Source of the DNA: Elusimicrobiota bacterium | GTDB lineage: Bacteria > Elusimicrobiota > Elusimicrobia > FEN-1173 | NCBI GenBank assembly: GCA_016715645.1 | Contig: JADJZR010000007.1 | Location: 116,221-180,220 of the forward strand | Direction: 5' to 3' | DNA length: 64,000 bases | Part shown: piece after piece, positions 1 to 64,000 of the stretch | Layout of the letters: every line of letters begins with the position of its first letter | Numbering within the stretch: position 1 is the first letter of the stretch | The notes under the pieces: model-generated | The model's input: only the letters and a program-made list of their open reading frames with translations | Database searches by the model: none | Told to the model about the DNA's origin: nothing | Program-made: the position numbers and the translations under genes

Positions 1-2056
1 CCCGACGGTCCCCGCTTCCCGGAGAAAAGGCCTTGGGAACCGTTCGAACCTGGACACGGCCTCGGCCAAGACTCCAAAAACGGAGGGCCAAAGCCACCGC
101 CTCATTTTCCGCGATAAAACGAATCTCCGTGTCGCGACCCCGAGACGATAAACAGGCTCGGGCCAATGCTCCCAAACTCTTCCAATCCGCACCAACGGGA
201 ACCACCCACACCCGCGCATTTTCATCGTTCACCACCTGAGCCAGTCTCCCTTTCCACCCTTCGCCGGCCTTGGCGTAGGCGTCGAGCAGGCTCAGCAAAG
301 ATTGTTTTGATTTCACGGCGGAACGATCCCGCACAGCCGCCTCGTCCAACGCCGCCACAAAGACAAACCGAGCGGTGGCGTTCCTCAACTGCGCGTCAAC
401 GGGCTCCGGCAGACTTATTACGGCACGAAGGGCGGTTTCTGAATTTCCCATCGCTCCACTGCCGTTTTTTCCCTCGACATGGTCCCCATCGGATGAAGAG
501 GGCGGAGCTCGGAAGAAGTCATGGCGATAATGTAACACCAACCCAATGATTATGAACACCACGCCGAGGGCAGGTCCCCACCCTCCCCACGCAATCAGAA
601 ATCCCCCCGACCCATAAAAAGACATCAGGAAATGGGCAAGCCGTGTTAAATCTTTTCCCTGATCCGAAAGCGAATGGGAACCAACAAACACAGGTTCCAA
701 AATGACCGCCAGCACAGGGATCAACCACATGTCCGGAAAGGGCACTCCGAAGGAGGCGAACAACCACGAAACAACAAAAAAAGGCGCAACCCAATGGAGA
801 AAGAACTCCCACAACGCTGTAAATGCAAATTCCAAGTGTTTGGAATATTTATAATTCGGCGAGATTTTAAACAATCTCGCAACACCCTTCCAGACCGATT
901 TCGTTAGGGGCGTTTGAGCCAGAACAGCCGGTGGTAAAGAGAGCGTTGGATTGTAGTCACCCATCAGAAGAATCAGTCGTTTGGCGGTGCGTGTTTTCCA
1001 TTCCGGATCCTGTAGAAACTTTGATGGCATTTCAAGGAGGATATTGGGTAGCGCTCCGGGTGTGAGAGCGGCTCCCATCCCTTCGGCGATGGGATTAAAG
1101 GATGGATCAATTATTCCAAACAGGTTGTAATTCCGAACAGCCTCTCGATGTTTTTCGAATTCCTCATCGGATGCATTCAGGACGACGTCAAACGAAACCA
1201 TGGCCTCGCCCCGGGTCGGAGCAACGACGACTTCAAACGTTCCATCCTTTTTAACTCGCGCATGAACCCCGGCGGATATTTTTTGGTCGTACAAGGTAAC
1301 GAGCTCTTCCGTGACTATTTTGTTTAACTCCTCGAGTGAAGTCCCCCTAAAAAGGATGGGATGGCCTGGATACTCAGACAATTCTTCCCGCCCAGCGGCT
1401 CCCATTTCCTCTGGTGGGGAAAGCGAGTCCAGATAGGCCCAAAGACCGCCGGCCTTTAATTTAATGGCGTGCCAATGGAGGTGCCGTTGAGACGCTCCGC
1501 TAAAGGGGCCATTAATCATAACCCCAAATTCAGGACCAAGTGCCTGGGCCGATAGAAGAAAATCCATGAACCGGTTGTCGCGATCGTAAAGATTAGGAAC
1601 AGGATCCTCAGAAATGAATTGAAAATGAGGATACCCATACTCGCCAAGATTAACGGTGGCACGATAAACATTCCGGCCCGTTCCTTGAACCTGCACAAAG
1701 AATTCATCGGAATTAGCCCCCATAAGACGACAAAACACACATTTATCATCCGGGTGTCCTTCACGTATGTCTCGAGGGTGGCGTGCGAACTCAGACAAGC
1801 GACGGGGTTTATCGTAGTCCGCGCGTTCGGCCACATCCACTAAAACTATTTTAATTCCATTGGCTTCAATAACATTTTCGCGGTCCCGGGATTCGTACAG
1901 ATATGGAAAATACGGTTTCCCGTTAGGGCGGCCTTCCCGGACGAGCCTGCCCCGTGTGGCATGGAAAGCGGACAGGAGCCTATCCTTGGCAAACCCCGGT
2001 CTCCCCACTGCCGTGATATCAACGTGTGGAAGCCCACTCTCCCGATCAGCAACCAC
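1..2056 (-). CDS. HIT-family (histidine-triad) nucleotide hydrolase/transferase domain fused to a multi-pass membrane region. Partial: the 3' end runs off the window start. Absent from the supplied ORF track
   Basis: My own minus-strand translation (codon first bases at 2056, 1840, 1837 ...) is open from the TAG at 2072-2074 down to nt 2. It contains KCVFCRLMG and GVMINGPFSGASQRHLHWHAI (Hint-type CxFC and N-G..Q..H-x-H-x-H motifs). Hydrophobic helices follow: FAFTALWEFFLHWVAPFFVVSWLF, IPVLAVILEPVFV and GGFLIAWGGWGPALGVVFIIIGLVL. The start is unresolved (GTG 2056, GTG 1840, or read-in from the upstream gene). Confidence 0.6.
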   Translation of the reverse strand, partial: MVADRESGLPHVDITAVGRPGFAKDRLLSAFHATRGRLVREGRPNGKPYFPYLYESRDRENVIEANGIKIVLVDVAERADYDKPRRLSEFARHPRDIREGHPDDKCVFCRLMGANSDEFFVQVQGTGRNVYRATVNLGEYGYPHFQFISEDPVPNLYDRDNRFMDFLLSAQALGPEFGVMINGPFSGASQRHLHWHAIKLKAGGLWAYLDSLSPPEEMGAAGREELSEYPGHPILFRGTSLEELNKIVTEELVTLYDQKISAGVHARVKKDGTFEVVVAPTRGEAMVSFDVVLNASDEEFEKHREAVRNYNLFGIIDPSFNPIAEGMGAALTPGALPNILLEMPSKFLQDPEWKTRTAKRLILLMGDYNPTLSLPPAVLAQTPLTKSVWKGVARLFKISPNYKYSKHLEFAFTALWEFFLHWVAPFFVVSWLFASFGVPFPDMWLIPVLAVILEPVFVGSHSLSDQGKDLTRLAHFLMSFYGSGGFLIAWGGWGPALGVVFIIIGLVLHYRHDFFRAPPSSSDGDHVEGKNGSGAMGNSETALRAVISLPEPVDAQLRNATARFVFVAALDEAAVRDRSAVKSKQSLLSLLDAYAKAGEGWKGRLAQVVNDENARVWVVPVGADWKSLGALARACLSSRGRDTEIRFIAENEAVALALRFWSLGRGRVQVRTVPKAFSPGSGDRR

Positions 2057-4053
2057 TTTAAGGGGATCCAGCTAATGATCTTACCTGCCAACATTTTTAG
2101 GAAGGCAATCACTCTTTTCCGCATGCTATCTTCCGTTGGCAAAGGATGGAAATCAACTATTTTTTGTTTGTTGAAAGAAACCACATAGGGCTTGCCTTGC
2201 CATTGAACCTCACAAGTTTTCTTTCCATCGGCGGAGTCTTTTATTTTTATTTTTGGGAGGACCTGTTTAATGTTGTTAAAACCAAGAAGGCTCGCTGTTT
2301 CTCTATAAATGTCGGCGAAAATTTTTGCTCGGACCTGTGGATCTTGTTCTTTGACCGCCGCTGTTAATGCGGAAAGGAAAGACAACTTTTCGACGTTGGC
2401 GGGGGAAGTGGCCAGAAAGAGCTTTTGGCCTTGGAAGAGGCTTTCCAGTGGAGTTTTTTCCTGGGAAAAGACGCTTAGGTAAGCCGATCCTTGGGCCGTA
2501 TCGATCTTATCGATCCGAGGAGTAAAGCGGACCACCGTGACGCCTGCACGGGTGAGTTGATCGGTTAAACCGGAAGAATGGAACCCCCCGGTCACAAGCA
2601 CGGCGGGCTTGGAGGGATTGTTTTTCATCTCCCTCAACACATTGTCCGACATGGCGGTATCCCGGGCCTGGGCTTCCCAGTAGAACGTCTCAAAATCCTG
2701 AAGGTTAAGCCTCTCCTGGATTAAAATGTCTTTACTCAAAGAGGTGTATTGATTCCACTCTTCCGTTGTAAGGGAAAAGGCCGCCAGTTTTTTGGCTAAC
2801 CCTAAAACCGTTGTTTCCTCCACCAACCGTTTTTCGGAAGGGCTTTTGATCCGTAGGGCCAGAATCGCTCCTTCAAGAGCCCGTAAATCTGTGAACAATG
2901 TCTCCGGATCAATTTTGTCCGCCATCAGGACATACCGGATGTACATTTCCATCTGTGGAAAGCGGTGGAGGTCAACCCCGTTTTGGGCGCACAGGGCGCG
3001 GAGGTCACCATAGAATTCCGAATACCGGATTTTGCCGAGTCGGTAAGACGTGCTTTTTTGGGTCAACTTTTCGATGTCTCCGGCGTTCAACCGGCGCAGG
3101 AGGACCCCCAACAAATCCTCTCGCTCCCGATCCACTTGTTTAAAATCAAGCCGGCCTTCGAGGTCCAGGGCTTCCTGGAACCAAACCAAGGAGGGCCCCA
3201 CAGCCTTTTTGGGCGCATCGGATAAAAGGGCGCGAATATAAGTCCCGAGCGGCGTTGTTTCGTTGTGGAAAGACTGGGCGAGTTTGACGAATGCGAGAAG
3301 GGTTTGATTCAACCCTTCCTCGCACCGTCGATCCAGGTCCGCCTGAACTCGCTTGAGTGTCTCTTGCATTCCCCTTTGGCGGGGCTCGGCCTGTTGGTAA
3401 GCCGCCACGTTGGCCCGGTAATGGGCCGGATCATCCACACCAACGATGGGAGGGAACGCCCGGTTTCCCGTGATGGCCGAATGGACGGGGCCTGAAATGT
3501 CGTTGACCCGAAGCAAATAGTCCGCCACGGTTCGCAGGATGTCCGGCCGGGAAAACCGGCGCAATCCCCCAATCTCAATGGGCCCGTAAGCCCCCTCCAA
3601 AGCAACAAGGCCAATGGACCCGTTTGAAACAAGGGACTCGATGGCGCGCCCAATTTTCCGTTGGGCGGCTTCGTTGTGATGGACATCTTGAATGTGAATG
3701 ACAACACGGGAAGAGTGGGAAGCGTGAGGCGACGTTATCTTTCGCACGGACCCGCATTCGAGTGGAAGAGGGAAACCAAGGGGATTCCCAACAGACTGAG
3801 AATCCGCCGGGTCGGGAGAAACCAACGTGATCCGATGGGGAGTCGGCAATGCCGCCAGTTGGAGCCGTCCTGCCCGCTCTGCTACCGATCTTTGGCGAAC
3901 CGATTGGGTCCGCCGTTCGTCCCAAAAGGCGGATTCGGCTCTCAAAGACCCCACTGAGCCGTGGACCCAGAGCCCTGTCGCGAAAACAAAAAAAAGTTTT
4001 CTAAATTTTTGTTTCCCCATGGATTCACCGCCCCATGAGTAATAGTGTAACAC
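1846..4053 (-). CDS. Secreted protein of unknown function, Tiki/TraB/ChaN-like by motif pattern; paralogue of the ORF at 20886..23423
   Basis: 735-aa ORF with a signal-like segment from M12 (MGKQKFRKLFFVFATGLWVHG, ATG at 4020). Blocks shared with the 845-aa ORF: FWDERR/FWKERR, VVIHIQDVHHNEAAQ/LVVHIQDVHEQREAQ, LVALEGAYG/LVGLEGATG, VLVTGGFHSSGLTD/LLLAGGFHTQGMTD, VVRFTP/VVFTP. The family assignment is inference only. The last ~70 codons overlap a more protein-like frame (see findings). Confidence 0.7.
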   Translation of the reverse strand: MLHYYSWGGESMGKQKFRKLFFVFATGLWVHGSVGSLRAESAFWDERRTQSVRQRSVAERAGRLQLAALPTPHRITLVSPDPADSQSVGNPLGFPLPLECGSVRKITSPHASHSSRVVIHIQDVHHNEAAQRKIGRAIESLVSNGSIGLVALEGAYGPIEIGGLRRFSRPDILRTVADYLLRVNDISGPVHSAITGNRAFPPIVGVDDPAHYRANVAAYQQAEPRQRGMQETLKRVQADLDRRCEEGLNQTLLAFVKLAQSFHNETTPLGTYIRALLSDAPKKAVGPSLVWFQEALDLEGRLDFKQVDREREDLLGVLLRRLNAGDIEKLTQKSTSYRLGKIRYSEFYGDLRALCAQNGVDLHRFPQMEMYIRYVLMADKIDPETLFTDLRALEGAILALRIKSPSEKRLVEETTVLGLAKKLAAFSLTTEEWNQYTSLSKDILIQERLNLQDFETFYWEAQARDTAMSDNVLREMKNNPSKPAVLVTGGFHSSGLTDQLTRAGVTVVRFTPRIDKIDTAQGSAYLSVFSQEKTPLESLFQGQKLFLATSPANVEKLSFLSALTAAVKEQDPQVRAKIFADIYRETASLLGFNNIKQVLPKIKIKDSADGKKTCEVQWQGKPYVVSFNKQKIVDFHPLPTEDSMRKRVIAFLKMLAGKIISWIPLKWLLIGRVGFHTLISRQWGDRGLPRIGSCPLSMPHGAGSSGKAALTGNRIFHICTNPGTAKMLLKPMELK

Positions 4054-4062
4054 AGCGGGATT

Positions 4063-4085
4063 AAGATTGTCTTAAGAAGTTGTAA
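4063..4085 (-). promoter_or_regulatory. Conserved upstream element shared with the paralogous operon (copy A)
   Basis: aagattgtcttaagaagttgtaa matches 23497..23519 (aagattcccttaagaacttgtaa) at 20 of 23 positions. It lies about 40 nt upstream of the likely start at 4020 and contains the 6-3-6 palindrome ttaagattgtcttaa (4061-4075). Confidence 0.4.
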
Positions 4086-4105
4086 ATTATTAGTAACAGG
4101 TCAGG

Positions 4106-4972
4106 CTATTCTTTGATGCCTTCGAGGACAATGCCTTTAATGATTTGTTTCTGGAATAAAAGAAACATAATCATCATGGGAAGAATGGAGATGACGGCGC
4201 CCGCCATCAGAAGGCCGAAACTGCCGCCGAACTGGCCGTTGAGCACGGCCAAAACAAGAGGCACGGTGCGCATTTTGGAGTCGTGAATGATGATGAGGGG
4301 CCACACAAAATTGTTCCATTGTTGCATAAACATAAAGATGGACAGGGACGCCAACGCGGGCCGACACAAAGGAAGAATAATCCGCCAATAAATATAAAAC
4401 TCTTTGCACCCATCGATACGGGCCGAGTCCAAAAGGTCGTTGGGGATTTCTCGAATGAATTGGCGCATTAAAAATATGCCGAAGGCTCCCGCCATGGTTG
4501 GAATAATCAGCCCTTGAAAGGTGCTGAGCCAACCCAACTTTTTTATGAGCACAAACGCCGGAACAATGTTCACTTGCCACGGAACCATCATGGAACCCAG
4601 CAGAAGAAGGAAAATTTTGTCCCGACCCCAGAACTTGTGTTTCGCGAAGGCATACCCCGCCATGGAACAAAAGAAAAGGTTCGTCACCGTCACAGCGCCT
4701 GCCACGATGACGCTGTTCAAGATGTAGCGTTTCATGGGGACCAACCGGAAGAGGTCTCGAAAAGATTCGAACGTGGGGTGGTGAACCGCGAAGCTCGGCG
4801 GATAACTCAAAATCTCCGCCCGGGGCTTGATGGAGGTAAGGACCATCCACACAAACGGCAACACCATGACCAACACCCCCAACAAAAGCCCCCCGTACAA
4901 GAGAGTGTTTTTTCCCCAACGTTCAAAACGTATATACGCGGTGCTTGGATAATGACCGGCGGCACGTGCCAT
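4106..4972 (-). CDS. Carbohydrate ABC transporter permease (MalG/UgpE-like)
   Basis: 288 aa, multi-TM, with an EAA-loop-type segment DLLDSARIDGCKEFYIYWRIILPLCRPALA. It is adjacent to a second permease and a solute-binding protein. Confidence 0.9.
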   Translation of the reverse strand: MARAAGHYPSTAYIRFERWGKNTLLYGGLLLGVLVMVLPFVWMVLTSIKPRAEILSYPPSFAVHHPTFESFRDLFRLVPMKRYILNSVIVAGAVTVTNLFFCSMAGYAFAKHKFWGRDKIFLLLLGSMMVPWQVNIVPAFVLIKKLGWLSTFQGLIIPTMAGAFGIFLMRQFIREIPNDLLDSARIDGCKEFYIYWRIILPLCRPALASLSIFMFMQQWNNFVWPLIIIHDSKMRTVPLVLAVLNGQFGGSFGLLMAGAVISILPMMIMFLLFQKQIIKGIVLEGIKE

Positions 4973-4975
4973 GGA

Positions 4976-5923
4976 TTATTCCTTCAACCGAAGAAACTTA
5001 AGGTTTGTCAAAGTGAGCACAAAAATGAGGAGAAACAACATGTAGGCGATCGCCGACGCGTACCCCATCTCAAATCGCTCAAAACCACGCTCATACAGGT
5101 AGGTGACAATCGTGAGCGCGGAATGGAGAACGCCCCCCACATACTCCGTCCCTTGGGTGAGAATGTAGACCTGGTCAAACACTTGGAATGACCCGATGAC
5201 GGACATCAACACCACAAAAACGATCGCGGGACGTAGAAGAGGAAGTGTAATGTGCCAGAAGTTTCGCAGTCCCGACGCGCCATCGATCTCGGCGGCTTCG
5301 TAAATGGTCCGAGGGATTCCCTGCAATCCCGCTAAAAAGATGATGAAGTTATAACCGATCCCGCCCCAAATGCTCATGAGCATGATGGCCGGAAGAGTGG
5401 TTTTCGGGTTGGTCAACCAATCCACCGGGGGGATGCCCATCTTCACCAGGACGAAATTGATGAGTCCGTAGGTCCCCCCCGCATACAGCCATTTCCACAC
5501 AACGGAAATGGCCACGATGGCGGTGATGGTCGGCAAAAAGTAAATCGTTCGGAACAGATATTTCATGAACCGAATTTTTACCGAATCGACCCACACCGCC
5601 AACAACAAAGAAAGGGCCACACCAATGGGAACGGTTCCGGCCACATACATCAAGGTGTTGCGAACCGCAATCCAGAATAGACGATCCTCGAAAATAAGGC
5701 GGTAATAGTTGTTCAGTCCGACCCATTTCGGCGGCTGAAGCACATTGTACTGAGTGAAGCTCAAGAAAAGAGACGCGACGATCGGCATGAAAACAAAAAC
5801 TGAGATAATCAAAACGGCGGGAAGAATAAACAAATAACCCGGAATCATTTTTTTGAACTCGGCAAAAAATAACAGCCGACCGGCGGGGTCCCGCGCTTTT
5901 AATTTGTTTAGAAAAAACATCAT
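4976..5923 (-). CDS. Carbohydrate ABC transporter permease (MalF/UgpA-like)
   Basis: 315 aa, multi-TM, with EAA loop YEAAEIDGASGLRNFWHITLPLLRPAI. Confidence 0.9.
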   Translation of the reverse strand: MMFFLNKLKARDPAGRLLFFAEFKKMIPGYLFILPAVLIISVFVFMPIVASLFLSFTQYNVLQPPKWVGLNNYYRLIFEDRLFWIAVRNTLMYVAGTVPIGVALSLLLAVWVDSVKIRFMKYLFRTIYFLPTITAIVAISVVWKWLYAGGTYGLINFVLVKMGIPPVDWLTNPKTTLPAIMLMSIWGGIGYNFIIFLAGLQGIPRTIYEAAEIDGASGLRNFWHITLPLLRPAIVFVVLMSVIGSFQVFDQVYILTQGTEYVGGVLHSALTIVTYLYERGFERFEMGYASAIAYMLFLLIFVLTLTNLKFLRLKE

Positions 5924-5951
5924 TTAGAGTGCGCTCCTCTCTGGAAAAACC

Positions 5952-5988
5952 CTTCCGGTCCCCCTTTCGCTGAAAGGGGGACCGGAAG
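5952..5988 (-). terminator. Intra-operon stem-loop with U-tract (attenuator or partial terminator) between GH130 and the permease genes
   Basis: A perfect 16-bp stem, cttccggtcccccttt / aaagggggaccggaag, has a 5-nt loop. On the minus strand it is followed by GGTTTTTCC, then GAGGAG and the ATG of the permease. Confidence 0.6.
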
Positions 5989-5996
5989 CATCAATA

Positions 5997-6923
5997 TCAA
6001 TTGGGGAAGCTGTGGGTCTTGATGAACTGGAGAATGTCGCCGATTTTGGCCTCGGCCATGGAAATACAGGTATCGGCGCAACCGTAATACAAGCGCAGTT
6101 TGTCACCGTCCACCACCGCCGAGCTGGGGAAAACAACGTTCGGAACGTCCCCCACCCGCTCGTACGTTTCCGTGGGCGCCAACAAATAATCCTGAGTTCG
6201 ATAAATGACTTTCCAAGGTTTTTCCAGATCCAAGAGAGCGCCGCCGGCGTAGTAGAGGTAACCGTTGCAACTGGTCCACACGCCGTGATAGATCAGCAAC
6301 CATCCCTCTTTCGTTTCAATGGGCACCGGGCCAGGCCCCACCTTGGTCGACTGCCAGCCGCCCCGGGGTCCAAACACGAAACGGTGATGGCCCCAATGAA
6401 CCAGGTCCGGGCTGGACGCATAAAATACGTCTCCAAAAGGCGTGTGGCCCCGGTCGCTGGGACGATGCAACATGGCGTATTTCCCATTAATTTTTCGGGG
6501 GAAAATGACGCAATTGCGGTTCGCCGTGGCGGTGGGGTTTTCCATTTGGTGATACGTCTTAAAGTCTTTTGTCCACGCCAACCCAATGCACGGCCCCTGG
6601 GCGCCCGCGTTGCACCACGTGACGTAAAACTTGTCCTCCAGCTGAGTCACGCGAGGATCGTAACTGTGGGGGGTCATCACCACTTCCGGATCGTCGCTGA
6701 TCATTTTGATCGGGTTGGGGTCAATGGTCCAATTGATGCCATCTTTGCTGAACCCGGAATGGAGGACGTAATGCATGTTGACTTCGTCCACGCGGAACAC
6801 CCCGGCGTAACCATCCCCAAATCGCACGATCGCGCTGTTGTGGATGCTGTTGGCCCGCGGAACCGCCTTGGCCGTTATAATGGGATTGTTTTTGTACCTC
6901 TGGAATACGGTTTCGTTTGCCAT
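5997..6923 (-). CDS. GH130 family beta-mannoside phosphorylase/glycosidase
   Basis: 308 aa with a GH130-typical N-terminus, FQRYKNNPIITAKAVPRANSIHNSAIVRFGDGYAGVFRVDE. The later blocks YDPRVTQLEDKFYVTW and MLHRPSDRG are typical of this beta-propeller family. Confidence 0.8.
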   Translation of the reverse strand: MANETVFQRYKNNPIITAKAVPRANSIHNSAIVRFGDGYAGVFRVDEVNMHYVLHSGFSKDGINWTIDPNPIKMISDDPEVVMTPHSYDPRVTQLEDKFYVTWCNAGAQGPCIGLAWTKDFKTYHQMENPTATANRNCVIFPRKINGKYAMLHRPSDRGHTPFGDVFYASSPDLVHWGHHRFVFGPRGGWQSTKVGPGPVPIETKEGWLLIYHGVWTSCNGYLYYAGGALLDLEKPWKVIYRTQDYLLAPTETYERVGDVPNVVFPSSAVVDGDKLRLYYGCADTCISMAEAKIGDILQFIKTHSFPN

Positions 6924-6924
6924 G

Positions 6925-8157
6925 TTATTTTTCTATCCTTTCGTTCATCGCTTTGGCCGCATCGGCCAGAAGTTTTTTGGGATCTTCACCCCGGACGACG
7001 GCCTTTTGAATGGCCTCGACCACAAAACGAGTACTGTCGTTCCACCCCAACACCGAAGGGGGCGCTTTGGCTTCACGGGCCTGGGCCACCAACACCTCTT
7101 TCATTTCAGGCTCTATGGGCAAAGAATCCCAGGCCTTCATGTTGGGCGGCATGTAGATATTGTGGCTTTTGGCGACTTCAACGTAAATAGCCTGTTGAAT
7201 ATCTTCCCGTGAAAGAAACTTGATAAATTCCCACGCATCATTTTTTTTGCCGGACCGCTCAAAGATGCCCATCGCCCGGCCACCGATGAATCCCGTCCGC
7301 TTGCCCGACGGACCCGCCATCAACGGAGCAATGGACCACTTGCCGTTCAATTCCGGCGCATCCGCGGGCAAACTGTTTATCAACCAGTTGCCGGAGATTC
7401 CCAAAGGAAAATCTCCCGATCTCATCCCTTGAGCCACGCCCTGACCGGCTTTAGGAACATCGTATTTTCGATACAAGTCCGCGTAGAACGACAACGCTTT
7501 CTCGGCCTCAGGTTGATCCAAGTTGGAACTGGTTTTGTCCGCGTTATAATAATCTCCCCCCGCCTGCCACAGAAAAGGCGCAAACCCAATCCAATCCATA
7601 GATCCCCAATCCATCAGCAACCCTTGTTTTTTTGGCGATAAACGTTTGAGGGTGGCCACCAGATCGTCCCAGGTGGCTGGAGGCGTGGGAACCAAATCTT
7701 TTCGGTAATACAGGAGCTGAAGGGTCATGTCAAACGGAAGGGAATACACGGCCCCCCGGTATTCGACCGCTTCCCAAATGGACGGAAACGTCCCGGCTTG
7801 CAAGGCGCTGAGTTCGTCAGGAAAAGTCTTTCTTAAATCCACCATTTGACCTTTTGACCCGAACTCCGTTCCCCACGTGAGGCCCATGGTCCCGATATCC
7901 GGCGTCACATCGCCGGCCATGGCGGTTAAGTACTTGCTGTGAGCTTCGGCCCAGGCCATGGATTCGCAACGGACATCGATTCCTGTTGCTGGTGTAAATT
8001 TTTCCTGGGCCAGCCGTTGGAGGATTTGGGCCTCCTCTTCCGAACCCACATGCCAAAACAGGACGTGCTTTTTCTCCGCCGGAACCGTTGTGGAAGAACA
8101 CGCCGCCAACCCGGCCATTAACCCAATAGACAAAACAAAACAATTCATATTTCGCAT
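6925..8157 (-). CDS. Extracellular solute-binding lipoprotein of a sugar ABC transporter
   Basis: 410 aa with lipobox LMAGLAAC. SBP family-1-like composition, and the gene directly precedes GH130 and the two permeases. Confidence 0.9.
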   Translation of the reverse strand: MRNMNCFVLSIGLMAGLAACSSTTVPAEKKHVLFWHVGSEEEAQILQRLAQEKFTPATGIDVRCESMAWAEAHSKYLTAMAGDVTPDIGTMGLTWGTEFGSKGQMVDLRKTFPDELSALQAGTFPSIWEAVEYRGAVYSLPFDMTLQLLYYRKDLVPTPPATWDDLVATLKRLSPKKQGLLMDWGSMDWIGFAPFLWQAGGDYYNADKTSSNLDQPEAEKALSFYADLYRKYDVPKAGQGVAQGMRSGDFPLGISGNWLINSLPADAPELNGKWSIAPLMAGPSGKRTGFIGGRAMGIFERSGKKNDAWEFIKFLSREDIQQAIYVEVAKSHNIYMPPNMKAWDSLPIEPEMKEVLVAQAREAKAPPSVLGWNDSTRFVVEAIQKAVVRGEDPKKLLADAAKAMNERIEK

Positions 8158-8184
8158 GCGCGGACCGCCTTATTTTATTGGAAG

Positions 8185-9036
8185 TTAAAATCCCATGGAG
8201 ACGGAAGTGGTCCATTCCGAACCGGCGCCCACACTCCGTCCATCGAAAATTTGCCCGTATCCGAGACTCAAATTAAAGCTTTTGTTTTCTCCCTGACGGG
8301 TTAACAACCCTGTTCCATCAGAGGCGATATTCAGCGAAAGGTTCCACTTATTATATTCTTGCCCGTCCGGCTGAGAGGGTAAATCCCGCGCGCCGCTGAG
8401 CAAGCCCTTGGCCATAAGCCAAGACGTGGCAAAGAAACCGCCTTCCAACGTCGACAACAAACTTCGTTTGTCCTTGGCCAGTTCGGCGTTGGCGTAGAAC
8501 CGCGACCAGCTCACCCCTGATTCCGATGGGGGCATCGGAACAAACGTTTTACCCACCGACAATCGCGCTTCCGGGTTCCATTCTCCCGAACCCAGTTCAG
8601 GGTCCCGCTGAGTGGAATACCCCAACGGAAAACGGGTCCCCACTATGCCGCTAAAAACCACCGGTTGTTCCGTGAACCGCCACTTCACGGCCACCATCCC
8701 GTCTTGAATGCCGGAATTTGTCAGTTTCGAATAGTCGTCCGTGTACTCAACAACCTTGTGGTTAATGGACGAAATAAGGTTGAGGCGTGGTTTAAGCCCA
8801 TACTCCACGTAAATTTTCGTTGCAAACTCGCTGTATCCTCCCTGAAACGGAGTGTCGCGTTCGTTTCCATTCACATCAAAACTGGAGTCGTCCCAGTAAA
8901 AATTTGTCCCCACTTCCGAATACCATCGGCCCGGATCCAACGTCCAGGCCCCGGCCCAAACCGACGCGGATGTCCCCAACAAGAGAACCGCCACGACACC
9001 AACCCAAACCGCATTTAATAAAAATTTAATTCTCAT
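8185..9036 (-). CDS. Outer-membrane beta-barrel protein, function unknown
   Basis: 283 aa with a signal peptide (LLGTSASVWA), alternating beta-strand pattern and a terminal aromatic residue (SVSMGF). Confidence 0.5.
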   Translation of the reverse strand: MRIKFLLNAVWVGVVAVLLLGTSASVWAGAWTLDPGRWYSEVGTNFYWDDSSFDVNGNERDTPFQGGYSEFATKIYVEYGLKPRLNLISSINHKVVEYTDDYSKLTNSGIQDGMVAVKWRFTEQPVVFSGIVGTRFPLGYSTQRDPELGSGEWNPEARLSVGKTFVPMPPSESGVSWSRFYANAELAKDKRSLLSTLEGGFFATSWLMAKGLLSGARDLPSQPDGQEYNKWNLSLNIASDGTGLLTRQGENKSFNLSLGYGQIFDGRSVGAGSEWTTSVSMGF

Positions 9037-9971
9037 CAGAACCCCACACTGTCCACATAGATGGGCCCGTCGTAGTCGGGACCAGCGGAACTGTCTCCAA
9101 CTCCCACCTTAACCCCAACCATCGCAACCTTTTTGTAGTCAAATCCGGGAGTAGGTTCGGGAGGATCCTCACCTGGGCTGAACTTCACCTCAAACCAAGC
9201 TCCCCCCACTAGGTTAAAGTACGGACCATATTCGCTTCGCCCTTGGGTGTCTTTAACAAACAATTGAACTCCGTTGGGATGAGCGTCGTCTCCCCGGGCC
9301 TCGGCGGGAGCGTACACCCAGGCCGATATCTCCACAAGATCCAAGTCGATGAATCCCATGGGCACGCCCACGGGGGAAAGGTTCTTAAACTCCACATAGA
9401 CCTCCCCCTTTGAAAGTTCCGGGTGCCCCCCCGCCCGCAAATCGACATTTAACTGCAAAGCCCCTGAACCGCCATAGGTTTGGACGCCCGTTTGAATAAT
9501 GGATAACACCGACCGGCTGTCTTGATAGGTTTGAGGAACCCACTGTTGAACGCCGGTTTCAAAATCGTATTCGCCTGTCAGCGGAAGTGTCACGCCCGCC
9601 CCGGGAGTTTGGAACGTACGATCGTAACTGTACAGGGTCTCACCCGCGCTGGAACGATTCTTGACCCGAAAATGGTAAAGCGTGGAAGGCGCTAATCCCG
9701 ACAATGTCACCTCGTGAGTCGTCATCGCAGACCCGCCAACGCCGCCCACGGATCCATACAGAGTGTCGGGACCATACTGAATCTCGGATGTCGTAGGTTC
9801 GCTGGTGGTCCAATAAACAACAGCCGATGTTCCGGCCACTTGGCCGACCAACGGATCGGACGTGGACGGGGCCGCTCCCATAAACCGGTCTTTTGATTGG
9901 CAACCCGCCACCGTTAAGAAAAAAAGAATCGGTGCCCGAAATACGAAATCCAGGCGACGGGGCAATGTCAT
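9036..9971 (-). CDS. Lipoprotein with an Fn3 / purple-acid-phosphatase-N-like domain and a CBM-like beta-sandwich
   Basis: 311 aa with lipobox LTVAGC. Fn3-like block: VVYWTTSEPTTSEIQYGPDTLYGS...HEVTLSGLAPSTLYHFRV. The C-terminal domain ends GPIYVDSVGF, similar to GPVFIDNVRLEN of the next CBM-like gene. Confidence 0.5.
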   Translation of the reverse strand: MTLPRRLDFVFRAPILFFLTVAGCQSKDRFMGAAPSTSDPLVGQVAGTSAVVYWTTSEPTTSEIQYGPDTLYGSVGGVGGSAMTTHEVTLSGLAPSTLYHFRVKNRSSAGETLYSYDRTFQTPGAGVTLPLTGEYDFETGVQQWVPQTYQDSRSVLSIIQTGVQTYGGSGALQLNVDLRAGGHPELSKGEVYVEFKNLSPVGVPMGFIDLDLVEISAWVYAPAEARGDDAHPNGVQLFVKDTQGRSEYGPYFNLVGGAWFEVKFSPGEDPPEPTPGFDYKKVAMVGVKVGVGDSSAGPDYDGPIYVDSVGF

Positions 9972-10405
9972 TGAAATTCCACCCGATAAACCAGTCCCGC
10001 ATACTGACGATCACCAAAGGTTAACGATAGGCCCGAAGCCGGTTTGGTTGTATAAGCGTCGGCCACGTTGTAAGCCCAAATAAAACCGGCGGCAATTAAT
10101 AGGTAATTGGTCATGTCCACGCGCCGATTGTAATCGGCGTAACTGCCGTTTCCCGCTTGATAATCGTCGTAAGCGTCTTTAGCAGAGGAGTAAGTGAAGT
10201 AGGCTCCCACCAAAGCGGCGGCTTCGGCTGTAGCAATGCACGTTCCCCGGGCGGGGTAACCTTTATACCACTGCCCCCACCCGGGGACGAAAAAAGATCG
10301 ATGAGCGGCGTCCCGGTCAATGGTTTCCATGGCCTTGCCATTTTCGGCGCGCACACCGCCAAAAACAGCAACGACCAACACCATTGCCCACAACCATCGC
10401 CTCAT
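9968..10405 (-). CDS. Small secreted/membrane protein, DUF5683-like
   Basis: 145 aa with a signal peptide. The motif FFVPGWGQWYKG is followed by a hydrophobic helix. The family call is from memory of the PGxGQxY motif only. Confidence 0.4.
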   Translation of the reverse strand: MRRWLWAMVLVVAVFGGVRAENGKAMETIDRDAAHRSFFVPGWGQWYKGYPARGTCIATAEAAALVGAYFTYSSAKDAYDDYQAGNGSYADYNRRVDMTNYLLIAAGFIWAYNVADAYTTKPASGLSLTFGDRQYAGLVYRVEFQ

Positions 10406-10441
10406 CGCCGGATCTCTTCTCTCACGCGCATTTTAAGAATT

Positions 10442-11145
10442 CTACTTTGCGGGCTTTAAAGGCGCGTTTTCCAAACGAACGTTGTCGATGAAAACCGGCC
10501 CTTCGTAGGGGGGGCCGTTCACGGAAACGCGAACCCCAAGCTTTCGCACATCGCTGATCAATTCCGGAGTCAACCGGGCTTTCCAGCCGGTGCTGTCGGG
10601 AGCCACATTGGCCTGAATGGTCGTCCACGTACCGGGAACAAGTTCCACCGGTTGGCGCATTTCCGTCCACGCCCAATTGTCGCCCACGGTGAGAATAATC
10701 TCCGCTTTCATTCTCTTAGGCGCCTCCGCTGGCACATACACATCCGCCATGAGGTAGGGGAAGGGACTGAAATCCATGTAACTGCTGGAATCCTGTTCGA
10801 TTTCCACATACGCCCCGCTCCACATTTTGGGGGAAATTTCGTGGCCATTTTCAACGCTTTTTTTCCATCCGAAGCGAATTCGCCGCCCACCGCCACTTCC
10901 ACGGACGCATTGTCGGATTTTTCAAACGCCCAGTCGGGGATCCGCCATCCGTCACTGTCCACCTCAAAACTAAAGAGGACCTTCCCATCCTGTTTTTTTG
11001 ATGATTTCTTTTTATCCGCCGATTTTGCCGATTTCGTGGCGGGTTCCTTCTTTTCAGCCGCCGCCTTTTCAGCGGCCCACAACGGAGAAACCGACAACAG
11101 CGCCCCCGACAACAGGACCATCATCGAACGACGAACATGATTCAT
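10442..11145 (-). pseudogene. CBM-like secreted protein split by a one-base frameshift in a homopolymer run
   Basis: ORF 10708..11145 (signal peptide, then VLFSFEVDSDGWRIPDWAF...ALKMATKFPPK) continues sensibly only in the frame of ORF 10442..10825 (MWSGAYVEIEQ...GPVFIDNVRLEN). The junction lies in tttt/ggggg at 10825-10833. Confidence 0.5.
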
Positions 11146-11171
11146 TTTGACATCCTCCTTTGTTATAAAAA

Positions 11172-12791
11172 TTATGGGGTCATCCGTTCAAACCATCCGG
11201 CCATCACATCTTCCGCCAGTTTTCCCCGGATGGTTAAATCTTCCGTCACAGGCCGCGTGTTGGTGGGGAAATAATGCCACCAGTAAAATCCCTTAAACCA
11301 GTCCCGCGGCGTTAACTCCCGATACGAAGCCTCAAAACAGTCCGCCTGCTGTTGTCTGTCCTTCACGTTGGTCAACTCGATCCAGGGCTGTTTGCCGGCT
11401 CCTTCCACGCTCGGGTAACCCAACTCCGTGAAAAGGACCGGTTTGCCCAACTTGCTGGAAACCAACCACTGCTGAATCCCTTCGGCGTGCCCTCGCCAAC
11501 CGTCGGTCAGTTCTTTGAGCGTGGGCTTGTTTCCCTCGGCAATGGGAAAATAGGCGTCAATCCCGATGTAGTCCAAAGCGTCCCAGAACGTGACATTTTT
11601 ATACTCATCCCAGTTAGCCGAATACACCAGGGGACCCGAAAATTCGTTCCGCACCTCTTTTATGAGCCGCCGCCAGTTGTCGTCTTGTTCCCAGGTGGTA
11701 GCGCCTTTCAATTCCACCCCCACCGAAAAGGCCTCCACATTGTATTTGTGAGCGAACGCGGCGTACCGCCTAATGAATTTTGTGTAGTTGTTGAACCACG
11801 CCTGTTTGGAAGGATAAAAATCGCCCCGGTAGGTTCCGTCCCGAATGTCCAAGTGGGGCTTGAGGAGAACTTTCATGCCCAGTTCATGGGCTTTGTTGAT
11901 GCAGTAGGCCAGGGCGTAATCCGAGGGTGTCTGACCGCCGAGAGGATTGTCGGGGCCCATTTCCGTTGACGTGGGAGACTCTTGAAACCATGTCACCAAT
12001 AACGCAATATGGCCCACGTGCTTGGATTTGAGCCATTCCATTGTCCGATCGGCCGCGGGGGTGGCCAACTCGGACTCGTGCCAGGATGTCAGGTTAACCC
12101 CGCGATGGAACTCGGTCAGCGTGATCGGGCCTGGGGAAGGCAAAGCTTTTGGCAGTTTGGTGGGCAACGCCGCGGCCGCATCGACTCCGTCGCTTGCCCG
12201 CCAGGGAAAAACTTCCCCAATAGGCTTATCGTCGTGATTTCTAATTTTGAGCCCATAGGCTTCAAATTCCCAAATGGAAACCCCCCAGTTGGGGTTGGCG
12301 CGGCGCAACACCTCCAACCGCAAAAAAGAAGCGGTGGTGGGCTTCACTTTCACTTTTTCTACGCCGCCCACTCCTTTGTCTTGCCGAAAAATTTGGGCCC
12401 ATTTATTGCCATCTTCCGACGAATAGAGCTGGTAAGATTCGGCGTAGGCCCGTTCCCACCGAATCGTCACTTCCGAAACCACTTTGGACGATCCAAATCC
12501 GATAACAATCCATTGAGCGTCCTTGGCGTCCGAAGCCCATCGGGTTTTAAGATTACCGTCGATCAACGCATTGGGATTGGGGTCCGGTGCCCAGGTGGGC
12601 GTCATGTCAAACGACGACACCTTGGCCGAATTCGCTTTCAGATAAACCATGGGCGCCGCCGCTCGGGCGGCCACCGCCCCAGCAACAACAAAAAGAGAAA
12701 GGGTCATCTGACTTATAGTGCGACTGAGCGATGTCATGTGTAGTACTCCATAGGTGTCTGTCCCCTCGAATAAACCAACCGAAGGGGACAC
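11172..12791 (-). CDS. Secreted F5/8-type-C (CBM32) domain + clan GH-A-like (beta/alpha)8 glycoside hydrolase, probable mannan/glycan hydrolase
   Basis: The discoidin block is NALIDGNLKTRWASDAKDAQWIVIGFGSSKVVSEVTIRWERAYAESYQLYSSEDGNKW. The TIM-barrel-like part has FSVGVELKG and VLFTELGYPS (a candidate nucleophile E-x-G). The likely start is M19 (12737), which gives a signal peptide. Confidence 0.7.
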   Translation of the reverse strand: MSPSVGLFEGTDTYGVLHMTSLSRTISQMTLSLFVVAGAVAARAAAPMVYLKANSAKVSSFDMTPTWAPDPNPNALIDGNLKTRWASDAKDAQWIVIGFGSSKVVSEVTIRWERAYAESYQLYSSEDGNKWAQIFRQDKGVGGVEKVKVKPTTASFLRLEVLRRANPNWGVSIWEFEAYGLKIRNHDDKPIGEVFPWRASDGVDAAAALPTKLPKALPSPGPITLTEFHRGVNLTSWHESELATPAADRTMEWLKSKHVGHIALLVTWFQESPTSTEMGPDNPLGGQTPSDYALAYCINKAHELGMKVLLKPHLDIRDGTYRGDFYPSKQAWFNNYTKFIRRYAAFAHKYNVEAFSVGVELKGATTWEQDDNWRRLIKEVRNEFSGPLVYSANWDEYKNVTFWDALDYIGIDAYFPIAEGNKPTLKELTDGWRGHAEGIQQWLVSSKLGKPVLFTELGYPSVEGAGKQPWIELTNVKDRQQQADCFEASYRELTPRDWFKGFYWWHYFPTNTRPVTEDLTIRGKLAEDVMAGWFERMTP

Positions 12792-12919
12792 GGTGAACCG
12801 TCGCCCTTAATCAAATGAAATAACGTCCCGCCTGTCAAGACAAACCCGAGAGTGGCCCCCCAGGATTATCTTTCCCTTAAACTAAACATTGATGACAACG
12901 AACCCTCGGAGCTCGAGCA

Positions 12920-15900
12920 TTACGCCGCGATAAAGGACAGCCTCAAGGAATTGACGTCGGTTTCAATGGACGTTCCCGCTTGCGTTAATTTGCCCAACAT
13001 GTTGATGATGTAAACAAGCAGGTTTTCCCTGGCGAATCCCTCCGGCATGTTGTCAAAGCTAAACCGATTCTCATACATAGAAACAATGGCGATGGTTCCG
13101 GAAGTTAAAATCTTGTGGACAGGAGCCAAACTTCCCACAACACCTCCAAAATCGATTCTCCCATCATCGGTCAAATAGTTGCCCTGATGCACAAAGAATG
13201 TTCCCTGCATGGGCCCCCGAGATTCCACTTGTTGAGCTTTTAGAAAACCCTCCAATTCGCTGGGAGTAATGGACGTGTCTCCGCTCATCAAGAAAAGAGT
13301 AACGGTTGCTTTTTCCTCCGCCTCTCTCAGTTCTTTCTTCCACCGATTGATCCCGTCTTCCCCAGCGGCAGGATCCCAACCCACATTTCCATCCTCACCG
13401 CGAACCACAGGAGCCAACATGAATTGGTGTTGGACGTCGTCCACCCGCCCATTTTCATTATTGCGAGCCGCAATGGTTTGGACGGCGGCTTCGCGACTAT
13501 AGAGGCCAAGGGCATGCGAACGGGATTCATCGCTCATCCCCATTTGGTCAGCCAAAACAGCCAGGGCGATCATTTCGTTCCGTTGACGCTCAGCGGAGTA
13601 ATTGCCCGTGGATGTGCGATTGTGCCCATGGAGGCGCGCCAACGTGAAGGCCACGTCGAGAAAAAGCTTTTGCGCTGTTGGCTTGTTTTTAGGAGTGCGC
13701 GCCCACTGTGTAAATTCACCCAATTCGCCATCGGTCCAGTAAGCGTTGGCACGCAAGAAAACGTCGGCCGTTAAAGTGTCAAATTTTTTGGCAGCGCGCG
13801 CGGCGGGCGGCGCCACAGTTCCTTCCCCCGAATAACGGATGAAGCTGGGAAGAGTGTTTGGCGTTTGCACCGGTTCAACCTTCACGCCCTTTTCCCGCCC
13901 AAATTGTTGGACTGTGGCCGCTGGAACCACTTGGTCGGTCACTGAAAGCAACGCCGGCCTTGTCGGGAATAAAGCGGTATTTCGAACTGTTACTTTGTTC
14001 CCTTCGAACGTAATTGAAATGTTTTCCACTCCTAATACTCGGACTTTCTGGCTGTCTGCCCCAATGACGGTAACTCCGGCACCATCTGCTTGGATAGTCA
14101 TTTTAGAATCCCAGACTACCGTGGGGGTTTCCGAGTCTTTGTCGTACGCCTCCTTGACGTTTTTGACACCTTGCGCAAGGGAGGTTTGTATAACGAGCAG
14201 CTGACCCATGTTTGAGAAAACAACCGCAACATCGTCCACCCCTTCCACGGCAATCTCCCTTTCGGTGTCTGCAACCAAGATTGTATCTTTCGATCCCGTT
14301 GTGGACCCGGCCCCTATCCTTCGGTTTCCATGCTCATCCGTTGGGATGGACTTAACTTTTCTCAAAGCATCAAAACTTCCGATATCAATCCACTCGAAAC
14401 TGCCTGGAACCACGATCCCCTGAACCCCTGAATCTTCTGTTTCAAGAGTCATGGGGACCAGGAGAGCATAGTCGACTGAGTTGTGTACTTGTCTATCTTC
14501 CGTCGGATGCTTAATTTTTGACGGAAACGAATTAAAAATATTACGGGCATTTTCCATTTCACCATCTTGAATCGCCTTGACTAGCGCTTCGTACTTTGCG
14601 AAAAGTTCTGGTTGAAATTTCTCCAAGGCCTTTTCCATCGATTCAATGGAGAAAACCAGCATTCCGGAATTCCAATAACGCGTCGCATCTCCAGTTTCTT
14701 GTTCTTGCACCATTTGTCCCGCTAGCTCTGCCGAAGGTTTTTCAGTGAATAGCTTAATTTTGTATCCAACACCAACTTGGGATTGGGTGTTGGCCTCAAT
14801 CGCTCCAAAGGGGGTCCATTCTGCGGGAGGGGCCACTTCTCCAGTCTTCAAATCGATAGGGTTGATCCCAATGGTCACGATGTTGTTCGCTTTAGGGTCC
14901 TGAGCCAAAGCGATGGCCTTATCCATTGTTCGACGAAATTGTTCCGTATCTGGAATGATATGGTCTGCGGTTAACATCGTGAGGGTGGCATTTGGATTCT
15001 GTTTCTTAATATTGGCCATTGCAAATAAAATGGCGGGAAGAGTGTTCCTTCGGCCCGGCTCAATCAGCAGGTTCTCTAAAGGCATATCCGGTAATTGGTT
15101 TTTTAATGGGGTTTCGACATCCGAGCCGGCAACTATAAAGAAATTCTTTACATCGATAAAACTAGAGAAAGCGCCGCTTATTTTTTCTGTCACCCGACGA
15201 AAAGTAGCTTGGATCATTGTGACGCCCATTCCGCTCAACTCGGATAGGGTTTTGTTAAGCGGCCAAAATCGGGAACTCGCTCCACCCGCCAAGGTAATGG
15301 ACGCGACACGCGTCATGTCCGCGGTGGGCTGATCCGGCGGGGCGCGGGTGTCGGTGTCTGCCGCTTGTTTCTTTATTTTGGCGATCCACCATGCTGGAGA
15401 GGATGTAACGTCAGGAAGCCCGAGCAGGAAATCGAATGTGCTCTGAACTCCTTTCCACCAGTCGACGCGATATATTTCTTGACTTAAAACAATTGGCAAC
15501 AGCCACGCGGGAGTTTCGGGGCGGACAGTGATGCTGGCGGTCGTATCGGTTCGGGTTGTTTCAGCAAACCACCGGGCGTCTGTTGGTCTTCCAAATTTAA
15601 CGGTCACAGTTCTTTTGCCGATTTTTAATGTGGCTTCGTTAGAGTTTTGGTCAAAAGTGGGGTCGTAAGAGAACCGCCTGAATCCGTCAGCAAGATCTTT
15701 TATGTTACCCTCTCCTTCAAAAGGCACCTTAAGAGCCCTGTAGGCCATTAACGCAACCCCGGTGTAGGGCAATGCAATCACCGCCAACAGGCCCAGAGAC
15801 CAAATCAGCAACCCTCCAACAAAAGGAATTGCGTTTGCAACGAAAATGAAACCAACCCCCGTTGCGAATACAATGGAGGGTATTCCCACCGCCAACTTTC

Positions 15901-18900
15901 TTGCCGTGGAGTAGGGCTTTGCGATCAAAGGTTTCACACCGGTTTCGGATGCAGAGAGGAACGCCGTTTCTTTTTCTTTGGCGGGCAATTTAGCGAAATC
16001 CACGATTTGTAAGAGGACACCCCTCCCTTGCGTTCGACCCAAAGCTTCCCTTTCCGCTTCGGAAACCCCCTCCGTAGCCTCTCCGCGAGAAAGCCTGCCC
16101 GCCTGGTTAGCCCGAGATTTGCCCCTCTCAGGCGTGGTAAAGAAATATTGCCGAATTTCTTTGTCATTTCCCGATCCACGGAAGTTAACCACTTCTCCAT
16201 CTGCAAGATAACATTTAATTCCAGTTTTAAAGTTCATGCGAACGATGGGAGAATCGGCTAAAACGTTGGCTAACATCCCCTCCAGCAACCTTTTCTTGCC
16301 AACCATTAATTTAGCTTCATCGCTCTCGGCATTCCACACTTTAATTTGGTCTTTATTGTCATCGAGAAGAACAACGGAACCGTCGTTACTGAATTCCACC
16401 CACACAGCCTTGTCCACGATAATCCCATTTGTTGTGGGTGAGAATGTATTCTGCATGATCGCATTAAATTCTTTTTGATGTTCTCCGAATTCATAGCGCA
16501 CAACCGAAGACTCACCGGGTAAAGGGCGAACATCGTTATCGACTATGTCAAGAAGGTCCCTTTTCTTTTCACCGGCCAGGGACAGAACAGCCAGTTCAAC
16601 CACGGTCGCGTCTCTCGTGGGAACAGCCTCAAGATTTCCAATTTTTGTTGCCGTTAAAAATCCTCCGTTCGCTTCCCCACCAACCACCATGTCATATTGC
16701 CCCCCTTCGACGGCTGCGTTCATGGAAGCAATAACATACGGAGACCCCACGTCCGTTAAAGCCACCGTAAAACCTTCGCGCTCAAGGTAAGCCACAACCC
16801 CGGGATTCACTGTGTTTGGCAAGGAAATGTGGGGATTTCTTGCGCCGCTCTTCTCTTTTAAGTAGACCGCCGTCAATGCCACCAGGACATCGCCAGGGAC
16901 AAACCGGAAAGAAATTTGATCCCCGTTTCGGACGACAACCAAAACGAGCGGTCTGTCAGAATCGCCGTCAGTGGAAAAAATGTAGCGCACCGTATCGTTC
17001 AGGTTGAGTTGTCTGAAAATAGCCAAAATCCTGTTCAACTGTTCCTGTGTAATACCTTCGGTATCAACCGGAACAAAATCATCAGTTGCGCCAAAACCAA
17101 CGACCGTGGAGATTCCCTTTTCAACCTTGGAACGATTAAGAAAAACTCGCACAATGTTCTGGACCATTTCACGCCCAACAGCGGAATGTTCGTAGAAGGC
17201 GGCACTGGGAAGACCAGCCACGGGGCCAAAAAATCGACTGTAGCGCCGTTCGGACGTTTCCCTTGCCTCTTTCTGATAGTCCCTGATTTGGTCTGGTCTT
17301 GGTACACGGGTGGGTTTCAACAGACCGTAATCGTCAAATTGAGAATCTTGGAGGGTCCGGCGATACACTAATTCACTTATTTTTTCAGCGGTTAATCTGG
17401 CGATCGTAGCGTTGTCATCTGGAGTTGTTTCTCCGACAGCGCTCCCCCCTTTCATTCCATTAAGCCCCGTTTTGATATGACTTCCAGTCACCATAAAAAA
17501 CAGGCCCTTTGCCTGCATTGCAACGTAGGTCAAAAATGGCGTTGGGATTCTTCCGCAGTAGAAGGGTTGACCTTCCATGTCAAGGATCGCGCGGGCCACG
17601 GCGGTCTCCATCCGTTTGGTGGAGGGCCGATTGTCTCCGCCAAAATAAATTTGGCTGCCGGTTTCACTTCCAAGATGAGAAAAATGGGTGCGCGCTACGG
17701 CGTAGGCGGCAAGATCGGTTAACTCGTGCTCGGGCCCACGCACACCGCTGGTCCCAAATGCGGGATAATTTGGGAAATAAATCATGGCTTGGATTAAATT
17801 CTGGGCCTCCCGACGGCGGAGTTCTGGGATCAACATTTTAAGATTTGTTCCCCGAGGAACCGTTTTTTTACTAAGGTAGGAAGTCACACCTTGGGAAACT
17901 ATCCTCTGTTTGGTTTCCCCCGTGAGTTTAATGTTAGCGTAGGAGGCCAAGAGATCGTATTTATTTTTTTCTTGAGATGAAACTATTTTAACCATAAACA
18001 TATGGATCGACATGGCCTGATCAGCGATACCTCTCATGTGATCTGTTTGTCCCTGGTACATCATGGCATGGAAAAACTGGCGGGACCTTTCTCCCAGGCT
18101 CGACCCTAAATATTCTCGGCTGTATTGGTCGTTTAGCAGGTTGCCAACTTCGGCGACGTACGCCTCGGCCATTTTTGAGTCTTCCAGGGCGAGACTGTTG
18201 AGCGAACCAACCACGTCGTCAACGCGTCCCTCGCGCAGGTCCACCACAAGCTGCCGAATCCCAGGAAGCTCAATTTGACCTAATGCAAAATCAATGCTTA
18301 GGGCGGTTTTAAGGGCACCCTGGACGTCTTCAAGTACCCGTCTCGTTCGAATCAATCGCCCCCTGTATGGATTTCCGATTAGACCGGCACCCGCGACAGC
18401 AGCATCCAAGCTTAATATGGCCCTTCCAAGGCTATCCACTTGGTCTTGGTAGGCTTTTTTCCTGTCGGTCTCCGTGTCGTTACTATGCGCACTAACGAAA
18501 CGACTCAAGGTGACAAAAAGTTTTTGAGAATAATTGGGATCCTTAGCGATCTGGGCAATGTCCAGGACGAACGCATCCGGCTTTCTTGGATCGGGTTTCG
18601 TGGTCTCGCTTGCGGCCAAACGAAGGTCTTGAATCCACGTGGAACCTTGTTGAGGAATCGCTTTGATTAATCGGAGAAGATCCCCGACAAATTCGTTCCA
18701 GTTGTTGTCCATTGAAGGTTCACCCAACGAAGGATTCATTCTTCTGAAAATTTGGGCCCCACGTGATTTTGTTGCGCCAAGAACAATCAATTCGAGTGCC
18801 GCCTGTTCAGGCTTCCCCGTTTTGATAAGGGATAAAATATCTTCAGCCGCCTTAGGTACGTCAACAACTGGTTGGATTAAATCGCTACCTACCATAACGC

Positions 18901-20920
18901 TGTTTATATTATTAAGCGATTTGATTAAATTATTCAATTGGCCGGCAATTTCGCCTGTCCCAAAAACCCCGTTTCTTTGCAAATTATCAGCAAAGGAAAT
19001 AAAGTTGGACCGATATTCAACCCACTCAGCCCGAAGTTCGCCTGATCTCATCCCTATAAGCCTGAGGATATCTGCACGCTCTGCTTGTTCTATACGCCCA
19101 AAATTAGAGGCAATAGCATTAACTTCCTCATCGGTTGTGGCCAACGCCAACCGCACAATAAAAGAATTGGCAATCCTCGTCTTTTCCGATTGCGCCATCC
19201 CACCCTGGGCTACGTAACCACTGTCTACCCTAGGAGGATTGCCAGCATTATCGTAACCCAGGATTTCCCCACTCGAAATTTGTCGACTGGTTTCGCGTAT
19301 GAGCCGAATAGTATAAGGACGGACAAACAACCCTTGAATATCAACAGAAGAAATCCCGGCACTTTCAAGATTATTGATGACCAGTCCGGCAACATCAATA
19401 ACGTCCCCTAAATTGCCGTCCCGTTGCAATTCAAAAAGACCACTAACTAAACGACCTACACCCACAACAAAACCTCTTTGTTCAATTGCCCCGGAATTGA
19501 GCTGTTGTTGGAGCGTTTGAAGTTCCTCAAAGATTTCCTTCGCCTTGTCCTCTTTGGCTTGGTAAGGCATTCCGTCCATGGCCATGGGTTGCACTGGAAC
19601 GGTGGCTCTGAAAAGAGTTGCTTCTCCTTTTGTGGAAACTATTCTGTATCCAATTCCTTTGGGAACCATGACCGTCTGTCCACGAGTCAGAGTTAATTTA
19701 CTCCCATCATCCATTTGGAGCAGTAAAGGCATTTCCGCTTCAAGGACGATTAAAGTTTCAACATCGTGATATGGGGGTTGATTGTGGTTTTGCCCCATTG
19801 CAATATTTATCCGACTCAACTGAAATTCAGGCACGTCTCCGAGTTCGCGGTAAACTGTTTCTGTTTCCGCCACCTGAACCCCATCCCGCACCAACGGAGG
19901 TTCGCCTTGGAAAACCACGGTGTTCATCAGTTCAGGAACGTCCACATGCTTTGGCGTCAAACCACCGCGAAGAACGTTGTTCGAGTTGGCCATGATTTCC
20001 ATTCCGACCCCATCCAGATACGCATGGGGCACACCCGCACTCAAATACATGGCCTGCCCTGGATTCAAACGAATAAGGTTTAACAGATATACCGAAAACA
20101 CCCCCCGATCGTGGTGTCCCTCTGTAGAAAACTCAGCATCCGAACGAAGAACCCAGTATTCGGCTGAGTTTTTGGGAAACGGGGTCTTATTGTTAACCTC
20201 ACGCAACCGCTGGATTAGGGGAGATAAAATGGTGTTTACTTGTTCTTGGGGAAGCCCCATTATATTCCCATAAAGAGTTTTTAAATTCCCTTCAGACGGC
20301 ACTGAAACAAAATCAGTTGCTCCTTGAATGGTCATCAGTTCCGCATTTGCATTGATCGCCCCTGCAATTTCGTTTAACGGCCTGAAACCTCGAAGACCAT
20401 AAAATTCGGTCACCGCAACGATCAGTTCCGGTTTGTGATTGGGATCTTTGTAATTCCGATTTCCAGCCCTAACATCTATCCCTTCTTGATTTTCCCTATC
20501 AAATCCAGCTTGCGCTTGCTCCGCGTTCGGGTGCACCTGGATGGAGAGAGGTTTGCCCGCCGCCAACACCTTAAAGAGGAATGGCAGTTGTCCGTTGTAA
20601 AGTCCCCGAGCGTGGGGAGACATGATCCCCTCTCCGGCCCGCTCGACCAAACGACCCATATCGATCTTTGTGCTTTTAGGCAAAATAGCCGTTGAGGGGA
20701 GATCCGGATGGGCTCCTATCCAGACCTCCGCATATGGGCTATCGCCCGCTGGAATGCCCAACAGATTCGGGATAAACGCATCTTCTCCCCGTTGTCCCCA
20801 AGCGTAATTTTGGACCCCCGTTTCGAGAATTACGGGGTAAGGTCTGGCGGCATATTCCTCTAAAATGCGAGCCTTTTGGCGAAAATTAAAAAATGTTTTC
20901 GATGTCGGAACCTTTCCCAA
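12920..20920 (-). CDS. Giant multidomain protein: type I phosphomannose isomerase + unknown ~600 aa + phosphomannomutase + 2 TM helices + mannose-1-phosphate guanylyltransferase + unknown ~400 aa
   Basis: Uninterrupted 2666 codons. PMI motifs: LSIQVHPN, YKDPNHKPE, VPHAYL, EIMANSNNVLRGGLTPK. Phosphohexomutase motifs: FGTSGVRG, TGSHIK, FSTDGDSDR, GGEANGG, RGSGNDKEIRQYF. TM segment at aa 1676-1728. GMP motifs: ITLAGGASSRFWPL, LIEPGRRNTLPAI, LTADHII, WNSGMLVF, EWIDIGSF. Confidence 0.9.
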   Translation of the reverse strand: MGKVPTSKTFFNFRQKARILEEYAARPYPVILETGVQNYAWGQRGEDAFIPNLLGIPAGDSPYAEVWIGAHPDLPSTAILPKSTKIDMGRLVERAGEGIMSPHARGLYNGQLPFLFKVLAAGKPLSIQVHPNAEQAQAGFDRENQEGIDVRAGNRNYKDPNHKPELIVAVTEFYGLRGFRPLNEIAGAINANAELMTIQGATDFVSVPSEGNLKTLYGNIMGLPQEQVNTILSPLIQRLREVNNKTPFPKNSAEYWVLRSDAEFSTEGHHDRGVFSVYLLNLIRLNPGQAMYLSAGVPHAYLDGVGMEIMANSNNVLRGGLTPKHVDVPELMNTVVFQGEPPLVRDGVQVAETETVYRELGDVPEFQLSRINIAMGQNHNQPPYHDVETLIVLEAEMPLLLQMDDGSKLTLTRGQTVMVPKGIGYRIVSTKGEATLFRATVPVQPMAMDGMPYQAKEDKAKEIFEELQTLQQQLNSGAIEQRGFVVGVGRLVSGLFELQRDGNLGDVIDVAGLVINNLESAGISSVDIQGLFVRPYTIRLIRETSRQISSGEILGYDNAGNPPRVDSGYVAQGGMAQSEKTRIANSFIVRLALATTDEEVNAIASNFGRIEQAERADILRLIGMRSGELRAEWVEYRSNFISFADNLQRNGVFGTGEIAGQLNNLIKSLNNINSVMVGSDLIQPVVDVPKAAEDILSLIKTGKPEQAALELIVLGATKSRGAQIFRRMNPSLGEPSMDNNWNEFVGDLLRLIKAIPQQGSTWIQDLRLAASETTKPDPRKPDAFVLDIAQIAKDPNYSQKLFVTLSRFVSAHSNDTETDRKKAYQDQVDSLGRAILSLDAAVAGAGLIGNPYRGRLIRTRRVLEDVQGALKTALSIDFALGQIELPGIRQLVVDLREGRVDDVVGSLNSLALEDSKMAEAYVAEVGNLLNDQYSREYLGSSLGERSRQFFHAMMYQGQTDHMRGIADQAMSIHMFMVKIVSSQEKNKYDLLASYANIKLTGETKQRIVSQGVTSYLSKKTVPRGTNLKMLIPELRRREAQNLIQAMIYFPNYPAFGTSGVRGPEHELTDLAAYAVARTHFSHLGSETGSQIYFGGDNRPSTKRMETAVARAILDMEGQPFYCGRIPTPFLTYVAMQAKGLFFMVTGSHIKTGLNGMKGGSAVGETTPDDNATIARLTAEKISELVYRRTLQDSQFDDYGLLKPTRVPRPDQIRDYQKEARETSERRYSRFFGPVAGLPSAAFYEHSAVGREMVQNIVRVFLNRSKVEKGISTVVGFGATDDFVPVDTEGITQEQLNRILAIFRQLNLNDTVRYIFSTDGDSDRPLVLVVVRNGDQISFRFVPGDVLVALTAVYLKEKSGARNPHISLPNTVNPGVVAYLEREGFTVALTDVGSPYVIASMNAAVEGGQYDMVVGGEANGGFLTATKIGNLEAVPTRDATVVELAVLSLAGEKKRDLLDIVDNDVRPLPGESSVVRYEFGEHQKEFNAIMQNTFSPTTNGIIVDKAVWVEFSNDGSVVLLDDNKDQIKVWNAESDEAKLMVGKKRLLEGMLANVLADSPIVRMNFKTGIKCYLADGEVVNFRGSGNDKEIRQYFFTTPERGKSRANQAGRLSRGEATEGVSEAEREALGRTQGRGVLLQIVDFAKLPAKEKETAFLSASETGVKPLIAKPYSTARKLAVGIPSIVFATGVGFIFVANAIPFVGGLLIWSLGLLAVIALPYTGVALMAYRALKVPFEGEGNIKDLADGFRRFSYDPTFDQNSNEATLKIGKRTVTVKFGRPTDARWFAETTRTDTTASITVRPETPAWLLPIVLSQEIYRVDWWKGVQSTFDFLLGLPDVTSSPAWWIAKIKKQAADTDTRAPPDQPTADMTRVASITLAGGASSRFWPLNKTLSELSGMGVTMIQATFRRVTEKISGAFSSFIDVKNFFIVAGSDVETPLKNQLPDMPLENLLIEPGRRNTLPAILFAMANIKKQNPNATLTMLTADHIIPDTEQFRRTMDKAIALAQDPKANNIVTIGINPIDLKTGEVAPPAEWTPFGAIEANTQSQVGVGYKIKLFTEKPSAELAGQMVQEQETGDATRYWNSGMLVFSIESMEKALEKFQPELFAKYEALVKAIQDGEMENARNIFNSFPSKIKHPTEDRQVHNSVDYALLVPMTLETEDSGVQGIVVPGSFEWIDIGSFDALRKVKSIPTDEHGNRRIGAGSTTGSKDTILVADTEREIAVEGVDDVAVVFSNMGQLLVIQTSLAQGVKNVKEAYDKDSETPTVVWDSKMTIQADGAGVTVIGADSQKVRVLGVENISITFEGNKVTVRNTALFPTRPALLSVTDQVVPAATVQQFGREKGVKVEPVQTPNTLPSFIRYSGEGTVAPPAARAAKKFDTLTADVFLRANAYWTDGELGEFTQWARTPKNKPTAQKLFLDVAFTLARLHGHNRTSTGNYSAERQRNEMIALAVLADQMGMSDESRSHALGLYSREAAVQTIAARNNENGRVDDVQHQFMLAPVVRGEDGNVGWDPAAGEDGINRWKKELREAEEKATVTLFLMSGDTSITPSELEGFLKAQQVESRGPMQGTFFVHQGNYLTDDGRIDFGGVVGSLAPVHKILTSGTIAIVSMYENRFSFDNMPEGFARENLLVYIINMLGKLTQAGTSIETDVNSLRLSFIAA

Positions 20921-23423
20921 TAGGAAGCAGGGTCGTCACGCCGAAAACCAGGTTTGTTGCCGCGAAAGCCTGCAGGGCCGAACTGTCAACACCCGCCCAT
21001 ATCAATAGGCCCGCTAAAGCCGCAAAAAATATGTTGGCCAGGGGCCCCGCAATAGCCACCCAGGCGTTATTTCGAAACCCCAGGTCATCCGTTTGAGCCC
21101 AAACGCCCTCTCGACCGAACATTAACTTTCCACTCTTGCCACCCAAGAAAGAATAAACCCCCAAATGGCCGGCAACTTCGTGCAACAACACACCAAGCAG
21201 GCCAAAAACTCCCACCGATACTAAAGCGGCATAGGTTAAGCCAAAAATGGAAACAGACGCGGCCACGACACCAAGCCCACCAATCACCAGTTGCCCAGTT
21301 TTCATGAAATTTCGAGTCTGTGTGGCCTCGGTTGAAGGCGGTCTGTTCTGTCCTGAAAACAGGTCGACAACTTTTGCGACGAGCGCCATCGGAGAAAAAT
21401 AACTCGCGATGCCTCTTTCCTCAACATAAATCGCAAAATTACTGACTTTGCCCGAGAAAGCGGCGACCAATTTTCCTAATCTGCCTTTATTTTCGCTCCC
21501 TTCCCCAACGGCGACCGAAACCTGTCTGCCTTCAGTTTTCGTGAAATACACACCTCCATCACTACTCTCAACTTCCGATTGGCTCAAAGCTTCAACTGCG
21601 GGAGTCGTTTGCTTGCCCCCGAGAGCCGCAAGCGTCAGTTTTAAAAGCGCTTTAACGGATTCAGCTGCCCTCTCGTAGCCAGGTGTGGCGATTTTGACAG
21701 AAGCGTTGATCGATGCTTTGGTGGTGATTTTCTCTTGGGTGAACAATTTTTCCAGTGCGGGGCGATCTTTTAGGAAATCCAGGTAATGGGAATCGGAAGA
21801 AACTTCCGTGAGCGTGGGGGTGAACACCACGTAAGACACTTTTCCTTTTTTCAACAAATCGGTCATGCCTTGGGTGTGGAAACCGCCGGCTAACAGAAGG
21901 CCGGTTTTTTGGTTTGTTTCTTTCATTTTAGCTAACAGGTTGTTGACCAACGTTTCGTCACGTTTTAAGGCCGCTTGGCAAAACCCTTCAAAAGAAACCA
22001 GGTCTTTGGGCAAGTCGCCCTTATAGTTGTCCGCCCCCGGGGCTATTTGGTCCATACGGGCGGCCATGTTCATGACGCGGTCCCGTGTCCGTTGATAAAT
22101 TTCCCAGTCTCGGGGCGCCATTTTGAACGCCGTCAGGTTAGCCAGGCTGTGCAGGTCTTGGGCCAGCTCATACACAGCCCGCTCGTCCGCGGACCGGACA
22201 AGGGTCGAGGCCACTTGGTCTTGGATCATGTCCAGCTCTTCCAGCAGAGCTTCCGGTTTGATTTGTTCCGATGCCAACACATACTTTATATAGGACGCCA
22301 TGGCCGGAAACCGGGACAGGGACACACCCCGAGCCTCGCAAATGGTTTGAAGCGAATCGTAATATGCCCCATAGGTCAAGTGGCCGGACTTATAAAGAAG
22401 AGTGCGCTGGACCAGCGCGGAAATTTCTTTTTCCGACAGGGCCTTGGTGAGACTTTCAATCAGTCGGGTTCGTTCTCGTTCCACGTCGGCAAAATCGATG
22501 CCTTTTTCCATGGCCAAACACTTTTTGAACGCCGCCATCGCGGGATACTTTTTCTCAATTTTCACCGACTTTTCCATAAGAGCCACAAAGTCCGGTAAGG
22601 GCATTGAATCGGTGCGGTAACGGGCCTGGGCCTCATCAAAACTCTTTAGCGCGGGAGAATACACCTTCGGTTTCGCCTGGGACAGACGGTATTCCCAGCT
22701 TTTAATCCGGTCTTGCACCCGCTGTTGGATAGGCAGGGACTCTTTAAAGGAGTTGAGATTTTTCAAATAAACGTTGACCTCTTCAATTCCCCAGAGGGTG
22801 GGTTCTTTTTCCATGGTCCAGCCCGCGTGCTCGCCGCCGCCAATCAAATGTTCCTGCAGAAAGAAATCCGCCACATCTCCAATGACCGCTTGGTTGGGGA
22901 AGGTCCGATAAGGAACCAAATCAAACGCTCCCGTCGCTCCCTCCAATCCAACCAGAGACACGGCCCCTGTGTTGACCACTTCGCTGATCAGTCCGGAAAT
23001 GTTCATTTGGGCTTCCCGTTGTTCGTGGACGTCTTGGATGTGGACCACAAGCGGGCGGTCCGAGGCGTTGGGCGCGAAATAGGCGGCGGAAATGCTTCCG
23101 TGAGCCGACGAAATATTGTTGAGCCAAGCGGGCATCAACTTAATTTGTTCGGGCGACAACACCGATCGTGCCGCCAACATATGCGCCTGCCCCCCACCGG
23201 CGGAGCCGGCCATGGCGGAATCAAAGGACCCCACCAAAGGAAGCGCATCAGCCAAAGCGCCCTGGGCCCCAGGGGCCATAGCGTATTGAACGCCCTGGCC
23301 GGTCGAATTTTTTGTCCGAGCGGCGTCGCGCCGTTCTTTCCAAAAATTGGCTTCCACCAACGGTGCGGACACCGTCGAAAACAAAAACGCGATCCCCACG
23401 AACGCGGCAATAAATTTTTTCAT
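20886..23423 (-). CDS. Secreted Tiki/ChaN-like protein (paralogue of 1846..4053) with a C-terminal M50/site-2-protease-like membrane module
   Basis: 845 aa with signal peptide MKKFIAAFVGIAFLFSTVSAPLVEA. Paralogy blocks are as listed for 1846..4053. The C-terminal ~145 aa are hydrophobic and carry LLHEVAGH (HExxH inside a TM helix, nt 21165-21182) and NLVFGVTTLLPIGKGSDIENIF (N..LLP..x.D-type second M50 motif). It overlaps the giant gene start by 35 nt. Confidence 0.8.
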   Translation of the reverse strand: MKKFIAAFVGIAFLFSTVSAPLVEANFWKERRDAARTKNSTGQGVQYAMAPGAQGALADALPLVGSFDSAMAGSAGGGQAHMLAARSVLSPEQIKLMPAWLNNISSAHGSISAAYFAPNASDRPLVVHIQDVHEQREAQMNISGLISEVVNTGAVSLVGLEGATGAFDLVPYRTFPNQAVIGDVADFFLQEHLIGGGEHAGWTMEKEPTLWGIEEVNVYLKNLNSFKESLPIQQRVQDRIKSWEYRLSQAKPKVYSPALKSFDEAQARYRTDSMPLPDFVALMEKSVKIEKKYPAMAAFKKCLAMEKGIDFADVERERTRLIESLTKALSEKEISALVQRTLLYKSGHLTYGAYYDSLQTICEARGVSLSRFPAMASYIKYVLASEQIKPEALLEELDMIQDQVASTLVRSADERAVYELAQDLHSLANLTAFKMAPRDWEIYQRTRDRVMNMAARMDQIAPGADNYKGDLPKDLVSFEGFCQAALKRDETLVNNLLAKMKETNQKTGLLLAGGFHTQGMTDLLKKGKVSYVVFTPTLTEVSSDSHYLDFLKDRPALEKLFTQEKITTKASINASVKIATPGYERAAESVKALLKLTLAALGGKQTTPAVEALSQSEVESSDGGVYFTKTEGRQVSVAVGEGSENKGRLGKLVAAFSGKVSNFAIYVEERGIASYFSPMALVAKVVDLFSGQNRPPSTEATQTRNFMKTGQLVIGGLGVVAASVSIFGLTYAALVSVGVFGLLGVLLHEVAGHLGVYSFLGGKSGKLMFGREGVWAQTDDLGFRNNAWVAIAGPLANIFFAALAGLLIWAGVDSSALQAFAATNLVFGVTTLLPIGKGSDIENIF

Positions 23424-23496
23424 TGAAAGCTCCTTAATCTCAGTAAAGGCTTAGATTGCCCACTTTCCATGTCCAGAATGTATCATACCCCCCCAA

Positions 23497-23519
23497 AAGA
23501 TTCCCTTAAGAACTTGTAA
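23497..23519 (-). promoter_or_regulatory. Conserved upstream element shared with the paralogous operon (copy B)
   Basis: aagattcccttaagaacttgtaa matches 4063..4085 at 20 of 23 positions. A TATGAT hexamer (minus strand) lies between it and the start at 23423. The IS end begins 28 nt further upstream. Confidence 0.4.
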
Positions 23520-23741
23520 CATTTTTGTAAACTTTTTGGGGTCAAGTCTTGAGTTTGTTCCTGTGTTCCGTAACATCAAAAGGAACAATTTGGGAACGCA
23601 AAAGGATGCGCCGTCGGAAGGCCTTTTAAAAAAATGGCTCAGACCGTTGGGCCGTTATGCCCGGCGGGCCCCCTGGGGGTCGGCCACGCGGCCCGGGCGC
23701 AACGTGATTGTGGGAATGCCGGCGTTTGTCCGGCATTCGCT

Positions 23742-25025
23742 TTACAACATCGGCCGTGGGGCCGTTTCGGACGGGAGGGTTTTTCCACCCGTTTTCTCCA
23801 CAATGACGTAATGGACCATCTCGCGGCCCGCGTCATTGAGGATATAAAGCTCCGTGTGGGGGCGCCGGGGGCCCGTGGGGGGCCGGATGGCCACGGTGAT
23901 CTTGCGACGTAACGCCGCCCCCGGCGCCGCGTAGGACCGCCCCTGATACTGAATCCGACCGCAGTTATCCACATACCGTTTGTGATGGATGGCGAAAACC
24001 AGGTCCAGTGTCCCGGTATTCGTGAGGGGCCGCAAATACGTTCGGTTTTCTTGGATAGCACGGGCCCACCGCTTATTCGGCGTTTCTTTGGTTTCGTCGT
24101 GCAAGTGGTATGCGTTGTAGTAGGCCACTTCATCCGTCAGGATCCGGTTCGCTTCGGCCAAGCTTTTGGTTCGGTATCGTTCGCACAACAACGGAATTCG
24201 CCTCTGGAAATAGTCAAACCGCTTCTCGATTTTTCCCTTCGCCTCCGGATACCTCTTCGCCGTGAATTTCACATCCACCTGTTGTGTCCGAAGCGCCCGC
24301 ACAAACTGGGTCTCGATGTCATCGGGATGTTTGAAAATCAGGTGGTTATCCACGTAATACGCCAGCGGGCACCCCACCGTTTCCAACGTCGTGCGCACTT
24401 GCGTCAAATGATCCCATGCCGTCTCCTGCTCCACCAGCAACCACCCCACCACTTTGCGACTGTGATCGTCTTCCGTCATGATCAGATCACTGTGCGCTCC
24501 CGTGTGCGGGAGCCAGACATGGGTTGAACTATCGTGTTGGAACAACATCCCAATCCCGTTCTTTTCAAACCGGATATAGGGTTTGCCCACCTTATCGACG
24601 CCCGGTTCGTAGAGCCCTTGCCCGATCGCCCAACGTCGGATCGTGTTGCGATGGATCCTTTGCCCGTAACGCCGCTGGCATTGCTGCGCCAAAAACGCGA
24701 AGTTGATATGCCCACGGAAAAACGGCGATTCTTCCCGGTAATAGCGGATCTCCTCCTCCACATACGCCCTCACAGCTTGTGACAACGCGTTACGTCCGCT
24801 CCCTTCCCGTCCATACAGCCAATCCGGCGACGGTTCTTGTCCGCGGATCTTTAACCACTTCTGTTTCAACTTATTGACCCGGCTTCGGCCCACATTCAAC
24901 AATTTCCCCGCCATTTCTTCCGTCAATTGCCCGACCGCCACCCGTTGGACCAATTGCCACACCAACCGCCAGCTCATCCGTTTATGAAGCTGTTGTTTGC
25001 CTCCAACGGGCCCCTTACGCGTCAT
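23742..25025 (-). CDS. DDE transposase, integrase-core (rve) type with N-terminal HTH
   Basis: The catalytic-triad context is FQHDSS, YYVDNH and PEAKGKIEKRF. I estimate roughly 50% identity to the ORF at 26265..27575. The track ORF extends to 25130, but alignment with copy 2 favours the start MTRKGP at 25025. Confidence 0.85.
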   Translation of the reverse strand: MTRKGPVGGKQQLHKRMSWRLVWQLVQRVAVGQLTEEMAGKLLNVGRSRVNKLKQKWLKIRGQEPSPDWLYGREGSGRNALSQAVRAYVEEEIRYYREESPFFRGHINFAFLAQQCQRRYGQRIHRNTIRRWAIGQGLYEPGVDKVGKPYIRFEKNGIGMLFQHDSSTHVWLPHTGAHSDLIMTEDDHSRKVVGWLLVEQETAWDHLTQVRTTLETVGCPLAYYVDNHLIFKHPDDIETQFVRALRTQQVDVKFTAKRYPEAKGKIEKRFDYFQRRIPLLCERYRTKSLAEANRILTDEVAYYNAYHLHDETKETPNKRWARAIQENRTYLRPLTNTGTLDLVFAIHHKRYVDNCGRIQYQGRSYAAPGAALRRKITVAIRPPTGPRRPHTELYILNDAGREMVHYVIVEKTGGKTLPSETAPRPML

Positions 25026-25260
25026 GTTTTTCCACCCGGGCCTGTGGCTCCTGCGGCCTTCCCATCGATGGACCTGCCGATCTCTCCTGGTTTGGATACA
25101 AGCGTGACAACACGATCCGCCACGTCTCATCCCACCACCGTCGGCGATCCTCCCAGATCAACTGGTCCACCACCGATGAACAACTTCGCCCTTCATGCCG
25201 CGCTTTTTTACACAACAGATTCCACGTGCACCAGGGCAACTCAATTCGTATCCGTTTCAT
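25015..25260 (-). CDS. Ribbon-helix-helix (CopG-like) small protein of IS copy 1
   Basis: 81 aa, MKRIRIELPWCTWNLLCKKARHEGRSCSSVVDQLIWED. This fits a beta-strand plus two-helix RHH layout and resembles MKRLVVHLADELYDPLEREAHKRGTTLTEMVSTYL of copy 2. It overlaps the transposase start by 11 nt. Confidence 0.5.
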   Translation of the reverse strand: MKRIRIELPWCTWNLLCKKARHEGRSCSSVVDQLIWEDRRRWWDETWRIVLSRLYPNQERSAGPSMGRPQEPQARVEKHDA

Positions 25261-25295
25261 GGGGCCTCCTTTTGCCTCTTCTCAGCCCCATTCTT

Positions 25296-25697
25296 TCACG
25301 TCACTCCACTTCGCGCCATATCGTTTTGTTTTGCAAGAATCATCCCGCGGTATTTCCCGTCGGTAAACCGCGTCCACTCGTTTTGTTTTGCAAGAACCCC
25401 TCTTTTTGTCGCGTCTCGCCACTTTTGGCCTTGGCGATTGCGTTCCACGTAGCCCGGGTGCTGAGCTCTCCACTCTCGCCAGTATTGCGGGTGCGCGGCT
25501 CGCCACTGCGCCAGTTTCGCCCCGCGGCTTTCGTCATACCCGATGTTTTTTATTCGCCAGTCCATTTGCACCCGGCGGCGTCGCCACGTTCGGCAGGGTT
25601 CTTTATCACAGGTGATTTGTTGACGGTAAGTTTGCGCACAAGGCAGGAACAGCTCTCCACAACAACGACATTTCTTTCGGCGTCGGCTCATGGACAT
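25296..25697 (-). CDS. Cys-rich zinc-ribbon-like basic protein of IS copy 1
   Basis: 133 aa. CRCCGELFLPCAQTYRQQITCDKEPCR and QWRAAHPQYWREWRAQHPGYVERNR are conserved in copy 2 (CRVCGELFSPYSRSHRRQKVCSKESCR and AWRKKNPGYWREWRNKHPAAVERNR). Confidence 0.6.
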   Translation of the reverse strand: MSMSRRRKKCRCCGELFLPCAQTYRQQITCDKEPCRTWRRRRVQMDWRIKNIGYDESRGAKLAQWRAAHPQYWREWRAQHPGYVERNRQGQKWRDATKRGVLAKQNEWTRFTDGKYRGMILAKQNDMARSGVT

Positions 25698-26049
25698 TCA
25701 CCTCCCCCACAAGCCTACACCCTCTTTTTACCCAAATGCCCGAAATCTAAACCAACCTAAATCCAATCACACCCTCAACTTCAAAAACAGAGTTCCCCCA
25801 GAATTCAACCCCAACTCCCCTTGTCTCCTTTGCGTTCCCACCCGCCTCTTTTGATGGTTACGGTACACTTGAGTTTGTTCCTGTCCTGTCGCGTCAAAAC
25901 GGGACAAATGGGAAGGCAAAGCGGGACACCCCGGACGAGCCTAAAAAACAGCCCCGGACGTGCAATGGGTCCCGCCTTCCCGGTGGGCCCCTCAAGGGGT
26001 CGGCTCCAACCGCGGGAAGTGGGTGATGAGACTTTTTCAGAATAGCTGG

Positions 26050-26268
26050 CTAAATGGGTTTCGAGCCGCTCGCACCGCCAGGGGAACTTGACGACGGTCG
26101 CGCGTGGTAAGCCTTGCATCTCTCCCAGATATATTCGAAATAGACCCTCGGAAATTCACGCCGCAAATAGGTCGACACCATCTCCGTCAGGGTCGTTCCC
26201 CGCTTGTGAGCCTCTCGTTCCAATGGGTCATATAGCTCGTCAGCCAGGTGGACAACCAGCCGTTTCAT
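26050..26268 (-). CDS. Ribbon-helix-helix (CopG-like) small protein of IS copy 2
   Basis: An internal ATG of track ORF 26050..26583 gives the 72-aa protein MKRLVVHLADELYDPLEREAHKRGTTLTEMVSTYLRREF... The start overlaps the transposase stop. Confidence 0.55.
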   Translation of the reverse strand: MKRLVVHLADELYDPLEREAHKRGTTLTEMVSTYLRREFPRVYFEYIWERCKAYHARPSSSSPGGASGSKPI

Positions 26269-27575
26269 GGCCGCGTCTCCCTCTCCGGGGGCAAAGACCT
26301 CCGACGTGTCTGCGGCACAATAAAGTGCGCCAGCGTGCTCCCCCGCCAAATCACGGAAATCTCCGTGTGCGGCCGCCGTGGCCCCGTCGGCAGGCGCAGG
26401 GCCACCGTCACGGTCTGGCGGATGGGCGCGCCTTTGGGAATTCTCCATGTTTGACCACCGAATTCGATGCTCCCCGTCTTGTCCACCACACGCTCGTAAT
26501 GCAACGAGAAAACAAGATCCATCGGCGTTTTGGCCGGAATATCGTTCAAATAGGCCCGCCCGTCCTCCAAGGCTTTCTTCCATCGTTTATCCGGAATTTC
26601 TCCCGTCTCCGCATGCGGGTGTTTCTCGTTGTAGAACGCCACCTCCTCACGCAAGAGCTCGTTGGCTTTCGCCAGAGTCGTGATCTTGTATCGTTCGCAC
26701 AAATACGGAACTCTCGACTGAAAATACCCAAACCGTTTTTCAATTTTTCCCTTCGATTCTGGACGGCGGGGCCCCGCCAATTTCAACGTGATGTCCAAAC
26801 TCTTCAGTGCCCGCGAAAACTGCGTGTGACCTTCTGTCGACGGGGCAAAGATGCTGTGGTTGTCGGTGTAATAGGCCAACGGACATCCAAAGAGCTCCAC
26901 CGTCGATCGCACAGTTTGCAGGTGGTTCCAGGACGTGTCCTGCTCCACCAGAATCGCGCCCACTACCTTGCGACTGTGGTCGTCTTCCGTCATGATCAGC
27001 ACATCGTTTCGTTGGCGCGCCGGAACCCACCCGTGAATGGAACTGTCGTGCTGGAACAGCATCCCGATTCCGCCCATCTCGAAGAGAATGAACGGTTTTC
27101 GACACGTGTCCACCGCAGGGTCGTAATACCCCTGCGCGATCGCCCACCGCCTCAGCGTATCCCGCTGAAACCGCTTGCCAAACCGTTGTTCGCACTGTTG
27201 CGCCAGAAACGCAAAGTTGTAATGCCCACGAAACGGCTTCGGCGCTTCTGTCCGAATGTAGTTCAACTCCTCTTCCAAATACCCGCGCACCTCCGATGGT
27301 AACCGCCCCGCCCCGGTTTCTGGGCGTTGATACAACCACCCTTCCCTCGCACCCTCCCGCCACGTTTTGAGCCATCGGTCCTTCAGCACATACAACCGCG
27401 TTCGGCTGATCCCCAACCATTCCATCGCTTTGGCCGGCGGCATTTTCCTCAGTACGAACTGCTCCACGATGTTCCATACCGTCCGCCAGCTCATTCGCCG
27501 ATGCAACTGGTCCCGACTCCGATGGGTTTTCACTCCCTTGCGTATCCGTTTCTCGTCCATGGGCCCCTCCTTCAT
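26265..27575 (-). CDS. DDE transposase, integrase-core (rve) type with N-terminal HTH
   Basis: 436 aa with FQHDSS, YYTDNH and PESKGKIEKRF. Paralogue of 23742..25025. Confidence 0.85.
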   Translation of the reverse strand: MKEGPMDEKRIRKGVKTHRSRDQLHRRMSWRTVWNIVEQFVLRKMPPAKAMEWLGISRTRLYVLKDRWLKTWREGAREGWLYQRPETGAGRLPSEVRGYLEEELNYIRTEAPKPFRGHYNFAFLAQQCEQRFGKRFQRDTLRRWAIAQGYYDPAVDTCRKPFILFEMGGIGMLFQHDSSIHGWVPARQRNDVLIMTEDDHSRKVVGAILVEQDTSWNHLQTVRSTVELFGCPLAYYTDNHSIFAPSTEGHTQFSRALKSLDITLKLAGPRRPESKGKIEKRFGYFQSRVPYLCERYKITTLAKANELLREEVAFYNEKHPHAETGEIPDKRWKKALEDGRAYLNDIPAKTPMDLVFSLHYERVVDKTGSIEFGGQTWRIPKGAPIRQTVTVALRLPTGPRRPHTEISVIWRGSTLAHFIVPQTRRRSLPPERETRP

Positions 27576-28050
27576 TTTTTAACTCGGGGCGCATTCTCTC
27601 ACCTTCTCGGTGCGCACGTCCATCTCTTTTGTTTTTGCAATCTTCATTGCGACCAGGGACATCCTCAATCCCCTTTGTTTTTGCAATCACGCCAAGAGAT
27701 TCGATTCGACGCATCTTTTCGCTGTGAATCCATTCCAATCCCCTTGGTTTTGCAATCACGCCCCTTTTTTCCCGATTTCGCCTTCTTTGGTCTTCTCGGT
27801 TTCGCTCCACCGCGGCCGGGTGTTTGTTTCGCCACTCCCGCCAATACCCCGGATTCTTTTTGCGCCACGCCGCTCTCTTCTCCGCGCTCGCGCCTACGCT
27901 CAATGGATTTTTCTCTCGCCACAGGCGCCACAATTCAAGCGCCCTCGCTTTTCGGCAGGATTCCTTTGAACAGACTTTTTGTCGTCGATGGGATCGGCTA
28001 TACGGGGAGAACAGCTCGCCGCAGACGCGGCACGTCTTTCGTCTCTTCAT
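26740..28050 (-). CDS. Zinc-ribbon-like protein of IS copy 2; only the first ~150 codons (about 27600-28050) look genuine
   Basis: The N-terminus is homologous to 25296..25697. The frame has no stop until 26740 and therefore runs about 835 nt across the transposase gene. This could be stop loss, a frameshift, or a programmed fusion. Confidence 0.35.
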   Translation of the reverse strand: MKRRKTCRVCGELFSPYSRSHRRQKVCSKESCRKARALELWRLWREKNPLSVGASAEKRAAWRKKNPGYWREWRNKHPAAVERNREDQRRRNREKRGVIAKPRGLEWIHSEKMRRIESLGVIAKTKGIEDVPGRNEDCKNKRDGRAHREGERMRPELKNEGGAHGRETDTQGSENPSESGPVASANELADGMEHRGAVRTEENAAGQSDGMVGDQPNAVVCAEGPMAQNVAGGCEGRVVVSTPRNRGGAVTIGGARVFGRGVELHSDRSAEAVSWALQLCVSGATVRTTVWQAVSAGYAEAVGDRAGVLRPCGGHVSKTVHSLRDGRNRDAVPARQFHSRVGSGAPTKRCADHDGRRPQSQGSGRDSGGAGHVLEPPANCAIDGGALWMSVGLLHRQPQHLCPVDRRSHAVFAGTEEFGHHVEIGGAPPSRIEGKN

Positions 28051-28380
28051 GGGGGTTCACATCCCCATCAAGATTACAGCTTTATTTTATCGGGAACACC
28101 GGGGTAGAGAGGAACTTCCTTGACCCTTCTTTTGAAACCTTTCAGAAAGAACCTGTCAAAAATTTAGACCAGCGCTGAACCCTGTCCCGTTTTCAACGCG
28201 ACAGGACAAGACGGATTACACAGTGTTTCAACCAGGTTCTTCAGGCGATTTGAGCACGATTTTGTGTTGGTAGCGGGGCCGGCACTGAGACTGAATCCGG
28301 GACGTGTGTGTTCCCGCAGGGAGGAAGGCTTTCTTGTATAATTTCTTCGTGGTCAAGTCGTTCACTCGGGGGGAGTATCC

Positions 28381-28677
28381 ATGGCCAACTCAATCAAAAA
28401 AAATCTGATCCCTTTTGCCGCGAAATACGTCTGGTGGAAATCTCCCGACGAAGCGATTGAATACCCAGAACGCGTGGTGGCCTATGTGCTGAATTCAGGG
28501 ACTTTTGAAGATGTTCAAAAAATTGTCGGCCTTATGGGCGAAGACTACTTGAGAGGGGTAGTGGAACGCGCGGAGGTTGGGTGGTTTAATGAAAGATCGT
28601 GGCACTACTGGCACTATCGGCTGGGGATGGCCAAACCAAACGAAGTCCCCGAAATGAAACGGCGGAGAGTCGCTTGA
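28381..28677 (+). CDS. Small protein, putative antitoxin partner of the AbiEii-type nucleotidyltransferase
   Basis: 98 aa. TATAAT at 28337-28342 and GGGGGGAG before the ATG. Its stop overlaps the TTG start of the next gene (TTGA at 28674-28677). The W-rich pattern YVWWKSPDEAIEYPERVV...GTFEDV...GEDYL is one I recall from small ORFs preceding AbiEii genes. Confidence 0.55.
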   Translation: MANSIKKNLIPFAAKYVWWKSPDEAIEYPERVVAYVLNSGTFEDVQKIVGLMGEDYLRGVVERAEVGWFNERSWHYWHYRLGMAKPNEVPEMKRRRVA

Positions 28678-29369
28678 TAAAAAGATTCAAACCTATTAAA
28701 CGCGTATTGCCGAAAGCCCAGTTGAGCCTCTGGCCTCAATTAAAACCCACAACGACTCTTGGCCTTGTGTTGTATGGCGGTACAGCCATCGCCCTTCGAC
28801 TTGGACATCGCTCGTCGGTTGATTTCGATTTCTTCACGAGCGCCCCTTTGGATAAAAAAGCGATTCGTGACCGCCTCCCAATAGTGAACCGGGGCGAAGT
28901 GACCCAAGAAGATCCAAACACGTTAAGCCTCCTTACTCATCCGGTTGGCCTCGAAAGCTCGAACGTAAAATTATCTTTTTTTGGCGGGCTTCGTCTGGGA
29001 CGCGTGGGAACACCGGAGAGAACGCAAGATGAGGTTCTCGATGTGGCCTCCTTGGACGACTTAATGGCAACGAAGTTGGTCGTTATTATGAACCGCATCG
29101 AATCAAAAGATTACCAGGACATTGCGGCCATGATTAGCGCCGGTGTGCGGTTGGATAAGGGGCTCGCGACCGCGACCTTAATGCACCCCCACGCTTTTCA
29201 ACCTCAAGAAAGCCTACGCGCGTTGACTTTTTTTGAGGGGGGAGATTTGAAAAAACTCTCTCGGTCCGAAAAAACGACCCTTATCGAAGCATCACGGAGT
29301 GTTCGAGACCTCCCACCCCTCCCACCCCTGACCCCCTATTTGGGGACTGAACCTCTTCTCTCTGAATAA
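28674..29369 (+). CDS. Nucleotidyltransferase AbiEii/AbiGii (DUF1814) toxin family protein
   Basis: LVLYGGTAIALRLGHRSSVDFDFFT is the family-typical GGTAL..R.S.D.DFF block. The true start is probably TTG 28674 (LIKRFKPIK) rather than the out-of-context ATG at 28599. Confidence 0.75.
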   Translation: MIKRFKPIKRVLPKAQLSLWPQLKPTTTLGLVLYGGTAIALRLGHRSSVDFDFFTSAPLDKKAIRDRLPIVNRGEVTQEDPNTLSLLTHPVGLESSNVKLSFFGGLRLGRVGTPERTQDEVLDVASLDDLMATKLVVIMNRIESKDYQDIAAMISAGVRLDKGLATATLMHPHAFQPQESLRALTFFEGGDLKKLSRSEKTTLIEASRSVRDLPPLPPLTPYLGTEPLLSE

Positions 29370-29614
29370 TAAGGGCCCGCGCAGAAATAAGTTGAACATC
29401 TGGCCGAGTTGATTTTGAGCCGAGCCGACGCGACGAGAGGCGAGCATACCGTGGGGTATGTAAGCCGAGCGACACAAAGGCGCAGGCCAAATGTTGAAGT
29501 TATTATTGAACGGCTCCTAAGGGCCTGTGACGACGTGACCGATGATCAACGCCAGCAAGGGCCCAAATCTTTGCAACAAGTTTGGAACGCGCTTCGTAGA
29601 AAGGGTGGGAAGAT

Positions 29615-31594
29615 TCACGGAGACATCCATTCCCAGGCACTGCGGTGTTCGCCGTGGGTTTGGACATAATCGAGGAACGCTTCGTAGAATTTGTGGCGGC
29701 CGATGGTGGCGGAATCGCCGACCACAATCAACAGACGACGCGCGCGGGTCATGGCCACGTTCATTCGGCGGGTGTCCGACAGAAAACCCACTTCTCCGGT
29801 TTCGTTCGACCGCACCAAAGATAAAAGAATAACCTCTTTCTCCCGGCCCTGGAACCCGTCCACGGTTCCCACCTCCAGTTTCGGGGGCACCGCGTGCCTT
29901 AACTTTCGCACCTGGGCCGCGTAGGGGCTGATCAACGCCGCCCAATGGGGTTTCACGCCCGCTTCAGCCAGTTCGTCCCATAACTTCAACACCAGGCGGG
30001 CTTCACCCTCGTTTTCCCGGCTGTCCAACAGCTCGTTCCACGTTTCCGAATAACCCGTCCCGGCGGTGTCGATAAAAATCAGCCGTGCGCCGGTCAAACC
30101 CGTCGGTGTCACGTGGGGGATGTCCAAAAGCGAATGATCTTTCACGGTGTCGTGGGCGATCAGTTGATTTTTATAAAACTGCGCCGACGAAAAACCCATA
30201 ATTTGTTCGTTCATCCGATACTGGACGCGCAACAGGGTTTGAAGTTGGTCCGGCAAAGTGGGCTGGAGCCGTTCCATCAGCGTGGTGCGAAGGCCACGGT
30301 CCCCGGCTTCTTGGGAATGGATCGTGGGCGGCAACTGCAACGGGTCCCCCGCCATCACCACTTTGCCCGCCAACAAAATCGGGATCCACGACAGGGGTTC
30401 CGTGGATTGGCTGGCTTCGTCCATGCACACCAAATCAAACCGTTCCGAGGCCAAGATCTGCCCGATCCCCCCATGGGTCGCCAGCACCACATCCGCTTGA
30501 TGAATGATCCGCTTTGAAATGGATTTTTCCATGGCCCGGGCTTCTTTCCAGAGGGCTTTGATTTCTTTCTTCAGCGCCTTGTCTTCTTCCATGGTCAATC
30601 GCCCGTGTTTGCGCAGACGTTGAACCGCCAGCCGTTCGCGATCTTGGTCCATGAGTCGAATCACTTTTTGGTCCGGATGTTCGTCCAGTTGGGCCATCAG
30701 GGTGGCGTGACGCAAATTCTCTAAAATCCTCGCCGGGTGGCCCAACCGGACCACGTTCAGGCCCGCGTCCAATAACTTTTCCAACATGTTATCCACCGCA
30801 ATGTTCGACGGCGCCGTGGCCAGCACGGATTTCCCTTGGGCCACCGTTTGGCGAATGATCTCGGCCAACACGGTGGTTTTGCCCGTCCCCGGCGGCCCAT
30901 GAACCAGCGCAATATCCCGTGCCGCCAAAGCCGACCGCACAGCCTGCCGTTGAAACTCGTTAAGCCGTTCGTTAAAAAACGGTCCTGACACCGACGAGGG
31001 GGGAGCAGCGTTTTCTGGGACGGTGACATTCAAGTCCCTCACCTGTCCCTTCGGGACATCCTCTCCCAAGGGGAGAGGAATGGCCTGGCCCAAGGCCGGG
31101 GGCCTGTTGCCGAGCAGGATGTCGCGCAGTTCGCCCAGCCGACCCTTTTCGCGCAAGGCAATGTCCAACGCCCGGCGCATGCGCTTGTAGGTGGCGTCGG
31201 ATCCCAGCAAATCAATCCGGCATTTTCCCGTGGGTTCTTCCAACAAATCGTCGTTAAGAGCCACGGTCACGCGGTAATCTTCCACGGAATATAACGTCCC
31301 GTCCCTGGAAAAGTCACCGTTCACAAACGTCACCCGCACCAGGTCGCCCTGGTCCATGGCATGAAACGGGGAGAGGGCTTCGCCCTGGGCTGGACGGGTG
31401 AGCACAAGAAGGGGCATGTTGCCCACGCCCACGTCCCGTTGCTCAATGGTCAGTCGGGTCACCGTTTTGCCCAACTGCTCGCGCATCTCAACGGGCCAAC
31501 GGTCCAGTTCCCGTTTGTTTTCCTCTTTTTCCGCCTCCCGCTCCATTTCGAGCAGGTCCATGAGGGTGTTAAAATGAAGATCGGGATCGATCAT
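29615..31594 (-). CDS. Superfamily 1B helicase, Upf1/IGHMBP2 (DNA2/NAM7)-like
   Basis: 659 aa. Walker A HGPPGTGKTT, motif II CMDEASQ, then VDGFQGREKEVILLSLVRSN and RRMNVAMTRAR. It has an N-terminal beta-barrel-like region as in IGHMBP2. Confidence 0.85.
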   Translation of the reverse strand: MIDPDLHFNTLMDLLEMEREAEKEENKRELDRWPVEMREQLGKTVTRLTIEQRDVGVGNMPLLVLTRPAQGEALSPFHAMDQGDLVRVTFVNGDFSRDGTLYSVEDYRVTVALNDDLLEEPTGKCRIDLLGSDATYKRMRRALDIALREKGRLGELRDILLGNRPPALGQAIPLPLGEDVPKGQVRDLNVTVPENAAPPSSVSGPFFNERLNEFQRQAVRSALAARDIALVHGPPGTGKTTVLAEIIRQTVAQGKSVLATAPSNIAVDNMLEKLLDAGLNVVRLGHPARILENLRHATLMAQLDEHPDQKVIRLMDQDRERLAVQRLRKHGRLTMEEDKALKKEIKALWKEARAMEKSISKRIIHQADVVLATHGGIGQILASERFDLVCMDEASQSTEPLSWIPILLAGKVVMAGDPLQLPPTIHSQEAGDRGLRTTLMERLQPTLPDQLQTLLRVQYRMNEQIMGFSSAQFYKNQLIAHDTVKDHSLLDIPHVTPTGLTGARLIFIDTAGTGYSETWNELLDSRENEGEARLVLKLWDELAEAGVKPHWAALISPYAAQVRKLRHAVPPKLEVGTVDGFQGREKEVILLSLVRSNETGEVGFLSDTRRMNVAMTRARRLLIVVGDSATIGRHKFYEAFLDYVQTHGEHRSAWEWMSP

Positions 31595-31872
31595 GGGGAA
31601 GGGCGATGGGTCGCATCAATGATTTTCAATGACTCGATCACAGACAGGTTATCGGTTGGCAGGCAAATAACTCTTTCCTTTCCGAAATCATTTTGGAGAG
31701 ACGTGAGCACTTCGTCGAGCCAGGAAGGACCGACGGCCAAAACCCCGCTGAAATCCAGTTCGACCTTCTCACGGGGCCCCGGACGGAGGGTGGACTTCAT
31801 GACAAGGGCCGCCTCTCGCCCGGCCGGGCGCGATGACAGAATTGTTCCGAATTTTTTAATTTGGATTTTCAT
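31591..31872 (-). CDS. STAS-like (DUF4325-type) small protein
   Basis: The internal ATG at 31872 gives the 93-aa protein MKIQIKKFGTILSSRPAGREAALVM...ELDFSGVLAVGPSWLDEVL. It has ATGA overlaps with both neighbours. Confidence 0.65.
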   Translation of the reverse strand: MKIQIKKFGTILSSRPAGREAALVMKSTLRPGPREKVELDFSGVLAVGPSWLDEVLTSLQNDFGKERVICLPTDNLSVIESLKIIDATHRPSP

Positions 31873-32654
31873 TTCAGACTCCACACGACCAGCGTAACGG
31901 TGCCCGGCCAGGGGGTGGTCGGCTTCTCTAAATAGGATCGGCATTCCGGCCCCAAAGGTCCGTAATCGACAAGGCCTTGCCCTGAACGGCAGGCAATACC
32001 GCACTGGGGATACAACGAGAGGGTTCCCCTGACAAACTTTAGACCATTTCCCCTATTTTCGGGGGCTCGGCCAGAAATAACCTGCTCAAACGCCACACGC
32101 AGAGCCTCTTGCTCGCCCACTATTTTCGGCAACACGCGCTCAATGGATCGGAATATTCCCTGCCCCCGGTCAGCAATGAGTGTCCATGCTTTTTTTCCGG
32201 TCACCTGGATTTCGAACCAACATCCCGGGCTGTCCCTCCACTTTCCAAGATTGTGGTCAAAACAGTTGTTCCCAATCTCTCCAACAGCCGAGATAAGCAA
32301 GGGAATTTCACGATCCGACAGACCCTCTTTTGATAGGGCTGAAATTCGGGCCAACCGGCCCAAAAACACATCCCGGGATTCGCACACCCATTGCGAGGGA
32401 CTTTGACCGGGAGGAGCGGCCGACGTCGCCCACCGGATGGCCGCATCGAATCGGGGAATCCCGGCGACGACATAGCGCGTCGTGGGCCCCCGGCCCACCA
32501 CCTCCAATTTTCCCGAAGAAAGCAAGGCGCGCAAATGGTAATGCACCGCCTGCGCGGTAACGCCCAGGTGACGAACCATCTCCACAGGCCGGACCCCCTC
32601 GGCGCACCGGGATCTGATCAGAGCCATGATTTTACGACGGGTGTCTGTTTTCAT
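31869..32654 (-). CDS. Winged-HTH + GHKL (SpoIIAB/RsbW-like) ATPase/kinase
   Basis: 261 aa. HTH segment VEMVRHLGVTAQAVHYHLRALLSSGKLEVV. N box EIGNNCFDHN, G1 ADRGQGI, G2 NRGNGLKFV. Confidence 0.65.
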   Translation of the reverse strand: MKTDTRRKIMALIRSRCAEGVRPVEMVRHLGVTAQAVHYHLRALLSSGKLEVVGRGPTTRYVVAGIPRFDAAIRWATSAAPPGQSPSQWVCESRDVFLGRLARISALSKEGLSDREIPLLISAVGEIGNNCFDHNLGKWRDSPGCWFEIQVTGKKAWTLIADRGQGIFRSIERVLPKIVGEQEALRVAFEQVISGRAPENRGNGLKFVRGTLSLYPQCGIACRSGQGLVDYGPLGPECRSYLEKPTTPWPGTVTLVVWSLK

Positions 32655-32658
32655 ATTT

Positions 32659-32672
32659 TATAGTTTACTATA
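32659..32672. promoter_or_regulatory. Palindrome TATAGT-TT-ACTATA in the AT-rich leader of the GHKL/STAS/helicase operon (candidate operator)
   Basis: tatagtttactata is a perfect 6-2-6 inverted repeat starting 5 nt upstream of the start codon at 32654. It sits inside a roughly 50-nt AT-rich gap. Confidence 0.3.
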
Positions 32673-32714
32673 AATTATAAACAATAATACAACGTCGAGA
32701 ACGGATTCCCATTA

Positions 32715-33071
32715 TCAGGGCCGTTGGATTTGAATACCGGCCCAGGCCAGGCCGGGAAGAGCGCGCTTTTTGACAAGGACCGTCACTGAATTTAAACCGT
32801 AAGCGCCCAGCAACAGGTCGGCGGCTTGTTCGGCCACGGCTTCCGCCAGTTTAAATGTGCGGGGTTCCAACGTGTTTTTAAGTAACGAGCACGCCGCGGC
32901 GTAATCCACGGTGGCATCCAAGGAATCGGTTCGGCCCGCTTCGTTCAGCGGCAAATGCAGAGCCGCGTCCATTTCAATTCGTTGGGCAAAGGCCCGCTCG
33001 GCGTCGGTGCATCCCACTTTCAGCCACAGTTCAAGGCCGGACAAAATAATTTGGTCGGTTGGTTGAGTCAC
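32715..33071 (-). CDS. folB: Dihydroneopterin aldolase
   Basis: 118 aa. ILSGLELWLKVGCTDAERAFAQRIEMDAAL...TVDYAAACSLLKNTLE...FKLAEAVAEQ fits the FolB pattern. Confidence 0.75.
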   Translation of the reverse strand: MTQPTDQIILSGLELWLKVGCTDAERAFAQRIEMDAALHLPLNEAGRTDSLDATVDYAAACSLLKNTLEPRTFKLAEAVAEQAADLLLGAYGLNSVTVLVKKRALPGLAWAGIQIQRP

Positions 33072-34027
33072 GGTTTTAACCCCACGTATTCCAGTTCCAG
33101 GGGTTCGGGACCAATATTTTCAAAGTAGTAGGCCGTGTCGGGTGGAACCGCCACGTATCCGTATTGGATTTCGGTTTCGCTTTGGCCCAGGTAAGCCACC
33201 CCTTTGCCCCGGCGCGGACGAAAAACCATTTTGGCTTTGTTTTCCCGTAACGTCACCGTCCGCGCCCCCACCGGCACAAGGAACCCGCCCGACCGGATCG
33301 GCTGGGCGTCAGGAACTAAATCCAAGGATCGGTAAAACGTCTGAACGTCCGGATCCGCCTTCAAACTATGTTCTTGAGGCACCACAACTCGAACCGACAC
33401 GCCGCGGGTTTTTTTGGGCGTTATTTCACAGGCTTTTAGCAGGGCCACTTCGTCTCGCAAGAGGGCTTCGTTAAGGCCCCGCTCCCCCGGAGGCGTGTTG
33501 TAAAGCAGGTCTAAAATTGTCCGTTCCCGCAGTTCTATAAAAGCGCCTATTGTCTCCCAATAAACCCGACTCTCACTAGGGGGGCCTTCGCCCCCGGGGC
33601 GTTCGCCCCCTTTCACTTCGCGAGGGGTTGCGGTCTTTTCCAAGACCTGGTCGCGCAAGAGTCGGGTTTCGGACTGGTAGCGAACCCACTTTTTTTCAAC
33701 CAGGGCCCGTGCCTCGGGATCCTCGGCCGGCACTTTTCCGAGCGTGGCGGTTCTCTGCATTTTTTGACAAGCGCCACGCAGGCGCCGAAGGTCCTCTTCC
33801 AAAGCAACGGAATTCACCTCGCCACCCGAACTAAACTCTTCATGCAAAACGCGTACTCTTTTTTCGGCGGAGACCATCACTTTTTCATAGTCCATGGGCG
33901 CCGATCGAATCCGTTCGACCGCCAAACGGCGAACATCCTCCTTTTCAGAAACAAAACTCCCCCGGTCCAGACCATACAGGAAGGCCACTATCATCACCAA
34001 CGAAACCGTAACGAGTGTTTTCATCAC
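33068..34027 (-). CDS. Membrane-anchored hypothetical protein with a cupin-like C-terminus
   Basis: 319 aa with an N-terminal TM helix (LVTVSLVMIVAFLYGL) and C-terminal YYFENIGPEPLELEYVG. Confidence 0.45.
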   Translation of the reverse strand: MMKTLVTVSLVMIVAFLYGLDRGSFVSEKEDVRRLAVERIRSAPMDYEKVMVSAEKRVRVLHEEFSSGGEVNSVALEEDLRRLRGACQKMQRTATLGKVPAEDPEARALVEKKWVRYQSETRLLRDQVLEKTATPREVKGGERPGGEGPPSESRVYWETIGAFIELRERTILDLLYNTPPGERGLNEALLRDEVALLKACEITPKKTRGVSVRVVVPQEHSLKADPDVQTFYRSLDLVPDAQPIRSGGFLVPVGARTVTLRENKAKMVFRPRRGKGVAYLGQSETEIQYGYVAVPPDTAYYFENIGPEPLELEYVGLKP

Positions 34028-34698
34028 CGCCTCGCTTTTTTAAGGGCTTTTTCAACAGAGGGCAAGAGAGTGCGCGCCACTCGGTCGTAGCCTTGTTCGT
34101 TCGGGTGAATTCCGTCCGGCAGGTTCAAAGCCGGGTTGCCCGCCACCCCCTCCAACAGAAACGGCACCAACAACGCCCCGCGCCGGTCCGCCACCCGTTT
34201 AAACATTTTACCGTAGTCGGCGGAGTAAAACAGCCCGAAGTTGGGAAACGTTTTCATTCCGCACAACACCACAACAGCCCCCGCGTCTTGGCATCGGCGG
34301 ACAATCTCGTCGAGGTTCTTCTCGATATCGCTCAGACGTTTGCCCTGGAAGGTGTCGTTGGATCCCAGTCCCACAATCACCACATGGGGTTTTTCGGCCA
34401 AACTGAAATCCAACCGGGCGAGCCCGTCGAACGTGGTATCGCCCGAATGGCCCGCGTTGGTCACCGCCACGGAATAGCCCTTTTCTTTTAATAACCGTTC
34501 CAAAACCGCGGGGTACCCGTCCCGGTCGGGATCCACCAAATCTTTCCCCGCCGTCAAACTGTCCCCAAACGCCAAAACACGCATCGCCGCTCCCGGGGTT
34601 GTCGGCACAGACCTCACGGACGGATCACTTTTTTCACAAGCCCCCAAGAACAATACCCCCACGACGGCAAAAAGGGGACGAATGTCTTCCCTATTCAT
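34024..34698 (-). CDS. SGNH/GDSL hydrolase (TesA-like arylesterase/thioesterase)
   Basis: Block I VLAFGDSLTAG, block III GLGSNDT, block V DGIHPN; signal/lipobox LGAC. Confidence 0.8.
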   Translation of the reverse strand: MNREDIRPLFAVVGVLFLGACEKSDPSVRSVPTTPGAAMRVLAFGDSLTAGKDLVDPDRDGYPAVLERLLKEKGYSVAVTNAGHSGDTTFDGLARLDFSLAEKPHVVIVGLGSNDTFQGKRLSDIEKNLDEIVRRCQDAGAVVVLCGMKTFPNFGLFYSADYGKMFKRVADRRGALLVPFLLEGVAGNPALNLPDGIHPNEQGYDRVARTLLPSVEKALKKARR

Positions 34699-37192
34699 GG
34701 CGAAGAGTTTCCATGGGGTGTTGGCCTAAAGAACCCCGTGTGACAATCCACGAAAGCAAAACAATGCTCGCCGCCGCTATGCCCATAAACGCGCCCGTGA
34801 ACAGCGGGAATAGATTCAACCGAAGTTCGAACACACGCTGGAGCAGTAACGCGCTGGCCCCGACCCCCAATACCGACGCGGCCGCCACGCCCGCGCCGGC
34901 GATAATGGCATATTCCGCCAACGCCACCGCCACCACCTGTCCGGGGGACGCACCCAAAGCGCGAAACAGGGCCGATTCGCGTTTTCGCGACGCCAACGAC
35001 GCCAACAAACTCGACATCAAAAGCAAAACGCCCGCCGATAACCCGAAATAGCCCAACGCCCGCACAACCGTTCCCAACCGTTTGAACAAACGGCCCGTCA
35101 AGGCCGCCACGTCCGTCAAATCGATGACCGTGACGTTGGGCAAAACCTCGGCCAACCGATTTTGAAGGTCGGGCAGTCGCTCTTTGGAAACGGCCATTCC
35201 CGTCATGAGCGTGTGAGGCACGTTGTCCAAGAGGCCCGGTTGAAAATAAAAATAAAAAAACGGTTGTCGAACCGACTGGTTGATCGCGCGAAAAGACGAA
35301 AGGGTCGCCTCAAACCGGCGGCCCAACACACTAACGGCAATCCGGTCGCCCCGTCGCAGGCCGAACTTTTTTTTGTACTCATCAAACACCGACACTTGAG
35401 GGCCCGTCACGGCGGGGTCCCACAAGGCGGGTCCTTCCACGACGGTGTCCGTGGGCAAAAGGTCGTCGCCAAAAGTCAAACCAAATTCCCGGGTCAAACG
35501 ATCGCCCGAACCTTTGCGGTCCCCTCGCCGGTTGATTTGCTGAACCGGCACCCCGTTGACCGTCACCACGCGGCCCCGAATCAACGGAAACAAGCGGGCT
35601 CCCGGATTATTTGTTATCTCGTTAAACTCCGTCCGTTGGCCAGGTTGAATATTAATGAAAAAAGTGTTGGGCGCATCGGGTGGAAAACTTTGGATCAGTT
35701 GGGAAAAAAGATTTTTTTCCATAAGAAAGAGGGTCAACAATACCGTCAGTGAAAGGGCCACCGATAGGACCACCGCGTTATTTAAATTGCCGGGCCGCGA
35801 CAAGCCCCGCGCCGCCAACCGCGGGACCAAACCCTTCAAGGACGAAAAAAGTTTCCGAAACAACGCCATTCCCACGCCCACCAAACCGCCCCCCCCGACA
35901 ACCGTGGCCGCCAGGGCGAGCACGAATTGACCCGCCAAAAGAGACCGACCCGTTTGGGCCCAGACCAACAGATAAAAAAGTGTTGCGCCCGCCATTGCCC
36001 ACACGGCCCCTCGAGCGGACCGTAACCCCGTCGCGGGGATATCGTCGGCCAAAATCCGCGCGGGCGAAAGGTCTCCCAGCTTGAGCAGAGGCCAGACCGT
36101 AAACAAAAGACCCGCCCCGATCCCAACACCGGCAGACCGGGCCAACGCCCCGATCGGAAACGCTGGAACCAACCCGCTCGGCAACAGGTCACCGAACAAC
36201 GCCAACAGGAGCGACGCCAGCAATCGGCTCGCGCCCAACGCCAGCCCCAACCCCGCCAATGACAACAGGCCAACCCACCCCAACCACGCCCGATACACAT
36301 ATCGGGTGGGCGCGCCCATGGCAAACATCATGCCCACACTTTTTTCTCCCGCGTTCAGAGCCGCCGAGAGGGCGGTCGCCGCTCCGATCCCTCCCAGCGT
36401 CAACGTCAATAGGGCTAGAAAGTCCAAATACAAAATGGTCCTTTGAATGAATTTGAGAATTCCGGGGTTATCGGTGGACCAACTCGCCACCTCCGTGGTT
36501 TCCGACGACGCCCGGGCCTTGACCTCCGCCAACGCGCCCGCTAAATCCGTTCCCGGCGGCACGTTGAGGTAAAGCGTGTTGGAAGCCCGACTGCCCGGAG
36601 CCATTAATTTTGAATCCCGCAGATCCGCCAGGGAAATAAACACGGTCGGTGAAAGCTCAAAAAAAGAGGTGGGAACGTCGGTTCGGTCCAACACGGTGTC
36701 GGCCACCGTTAAATCCAAGGCGCCGATCCGCAATGTGTCGCCCACGGACAGGGTCCACCCTTTTAGCAACCGGTCTCCCACCACCACCGATCCGGGTTTC
36801 AATACCGACGCGAACGGCCGACCCGATCCCGTTGTGAATTTCCCGTAAAGGGGGTAAGCGTTGCTGACCGCTGACAACGTGACTTGACCTGTTTTTTGAG
36901 CCCGGCGGTGTTGGGCCATCGATAGAGTATCGATGGAGCGGGCGAACGCGGCCGCCGGCCACCGGCGGCGGGCCCACACTTCCACATCGTCCAACACCAC
37001 GTCACTGCCCTTCACGGTGATGTCGGCGGACCACAACTCTTTGGCCTGGGCTGTGACAGTTTTTTTGACCACCCCCGACACTCCCGCCAACGCCATTAAA
37101 CTGGCCGTCCCCACCGCGATGGACAACGAAAAAAGACCGGCGTAAAGGGGCCGGTACCGAATTTCTCGAACCGCGAAACCAAGGGGAGTCAT
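34691..37192 (-). CDS. FtsX-domain ABC transporter permease, YbbP-like (about 10 TM, two FtsX repeats)
   Basis: 833 aa. N-terminal FAVREIRYRPLYAGLFSLSIAVG and two hydrophobic 4-TM clusters separated by large loops. It overlaps the tesA-like gene by 8 nt. Confidence 0.8.
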   Translation of the reverse strand: MTPLGFAVREIRYRPLYAGLFSLSIAVGTASLMALAGVSGVVKKTVTAQAKELWSADITVKGSDVVLDDVEVWARRRWPAAAFARSIDTLSMAQHRRAQKTGQVTLSAVSNAYPLYGKFTTGSGRPFASVLKPGSVVVGDRLLKGWTLSVGDTLRIGALDLTVADTVLDRTDVPTSFFELSPTVFISLADLRDSKLMAPGSRASNTLYLNVPPGTDLAGALAEVKARASSETTEVASWSTDNPGILKFIQRTILYLDFLALLTLTLGGIGAATALSAALNAGEKSVGMMFAMGAPTRYVYRAWLGWVGLLSLAGLGLALGASRLLASLLLALFGDLLPSGLVPAFPIGALARSAGVGIGAGLLFTVWPLLKLGDLSPARILADDIPATGLRSARGAVWAMAGATLFYLLVWAQTGRSLLAGQFVLALAATVVGGGGLVGVGMALFRKLFSSLKGLVPRLAARGLSRPGNLNNAVVLSVALSLTVLLTLFLMEKNLFSQLIQSFPPDAPNTFFINIQPGQRTEFNEITNNPGARLFPLIRGRVVTVNGVPVQQINRRGDRKGSGDRLTREFGLTFGDDLLPTDTVVEGPALWDPAVTGPQVSVFDEYKKKFGLRRGDRIAVSVLGRRFEATLSSFRAINQSVRQPFFYFYFQPGLLDNVPHTLMTGMAVSKERLPDLQNRLAEVLPNVTVIDLTDVAALTGRLFKRLGTVVRALGYFGLSAGVLLLMSSLLASLASRKRESALFRALGASPGQVVAVALAEYAIIAGAGVAAASVLGVGASALLLQRVFELRLNLFPLFTGAFMGIAAASIVLLSWIVTRGSLGQHPMETLRHE

Positions 37193-37497
37193 AAGGGGTG
37201 TGATCGACCCGCTCTAATCATGAACGAAGGCGGGAAAATTCTGTGCCACACACTGTCAAAGGGGACCCCGTACCAACCGGAGAATCCCAATTAATTAGAA
37301 TTTGCCTGCCGGAAATTTAAGATCCAATGACACGGAAACCGTTTTCCCCGGACATCTTAGGTCGTTGACCAGCCCCCCCCCGGAGGGTAAAGAACCCGTA
37401 TCATTGACCCAAGATAGCCCCGCACCGGCCGTCACATTGGACGTCCACGTTCCTTGGCCAAAAGACTGAAGCCGACGGAAGAGTCGTGGCATGGTCA

Positions 37498-38217
37498 TCA
37501 GTAGTTGATCAGGAGCGACAGAAGAGTGAGGCTGTCGTCCCGTTTAAACCCGGCGGGGGGTTCGTGAACATGCTTCCAGATGTAAGAGACCTTCAGGGCC
37601 ATCCGGGTGGACAGGGAGGCTTTGAGGGCGGTCTCGGTGTTAACGCGATACCCGTTGGGATTGTCAAAGTTGTGCAAATATTCACCGTCCTGGAAAAACG
37701 AGGATGTCTTTGAAATCCCCCGCACATATTTGGCATACAAACGACCGGAAACAAAATCGTTACGGGGCGCTTTGACGAGTTGTTCGTTGATGTAACCGCC
37801 GCCGATTTCTCCGAACAGGTCGTCCGCCGCGGTTTTGAGCAGTCCGCGTCCCACACCCACCGAAGCGTCGTAGCGGTGGTTGTACCCCGCGAATCGGTTG
37901 GATTCCCATTGGGCCCGCTCAAACAGGTAATTTCGGCCTGACAATTTCCACTCCGCCTTTTCACCGGCGTCGTACCGTTCCGACGTGCGTTGATTGTCGC
38001 TTTCCACGTTGAGCGCGTGGGCCCACAACTCCAGGGCCTTTTTGTCTTTACTCCAGTTAAACTTCTCGCCGGCGCCCACCGTGCGGGATTGGCTGTTGCC
38101 CCGTGCAGACAAAAAGGTGAGTTGTGTCTCATTCTCCCAATTCTTGGCCGGCTCCTCCGCCGATACCAACGAACAAGTTGCCACTGCAACCGCTGTCAAA
38201 AAAAGGGATCGTTTCAT
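37498..38217 (-). CDS. Outer-membrane beta-barrel protein, DUF481 (YdiY-like)
   Basis: 239 aa with a signal peptide. TQLTFLSARGNSQSRT and the repeated strand pattern fit the family, and the sequence ends in an aromatic residue (LLINY). Confidence 0.55.
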   Translation of the reverse strand: MKRSLFLTAVAVATCSLVSAEEPAKNWENETQLTFLSARGNSQSRTVGAGEKFNWSKDKKALELWAHALNVESDNQRTSERYDAGEKAEWKLSGRNYLFERAQWESNRFAGYNHRYDASVGVGRGLLKTAADDLFGEIGGGYINEQLVKAPRNDFVSGRLYAKYVRGISKTSSFFQDGEYLHNFDNPNGYRVNTETALKASLSTRMALKVSYIWKHVHEPPAGFKRDDSLTLLSLLINY

Positions 38218-38226
38218 GGGGCTTTC

Positions 38227-39291
38227 CTATTGTTTCTTGGTTGCTGAAAGAGTGGCCACAGCCCGACGGTTGGCGGCGCGCCCTTCCGGTGTGGCGTTAT
38301 CAGCTACCGGCGATTCGATTCCGTAACCGACCGCGGTCACCCGTTCGGGCGCGATGCCGAATCGATCCACCAAAGTCTTGCGAATTGATTGGGCCCGTTT
38401 CAACGAAAGAGCCTTGTTCTTTGCGGGCGAACCCACGTTGTCTGTGTAACCCGCAATTTCCACCGTGGTCTCAGGATAGCGTTTCATAAAGTCGGCCGCT
38501 TTTTTTAATTGCGGATCAAATTCGGGACCAAGGTCCGTTTTGCCGGTAACAAATTTCACGTCCAACGTCATCGAAACTTTCTGAGTGGAACACCCGGCAT
38601 GGTCCACCAAGATTCCCGCGGGTGTGTTGGGGCACTGGTCCAAAGCATCGATCACACCGTCCTCATCGCTGTCCACTAACATCGCAACGGCCACCGGGAC
38701 CAGTTCCTGTTTTTCAGGGGCCGGGGATCCACCCCAAAATAAGTTCGCCATAAGGCCCAGCGTGTAGGCAGTCGCTTCCGTCCGATTCTCGCTGGACTGG
38801 TTCAACACGTAATGCAGCCGCGCCAAAGCCCCCACGCTGGCCCAGTCAGCGATGAAATATTCGCCGCCCAGCCCCCCCTGGGCTGCAAAAGCGGTTTGTG
38901 ACTTTTCCTCGCCTGTCGGGTCCAAGCCGCTCACTTCGGCGGCGCCAACGCTCAACAGGGCCACCGGAACCAGCCGACTGTCCGGCCGAAACGAATGCCA
39001 CACTCCCACCGTGACTGGCTCCAAGCGGATTCGGTTCGCCGAAGAATCGTCCTTGACCTTCAACTGGATCGAATCGTAACCCACTACGAGCTCGTTTCGT
39101 TTGCTGAGACCCAAACGAAGCCAGAGGGAGTGGAACAAATCCCCATTGGTCTCACGTTTATCGTCTTTGCGAGCAATGAGATCACCCCATCCGCCAGCCC
39201 CGCCCACACCGATGCGACCCGTGGCATCACCGGCGACCGCCATTGTTGTCAACGCGACTAAAAATATCCCACCGAGAATTTTACGTTTCAT
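38227..39291 (-). CDS. OmpA-family outer-membrane protein with thrombospondin-type-3 Ca-binding repeats
   Basis: C-terminal OmpA domain IAGYTDNVGSPAKNKALSLKRAQSIRKTLV...GRAANRRAV. TSP3 repeat DSDEDGVIDALDQCPNTPAG. N-terminal barrel. Confidence 0.85.
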   Translation of the reverse strand: MKRKILGGIFLVALTTMAVAGDATGRIGVGGAGGWGDLIARKDDKRETNGDLFHSLWLRLGLSKRNELVVGYDSIQLKVKDDSSANRIRLEPVTVGVWHSFRPDSRLVPVALLSVGAAEVSGLDPTGEEKSQTAFAAQGGLGGEYFIADWASVGALARLHYVLNQSSENRTEATAYTLGLMANLFWGGSPAPEKQELVPVAVAMLVDSDEDGVIDALDQCPNTPAGILVDHAGCSTQKVSMTLDVKFVTGKTDLGPEFDPQLKKAADFMKRYPETTVEIAGYTDNVGSPAKNKALSLKRAQSIRKTLVDRFGIAPERVTAVGYGIESPVADNATPEGRAANRRAVATLSATKKQ

Positions 39292-39303
39292 ACCCTATTC
39301 ACC

Positions 39304-39651
39304 CTATTTGTTGGAGTCAGCGATGGTGACGACGTTTGTCCGCGCCACGTTGTTCATCACTTTAATGGCCATAAAAATGGCGAACGCAATGATGATAAAA
39401 TCGAGGACCGTGTTAATGAACGCCCCGTAGCGCAAGGTCACCGCCGGGCCCCCGTCCACGGGAGCGGTCAACGCCAGCGCCTTGTCCTTGATGTCCACGC
39501 CGCCCGTTAAAGCGCCCACCACCGGCATCACCATGTCGTTGACCAACGACGTGACAATTTTACCAAACGCGCCGCCAATCACAACCCCCACCGCCATGTC
39601 CACCACGTTCCCCCGCATGGCGAATTGTTTAAATTCACTGAGGACACTCAT
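39304..39651 (-). CDS. mscL: Large-conductance mechanosensitive channel
   Basis: 115 aa, [37 protein letters not shown]. Confidence 0.9.
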
Positions 39652-39675
39652 GGGACACCCCTGTGTTTGAGATTT

Positions 39676-41274
39676 TTACGAAGCGCTTTGGTAAGCGCGG
39701 TAGTCGATTTGGGGAAACAGGTTGTCGATGGATTCCAGGTGAGACAAAAAGCCTTCGTCCAGACGGATCTCTTGAACGCGATGGAACAAGTCCAGGAAAC
39801 GCCCCACGTGGTCCCGGGTACGTTTTTCGGAATATTGCCGAGCGGTCCCCACGGTCATCAGAAAAGCCCAGTCCGACGATTGGGCCAACAAGAGCTCCCG
39901 AGCCGCTTGGTTGAGATAACGCCGCAACACCCCCTCCGCGTTGGGATGAACGTTAGCCAAATGAATCATCCGCTCCGAGGCGATGTGCAGGTGGGGATAC
40001 ACCCAATCGTTGGAGGCGTTGAGCCACACTTCGTGATAGCCTTTGTCGCCCCAGCTGGAGGGTTCGGGTTCGGCGATTTGGTGTTCGGGAAACTTTTGCA
40101 AATAGTCCACGGCGTGGATGGTTTTGACGGCGGATTGGTCGAAATGCATTTTGCGCAACAAAGAATCCAAAAAGTCCGGCCCCTCAAACCACCAATGACC
40201 GAACAGTTCCGCGTCGTACACCGATGTCACCAGCGGGGGACGGTTCATGACATTTTTTAAATATTCCACTTGCCGCTCACGGTTGAACAAAAAGTTTCCC
40301 GCGTGGCTGGCCGCCGTGGCTCGAGCCCGGGACGGCACATAGGGTTCCTTGTCGGCCAAAGCCACCCGGCCGGTCACGCGGTAATACTTGATCCCCGTGT
40401 TTCGCCGCACACCGTCGTCGTGCAAATAGGGACGAATGTAGTTGTAGTCCAAGTCGTAACCGATGTCGCGGTAAAATTCCCGATAGTTGAAATCGCCGGG
40501 ATACCCCTGTTCGGCGGACCACACCTGGTGGGCCGTTTCCATGTCCCGCCCAAAAAAAGCGACACCGCCCGGAGAATACAACGGCGCGAACACGCCGTAA
40601 CGCGGCCGCGGTTTGGAAAATAGAATTCCGTGGGAATCTAAGAACGAAAACCGGATGCCGTTCTCTTTTAAAATGGTGTCCACGCCGGGTGCGTAGGCGC
40701 ATTCGGGCAACCAAATGCCCCGGGGCGGGCGGCCGAAATGGCGTTGATAATCCTGGACCGCAATGCGCACCTGGGCCCGCCGGGATTCTTCGTGAATCAT
40801 GAGCGGCAAGTAACCGTGCGTGGCCCCACACGTGATGATTTCCAGCAAACCGTAATCTTGAAGGGCTTTAAACCGGGTCAGCAAGCGCCCGCCGCACGCG
40901 TCCACGATTTCTTTGACCCGCCGGAACTTGCCCAAATACATGGCGGCCGTTTCTTGAAACGCCGCGGGCAGAGACCGGGTGCGGACCACCTCTTTTTCAG
41001 CCAGTTCCAATAGTTTTTCCAGTTTCGCGCGGTAACGGGTCATCAACAGATCGTCCGACAACATGTTGCACAAGGGCGGCGTCAGGGACATGCTGAGCCG
41101 GAACGGAATTTTTTCGGACGCCAATCGTTCCAGGATGTCCAGGATGGGAACGTACGTTTCCGTGATCGCTTCGTAAAACCAATCTTCTTCCAAAAAGTCG
41201 GGATATTCCGGATGTCGAACGTACGGCAGGTGCGCGTGGAGAACGAGGTTAAGGTAACCTTGAGGGTCGGACAC
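39676..41274 (-). CDS. GH57-family 1,4-alpha-glucan branching enzyme
   Basis: 532 aa with GH57-typical blocks: YLNLVLHAHLPYVRHPEY, GLLEIITCGATHGYLPL and WLPECAY. Confidence 0.8.
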   Translation of the reverse strand: MSDPQGYLNLVLHAHLPYVRHPEYPDFLEEDWFYEAITETYVPILDILERLASEKIPFRLSMSLTPPLCNMLSDDLLMTRYRAKLEKLLELAEKEVVRTRSLPAAFQETAAMYLGKFRRVKEIVDACGGRLLTRFKALQDYGLLEIITCGATHGYLPLMIHEESRRAQVRIAVQDYQRHFGRPPRGIWLPECAYAPGVDTILKENGIRFSFLDSHGILFSKPRPRYGVFAPLYSPGGVAFFGRDMETAHQVWSAEQGYPGDFNYREFYRDIGYDLDYNYIRPYLHDDGVRRNTGIKYYRVTGRVALADKEPYVPSRARATAASHAGNFLFNRERQVEYLKNVMNRPPLVTSVYDAELFGHWWFEGPDFLDSLLRKMHFDQSAVKTIHAVDYLQKFPEHQIAEPEPSSWGDKGYHEVWLNASNDWVYPHLHIASERMIHLANVHPNAEGVLRRYLNQAARELLLAQSSDWAFLMTVGTARQYSEKRTRDHVGRFLDLFHRVQEIRLDEGFLSHLESIDNLFPQIDYRAYQSAS

Positions 41275-42137
41275 TATTCGCTCTTGTGGGACCGGCGCGT
41301 CACCCGAAACTCGATGGACCGCGATAAGTCACCGTCGCGGTGGGTGGCGTGAATCGGAAACACCTGTTCCCCGTCGGGAAGGGAAAAGCGAAACGAAAAA
41401 GTGCCATCGGGGTTCAACGCCACCGGATGGCCTTGAAACGTTAAGGACGCGTCGGGCTCTGTTGCGCCATACACAATCACTTCCGTGTCGGCCACCAGCC
41501 AAAACCCTTTTTCTTTCTTTAACGACGGCATCCGGCCCCAACTGGCGCCACCCGGCGATGTGGGGATCAACGAGGCCGATGAAACGTTGCGAAGCAGTTC
41601 CCAACGCTGAGCCAAAATCTTGACCACGTCCAACGACCCGGCCCCCAGCCGACCGCCGCCGGAGAGCTCAAACAACCGTTCCCAATCGGCCTGCAAAACG
41701 CCCCACCGTTCGTCGGTGATGTCCGACACCTGGCCGGCCGGCAAGCGGATCCGGTTGGAAATGGCCAGCAACACAAACCGACCGTCGGGCAGAACCAACC
41801 CCAGCTCCGCGTGCCAGTCCCCGTCGGGTTCCGGCGAGTGCACATACCAATTGCGGGCGTCCACCCGAACGTCCACATCGAAAAACCCGGATTTGCCCGA
41901 CCGGCTGGAATGGACTCGAAGAACCGATCGGCCCTGTTTTAACATGTCGCCAAACTGTTTGCGGGCTTCGTCCCAGGTGTAGGGAGCCACTTCCCAATAA
42001 GCGTGGATCCAGCGAGGGTCGCGCGGAAGAATAACCAAACGGGTCACGCCATACTCTTTAGGCAACGGACCGGCGCTGGCCGGAGAAACCGGCCGCGGAG
42101 CGGAACCTGAGGAAGGCGCGTTGACGTGGGACGTCAT
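41274..42137 (-). CDS. DUF4912-domain protein (usual partner of GH57 branching enzyme)
   Basis: 287 aa. YGVTRLVILPRDPRWIHAYWEV is the family-typical opening block. Its stop abuts the GH57 start. Confidence 0.55.
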   Translation of the reverse strand: MTSHVNAPSSGSAPRPVSPASAGPLPKEYGVTRLVILPRDPRWIHAYWEVAPYTWDEARKQFGDMLKQGRSVLRVHSSRSGKSGFFDVDVRVDARNWYVHSPEPDGDWHAELGLVLPDGRFVLLAISNRIRLPAGQVSDITDERWGVLQADWERLFELSGGGRLGAGSLDVVKILAQRWELLRNVSSASLIPTSPGGASWGRMPSLKKEKGFWLVADTEVIVYGATEPDASLTFQGHPVALNPDGTFSFRFSLPDGEQVFPIHATHRDGDLSRSIEFRVTRRSHKSE

Positions 42138-42258
42138 CTTGAAACGGGTGCGATCCTTTGTAAATCCTGTTGTGTGTTACGACTGTCGCCGCGTTGGCCG
42201 GCGGCCGATACTTCTTGGCGATAATCTAGCAAATACGAAAGGAATTGCAAGAAAAATT

Positions 42259-42450
42259 TCACAGCCTATGCAACAGATGGCGCAATCGGACAGCCACCCC
42301 CACGCCCCCCAACACCAAAATCCCATAAACAACCTTCCCGAAAGGTTTATCCAACACCTTCAGCAAGGGCGGTGTCACGATTGCGAATAGTACCAAATAA
42401 AGGACCGCCACCGCCAGCGCGTGCAAAAGAGGCTTAATTTTCGCGTCCAT
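42259..42450 (-). CDS. Small two-TM membrane protein, hypothetical
   Basis: 63 aa with two hydrophobic helices. It overlaps the end of plsC by 17 nt. Confidence 0.3.
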   Translation of the reverse strand: MDAKIKPLLHALAVAVLYLVLFAIVTPPLLKVLDKPFGKVVYGILVLGGVGVAVRLRHLLHRL

Positions 42451-43093
42451 GCTTAACCGTCTCCTGGAGTCCCGCGATCGCGGCCATCACCCGTTGAGCG
42501 AACGCGTCGGCGGGTTCGCCGGGGTTGACCGCCAACGGGGGCCCAAACCGTACCGCCACCGACGGAAACCGCGCCATGCGATGCGTGTTGTGCACATACA
42601 CCGGCACCACCGGCGCACCGGACTGAATCGCCAGCCACCCCACCCCCGCTTTCGGCGGGCCCAACACCCCGTCGCGCCGCCGACGGCCTTCGGGAAACAA
42701 AATCAACGCGCCCCCGGCCGCCAAGAGCCGTTGGGCCGTGCGAAACGCGCCCACGTCGCCACGCGACCGACGCACCGGAAACGCATGGACCCCCCGCAAC
42801 ACGGCCCCGAACAACGGGATCCGAAACAATTCTTCTTTCGCCATAAAATACAACGGGCGATCCAGACTCGAGCCCACCAACGGCGGATCGGCGAACGACG
42901 CGTGGTTGCACGCCAACAACACGGGCCCGGCCGCGGGAACATGTTCCCGTCCGTGCACCGTGCATCGCCACACGACAGCGTACAAAATTCGAAACATCCG
43001 GTGGCCCGTGGCATACAAAATCCGCGACACGAACCCCGCCAGCCCTCCGGGATTCAACGACACCGACGCGGAAACGCTCTCGTCAGCGGACAC
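42434..43093 (-). CDS. plsC: 1-acyl-sn-glycerol-3-phosphate acyltransferase
   Basis: NHASFADP (the HX4D motif) and FPEGRR. Confidence 0.8.
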   Translation of the reverse strand: MSADESVSASVSLNPGGLAGFVSRILYATGHRMFRILYAVVWRCTVHGREHVPAAGPVLLACNHASFADPPLVGSSLDRPLYFMAKEELFRIPLFGAVLRGVHAFPVRRSRGDVGAFRTAQRLLAAGGALILFPEGRRRRDGVLGPPKAGVGWLAIQSGAPVVPVYVHNTHRMARFPSVAVRFGPPLAVNPGEPADAFAQRVMAAIAGLQETVKHGREN

Positions 43094-43823
43094 CGGTTTT
43101 TCGACGCACCCAATCCAACAACATCCGTTTCACGCGCGCTCGGGAATCGCGCGTGGTGTCCAACACCACCGCGTCATCGGCCGCCCTCAACGGTGAAACC
43201 GCCCGGGTCCGGTCACGGTGGTCGCGTTCACGAATGGCCGCCTCGATGGCCGAACGGGGCTCGGATCGGCCGGTGGCCCCCAGTTGCTTCCACCGCCGGC
43301 GGGCGCGTTCTTCCACCGACGCGTCCAGAAAAAATTTGACGTCGGCCCGGGGCAACACCACCGTGCCGATGTCGCGGCCTTCCATGACCACACCGCCGCC
43401 GCGGGCCAACCGCCGCTGAGCGCGCACGAGAAAGGTCCGAACCTCCGGCACCGTGGCCAACCGACTGGCGGCTTGGCTCACATCGGGCGATCGCAATGCC
43501 GCCGACGCGTCGTGACCGTCCACCAACAGGCGCGGCTCGGCTTCGTCGGTAAACGACAGCGCGGTGCGCGCCAACAACGATCGAACCCGGCGGCGATCGT
43601 CGGGCGCAACCCCCGCCCGCACCACCGCCCATGCCACGCCGCGGTACATGGCCCCGGTGTCGATGTAACGCAACGCCAACGCGTTCGCCAGGTCCCGCGC
43701 CGACGTGGATTTTCCCGCCCCCGCCGGCCCGTCAATGGCGATGGTCAAACGGCCGTCCGCCGTGAGCCCTTTTTTATTTTTTGCGGCCGCCGATCGACTG
43801 GCGCTCCCGCGACGGGCCCTCAT
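43083..43823 (-). CDS. cmk: Cytidylate kinase
   Basis: IAIDGPAGAGKSTSARDLANALALRYIDTGAMYR. The ATG at 43823 forms an ATGA overlap with the aroA stop. Confidence 0.9.
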   Translation of the reverse strand: MRARRGSASRSAAAKNKKGLTADGRLTIAIDGPAGAGKSTSARDLANALALRYIDTGAMYRGVAWAVVRAGVAPDDRRRVRSLLARTALSFTDEAEPRLLVDGHDASAALRSPDVSQAASRLATVPEVRTFLVRAQRRLARGGGVVMEGRDIGTVVLPRADVKFFLDASVEERARRRWKQLGATGRSEPRSAIEAAIRERDHRDRTRAVSPLRAADDAVVLDTTRDSRARVKRMLLDWVRRKTGVR

Positions 43824-45130
43824 GATTGGACCCGCACGCGTTCCAGATCTTCCCAAAAAGTGGGGAACGATATTTCCACGCAATCGGCGTTGGCTATTTC
43901 GGTTTCGCCCTCGGCGATCAGACCCGCCACCGCGAACGTCATGGCCAGCCGGTGGTCTCCCGCCGAGTCCAGCCGCGCGCCGCGCAACGGCGTGGGTCCC
44001 TCGATACGAAGCCCGTCAGGCAATTCGTCGATGCGCGCGCCCATTTTCGACAACCCCCGCGCGATGTGGGCCAACCGGTCCGATTCTTTGACCCTCAGTT
44101 CGGCCGCGCCGCGAATTTCCGTCACACCCTGGGCCTGGGTCGCGGCCAACGCCAAAATCGGCACTTCGTCCACCAGCCGGGGCATGATGTCGGCTCCGAA
44201 CGTCACGCCTTTGAGGCCCCGGTGGCGAATGAGCAGGTCCGTGACCGGTTCGCCGCCGGACACCAGCGAACGCTCCCGTTGAATTCCCGCGCCCATTTTT
44301 TCCAACACTTCCACTATTCCGTCGCGGGTGGGATTGGTGTTGACCCCGCGCAACATCAGTTCCGACCCCGGCGCCAACAGGGCCCCCACCATGAAAAAGG
44401 CGGCGCTGGAAATGTCCGAGGGCACCACCCAATCTTGGGGTTTCAAAGACGGTCCCCCCTGCACCGACACCCGCCGCTCATCAACCGTCAACCGCACACC
44501 CGCCGCCGCCATCATTCGTTCCGTATGGTCCCGGGACCGCAGGGGTTCTTCGACGGTCGTGACGCCGTCGGCGTACAAACCGGCCAACAGCACGCAGGAT
44601 TTCACCTGCGCGCTGGCCACCGGACTGATCCATTCAACCGCGCGCAACGGTCGTCGGCCATGAATACGAAGCGGAGCGTAACACCCCTTGCGCGCGGTGA
44701 TGTCGGCCCCCATCGCGGTCAACGGATCCACCACCCGCGCCATGGGCCGTCCCGACAGACTTTTGTCCCCCATCAGTTTGGTGGAAAACGGCTGGCCCGC
44801 CAACACCCCCGACACCAACCGCAACGTGGTGCCTGAATTGCCGCAATAGAGGTGGTCCGCCCGGGGTTCGCGCAAACCGTACAAACCTCGGCCCACCACA
44901 ATCCAGTCTCCCTCGGGATTGGTCTCGATGCTGATCCCCAAGGTTCGGAAGGCTTCCGCCGAGCGTTCGCAATCGTCCGCCGATAACGGACGAACAATTC
45001 GCGACGTGCCCTGGGCCAACGACGATAAAAAAACCGCCCGGTGGGTAATGGATTTGTCCGGCGGCGGCCGCAGTTCGCCCCGCAAAGCTCCACCGGGCAC
45101 CACGACGCGGCTGGATGTGGAAAGAGTCAT
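43820..45130 (-). CDS. aroA: 3-phosphoshikimate 1-carboxyvinyltransferase (EPSP synthase)
   Basis: PPDKSITHRAVFLSSLAQG and LYCGNSGTTLRL. The likely start MTLSTSS at 45130 lies just after the tyrA stop. Confidence 0.9.
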   Translation of the reverse strand: MTLSTSSRVVVPGGALRGELRPPPDKSITHRAVFLSSLAQGTSRIVRPLSADDCERSAEAFRTLGISIETNPEGDWIVVGRGLYGLREPRADHLYCGNSGTTLRLVSGVLAGQPFSTKLMGDKSLSGRPMARVVDPLTAMGADITARKGCYAPLRIHGRRPLRAVEWISPVASAQVKSCVLLAGLYADGVTTVEEPLRSRDHTERMMAAAGVRLTVDERRVSVQGGPSLKPQDWVVPSDISSAAFFMVGALLAPGSELMLRGVNTNPTRDGIVEVLEKMGAGIQRERSLVSGGEPVTDLLIRHRGLKGVTFGADIMPRLVDEVPILALAATQAQGVTEIRGAAELRVKESDRLAHIARGLSKMGARIDELPDGLRIEGPTPLRGARLDSAGDHRLAMTFAVAGLIAEGETEIANADCVEISFPTFWEDLERVRVQS

Positions 45131-45978
45131 GAAAGATCCTTGAGGAACGCGTTGAGCCGTTGGGCCCGGCGCAGGTCGCCTACCCGCCAGCCCTGTCGAA
45201 CCAACCCGTTCAAATTTTTGGAAAAAAGAGAAACGGCCCGGCGAACCGCCCGGTCGTTTAACGTGAAAATGCCCCGCCACAAACCAGGGTCGGCCCCCGC
45301 CACGCGGGTCGCATCGCGGTAACTGCCCGCCGCCAGCTCTTTGGCCAGCCGGACGCCGGCCGGCCCGGCCCCATCGCCCACCGCCAACGTCAACGCGTCA
45401 GCGATCGCGTGGGGCAAATGACTGACCAGCGCCACCACCCGATCGTGGGTGTCGGGGTCCAAGACCCTCACCCGCGCGCCCACGGATTTCCAAAATCGGG
45501 ACGCCTGAACCAATCGGCCTGCATCGGTGCGAGGTGTTTTGGCCAACACGCACACGGTGCCTTGATACAAATCTTCCCGAGCGTTGGCCACGCCGGTTTT
45601 TTCCGATCCCGCCATGGGATGGGCTCCCACAAACGCTGTATGGTTTTGACCCGAAAAAAGTTTTTCCATCTCACGCACGATGGGGCCTTTGACACTGCCC
45701 ACGTCCATGACCAACGCCCCCGCCGGAACCCATCGCCGATGGTGCCGCGCCAACGGAATAATTTTGTCCACAGGCGAACAATAGACCACCACGTCGGCAC
45801 CAGCCAGGGCCCGGGCCGGATCGATGAACCCCTCGTGCAACGCGCCTGCGCGCAAAGCCTCTTTAATTGTTGTGCTCCGCCGCGCCAGACCCGTCACGCG
45901 CCAGCCCCCCCGGCGACGTAGCGCCAACCCCAGGGACCCGCCCATCAGACCCAGGCCCACGATGGTGATTCGTTTCAT
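45127..45978 (-). CDS. tyrA: Prephenate dehydrogenase
   Basis: MKRITIVGLGLMGGSLGLALRR (Rossmann fold), VGSVKG and GAHPMAGSEKTG. The track ORF is extended 5' to 46185. Confidence 0.85.
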   Translation of the reverse strand: MKRITIVGLGLMGGSLGLALRRRGGWRVTGLARRSTTIKEALRAGALHEGFIDPARALAGADVVVYCSPVDKIIPLARHHRRWVPAGALVMDVGSVKGPIVREMEKLFSGQNHTAFVGAHPMAGSEKTGVANAREDLYQGTVCVLAKTPRTDAGRLVQASRFWKSVGARVRVLDPDTHDRVVALVSHLPHAIADALTLAVGDGAGPAGVRLAKELAAGSYRDATRVAGADPGLWRGIFTLNDRAVRRAVSLFSKNLNGLVRQGWRVGDLRRAQRLNAFLKDLS

Positions 45979-46009
45979 TCCGGCGAAGACGGGCGGTCGG
46001 GGAACCCCA

Positions 46010-47029
46010 TCAGAGGGTTCGCCCCACCGCTTCAGCGACCTTTCGCAACCCTTTGAGAATGTCGTGCATTTGGGTGGGCAACATCGCCTGGTGGCCGTCG
46101 GACAACGCCGCCGCCGGGTTCGGATGGCATTCAATGATGATCCCGTCGGCCCCCGCCGCAATGGCCGCCCTCGCCATGGGGACAATGTAATCGCGCACGC
46201 CCACCCCGTGCGAAGGGTCCACCAACACCGGCAAATGGGACAGGGTTTTCAACACGGGCACCGCGTTGAGATCCAGCGTAAACCGCGTGGCCGTTTCAAA
46301 CGTGCGGATCCCCCGCTCGCACAGCATGACGTTTTCGTTGCCTTTGGCCATGATGTATTCCGCCGCCATCAACCACTCTTCGATCGTGGTGGCCATTCCG
46401 CGTTTCAACATGGCGGGTTTGCGCGTGCGGCCCACTTCCCGCAACAAATCGTAGTTTTGCGCGTTGCGCGCGCCGATCTGTAAAATGTCTGCGTATCGTT
46501 CCACCAAATCCACCTGACGCGGGTCCATGACTTCGGTGATGATCGGCAGACCCGTCACCCGACGCGCCTCGGCCAAATATTTCAAAGCCTCTTCGCCCAA
46601 CCCTTGAAACGCGTACGGCGACGTTCGCGGCTTAAACGCCCCGCCCCGCAAAATCTGCACACCGGCTTTTTTTAATTCCTTCGCCGTCACCATCACGTTT
46701 TCGCGGGTGTCCACTGAACAGGGCCCGGCCATGATCACGATCCCTTTGCCCCCCACGGGAACCCCGCGGACATCGATTACGGTGTCGGTTTTTTTGAACA
46801 CGCGACTGACCACTTTGTAGGGTTTCGAAATCGGCGTCACCACCTCCACCTGGGGCATGGACTCGAACAGCTCTTTGTGGGCGATGGCCTTGTTGCCTTC
46901 CCCAATCACACCGATGACCACCCGCTCCGCTCCGCGCGACAGTTGGGGAGTGAACCCGAGCTTCTTAACACGGGCCACCACCGCCTGCACATCGGATTTT
47001 TTTGCGCCGCTTTTCAATGTCACGATCAT
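46010..47029 (-). CDS. aroF: 3-deoxy-7-phosphoheptulonate (DAHP) synthase, type I-beta with an N-terminal ferredoxin/ACT-like domain
   Basis: [25 protein letters not shown] and VDPSH. The ~70-aa N-terminal regulatory-type domain resembles that of the Thermotoga enzyme. Confidence 0.9.
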
Positions 47030-48165
47030 AGGAGTCTCCTTGCTTCACGGAAGGCCGATAAGAACATCCGATTTTCTTCCGGTCGGCCGATGGTCACGCG
47101 GATGTGTTCTGGAAAACCGTATTCGTCCATGGCACGGACGATCATCCCCTGGCGCAGGAGCGCTTCAAACAGTTCGTCGCCCCGGTGCGGGGACACCTGA
47201 ACCAACAAAAAGTTGGCCGCCGATCGAACCGACGGAACGCCCATTCCTTTCAGCGCCCGTTCCATCGCTTTTTTCTCACGGGCCACCAGCGCCACCACCC
47301 GTTTGAGATGGGCCCCGTCGCCCAAAGCCGCCACCCCGGCCGCCTGGGCCGGGATCGAAACGTTAAAGGGCGGGCGCACCCGTTCTAAGGTATCGATCAA
47401 TGCGTCCGGCCCGACCGCGTAACCCAACCGCACCCCGGCCAACCCATACGCCTTCGAAAAGGTCCTCAGAACCACCAGGTTGCGGCCCGCCTTGAAAAAA
47501 TCGATGGCGTTGGGATAATCCGAATTTAACCGGGCGAATTCAAAGTAAGCTTCGTCCACCACCGCCACCACCCGCGCGGGAAGCGTGATCAAAAATTCTT
47601 CCAGTTGCTCCCGGGTGTTGTAGGTTCCCGTGGGGTTGTTGGGATTGGCGATGAACACGAATTTGGTCCGGGCCGTGACGGCCGCGGCCATGGCTTCCAG
47701 GTCGTGTGTCATTACGTTCATAGGTACCGTGACCACCCTCGATCCCATAAGTTCACCGGCCATTCGATACCGCAAAAACGCGTGTTCACTGACCACGATT
47801 TCGTCCCCAGGGCCCAAATAGGCCTTGGCCAACAGCTCAATCAACTCGTCGGAACCCGCTCCCACGCACACCTGGCTGGATTTCACCTTGCACCGTTGCG
47901 CCAACGCCTGGCGAAGGTTTGTGCTGAACCCGTCGGGATACCGGTGAAGTCCCGCCGCCGCCTTTTTCAACGCCGCCAGCGCCTTGGGCGACGGGCCCAA
48001 CGGATTTTCGTTCGAGGCCAGTTTGATCACCCGCTTCAGTTTATACATCCGCTTCACGTTTTCCATGTCGCGGCCGGGGACATAGGGCTCAAAGCCCTGC
48101 ACTTCTTTGCGGGGAGAAAAAACGATGTTTGCATCGGCCACAGTCAGTCCGCCTTGGGATAACAA
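47026..48165 (-). CDS. hisC: Histidinol-phosphate / aromatic aminotransferase (class II PLP)
   Basis: [12 protein letters not shown] and [14 protein letters not shown] (PLP lysine). Confidence 0.85.
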
Positions 48166-49220
48166 CCCAGCATTTTAACCATCTGGGTCGTCCGTTTCAT
48201 TTCCAAAAACAATTTTTGAACCCGGGGTTCCAGGATGTGCCCAAGAAAATCAATGAAAAAAACGTACTGCCACGCCCGGCGTTTGGTGGGCCGAGACTCA
48301 ATTTTGGTCAGGTTGAGATGGGCCGCGCGGAACAGTCCCAACAAATCGTGCAAAGCCCCCACCCGATCGCGAACCGACACCATCAGAGACGTTTTGTCGC
48401 GGCCCGAACCCGACGGGGCCGACACCTGTTTGCCGATGATCAAAAAACGCGTGCGGTTGTCTTTGACGTCCTGAATCGCGGGGGCCAAAATTTTGAGCCG
48501 ATAAAGAGTCGCCGCCAACGGACTGGCGATCGCTGCCACCCCCGACTGCAACGCCGCCTGGGCCGCCGCGTCCGCCGTGGACGCCGCCGTGTCCACAGGA
48601 ACCCCCGCCATGTGGCTTTCCAACCATTTTCGGCACTGGGCCAACGCCTGCGGATGGGAGGCGATCCGTTTAATTTTTCCCGTCCCCGGCGCCGCCATCA
48701 CACAATGGGCGATCGGATCTTGGCGCTCGGCGCAAATGACCAGGTCGGATTCCATGAACATGTCCAACGTGTGATTCACCACCCCTTCGGTGGAATTTTC
48801 AATGGGCACCACGCCGTAGTCGGCCCGGCCGCTTTCCACATCGTCGAACACGTCGCCGATGGATTTTTCGGGAACAAACTCGGCCCGGCCGAAATGTTTC
48901 ACCGCCGCCTGATGCGTGTAGGTGGCCTCCGGCCCGAAATACGACACGGTCAGCCGCTTTTGCAACAGGCGAAAATTGGCGATGAGCGTGTTAAAAATGT
49001 CTTCCACCGCTTCCCGGGGTAAAGGTCCCGCATTGGCCGCCGTCAGCCGGTCGATGATCTGGCGTTCCCGGCCGGCGGCCACGACGTCGGCGTTCTTTTC
49101 GGCTTTCACTCGGCCGATCCGGCGCACGATCTCGGCCCGGGCGTTTAAAGCGGCCAACAGCTGATCGTCAATTTTGTCCACCTGCGACCGCAATTGGTCC
49201 AACCGTTTGTCTTTATACAT
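48144..49220 (-). CDS. pheA: Bifunctional chorismate mutase / prephenate dehydratase
   Basis: Start MYKDKRLDQLRSQVDKIDDQLLAALNARAEI (CM_2 domain). PDT block VSYFGPEATYTHQAA, ESRP and the ACT domain IESRPTKRRAWQYVFFIDF. Confidence 0.9.
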   Translation of the reverse strand: MYKDKRLDQLRSQVDKIDDQLLAALNARAEIVRRIGRVKAEKNADVVAAGRERQIIDRLTAANAGPLPREAVEDIFNTLIANFRLLQKRLTVSYFGPEATYTHQAAVKHFGRAEFVPEKSIGDVFDDVESGRADYGVVPIENSTEGVVNHTLDMFMESDLVICAERQDPIAHCVMAAPGTGKIKRIASHPQALAQCRKWLESHMAGVPVDTAASTADAAAQAALQSGVAAIASPLAATLYRLKILAPAIQDVKDNRTRFLIIGKQVSAPSGSGRDKTSLMVSVRDRVGALHDLLGLFRAAHLNLTKIESRPTKRRAWQYVFFIDFLGHILEPRVQKLFLEMKRTTQMVKMLGCYPKAD

Positions 49221-49227
49221 AGCGCCG

Positions 49228-50337
49228 TCACCCACCTGAAAAGTCACGCCCGGTCGCACCCGCCTCGATACCCCGGGTGGCCAGCAGAAATTCTTCCGGG
49301 TTCGAGGCCGACGCCATCGCGTCGTCCATTTTGACCCGGCCCTGGTTGTAGAGGCCCACCAACGCCTGGTTGAAGGTTTGCATGCCATAAAAATGGCCCG
49401 CGCGAACCGCGTTGTGTATGTCCGAAAAATTATTCTCTTCGATGGCCTTCACGATGAGCGGAGTGACCACCATGATTTCCAAAGCCGCCACCCGCCCACC
49501 CCCGTCGGACACCGGCAACAACCGCTGGCTGATGGCGCCCCGCAATGTTTCCGCCAACTGCAACCGAACCTGGGCTTGCTGGTGGGGCGGGTACAAGTCC
49601 AAAATACGGCTGATGATTTGGATCGTGTTGGTCGTGTGGATCGTGGACAACACCAAATGCCCCGTTTGGGCCGCGGTGATGGCCGCCGAGACGGTTTCCA
49701 AATCGCGCATTTCGCCCACCAAAATCACGTCGGGATCTTCCCGCATGGCCGATCGAAGCGCGTCGGCGTAACTGAGCGTATCAAGACCCAATTCCCGCTG
49801 GTTGACGATGGATTTTTTGTTCTTGTGTACGAACTCGATGGGATCTTCGATGGTCAAAATGTGGGCCTTGCGCTGGGTGTTGATGTGGTCGACCATGGCC
49901 GCCAACGTGGTGGATTTCCCGGACCCGGTCGTGCCGCTGACCAAAATCAAGCCCCGCTGATGATCCGCCAGTTTTTGCACCGCCGACGGAAGACCCAATC
50001 CCTCAATGGTCGGAATCGTTGACGGGATCACCCGCAACGCCAGGTTCACCATCCCCCGTTGCGTGTAAATGTTGGCGCGAAACCGCGCGCCGTTGGCCAC
50101 CGAAAAAGCCAAATCCACCTCGTTTTTTTGTTCAAACTTCGCCCGCAACTTTTCGCCCATGATCAACGCGGCCAACGCCCGCGTGTCCTCGGGCGACAAC
50201 GCTTTGCCGAAACGGGTGGGTTCCAGGTCGCCGTGCAAACGAATCACCGGGACAAACCCCGGCCCCACGTGCAGGTCCGACGCCCGCCGGTCGGTGACCT
50301 CTTTTAACAACGCTTGCAAAACCGGACGCAGTTCCAT
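49228..50337 (-). CDS. pilT: Type IV pilus retraction ATPase PilT family
   Basis: ASDLHV, Walker A GTTGSGKSTT, EDPIEF, and the His-box region LVLSTIHT. Confidence 0.85.
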   Translation of the reverse strand: MELRPVLQALLKEVTDRRASDLHVGPGFVPVIRLHGDLEPTRFGKALSPEDTRALAALIMGEKLRAKFEQKNEVDLAFSVANGARFRANIYTQRGMVNLALRVIPSTIPTIEGLGLPSAVQKLADHQRGLILVSGTTGSGKSTTLAAMVDHINTQRKAHILTIEDPIEFVHKNKKSIVNQRELGLDTLSYADALRSAMREDPDVILVGEMRDLETVSAAITAAQTGHLVLSTIHTTNTIQIISRILDLYPPHQQAQVRLQLAETLRGAISQRLLPVSDGGGRVAALEIMVVTPLIVKAIEENNFSDIHNAVRAGHFYGMQTFNQALVGLYNQGRVKMDDAMASASNPEEFLLATRGIEAGATGRDFSGG

Positions 50338-51473
50338 TATCCCAGCTTCCGGGCCTTGCGCCGCAAGTAGGCGGGACGCCGCAAATCGTCGTCGTTTAAG
50401 ATCAGGTCCACCGCCGACCGATGGGCCGCCGGTCGGGCCGCCGCGGGTTCACCATCGCGCGGCATTCGCCGCGACAACGCCAACCGCGCCGGTTCCCGCC
50501 GAGCCGGGGGAAAACCCGTGGCGATCACCGTCACATTGAACCGATCTTCCAGCGCGTCGTCGAACACCTGACCGTAGAACACATGGGACTCCGCGCTGGC
50601 CGCGTTCTTAATGAAATCCATGGCCGTCTTCACCTCAAACAACGTGATCGACTTGCTTCCGCTGATGTTCACCAACAGGCCTTTGGCCCCGTCGATGGTC
50701 ACGTTTTCCAACAGCGGCGACTGGATCGCCATCTTGGCCGCCTCCAACGCCCGGCCCGACCCACGCGACTCACCCATCCCCATCAACGCTTCCCCCGCGC
50801 CGGACATAATGCTTCGCACATCGGCAAAATCCACGTTGATCAGCCCGTGCCGGGTGATCACGTCGGTGATCGCCTGCACCGCCTGGCGCAACACGTTGTC
50901 GGCCACCCGAAACGCCTCGATGGACGTTGTGGATTCGTCGATGATATCAAACAACCGGTCGTTGGGAATGGCCAAGAGAGTGTCCACGTGAGCGCGCAGT
51001 TCTTCGATGCCCTGGTCCGCTTGATTTTTTCGGACCATCCCTTCAAAATCAAACGGCCGCGTGACCACGCCCACCACCAACGGCGCCGGGTCCAAACTTT
51101 TGGCGATCTGGGCCACGACCGGCGCCGAGCCTGTTCCAGTCCCTCCACCCATGCCCGCCGTCACGAACACCATGTCCGCCCCGGTCATCACTTCAGCCAA
51201 TCGGTCGCGGCTTTCTTCGGTGGCTTGCCGACCCAGAACGGGGTTGCCGCCCACGCCCAATCCTTTCGTAATCCGTTCGCCCAACTGAAGCCGAACGGGC
51301 GCTTTGTTGCGCCGGAGCGCCTGGGAATCGGTGTTGGCCGTAATAAATTCCACATGGGACAGGCCCGCCTCGATCATTCGGTTGACCGCGTTGCCCCCGG
51401 CACCGCCCAGCCCGATCACCTTGATGGATGCGGGTTGTTCGTTGAAATCCTCACTGAATTTAATTTGAACCAT
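50337..51473 (-). CDS. ftsZ: Cell division GTPase FtsZ
   Basis: [17 protein letters not shown] and [13 protein letters not shown]. The true ATG at 51473 overlaps the ftsA stop; the 585-aa track ORF is a 5' over-extension. Confidence 0.95.
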
Positions 51474-52714
51474 CAGAAAAAGTCCTCGACCAACGATTTG
51501 AGACGCTGACCCAACCCCACCCGCCGCGACGCCCGACGACTGCGCGCCCAGTCGCCCAAATGGCGATAGGTGATCAATCCCAACGCGGTGGCGTAACCCG
51601 GATTGGTGACGATGTCGGGCACACCGCCGATGTTTTGGGGCAACCCCATCCGCACGGGCAAATCCAAAATTTGTTCGGCGGCTTGAGCCAACCCTTTTAA
51701 CTGGGCCCCGCCGCCGGTCAAAATCACTCCGCCGCCCGCCACATGATCGGCGTAATTGGACCGCTGGAGTTCCTCGGAAATTAACGAAAAAATCTCTTCC
51801 ACCCGTGGCGCGATGTAGTCGAAAATAGCGGCCCGCTTTAATCGGCGGGGCGTGCGACCGTCCACGCTGGTGTATTCGATTTCTTCGTCCACGTTGCCCT
51901 CGGCCAACGTTCGGCTGGCCGCGCCGTACATCTCTTTGACCTTCTGCGCTTGAACCAGCGACGTTCTCAGCGCGTGGGACAAATCGTGGCTGATCGCATC
52001 CGACCCTACCGCCAGTTCTTTGGTAAACCGCACGCTTCCTTCGGCGTACACCGCCAACCCCGTGGTTTGGCCCCCCAAATCCACCAACAAACACCCGAGC
52101 CCCTTCTCTTCTTGCGTGACCACGGTGTCGCCCACGGCCAACAATCCGTAGATGGGCTCTTCCACATCAAACCCCGCCCGCGCGATGGCTTTCCAGACGT
52201 TGTTCAAATGGCTCTGGCTAGCGGTGACGATGTGAACATCCACTTCCAACAACATGGCTTCCATGCCGATGGGATTGGGCACGCCGTTTTGGCGGTCCAA
52301 AATAAAATCCTGAGGGATCACGTGCACAATTTCCCGGTCCGGGGAAATGGGCACGGCCTTGGTGCTTTCCACCACCTGGTCACGGTCGGAAGCGGTGATT
52401 TCTTTGTCGGTGCGGGCGATGTTCATGGCCCCGTGGTGGTTGAACGTTTGGATGTGTCCGCCCCGAACACCGATGAGAACCCCCTTGGAATGCCCTACCA
52501 GTCCCGCCATTTCTTCGGCGGCTTCCACCGCCCGGGTGATGGAACGGGCGGTTTCGTCGATATTGATGACCACCCCGCCTTTTAAACCGGCGCAGGGCTG
52601 ACGGGCCGCTCCGATGACATCGGTGGTTTCCGCGTCAGGATCGTGACGGGCCACCACCGCCACCACCTGCGAACTGCCGATGTCCAACCCCGTGATGATA
52701 TCCGGTTTAGCCAT
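51473..52714 (-). CDS. ftsA: Cell division protein FtsA
   Basis: [27 protein letters not shown] and [13 protein letters not shown]. Confidence 0.9.
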
Positions 52715-53516
52715 GAGTCTCCTTCCTTTGAACAACCGCTCGGCGGGGTTTGATCACCACCCGCCGGTCGTCCACGAATCGAACGGACTCCACTCCCCCA
52801 GCCGATTCCGGCGCGTCCAAAACACGCTGGAGTCGGCGTGCTTTGGGCCCCACCTCCGCCAAATTGGTTCGCGCGTCGCCCCAATAAACCATCGTCTCGC
52901 CCGCCAACATCAGCACGGCCTCGCCGTCGGCCGATATTTTAAGTTTGTAAAGACGTTGCGTCCAGGACTCTTTTGACTGTTGAAGCGATTCTAAAAAAGC
53001 CAACGCCTCCCCCGCACCCCTTGCGTTGTCCGGCAACGCCAAAATCGGCAATCCCTCGCCGTCGCCGCTTAAGACAAACACCGCTCCGCTTCGATCGATG
53101 CCCTTCCAACGCTCCCCATCGGAAGATCGGGCCACCGGCCGACGCCATTCCAATCGGATCGTGACCGACCGGTCCGCCCCTCGCCGAACACGAACCGACG
53201 CCAACTCGGGAAACCGCTCCATCAGCCGCCGTTGCACCGCACCCGCCGAAAACCCAAAAAAAGGCTGTCCCTCTTTTATCGGCGGTGACGACACCCATCC
53301 ATCGGGGACCGGTCCGTCCACCCTCACCCGGGCAATGACAATTGAATCCGTTTGCCTCCAGGCCCAGTGAGCCGTCCACGCCAACCCCGCCGCCGAGCCG
53401 ACGAACGCGGCCACGCGCACCCATCGGCCCACGGTTTCGGCAAAAGCGCGCCATTGGTAGGTCACCCGCGACCGCCGCACCGTCACTTTTAACTTTTTAC
53501 GTCGCCGGACGGCCAT
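52707..53516 (-). CDS. ftsQ: Cell division protein FtsQ (POTRA)
   Basis: Basic N-terminus, one TM helix and a POTRA-like block IVIARVRVDG. It sits between ddl and ftsA. Confidence 0.7.
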   Translation of the reverse strand: MAVRRRKKLKVTVRRSRVTYQWRAFAETVGRWVRVAAFVGSAAGLAWTAHWAWRQTDSIVIARVRVDGPVPDGWVSSPPIKEGQPFFGFSAGAVQRRLMERFPELASVRVRRGADRSVTIRLEWRRPVARSSDGERWKGIDRSGAVFVLSGDGEGLPILALPDNARGAGEALAFLESLQQSKESWTQRLYKLKISADGEAVLMLAGETMVYWGDARTNLAEVGPKARRLQRVLDAPESAGGVESVRFVDDRRVVIKPRRAVVQRKETHG

Positions 53517-54456
53517 GGGTTTCCAGTGCCAAGGTCAACAACGTTCCCACCAACTCAGCAAAATTCAAACCCACCGCCCGGGCCGCTTCCGGCAACAGCG
53601 ACGTCGCCGTTAAACCGGGCAACGTGTTGACTTCCAACAACGTGGGCCGACCGCGGCGGTCCACGATCAAATCCACCCGTCCGACGTGGCGGCATCCCAA
53701 CACGTGAAACGCCGCCACCGCCAGTTCCTGGGACCGACGGTAGACCGCCGGAGTTAACCGCGCCGGAAGAATGTGCCGCGACCCGCCGGGAGCGTACTTT
53801 GAATGAAAATCGTAAAACGCGTGTTGCGGTAAAATTTCCACCACAGGCAAAATACGGTCGCCCAACAACCCCACCGTGATTTCGGTGCCCGCAACGTATT
53901 CTTCCACCAAGACTTCCGCGTCCACCCGACCCGCGGCTTTTAATCCGGCCTGGAACTCCCGGAGCGTCCGCGCCACGGTGACGCCCACCGCCGATCCTTG
54001 TTCGGCCGGCTTGACCACCAACGGCAACCGCAACCCCAGTCGCGGAGGCGTTGTTAGCTCTCCCGTTGGGACCACTGCCCAACGGGGCGTGGGCAACCCC
54101 GCGCTTTGAAAAATCCGTTTGGCCGACGGTTTGTGCATGGCCAACGCGCTGGCGCGCACACCGCTGCCCGTGTACGGGATCCCCAAGACATCCAACAGCC
54201 CTTGCAACCGACCGTCTTCACCCACGGTACCGTGGGTGGCCAGAAACGCCAAATTGATTCGATGTTCACGGAGAGATTCCGCCACGCGGGGCGACACCTC
54301 GAGCGCGATGGGAGATAAACCCATGCGGCTCAACGCCCGCCGAACCGCCGCCGCTGTCCGGATGGAGATGGCCCGTTCGGACGAAGGACCTCCAAACAGA
54401 ACAGCCACCCGCCGCAACGCCCGCCACCGATTTTTTTGCGCGCCGCGGGTTGTCAC
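53497..54456 (-). CDS. ddl: D-alanine--D-alanine ligase
   Basis: VAVLFGGPSSERAIS, HGTVGEDGRLQGLLDVLGIPYTG and EVNTLPG. Confidence 0.9.
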   Translation of the reverse strand: MTTRGAQKNRWRALRRVAVLFGGPSSERAISIRTAAAVRRALSRMGLSPIALEVSPRVAESLREHRINLAFLATHGTVGEDGRLQGLLDVLGIPYTGSGVRASALAMHKPSAKRIFQSAGLPTPRWAVVPTGELTTPPRLGLRLPLVVKPAEQGSAVGVTVARTLREFQAGLKAAGRVDAEVLVEEYVAGTEITVGLLGDRILPVVEILPQHAFYDFHSKYAPGGSRHILPARLTPAVYRRSQELAVAAFHVLGCRHVGRVDLIVDRRGRPTLLEVNTLPGLTATSLLPEAARAVGLNFAELVGTLLTLALETHGRPAT

Positions 54457-54459
54457 GGG

Positions 54460-55395
54460 TTACTCCCCGACCGTCCACACTTCCAGTTCAAGCCCAACAC
54501 CGAACCGGTCGCGAACCGTCCGGCGAACCGTGTCCATAAGATCGCGCACGTTGGCCGCCGTAGCGCGGTCCACATTTTCAATAAAGTTGGCATGTTTTAA
54601 CGACACCTGGGCGCCGCCCACCCGCAACCCTTTAAGCCCCGCGGCTTCAATAAGCCGGGCGGCGTGGTCGCCAGGGGGATTTTTAAACACGGACCCGCAA
54701 TTTCGTGTGCCCAACGGTTGGCGTTGGGCCCGGCGTTTCAATTGACGGTCAACCGCGGCCAGAATATCATTTTTCGGCCCGGCCCTCAATTGAAGATCGA
54801 CGGAAATAACTGTCACGCCCGCCAAACTGGACCGTCGGTAGGAAAATGACATGTCACCCGGCTGAAGAACCCGAACGCCGCCTTTGGAATCCACCACCGT
54901 GGCCGAGCGCACCCGGCTACCGATGTCGCCTTCGGGCGTCCCGGCGTTGGTTTGAAGCGCCCCCCCCACCGTCCCGGGAATACCGCAGAACGGTTCGACC
55001 CCGGTCAGTCCCCGTTCCGCGGCCGCGCGCGACAGGGTCGGAAGCAGAACCCCCGCCCCCGCGTGGACCACGTCGCCGTCAAACCGCCATCGCTCAAATT
55101 CCCCCCGCAACCGAAACGTCACGCCCCGAATTCCCTTATCGCCGACCAACACATTCGACCCCTGGCCGAGGGGCGTCAGGGGCAACCCATGGGCCAGGGC
55201 CCAGAGGATCAATTGGATCAGCTCGTTTTGATTTTTTAGTTCCAGGTAATAATCGGCCGGACCTCCGATCCCCCAGGTGGTGTGACGCGCCAGGGGCTCA
55301 TCGGTTCTGAGCGAGGGAAAATAAAATCGCAGTTCGTCCGCGAGCAATCCAGCCCTCAACCGAGAGAAGCCAACAGGTGTTCGCCCCATTTCCAC
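54460..55395 (-). CDS. murB: UDP-N-acetylenolpyruvoylglucosamine reductase
   Basis: PLARHTTWGIGGPADY, GQGSNVL and GSVFKNP. Confidence 0.9.
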   Translation of the reverse strand: MEMGRTPVGFSRLRAGLLADELRFYFPSLRTDEPLARHTTWGIGGPADYYLELKNQNELIQLILWALAHGLPLTPLGQGSNVLVGDKGIRGVTFRLRGEFERWRFDGDVVHAGAGVLLPTLSRAAAERGLTGVEPFCGIPGTVGGALQTNAGTPEGDIGSRVRSATVVDSKGGVRVLQPGDMSFSYRRSSLAGVTVISVDLQLRAGPKNDILAAVDRQLKRRAQRQPLGTRNCGSVFKNPPGDHAARLIEAAGLKGLRVGGAQVSLKHANFIENVDRATAANVRDLMDTVRRTVRDRFGVGLELEVWTVGE

Positions 55396-56720
55396 ACATC
55401 GCCGGCGCCCAAGGTGAGAACCACGTCGCCGGGTTTCACCAGGCTCCGCAACAGTTTGGGACCGCCGTCGGCGGGCAGGCGGGTGACCGAGGTTCCCTGG
55501 GCCCGAATGCGGTCAGCCAACCAATCGCTGGTCACGCCTTCTTGGGGCGGTTCACTGGCCGCGTAAATGTCCAACAGTCCCAACACGTCGGCTTTGGCAA
55601 ACGACGTGGCGAATTCCTCGGTCAAAATACGCGTGCGCGAATACCGATGCGGCTGAAACAACACCACCGCTCGCCGGGCGGGAAACCATTCTTTCAACGC
55701 CTGCAAGGTGGCCCGGATTTCCGTGGGATGATGGCCGTAATCGTCCACCACGGCCACGCCGTTTTTTTCGCCTTTCCATTCCAACCGCCGGCCCACACCC
55801 TGAAACGACGCGAGGGCCTGGGCAATGACGGCAAACGGCACGTCCAGCTCCAGCCCCGCCGCCACCGCGGCCAACGAATTGATGACGTTGTGCCGACCGG
55901 ACGCGCTCCATTGGATGTCCCCCAACTTTTCGCTTTTCCGATAGACCGAAAACGCCGTGGCCGCCGGCGCCGGGCGGATGTCCCGGGCCTGAATATCGGC
56001 GTCGGGCGCCAACCCGTAGGTGATCAGAGGTCGTCGGATTTTATCCAAAATTTTACGGGATCCCGTGTCATCAACGCCCACAATCACCCGCCCGTAAAAA
56101 GGCACCCGGTTGGCGAATTGTTCAAACCCCGCCACCAGGCTGGACATCGTACCCCAATAATCCAAATGGTCGTCGTCAATGTTGGTGACGATGGCCAACG
56201 TGGGCGTTAATTTTAGAAACGACCCGTCCGACTCGTCGGCTTCAGCCACCAAATAATCGCCTTTGCCCACCCGCGCGCCCGTGCCCAAATTGTGCATGCG
56301 CCCGCCCACCACCACCGTGGGGTCGAGCCCTCCCGCCTGCAACACCAGAGAGATCAACGACGTGGTGGTGGTTTTACCGTGGGTGCCGCCCACGGCGATG
56401 GTGTATTTGAGCCGAGCCAATTCCGCCAGCATTTCAATCCGCGCGATCACGGGAATTTTAAGCCGGTGGGCTTCCACCACCTCGGGGTTGTCGGGCCGAA
56501 CCGCCGTGGACGTCACCACCACGTGGGCGCCCGACGCTTGATCGGCCCGATGGCCGATGCGCACCGCGGCGCCCATCGACGACAGACGGCGGGTTTCGTC
56601 CGACTCTTTCGCGTCGGACCCGCTGACGGTGTATCCCAACGTCAACAACACTTCGGCGATCCCGCTCATTCCCGCCCCGCCGATGCCCACGAAATGAATG
56701 CGCTGGATTTTTTTAAACAC
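55356..56720 (-). CDS. murC: UDP-N-acetylmuramate--L-alanine ligase
   Basis: IHFVGIGGAGMSGIAE, GTHGKTTTTS and DDYGHHPTEI. Confidence 0.9.
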   Translation of the reverse strand: MFKKIQRIHFVGIGGAGMSGIAEVLLTLGYTVSGSDAKESDETRRLSSMGAAVRIGHRADQASGAHVVVTSTAVRPDNPEVVEAHRLKIPVIARIEMLAELARLKYTIAVGGTHGKTTTTSLISLVLQAGGLDPTVVVGGRMHNLGTGARVGKGDYLVAEADESDGSFLKLTPTLAIVTNIDDDHLDYWGTMSSLVAGFEQFANRVPFYGRVIVGVDDTGSRKILDKIRRPLITYGLAPDADIQARDIRPAPAATAFSVYRKSEKLGDIQWSASGRHNVINSLAAVAAGLELDVPFAVIAQALASFQGVGRRLEWKGEKNGVAVVDDYGHHPTEIRATLQALKEWFPARRAVVLFQPHRYSRTRILTEEFATSFAKADVLGLLDIYAASEPPQEGVTSDWLADRIRAQGTSVTRLPADGGPKLLRSLVKPGDVVLTLGAGDVWKWGEHLLASLG

Positions 56721-56722
56721 GC

Positions 56723-57955
56723 TTACCCCACGTGCAAGAGAAAAAACTTTAAATAATCGGTTTCCGGCATGGCCGGTCGAACCGGGTGGTCCGGACCCGC
56801 GCCGCCCTGATAAACAATTTTCACTTTGCGGCCGGATTCGTGGGCCGCCCGGGCCACAATTTGGCGAAACTCGTCGCGGCCCACGTGTTGCGAACAGCTG
56901 GCCGTGGCCAACAAACCGCCGCCGGTGACCCGTTTGAGTCCCAACGTGTTCAACCGGATATAGGCTTGAATCGCGGCGGGCACATTTTTCTTGGTGGGGG
57001 AAAAACGCGGCGGGTCGAGAACCACGATGTCGTGGGTTTCTTTGCTCTGGGCCAAAAAATCAAACGCGTCGGTTTCGCGCCAGTGGCATCGGTCGGCCCA
57101 CCCGTTGCGTTGGGCCACGCGGCCGGCCAGGTCCAACGCCGCCGCGGAAGAGTCCACCCCCATCACCCGCGCCGCGCCGGCCTTGGCGCAGGCGTGGCCG
57201 AACCCGCCGGTGTGGCAAAACACGTCCAACACCGATCGCCCGTCCGCCCACGCCGCCACGGCGGCTCGGTTCATCCGCTGATCAAAAAAAAATCCCGTTT
57301 TTTGCCCGGCCCGCACATCCGCGGCCATGGCCATGCCATCGGTGGTAAACCAGTGGGTCTCGTCCACCGCGCCGTCCAACACCCGAACCTCTTCGGTGAG
57401 CCCCTCCAACCGACGGGCGGCGGCGTCGTTGCGCAGAACAATGGCTTTCCAAGACCCCGCCGTTTTAAGGGCCTCCACGACCCGCGGCAGAAGAGCGTCG
57501 ATGCCCGCGGAGAACGATTCCACCACGCACACGTCGCCGTATCGATCGATGACCAGGCCGGGCACATCGTCCGACTCCCCGTGTATCCATCGGTAGGCGT
57601 CGTCTTTAAAAAACCGCTTGCGAAGCGACAACGCCAATTGCAGCCGCCCCGCAAAAAAAGACGCGTCAATGGATGTTTCCCGTCGGTCCAAGATCCGCCC
57701 GGCGATGAGGGATCGCGCGTTGTAATAGCCCACACCCAGCCGTTCGTTGCGGGAACTCCAAAACTCCACCAACGCGCCGGGAGCCAATCCTTCCGGCGCT
57801 CGTTCCATTTCGTTGGAAAAAATCCACAGGTGGCCCCGGCGGATTCGCCGGTCTTCTTGGGCTTTTAATCGAACGATCGGCAACCCACCCGGAACAGACG
57901 GCCCTTTGTGCGCTGGATCGGGTTTCACATTCTCCTCCGATTTCGGAATTTTCAT
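56723..57955 (-). CDS. Class I SAM-dependent rRNA (cytosine-C5) methyltransferase, RlmI-like (PUA + MTase)
   Basis: RRIRRGHLWIFSNEM (PUA-type N-terminus), VLDVFCHTGGFG and VLDPPRF. The likely start MKIPKS at 57955 lies just after the queE stop. Confidence 0.75.
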   Translation of the reverse strand: MKIPKSEENVKPDPAHKGPSVPGGLPIVRLKAQEDRRIRRGHLWIFSNEMERAPEGLAPGALVEFWSSRNERLGVGYYNARSLIAGRILDRRETSIDASFFAGRLQLALSLRKRFFKDDAYRWIHGESDDVPGLVIDRYGDVCVVESFSAGIDALLPRVVEALKTAGSWKAIVLRNDAAARRLEGLTEEVRVLDGAVDETHWFTTDGMAMAADVRAGQKTGFFFDQRMNRAAVAAWADGRSVLDVFCHTGGFGHACAKAGAARVMGVDSSAAALDLAGRVAQRNGWADRCHWRETDAFDFLAQSKETHDIVVLDPPRFSPTKKNVPAAIQAYIRLNTLGLKRVTGGGLLATASCSQHVGRDEFRQIVARAAHESGRKVKIVYQGGAGPDHPVRPAMPETDYLKFFLLHVG

Positions 57956-58749
57956 GGAAGTCCCCACAGGGGATGCATTTGAGAAACCAGTTTTACCGTG
58001 GGCAAGCGCGGGCGGGCCCATTCCCAAAATCCCACCAGCCGCGCGGGGGCGGGCGGCACAATCCGCGCGGCCGCCACGGTGCCGGCTTCTTGCAGGCGGC
58101 TTTCCAAGTCCGCCACCGGCGTGACGGGCTGAAGCACCAACGGAGGCGGCGGTGTTAACCGCGACAGAAGGTGGACCGCCGTTTCAAATTCGTCGTCGGT
58201 GGTTTGGTCGGTCAAAACAATTTTAACGAACGCTTTGTCCCCAGCCAACCGTAAAAACTCTTCGTGTTCCGCCCACAGGGGCCGCCCGATGGCGGAAGGC
58301 AATTTGATGTCGGCGGCCACCACGTCGCAAAAGGGGACCAACGGGCGAAATCGGTCCGGATGGGTGGCGCTGGTTTCCAAATAGGTGCGCAAACCCAACG
58401 CCTGAACCGCCGGAAGAAGATCCACCAAAAAATCCGATTGCAACAGGGGTTCCCCGCCGGTCACGCTGACCGCCGAATGGGAACGAACGGCTTGGAGGTC
58501 TTTGATTTTTTGAAGAACGTCGTCCACCGTCAAAGCCGGATGTCCTTCGTGGGCCAAACTTCCCGGTGTGTCGCAGTACCGGCACCGCCACGGGCATCCT
58601 GATAAACGAACAAAAATTTGACGTTGGCCGACATAGAGACCTTCCCCTTGGAGAGATGAAAATATTTCGGTCACCCGGCCCCGCAACGGGAACGCCGGAG
58701 ATTCGGCCAAAACCGGCTCGTGGGACGGTGGGGGGAGATCGGTTGTCAT
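57952..58749 (-). CDS. queE: 7-carboxy-7-deazaguanine synthase (radical SAM)
   Basis: FSSLQGEGLYVGQRQIFVRLSGCPWRCRYCDT (CX3CX2C cluster). Confidence 0.85.
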   Translation of the reverse strand: MTTDLPPPSHEPVLAESPAFPLRGRVTEIFSSLQGEGLYVGQRQIFVRLSGCPWRCRYCDTPGSLAHEGHPALTVDDVLQKIKDLQAVRSHSAVSVTGGEPLLQSDFLVDLLPAVQALGLRTYLETSATHPDRFRPLVPFCDVVAADIKLPSAIGRPLWAEHEEFLRLAGDKAFVKIVLTDQTTDDEFETAVHLLSRLTPPPPLVLQPVTPVADLESRLQEAGTVAAARIVPPAPARLVGFWEWARPRLPTVKLVSQMHPLWGLP

Positions 58750-58834
58750 AAGTTGGGGGAGCGCGGCTTATTTTAGCAAATTCCGTCGCGCGGATGGCTT
58801 TTGAAATAATCGGGGTTGGTCGACAGGGGTGTTT

Positions 58835-59506
58835 CTACACAAGTGCCGGATCCATCTCGCCGGCGCCGCGAAACCCTTTGACCCGCAGTTGGCACGAATC
58901 GCAGGTTCCGCACGGACGGCGTCCGCCGCGGTAACAGGACCATGTGAGTTCGTAGGGAACATGAAGAGATCGGCCCATTCGGACGATTTGGGTTTTTGAC
59001 AATCGCAAGAGCGGCGCCCACAGGCGCGCCGGCCGGCCCGACGCAGGGCTCAACCGCGTACCCAATCGCGCCGCCTTTTGCATGGCGCGCAAATACGCCG
59101 GTCGGCAGTCGGGGTATCCGGAATAGTCCAAGGCGTTGGCGCCGATCACCACGTTGGGAGCGCCGATCGCGTCGGCCCAGGAAAGGGCCAGCGCGAGGAA
59201 AATGGTGTTGCGCGCGGGAACATACGTGTTAGGCAACTCCCGCCCGATCGATGAGGAGCGATGGGTGGGAACCGGAACGCGCGAATCGATCAAACTGGAC
59301 CCGCCCCAGGGCAACCGAAACCGCACCACTTCAACCGGGCATCCCGCCCGGCGCGCGAGGGCCCGGGCGGCGCGCAGTTCTCGTCGATGGCGCTGGCCGT
59401 AGTCAAAGAGCAGGCAACGACAATCCCACTTTTTGACGTGTTGGGCCCAAGCCAGCGCCGTGGCCGAATCCAACCCGCCCGACAACAGAACAATGGCTTT
59501 GTCCAT
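58835..59506 (-). CDS. queC: 7-cyano-7-deazaguanine synthase
   Basis: AIVLLSGGLDSATALAWA (PP-loop) and the C-terminal Zn cluster CGTCDSCQLR. Confidence 0.9.
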   Translation of the reverse strand: MDKAIVLLSGGLDSATALAWAQHVKKWDCRCLLFDYGQRHRRELRAARALARRAGCPVEVVRFRLPWGGSSLIDSRVPVPTHRSSSIGRELPNTYVPARNTIFLALALSWADAIGAPNVVIGANALDYSGYPDCRPAYLRAMQKAARLGTRLSPASGRPARLWAPLLRLSKTQIVRMGRSLHVPYELTWSCYRGGRRPCGTCDSCQLRVKGFRGAGEMDPALV

Positions 59507-60360
59507 CAGCCGTCGATGCCTTCCAAACGGATCCGACGCACCCGCACAAGGGGCCCGCCCATAAACCGCGACCCCCGCCGCGCAAACGAGGCGGGATCGT
59601 CGGAAGAAAAATAGACCAACCGACCTTTGCGTCGGCCGTGCCGCAACAAACCGTCTTGTTCCAGTCTCGACCGCACCGCTTTGGCCGTTTCGTCCGCCGA
59701 ATCGATCAGTTCAACCGATCCCGCCACCCGGCCCAGCACGGACTTGAGCAGAGGATAATGGGTGCATCCCAACACCAAAGCGTCGATCTTGTGTTTCAAA
59801 AGCGGTTTCAAATAAGCGTTCGCCACCCGGCGGGTCACGTCGTGGTTCAACCACCCTTCTTCGACCAAGGGCACAAACAACGGACAGGCGCGGGCGAACA
59901 CACGCACGTTTTTGTCCAACCGTTTCAGGGCCATTTCGTAGGCGCGGCTGTTGACGGTGGCTTCCGTGCCGATGACGCCCACCCGCCCCGACCGGGTGGA
60001 CGCCAAGGCCGCCCGGGCCCCCGGTTCGATCACCCCGATCACCGACACCGGCATAAATGCGCGCAAGTCCGGCAAGGCCAACGCGCTGGCGGTGTTGCAG
60101 GCGGCGACCATCATTTTGACTTTCTTGCGACGGAAAAAACCCGCGATTTCCAACGAAAACCGTTTCACCGCTTCCGGCGATTTACTCCCGTAGGGAACCC
60201 GGGCCGTGTCGCCCACATAAATAAAGCTCTCCCGAGGCAACAGCTGGACCAACGCGCGCAACACGGTCAGCCCCCCGACGCCTGAATCAAAAACACCGAT
60301 GGGATGTTGTGAGTTCATTGTCTTTGGGTCTCCTCCCAGCTTATTATAATTAAATCCCAC
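59506..60360 (-). CDS. murI: Glutamate racemase
   Basis: IGVFDSGVGGLTVL, ACNTAS and LGCTHYP. Confidence 0.9.
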   Translation of the reverse strand: MGFNYNKLGGDPKTMNSQHPIGVFDSGVGGLTVLRALVQLLPRESFIYVGDTARVPYGSKSPEAVKRFSLEIAGFFRRKKVKMMVAACNTASALALPDLRAFMPVSVIGVIEPGARAALASTRSGRVGVIGTEATVNSRAYEMALKRLDKNVRVFARACPLFVPLVEEGWLNHDVTRRVANAYLKPLLKHKIDALVLGCTHYPLLKSVLGRVAGSVELIDSADETAKAVRSRLEQDGLLRHGRRKGRLVYFSSDDPASFARRGSRFMGGPLVRVRRIRLEGIDG

Positions 60361-60387
60361 CTCATCGAGTGGGCGGGGGAAGGGGGG

Positions 60388-62796
60388 TCAACGTTGAATA
60401 GCGAGTTTGAGAGTTTGGGTTCCCTCGGACGAGGAAGAAACAGCGAAATAGACACCGCTGGCCACGCGTTCTCCGTCATCGTTTGTGCCGTCCCAGGACA
60501 CGGTCCCTGAATCGGTCGCGGTCATTTGACGAACCCGTTGGCCTGCGACGGTGAACAGGGTGACCGCGGCGTTGGGCGGAAAATCCACAAATGTCATGAC
60601 CGGCGCGTTGAGTCCCGGCCGAAACGGGTTGGGATACGCCCGGCCTTGAACAGAGGGCCGCGCGACGTTATTGGATGAAAATGCGCCGAACTGGGCGAAA
60701 TGACCTCGAGCTTGGTTTCCAATGCCGGTAAATCGCCCCCCGACCAACAACACGTTGTTCCCTGCCGATAACGCATAGACGTTGTCGTTGGCCTGGGGGT
60801 TCCAGTCGATGGCGGCGCCGGTGATGGTATCGAGGGCGGCCAAATAGGGACGCGCGGAACCTCCGATCACATCAAAAAGGCCTCCCGCATAAACCGCGTC
60901 GCCGTCCACCGCCAGGGCCCGAACATGGTGGTCGGCGTTGGGGTTCCAGGACGGCACGACTTGGCCGGACAGGTTGAGCGCGGCCAAGCGGTTTCTGTCT
61001 TCTCCGCCGATCACGGTAAATTCGCCGCCCACGTACACCCGGTCGCTGGATTGCGCCAGTGCATGAACAGCCCCGTTGGCCCCAGTGGCCCAGCCCGATA
61101 TTAAATGGCCCGACGTGTCCAAGGCGGCCACTCGATCGATGAATTGACCATCGACGGTTGTGAAATCCCCTCCCACAAAAATTCGGTCGGATCCCGCGGC
61201 GATGGCGCGAACGGGTCCGTTGGGTTCCGGAGCCCACGACGCCAATGCGGCGGCGGACCCGTTTAAAGCCGCAAGATTTGATCGGTTTTGTCCACCGATG
61301 GCGCTGAAATCGCCGCCCGCATAAACCGTGGTCGCCGTGACTGCAAGGGCTCGAACAAGCCCATTGGCGTTGGGGTTCCAAGAAGTGGCCGAACCGGCAG
61401 AACTGAGGGCCGCGATCCGGTTGCGGGGTGATCCACCCACATGCGTGAACGCGCCCCCAACGTAGATCGCCGAACCCAACACGGCCAAGGTGAAAATGGG
61501 GTTATCGGCATTGGGATTCCAGGATGTCACATTTCCCGACTGATCCAACGCGGCCAGGTACCGCCGGGTTTCGCCCCCCACCGTGGTCAGTTCGCCTCCG
61601 ACAAAAACGGTTTGCGCATCCGCCGCAAGGGCTCGCACAGTCCCATTGGCCTGGGGCGCCCAGGTCGACAGCGTTTCCCCGATTCCATTAAATCCCGCCA
61701 CACGCGACACCGGGTTTCCGTTGACCACGGTGAAATCGCCGCCGGCGTAGACAGCGGAGGTGGTTGCCGTTAAAGCGTAAACGGACCCGTTGACCACCGG
61801 ACGCCAAGCGGTTACGTGAGCTGAATTGTTTAGCGCGGCCACATAAGATATGGACTCACCGCCGATCTGGGTAAAGGTTCCCCCCGCGTAGACAGCGGCA
61901 CTTCCGACCGCCACGGCAAACACCGGTTGGTTGGGGGCGGGGACCCAACTTGGGTTGGGGTTCCCATTGTTATCCAACGCGGCCAAGCGCGAAATCGACT
62001 GGCCTCCTATGTTTGTAAAAGCCCCCCCCGCGTAGATTGTTTGGGTGGTGGCAGCCAGGGCATAGACTGTATCGTTGGGCTGGGGGTCCCACGCGGGAAC
62101 AACAACGCCGGCCACGTCCAAGGCGGCCAAGCGGGACCGATTTTGACCGCCAATAAGCGAAAATTCTCCTCCGACATACAACGTGGATCCGGCATAACTT
62201 AAAGAAAACACGGTGTTGTCAACGTCGGGTGCCCACCCCGGCACAGCCAACCCGTCCGGCCCCACCGATGCGATGCGGGAACGGGAGGCCCCTCCGATTT
62301 CAGAAAAATCGCCCCCCACGTAAACGCTGGTTCCGTTAACAGCGAGGGCGTAAACAATGCCGTTGGGATTCGGCGCCCAGGCGGTGTTCACGGATCCATT
62401 GGCCATCAGGTGAACCAGATTTTCGCGAGCGACGCCGCCCACGCCGGAAAAATCGCCCCCCACATACCATCCCCCCGCCCCATCGGACGCGACAGCATAC
62501 ACGACGCCCGCCACTTTGGAAAATGACGCCGGAGCAACTCCCGTGGCCACGGGCAGGGGCACACCCCCGCCGTGGTTGGGTCCGACAACGGTAAACGATC
62601 CGCCCATGTAGGTTACGGATCCGGCCCGAGCGATGGCGTTGACATCGCCGTTGGTGACCCACAGATCTTCCGGATCAACGGGCACCGCCGCGTAACCGGA
62701 CACGGGACCCAGAAACACCAAAGTCGTCCAGGAAACAAAAGTAAAAACCTTATTAAAGAAAGAGGAGCGTTGTTTCACATCTCCAGTGTAACCCAT
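60388..62796 (-). CDS. Secreted 14-blade beta-propeller repeat protein with a T9SS-type (PNPF / FlgD-Ig-like) C-terminal sorting domain
   Basis: 802 aa with a signal peptide. There are 14 tandem repeats of about 48 aa, consensus VYALA..G..VYVGG.F..IGG..R..LAALD..G....W.P. The tail is YPNPFRPG...VTLFTVAGQRVRQM...VSWDGTNDDGERVASGVYF. Confidence 0.7.
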   Translation of the reverse strand: MGYTGDVKQRSSFFNKVFTFVSWTTLVFLGPVSGYAAVPVDPEDLWVTNGDVNAIARAGSVTYMGGSFTVVGPNHGGGVPLPVATGVAPASFSKVAGVVYAVASDGAGGWYVGGDFSGVGGVARENLVHLMANGSVNTAWAPNPNGIVYALAVNGTSVYVGGDFSEIGGASRSRIASVGPDGLAVPGWAPDVDNTVFSLSYAGSTLYVGGEFSLIGGQNRSRLAALDVAGVVVPAWDPQPNDTVYALAATTQTIYAGGAFTNIGGQSISRLAALDNNGNPNPSWVPAPNQPVFAVAVGSAAVYAGGTFTQIGGESISYVAALNNSAHVTAWRPVVNGSVYALTATTSAVYAGGDFTVVNGNPVSRVAGFNGIGETLSTWAPQANGTVRALAADAQTVFVGGELTTVGGETRRYLAALDQSGNVTSWNPNADNPIFTLAVLGSAIYVGGAFTHVGGSPRNRIAALSSAGSATSWNPNANGLVRALAVTATTVYAGGDFSAIGGQNRSNLAALNGSAAALASWAPEPNGPVRAIAAGSDRIFVGGDFTTVDGQFIDRVAALDTSGHLISGWATGANGAVHALAQSSDRVYVGGEFTVIGGEDRNRLAALNLSGQVVPSWNPNADHHVRALAVDGDAVYAGGLFDVIGGSARPYLAALDTITGAAIDWNPQANDNVYALSAGNNVLLVGGRFTGIGNQARGHFAQFGAFSSNNVARPSVQGRAYPNPFRPGLNAPVMTFVDFPPNAAVTLFTVAGQRVRQMTATDSGTVSWDGTNDDGERVASGVYFAVSSSSEGTQTLKLAIQR

Positions 62797-62953
62797 GAAC
62801 GAAAAAAGTCAAGTCAAATTGTGTTTGGGCATTGAGATTAACCAACACGTCGGATTTGATTCAAGTTCTTCCATAAAGTTCCGATAAAGCCCTGTCTAAA
62901 AAACTTAAGTAATTATCTAAAGACCGTCCCCCATAATGAACTAAAAGAAAAAT

Positions 62954-63034
62954 CGGAGGGAGAGGGATTCGAACCCCCGGGAAGCTTGCGCCCCCACCGG
63001 TTTTCAAGACAACCGCTTTCCAAGTAAGCCTTCC
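62954..63034 (-). tRNA. tRNA-Ser(UGA)-like element. The 3' two-thirds is canonical and the 5' third is degenerate, so it is probably an att-site remnant or pseudogene rather than a functional tRNA
   Basis: The minus strand reads ...CTTGAAAACCGG (anticodon-loop-like, TGA at 63006-63004). This is followed by a long variable arm GGGGGC-GCAA-GCTTCCC, T-arm GGGGG-TTCGAAT-CCCTC, acceptor 3' strand TCCCTCC and discriminator G. The 5' strand GGAAGGC pairs at only 5 of 7 positions, there is no proper D-arm, and the element is 81 nt versus about 88-90 nt for tRNA-Ser. Confidence 0.45.
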
Positions 63035-63063
63035 AGTGGATTCGACGTGATATTCAAGCCGAA

Positions 63064-64000
63064 TCAAGCGACTTGGACCGCCTCCGCGAAACTTGAGTTT
63101 ACAACTTTTCTTACAACCATTAGCTCGTTCCCCGAATTTTTGCTCCCCAAATCCACCGATGACGTGATGATCCCGTCAATGTGCCGAATCTCATCAGAAA
63201 GGACCCGCTTGTCCAGGTGGCCGTAATGCGACTCCGTGGTGGTCACGGTCGAGTGACCAAGCATTTTGGACACTTTATAAATCGGCACTCCGTTGCTGAG
63301 CATGTGGGCGGTGAAACTGTGACGGAGGCAATGGAAAGTAAAATTCGGCACCCGGGCCTCCTGGCAGGCCTCCTTGAACCATCGGGATACCATTTGGCTC
63401 TGCACTTGGTCTAATACGCGCCGTTCGGGCTCGTCCTGGTGGTCCCGGGCGCGTTCCATGAGCAACTTTCGGGCCATCTCAGAGAGTGGCACGTATCGAC
63501 TTCGTTTGGTTTTGGAGTGAGCAACGAATACCATCGGTTCTGGGTAGAAAATAACGTCTTTCATCCGAATGGCACAAATTTCCGACACCCGCATTCCCGT
63601 GTTGAGCCCAATCACATAAAACGGCCAAAGCCGCTCGCTCTTCGCCACGATGGGCGTCAAGCGCTTCTCCTCTTCTGGTAAAAGAAACCTGACCCGCGCC
63701 TTCTCAACCGTCGCCATTTCGACGCCCCAAGCGGGGTTCTCACCAAAGTAGAGGCGCTTTTTCTTCATCCAGTTGATGATGGCCTTCAAGCAGGCGTGAT
63801 AACGATTTACGGTATGAGGCGACACCTGTGGTCTCGATAGGCCTTTGGCGTTCTTGAAGACCCACCGACGGAAGCTCTCCACGTCTCGCGGCGTTATGTC
63901 CCTAATGCGACGGTTGCCAAAATATTTTTTAATCGCTGCAATGTGCGCCCTATCCCCCTTGGCGTGTGATTTTAATGGGAGGGTGTATTCCTCGAAGTAG
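63064..64000 (-). CDS. Tyrosine recombinase / phage-type integrase, 5' end beyond the window
   Basis: ARVRFLLPEEEKRL, GLNTGMRVSEICAI, HCLRHSFTAHMLSNGVPIYKVSKMLGHSTVTTTESHYGHL (R..HxxR..Y catalytic pattern). The frame stays open upstream of the GTG at 63882 to nt 64000 (..AHIAAIKKYFGNRRIRDITPRDVESF..). Confidence 0.85.
   Translation of the reverse strand, partial: YFEEYTLPLKSHAKGDRAHIAAIKKYFGNRRIRDITPRDVESFRRWVFKNAKGLSRPQVSPHTVNRYHACLKAIINWMKKKRLYFGENPAWGVEMATVEKARVRFLLPEEEKRLTPIVAKSERLWPFYVIGLNTGMRVSEICAIRMKDVIFYPEPMVFVAHSKTKRSRYVPLSEMARKLLMERARDHQDEPERRVLDQVQSQMVSRWFKEACQEARVPNFTFHCLRHSFTAHMLSNGVPIYKVSKMLGHSTVTTTESHYGHLDKRVLSDEIRHIDGIITSSVDLGSKNSGNELMVVRKVVNSSFAEAVQVA

Follow-up and report, generated by a model that had tools for sequence, protein, structure and literature searches.

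A 64-kb stretch of an Elusimicrobiota contig, hereafter the window, contains three consecutive minus-strand genes that encode a kinase-like protein (G1), a STAS-like protein (G2) and a helicase (G3). An earlier note, made from the sequence alone, had interpreted the three as one conflict or defence system in which a partner-switching pair gates or reports on the helicase. This raises the question of which of these genes belong together, and how the helicase came to stand behind the other two. We consider it likely that the locus is a composite, in which an autoregulated cassette of G1, G2 and their operator was inserted between folB and a helicase that already existed in the lineage.

The three genes and their products

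The described layout was present in the window, including both ATGA stop/start overlaps that join the minus-strand genes (G1/G2 at 31869-31872 and G2/G3 at 31591-31594), the palindrome ahead of G1, and an AbiEii gene and IS elements downstream of the three-gene locus (Table 1). Each of the motifs EIGNNCFDHN, ADRGQGI, NRGNGLKFV and ELDFSGVLAVGPSWLDEVL was found in the translations. An Rfam scan of 29300-33200 returned no matches.

Table 1. Features of the locus, in window coordinates
Feature	Position	Strand	Basis or remark
G1: wHTH + GHKL (Bergerat-fold) kinase-like protein, 261 aa	31869-32654	-	ORF
G2: DUF4325 STAS-like protein, 93 aa	31591-31872	-	Pfam PF14213
G3: IGHMBP2/Upf1-like SF1B helicase, 659 aa	29615-31594	-	TIGR00376
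Operator-like palindrome core TTTATAG-TAAA-CTATAAA	32657-32674	-	imperfect arms reach ~32686
Inserted cassette (leader with operator, G1, G2)	31594-32721	-	blastn vs L086
folB (dihydroneopterin aldolase)	32715-33071	-	Pfam FolB, 2.1e-21
AbiEii gene	28599-29369		flank of locus
rve-integrase IS copy	26265-27575		flank of locus

Pfam gave only weak HTH matches for G1, and no match to HATPase_c. Its AlphaFold (AF2) model (pLDDT 85) consists of an N-terminal winged helix (residues 1-65), a linker of ~50 amino acids and a GHKL domain at ~115-261. In fold searches, the C-terminal Bergerat fold resembled CheA P4 (E=3e-4) and SpoIIAB (1tid_C, TM 0.62), in agreement with the initial description of gene 1 as an HTH segment with GHKL boxes of the SpoIIAB/RsbW type. 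All 83 homologues compared share the N-, G1- and G2-box residues E126, N130, H134, D162, G164, G166, G202 and G204. Altogether 2947 homologues of G1 were found, and the G1/G2 family amounts to ~270 clusters at 50% identity (E<=1e-10), with members mostly in Elusimicrobiota and candidate-phyla bacteria. We propose that G1 is an operator-binding autoregulator and a kinase that acts on G2.

G2 matched Pfam DUF4325 (PF14213) with E=5.6e-8 and 32.8 bits against a cut-off of 23, which confirms its assignment as a STAS-like protein. The AF2 model (pLDDT 90.5) contains a single STAS-like domain, and STAS proteins were among the top matches of a fold search, all with E>=0.4. Homologues are 59-72% identical to the G2 of the window (mean column identity 62%), and S14, R15, P49, S50, W51, E54 and N75 are invariant in 82 of 82 homologues compared. 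G2 is the proposed phospho-acceptor partner of G1, at Ser50. Sequence searches of a PDB copy without the CapS/VapS entries 9Z71-9Z7O returned wHTH repressors only for the G1 profile and nothing meaningful for the G2 profile. Scans of both proteins with PADLOC and NCBIfam returned no defence model or named family, weak HTH matches aside.

G3 passed TIGR00376 (IGHMBP2-family helicase) with a full-length match of 509.1 bits (cut-off 348.9), which upholds its identification as an SF1B helicase of the Upf1/IGHMBP2 type; Pfam added AAA_11 and AAA_12 (~1e-55 each) and the SMUBP-2 1B domain. Orthologues across Elusimicrobiota are 96, 91, 83, 80, 70 and 56% identical and share a MIDPD.HF start, and within this phylum G3 has the character of a single-copy gene with vertical inheritance. 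The helicase modules of the defence proteins MkoA and PLuB resemble its core. However, the match to the Mokosh MkoA model (3.8e-90) is confined to the generic SF1B core (positions 597-1099 in a model of 1112), and the scores against PLuB (229 bits) and Hhe (49 bits) are far below the cut-offs of 999 and 2000. G3 has none of the additional domains found in MkoA, Hhe and PLuB.

Insertion history of the folB-helicase junction

Related loci were compared with the window at the junction upstream of the helicase. At locus L086, a helicase 83% identical to G3 directly follows folB, across a gap of 33 bp, and the G1-G2 pair is absent. In a blastn comparison with this locus, folB homology ends at window position 32722 and helicase homology resumes at 31593; the window carries 1128 extra bases, which comprise the leader, G1 and G2. 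Because L086 has folB beside the helicase without the pair, this segment is an insertion. Locus L088, which shares the gene order ABC, FtsX, GDSL, folB, has lost window positions 31921-32702 (the leader and most of G1) by deletion and has kept G2 and the helicase, and L007 carries an extra 500-bp insertion at the same junction. By synteny, folB is the conserved upstream partner of the helicase, and marks the ancestral junction.

The helicase was also found apart from the pair at other loci, beside an RNase II/R gene in L087, where the pair is absent, and ~230 kb away from a G1-G2 pair in L089 (OY969767.1, a 2.7-Mb genome). On the basis of this distribution, G3 is a lineage-conserved gene that predates the cassette and is no conserved component of the G1-G2 pair.

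At least three sequenced relatives keep the ATGA overlap between G2 and the helicase, and selection for co-expression is therefore possible. Such tight coupling can also come from a recent insertion, and is no proof of a functional system. No terminator-like site above chance expectation was found between G2 and the helicase, and co-transcription of the two is plausible. The insertion joined the start of the helicase gene to the stop of G2, and expression of the helicase is therefore probably driven, together with that of the pair, from the cassette promoter.

The G1-G2 pair, its candidate operator and its surroundings

At 84 of 85 related loci G2 comes directly after G1, and the idea that the GHKL kinase and the STAS protein form a pair of the partner-switching type stands, with the two as a conserved unit. 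A survey for the complete triad recovered it only in the immediate clade of the window: only one of the 85 loci (L007, a 94%-identical relative) has a helicase gene within 10 kb of G1 and G2. Clustering of neighbours at 79 loci revealed no third recurrent partner. As the triad is unconserved and the helicase occurs independently of the pair (L086, L087 and L089), the claim of a three-gene system fails. Nor was the suggested defence role supported. The 139 proteins encoded immediately beside the pair represent 137 Pfam families, without enrichment for defence, the only recurrent PADLOC matches among neighbours were RmuC cross-hits and PDC-S01 (5 loci), and 2.9 million viral contigs contained a single related locus.

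The palindrome core, TAAACTATAAAC, is located 2 bases ahead of the G1 ATG. It occurs once in the 64-kb window, where no further operator copies were found, and was matched in 0 of 100 shuffles. A homologous palindrome with the consensus AGTTTATAGTTTA-nnn-TAAACTATAAACT lies 5' of G1 in related loci. This palindrome precedes G1 at 43 of 51 loci in which the protein bears the wHTH, as compared with 0 of 28 loci that lack it (Fisher p=1.6e-14); the remaining 8 wHTH loci have variant palindromes, and both arms covary in L030, L024 and L036. An RNA hairpin was considered as an alternative and rejected, since the sequence itself, and not pairing alone, is kept across phyla, and since the palindrome tracks the presence of the wHTH. 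In several other loci, the left arm of the palindrome coincides in part with a TTGACA-17-TATAAT promoter. A promoter scan of the G1 leader in the window itself found no sigma-70-type site, and we have therefore assigned no promoter there. From these comparisons, the conserved unit is G1 and G2 together with the putative operator.

Relation to known kinase-STAS systems and possible functions

Two related systems, CapK/CapS and VapK/VapS/VapC, have been described by Chambers et al. (EMBO J 2026, PMC13373217). CapK/CapS control a downstream operon and are activated by ssDNA, and 348 of 443 capKS loci precede immune operons (PMC13373217). As in CapK/CapS, a gene for a GHKL anti-sigma-type kinase is immediately followed here by one for a STAS-domain protein, and a further gene follows directly behind the cassette in the same orientation. 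One partner carries a wHTH (that of CapS binds palindromes in its own promoter, and binding by that of G1 is predicted), and a palindromic operator, here a candidate, is located at the pair's own promoter. The STAS partner has an invariant serine at the position of SpoIIAA Ser58, and in a statistically weak hhalign comparison S50 of G2 aligns with S54 of CapS, a proven phospho-site (PMC13373217). In contrast, CapK is an HTH-STAS-GHKL protein of ~345-360 aa, whereas G1 is a wHTH-GHKL protein of 261 aa; it lacks the internal, ssDNA-binding STAS domain of CapK, for which its model has no room, as well as the STAS/GHKL interface. CapS carries a C-terminal DNA-binding wHTH, whereas G2 is a bare STAS protein of 93 aa and the wHTH resides on the kinase; CapS also has no DUF4325 match. 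Finally, CapK/CapS precede immune operons, whereas the neighbours of the wHTH-GHKL/DUF4325 pair are diverse and mostly housekeeping genes.

VapS, a proven substrate of the VapK kinase and part of the defence toxin-antitoxin system VapKSC (PMC13373217), belongs to the same Pfam family as G2 (DUF4325; E=2.7e-17, 62.7 bits vs cut-off 23) and is likewise encoded directly after a GHKL kinase. The GHKL domain of G1 aligns with VapK over 143 columns that include the N, G1 and G2 boxes, with a weak E-value, whereas the alignment with CapK spans only the N-box to G1-box region; for profiles of G1 and G2 against CapK, VapK, CapS and VapS, hhalign placed the motifs in register at E=0.015-0.13. The differences are that the N-terminal domain of VapK is a STAS domain and a wHTH is lacking from it, that the C-terminal inhibitory tail of VapS (116 aa vs 93 aa) is missing from G2, that the acceptor context is ASPF in VapS and GPSW in G2, and that no VapC/PIN third gene recurs by the pair at 79 loci, the helicase being downstream here. 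No proteins of CapK or VapK length were present among the top 150 matches to the G1 profile.

SpoIIAB/SpoIIAA and RsbW/RsbV similarly combine a small Bergerat-fold serine kinase, whose N, G1 and G2 boxes are invariant in G1 homologues, with a STAS partner of one domain, in which a serine at the start of helix 2 is conserved. SpoIIAA and RsbV belong to the canonical STAS family, whereas G2 belongs to DUF4325, and the output domain here is a wHTH fused to the kinase; in the neighbourhoods examined, no sigma factor target or PP2C phosphatase recurs near the pair. Because VapS is also a DUF4325 protein, we place the pair in the CapK/CapS and VapK/VapS class, of which it is, by its domain architecture, a new variant; it would extend the class to a third architecture, with the DNA-binding domain on the kinase. 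The three-gene combination had not been recognised as a named system. A wHTH-GHKL kinase with a DUF4325 partner is indeed absent from the descriptions in the CapKS/VapKSC paper (PMC13373217), but a related class with a name exists.

In the composite reading that we favour, a G1 dimer would bind the palindromic operator overlapping its promoter and repress the operon. The GHKL domain of G1 would bind G2 and phosphorylate the invariant Ser50, and the state of binding or phosphorylation would toggle DNA binding by G1 upon a signal. Following insertion, the helicase would be transcribed and translationally coupled from the regulated promoter of the cassette, as a downstream passenger or a regulated target whose protein is no partner in the switch. 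It is probable that the pair controls its own expression and causes the helicase to be transcribed along with it. With an operator of its own and a G2 stop that overlaps the start of the helicase gene, the switch is likely to affect how the helicase is transcribed in this lineage. The suggestion that it gates or reports on the helicase may thus hold at the level of transcription, and is lost for the helicase as a system component, since the orthologue occurs without the pair. By analogy, the arrangement would resemble the "controller of adjacent pathway" role of CapK/CapS (PMC13373217).

This analogy can be taken further, such that the pair would be a portable, stress-responsive and possibly DNA-damage-responsive promoter module like the ssDNA-activated CapK/CapS, and the inducible helicase its selected target, not an accidental passenger; we hold this possibility only tentatively. 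Apart from the overlap of the helicase start with the G2 stop, it draws on the genes behind the pair, as DNA repair or recombination enzymes lie within 200 bp downstream on the same strand at 9 of 29 loci (RmuC at five, an AddB-like nuclease followed by a UvrD/AddA-like gene, and an ExoIII-like enzyme, RuvC and UvrD). They account for 7 of 92 upstream and opposite-strand neighbours (p=0.003). Among genes coupled to the pair at 20 bp or less, the share is 8 of 14 (p=4e-5), which becomes 4 of 10 (p=0.011) when RmuC is collapsed to one event. Same-strand downstream genes are thus suggestively enriched for repair enzymes, in a category picked post hoc and with a signal that weakens under phylogeny. 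Against a selected target, the downstream gene is on the opposite strand at 33 of 73 loci, so that the pair is frequently on its own; IleRS, hemerythrin, a PNP_UDP_1 phosphorylase and DUF6973, which are unrelated to repair, are also tightly coupled to it; G1 lacks the internal STAS domain with which CapK binds ssDNA; and L088 lost G1 and the promoter yet kept the helicase.

In a broader and rather unlikely version, the cassette would be a portable switch that responds to stress, perhaps through DNA damage or ssDNA, regulates itself and renders adjacent DNA-processing genes inducible. It would be used in Elusimicrobiota, Patescibacteria, Bdellovibrionota and Myxococcota, with RmuC, an AddAB-like pair, ExoIII, RuvC, UvrD and the IGHMBP2-like helicase among its targets. 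If so, largely uncultivated phyla would possess a local regulator that is SOS-like but built on a kinase, and DNA-binding repression would fall to this kinase itself and not to the STAS partner. A true link to repair genes would be a sign of a hitherto unrecognised damage-response circuit in poorly studied lineages.

It is improbable that G1 and G2 form a selfish toxin-antitoxin or abortive-infection module (kinase toxin and STAS antitoxin, or the reverse) that is functionally unrelated to its neighbours. The cassette was inserted recently, a close relative has lost part of it, one genome has two copies of the pair (L014), one locus adjoins VapBC and HepT/MNT pairs (L001), and tight operator autoregulation is typical of such loci; in addition, DUF4325 is the antitoxin of VapKSC (PMC13373217) and is coupled to PIN.4 nucleases (PMC5499597). 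However, neither protein has a recognisable toxin domain or a PADLOC match beyond HTH, both are very strongly conserved, which is unusual for such pairs, and the pair is widespread in reduced Patescibacteria genomes, amid housekeeping genes.

A three-component conflict or anti-phage system, with the helicase protein gated by the kinase/STAS pair, is very improbable: the overlaps linking all three genes, the MkoA and PLuB matches, the adjacent AbiEii gene and IS elements and the service of a DUF4325/GHKL pair in VapKSC speak for it, whereas the triad is restricted to one clade, the helicase is a graded orthologue that outlived G1 in L088 and matches defence helicases only in its generic core, and the pair keeps company with genes other than defence genes and is nearly absent from viral contigs.

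In the one lineage that lost G1, Ser50 of G2 has been replaced by alanine. Together with the operator and the invariant Ser50, this natural G1-deletion/S50A variant would provide a test system for transcription control by GHKL/STAS pairs.

The kinase/STAS pair and its operator-like palindrome

Three minus-strand genes had been described in the earlier note as a wHTH-GHKL kinase-like gene (G1), a DUF4325 STAS-like gene (G2) and an Upf1-like helicase gene (G3), and all are present as open reading frames, together with the ATGA overlaps at the G1/G2 and G2/G3 junctions and the palindrome in the leader. G2 is a DUF4325 protein by Pfam, and G3 is a full-length SF1B helicase of the IGHMBP2 family (TIGR00376, 509 bits) that also carries AAA_11, AAA_12 and SMUBP-2 1B domains. 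G1 returned only weak HTH matches from Pfam; in its AlphaFold model (pLDDT 85.3) residues 1-65 form a winged helix and the C-terminal part adopts a Bergerat fold, for which structure comparison gave matches to CheA P4 (E=3e-4), to SpoIIAB and to further histidine kinases.

Features of the window, in window coordinates
Feature	Positions	Strand	Description
First IS-like element	23563-25868		bounded by inverted repeats
Second IS-like element	25879-28211		bounded by inverted repeats, in tandem with the first
AbiEii module	28381-29369	plus	98-aa ORF overlapping the AbiEii gene
AbiEii gene	28599-29369	plus	AbiEii-family nucleotidyltransferase (Pfam 2.1e-16)
G3	29615-31594	minus	ORF, 659 aa
G2	31591-31872	minus	93 aa, counted from an ATG internal to a longer ORF
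G1	31869-32654	minus	ORF, 261 aa
Palindrome TTTATAG-TAAA-CTATAAA	32657-32674		in the AT-rich leader, 2 bases before the G1 ATG
Long ORF	12920-20920	minus	2666 aa, in a lower-GC part of the window

We collected 79 distinct loci by applying a G1 profile to contigs from one genome per species and added six from contig look-ups, giving 85. A profile scan of all open reading frames found G2 directly after G1 in 84 of these, the exception running into a contig edge, and clustering of all neighbours revealed no third recurrent family. The taxonomic range of the pair takes in Elusimicrobiota, Bdellovibrionota and Myxococcota, together with bins labelled Gammaproteobacteria and numerous Patescibacteria, Magasanikbacteria among them, and the G1 profile matched 270 clusters (E<=1e-10) among 1.84 billion representatives. 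In one Elusimicrobiota single-cell genome the pair is present twice within 7 kb, once on each strand (L014:2992-4041, minus; L014:10001-11040, plus).

The GHKL residues of G1 are invariant in 83 of 83 sequences: E126, N130 and H134 of the N box, D162-x-G164-x-G166, and R201-G-N-G204-L-K206. G2 is highly conserved: its homologs are 59-72% identical to the window protein (mean column identity 62%), with S14, R15, P49, S50, W51, E54 and N75 invariant in 82 sequences. The 270 clusters matched by the G1 profile fall into three architectures: a wHTH plus core (~255 aa), the core alone (~200 aa), and a different N-terminal module of ~55 aa followed by the core.

When the regions upstream of G1 were aligned, most loci showed a palindrome immediately before the G1 ATG, with the consensus AGTTTATAGTTTA-nnn-TAAACTATAAACT. 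The window palindrome is a slightly degenerate copy of this consensus, is unique in the 64 kb and was matched in none of 100 shuffles. The 12-mer TAAACTATAAAC, allowing up to two mismatches between -60 and +5 of the G1 start, was present in 43 of the 51 loci with a wHTH-bearing G1 and in none of the 28 with a wHTH-less G1 (Fisher p=1.6e-14), against a background of ~100 matches per 1.1 Mb; the remaining eight wHTH loci have variant palindromes. Several loci show paired changes in the two arms, for example TACAG/CTGTA (L030) and TTGATAG/CTATCAA (L024 and L036), and the left arm overlaps a canonical TTGACA-17-TATAAT promoter in several loci of patescibacterial or gammaproteobacterial origin. An Rfam scan of the window locus gave no match. 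Judged from these sequences, the pattern is that expected for a dimeric wHTH autorepressor. Five loci (L062, L075, L078, L081 and L083) encode G1 homologs with the ~55-aa module and have ATAGATTTAC-type direct repeats upstream in place of the palindrome; these homologs may use a different DNA-binding domain and operator.

The resident helicase and the insertion upstream of it

The earlier note had proposed that G1, G2 and G3 constitute one three-gene conflict or signalling system. However, L007, a 94%-identical relative, is the only one of the 85 loci with a G3-like helicase within 10 kb of the pair. Helicase homologs in Elusimicrobiota share a MIDPD.HF start and form a smooth identity gradient (96, 91, 83, 80, 75, 70, down to ~55%), whereas G1 identities fall from 98 and 90% straight to ~60%. 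Judged by these comparisons, the helicase is a gene in its own right that has been passed down vertically. Elsewhere it follows an RNase II/R gene (L087), and in OY969767.1 (2.7 Mb) ~230 kb separate it from the pair. The triad is therefore not conserved and the helicase is instead a lineage ortholog existing without G1 and G2, so that the three-gene reading is not supported, on two of the grounds that the note had named against itself.

Helicase-bearing relatives preserve the history of the junction. In L086, whose helicase is 83% identical, the gene order is ABC, FtsX, GDSL, folB and helicase, with flanking genes also found in the window; G1 and G2 are absent, the folB-helicase gap is 26 bp, and by blastn the window has positions 31594-32721 in addition to what L086 has. 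L088 (helicase 91% identical) lacks the equivalent of window 31921-32702, which covers the leader and almost the whole of G1, but retains an orphan G2 still fused to the helicase start and preceded by 19 codons left over from the 3' end of G1. This orphan (L088:6675-7004; JGI 3300056831 Ga0558120_00509) has alanine (GPAW) at the position of Ser50, which is otherwise invariant (82 of 82 homologs), a natural experiment that, on sequence grounds, supports a link between the kinase and Ser50. We conclude that the helicase was already in place when the kinase/STAS pair and its operator-like palindrome were inserted upstream of it. The folB-helicase junction looks like a recurrent insertion site, since L007, the closest relative, carries there, between folB and the G1 leader, an additional 500 bp or so (L007:9468-9967) containing a small 98-aa GIY-YIG-like ORF.

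The helicase segment that links the 1B/stalk region to the first RecA domain (residues ~168-205, window 30980-31091) is hypervariable, both in sequence and in length, even in comparisons of 91-96%-identical orthologs.

A variant of the kinase-STAS class and its possible targets

Two related kinase-STAS systems were described in 2026 (PMC13373217). [quoted passage not shown] In the second, VapKSC, a related kinase, VapK, acts on the STAS antitoxin VapS, whose phosphorylation releases the VapC nuclease. An older survey had reported PIN.4 nucleases coupled to DUF4325 genes (PMC5499597). Using the sequences in the appendix of PMC13373217, we found that VapS is clearly a DUF4325 protein (E=2.7e-17), the same Pfam family as G2. 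In profile alignments that are statistically weak (E=0.015-0.13 across the four proteins), the VapK GHKL domain aligns in register with G1 residues 108-260, and CapS S54 with G2 S50.

Membership of the window pair in CapKS or VapKSC was rejected, as both architecture and gene content differ. Compared with the two systems, the pair has its wHTH on the kinase, the kinase lacks an internal STAS domain, and both a wHTH and an inhibitory tail are missing from G2; VapC is absent, as is an immune operon. We therefore class the pair as a new architectural variant, outside CapKS and VapKSC. Together with its operator-like palindrome, it forms a genuine, widely distributed version of this regulatory class that is as yet uncharacterised.

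The 139 immediate neighbours of the pair fell into 137 Pfam families, of which only RmuC (six) and AAA_14/DUF4143 (five) recurred. The AAA_14/DUF4143 ATPase, PADLOC candidate PDC-S01, adjoins the pair in five loci (L020, L048, L054 and L026 among them); no other recurrent neighbour has a connection with defence. Viral contigs yielded a single related locus among 2.9 million, and as a rule the pair lies outside defence islands.

The pair is often on its own, with the next gene downstream lying on the opposite strand in 33 of 73 loci. Among same-strand genes that follow at a short distance, DNA-processing enzymes turn up repeatedly: RmuC was seen five times, all in a single Patescibacteria-like clade, and an ExoIII-like enzyme, RuvC and UvrD are also represented; in a further case the gene for an AddB-like nuclease comes first and a UvrD/AddA-like gene after it. 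Such genes make up 9 of 29 same-strand neighbours within 200 bp (p=0.003) and 8 of 14 within 20 bp (p=4e-5), compared with 7 of 92 upstream and opposite-strand neighbours, and 4 of 10 within 20 bp when RmuC is collapsed to one event (p=0.011), but because the category was set post hoc and phylogeny was handled crudely, this enrichment is only suggestive. It nevertheless keeps alive a weaker form of the proposed connection between switch and helicase: the single three-gene system is not upheld, but in the window lineage the switch may control helicase transcription, by analogy with the control of downstream operons by CapK/CapS. Conservation and analogy together suggest a mechanism in which G1 would repress its own operon and would either phosphorylate G2 or switch partners with it at Ser50, the helicase being co-transcribed with the pair.

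Mobile and other elements nearby

The two tandem IS-like elements have inverted repeats with 40-nt arms (70% complementary) and 21-nt arms (86% complementary). The first contains an unannotated 462-aa ORF (23742-25130), and a segment of 144 nt in it is shared at 74% identity; the second has a weak rve-type integrase match (26265-27575). In the AbiEii module, the 98-aa ORF preceding the nucleotidyltransferase gene has no family match and possibly encodes its antitoxin. In L086 and L088, genes other than AbiEii follow the helicase.
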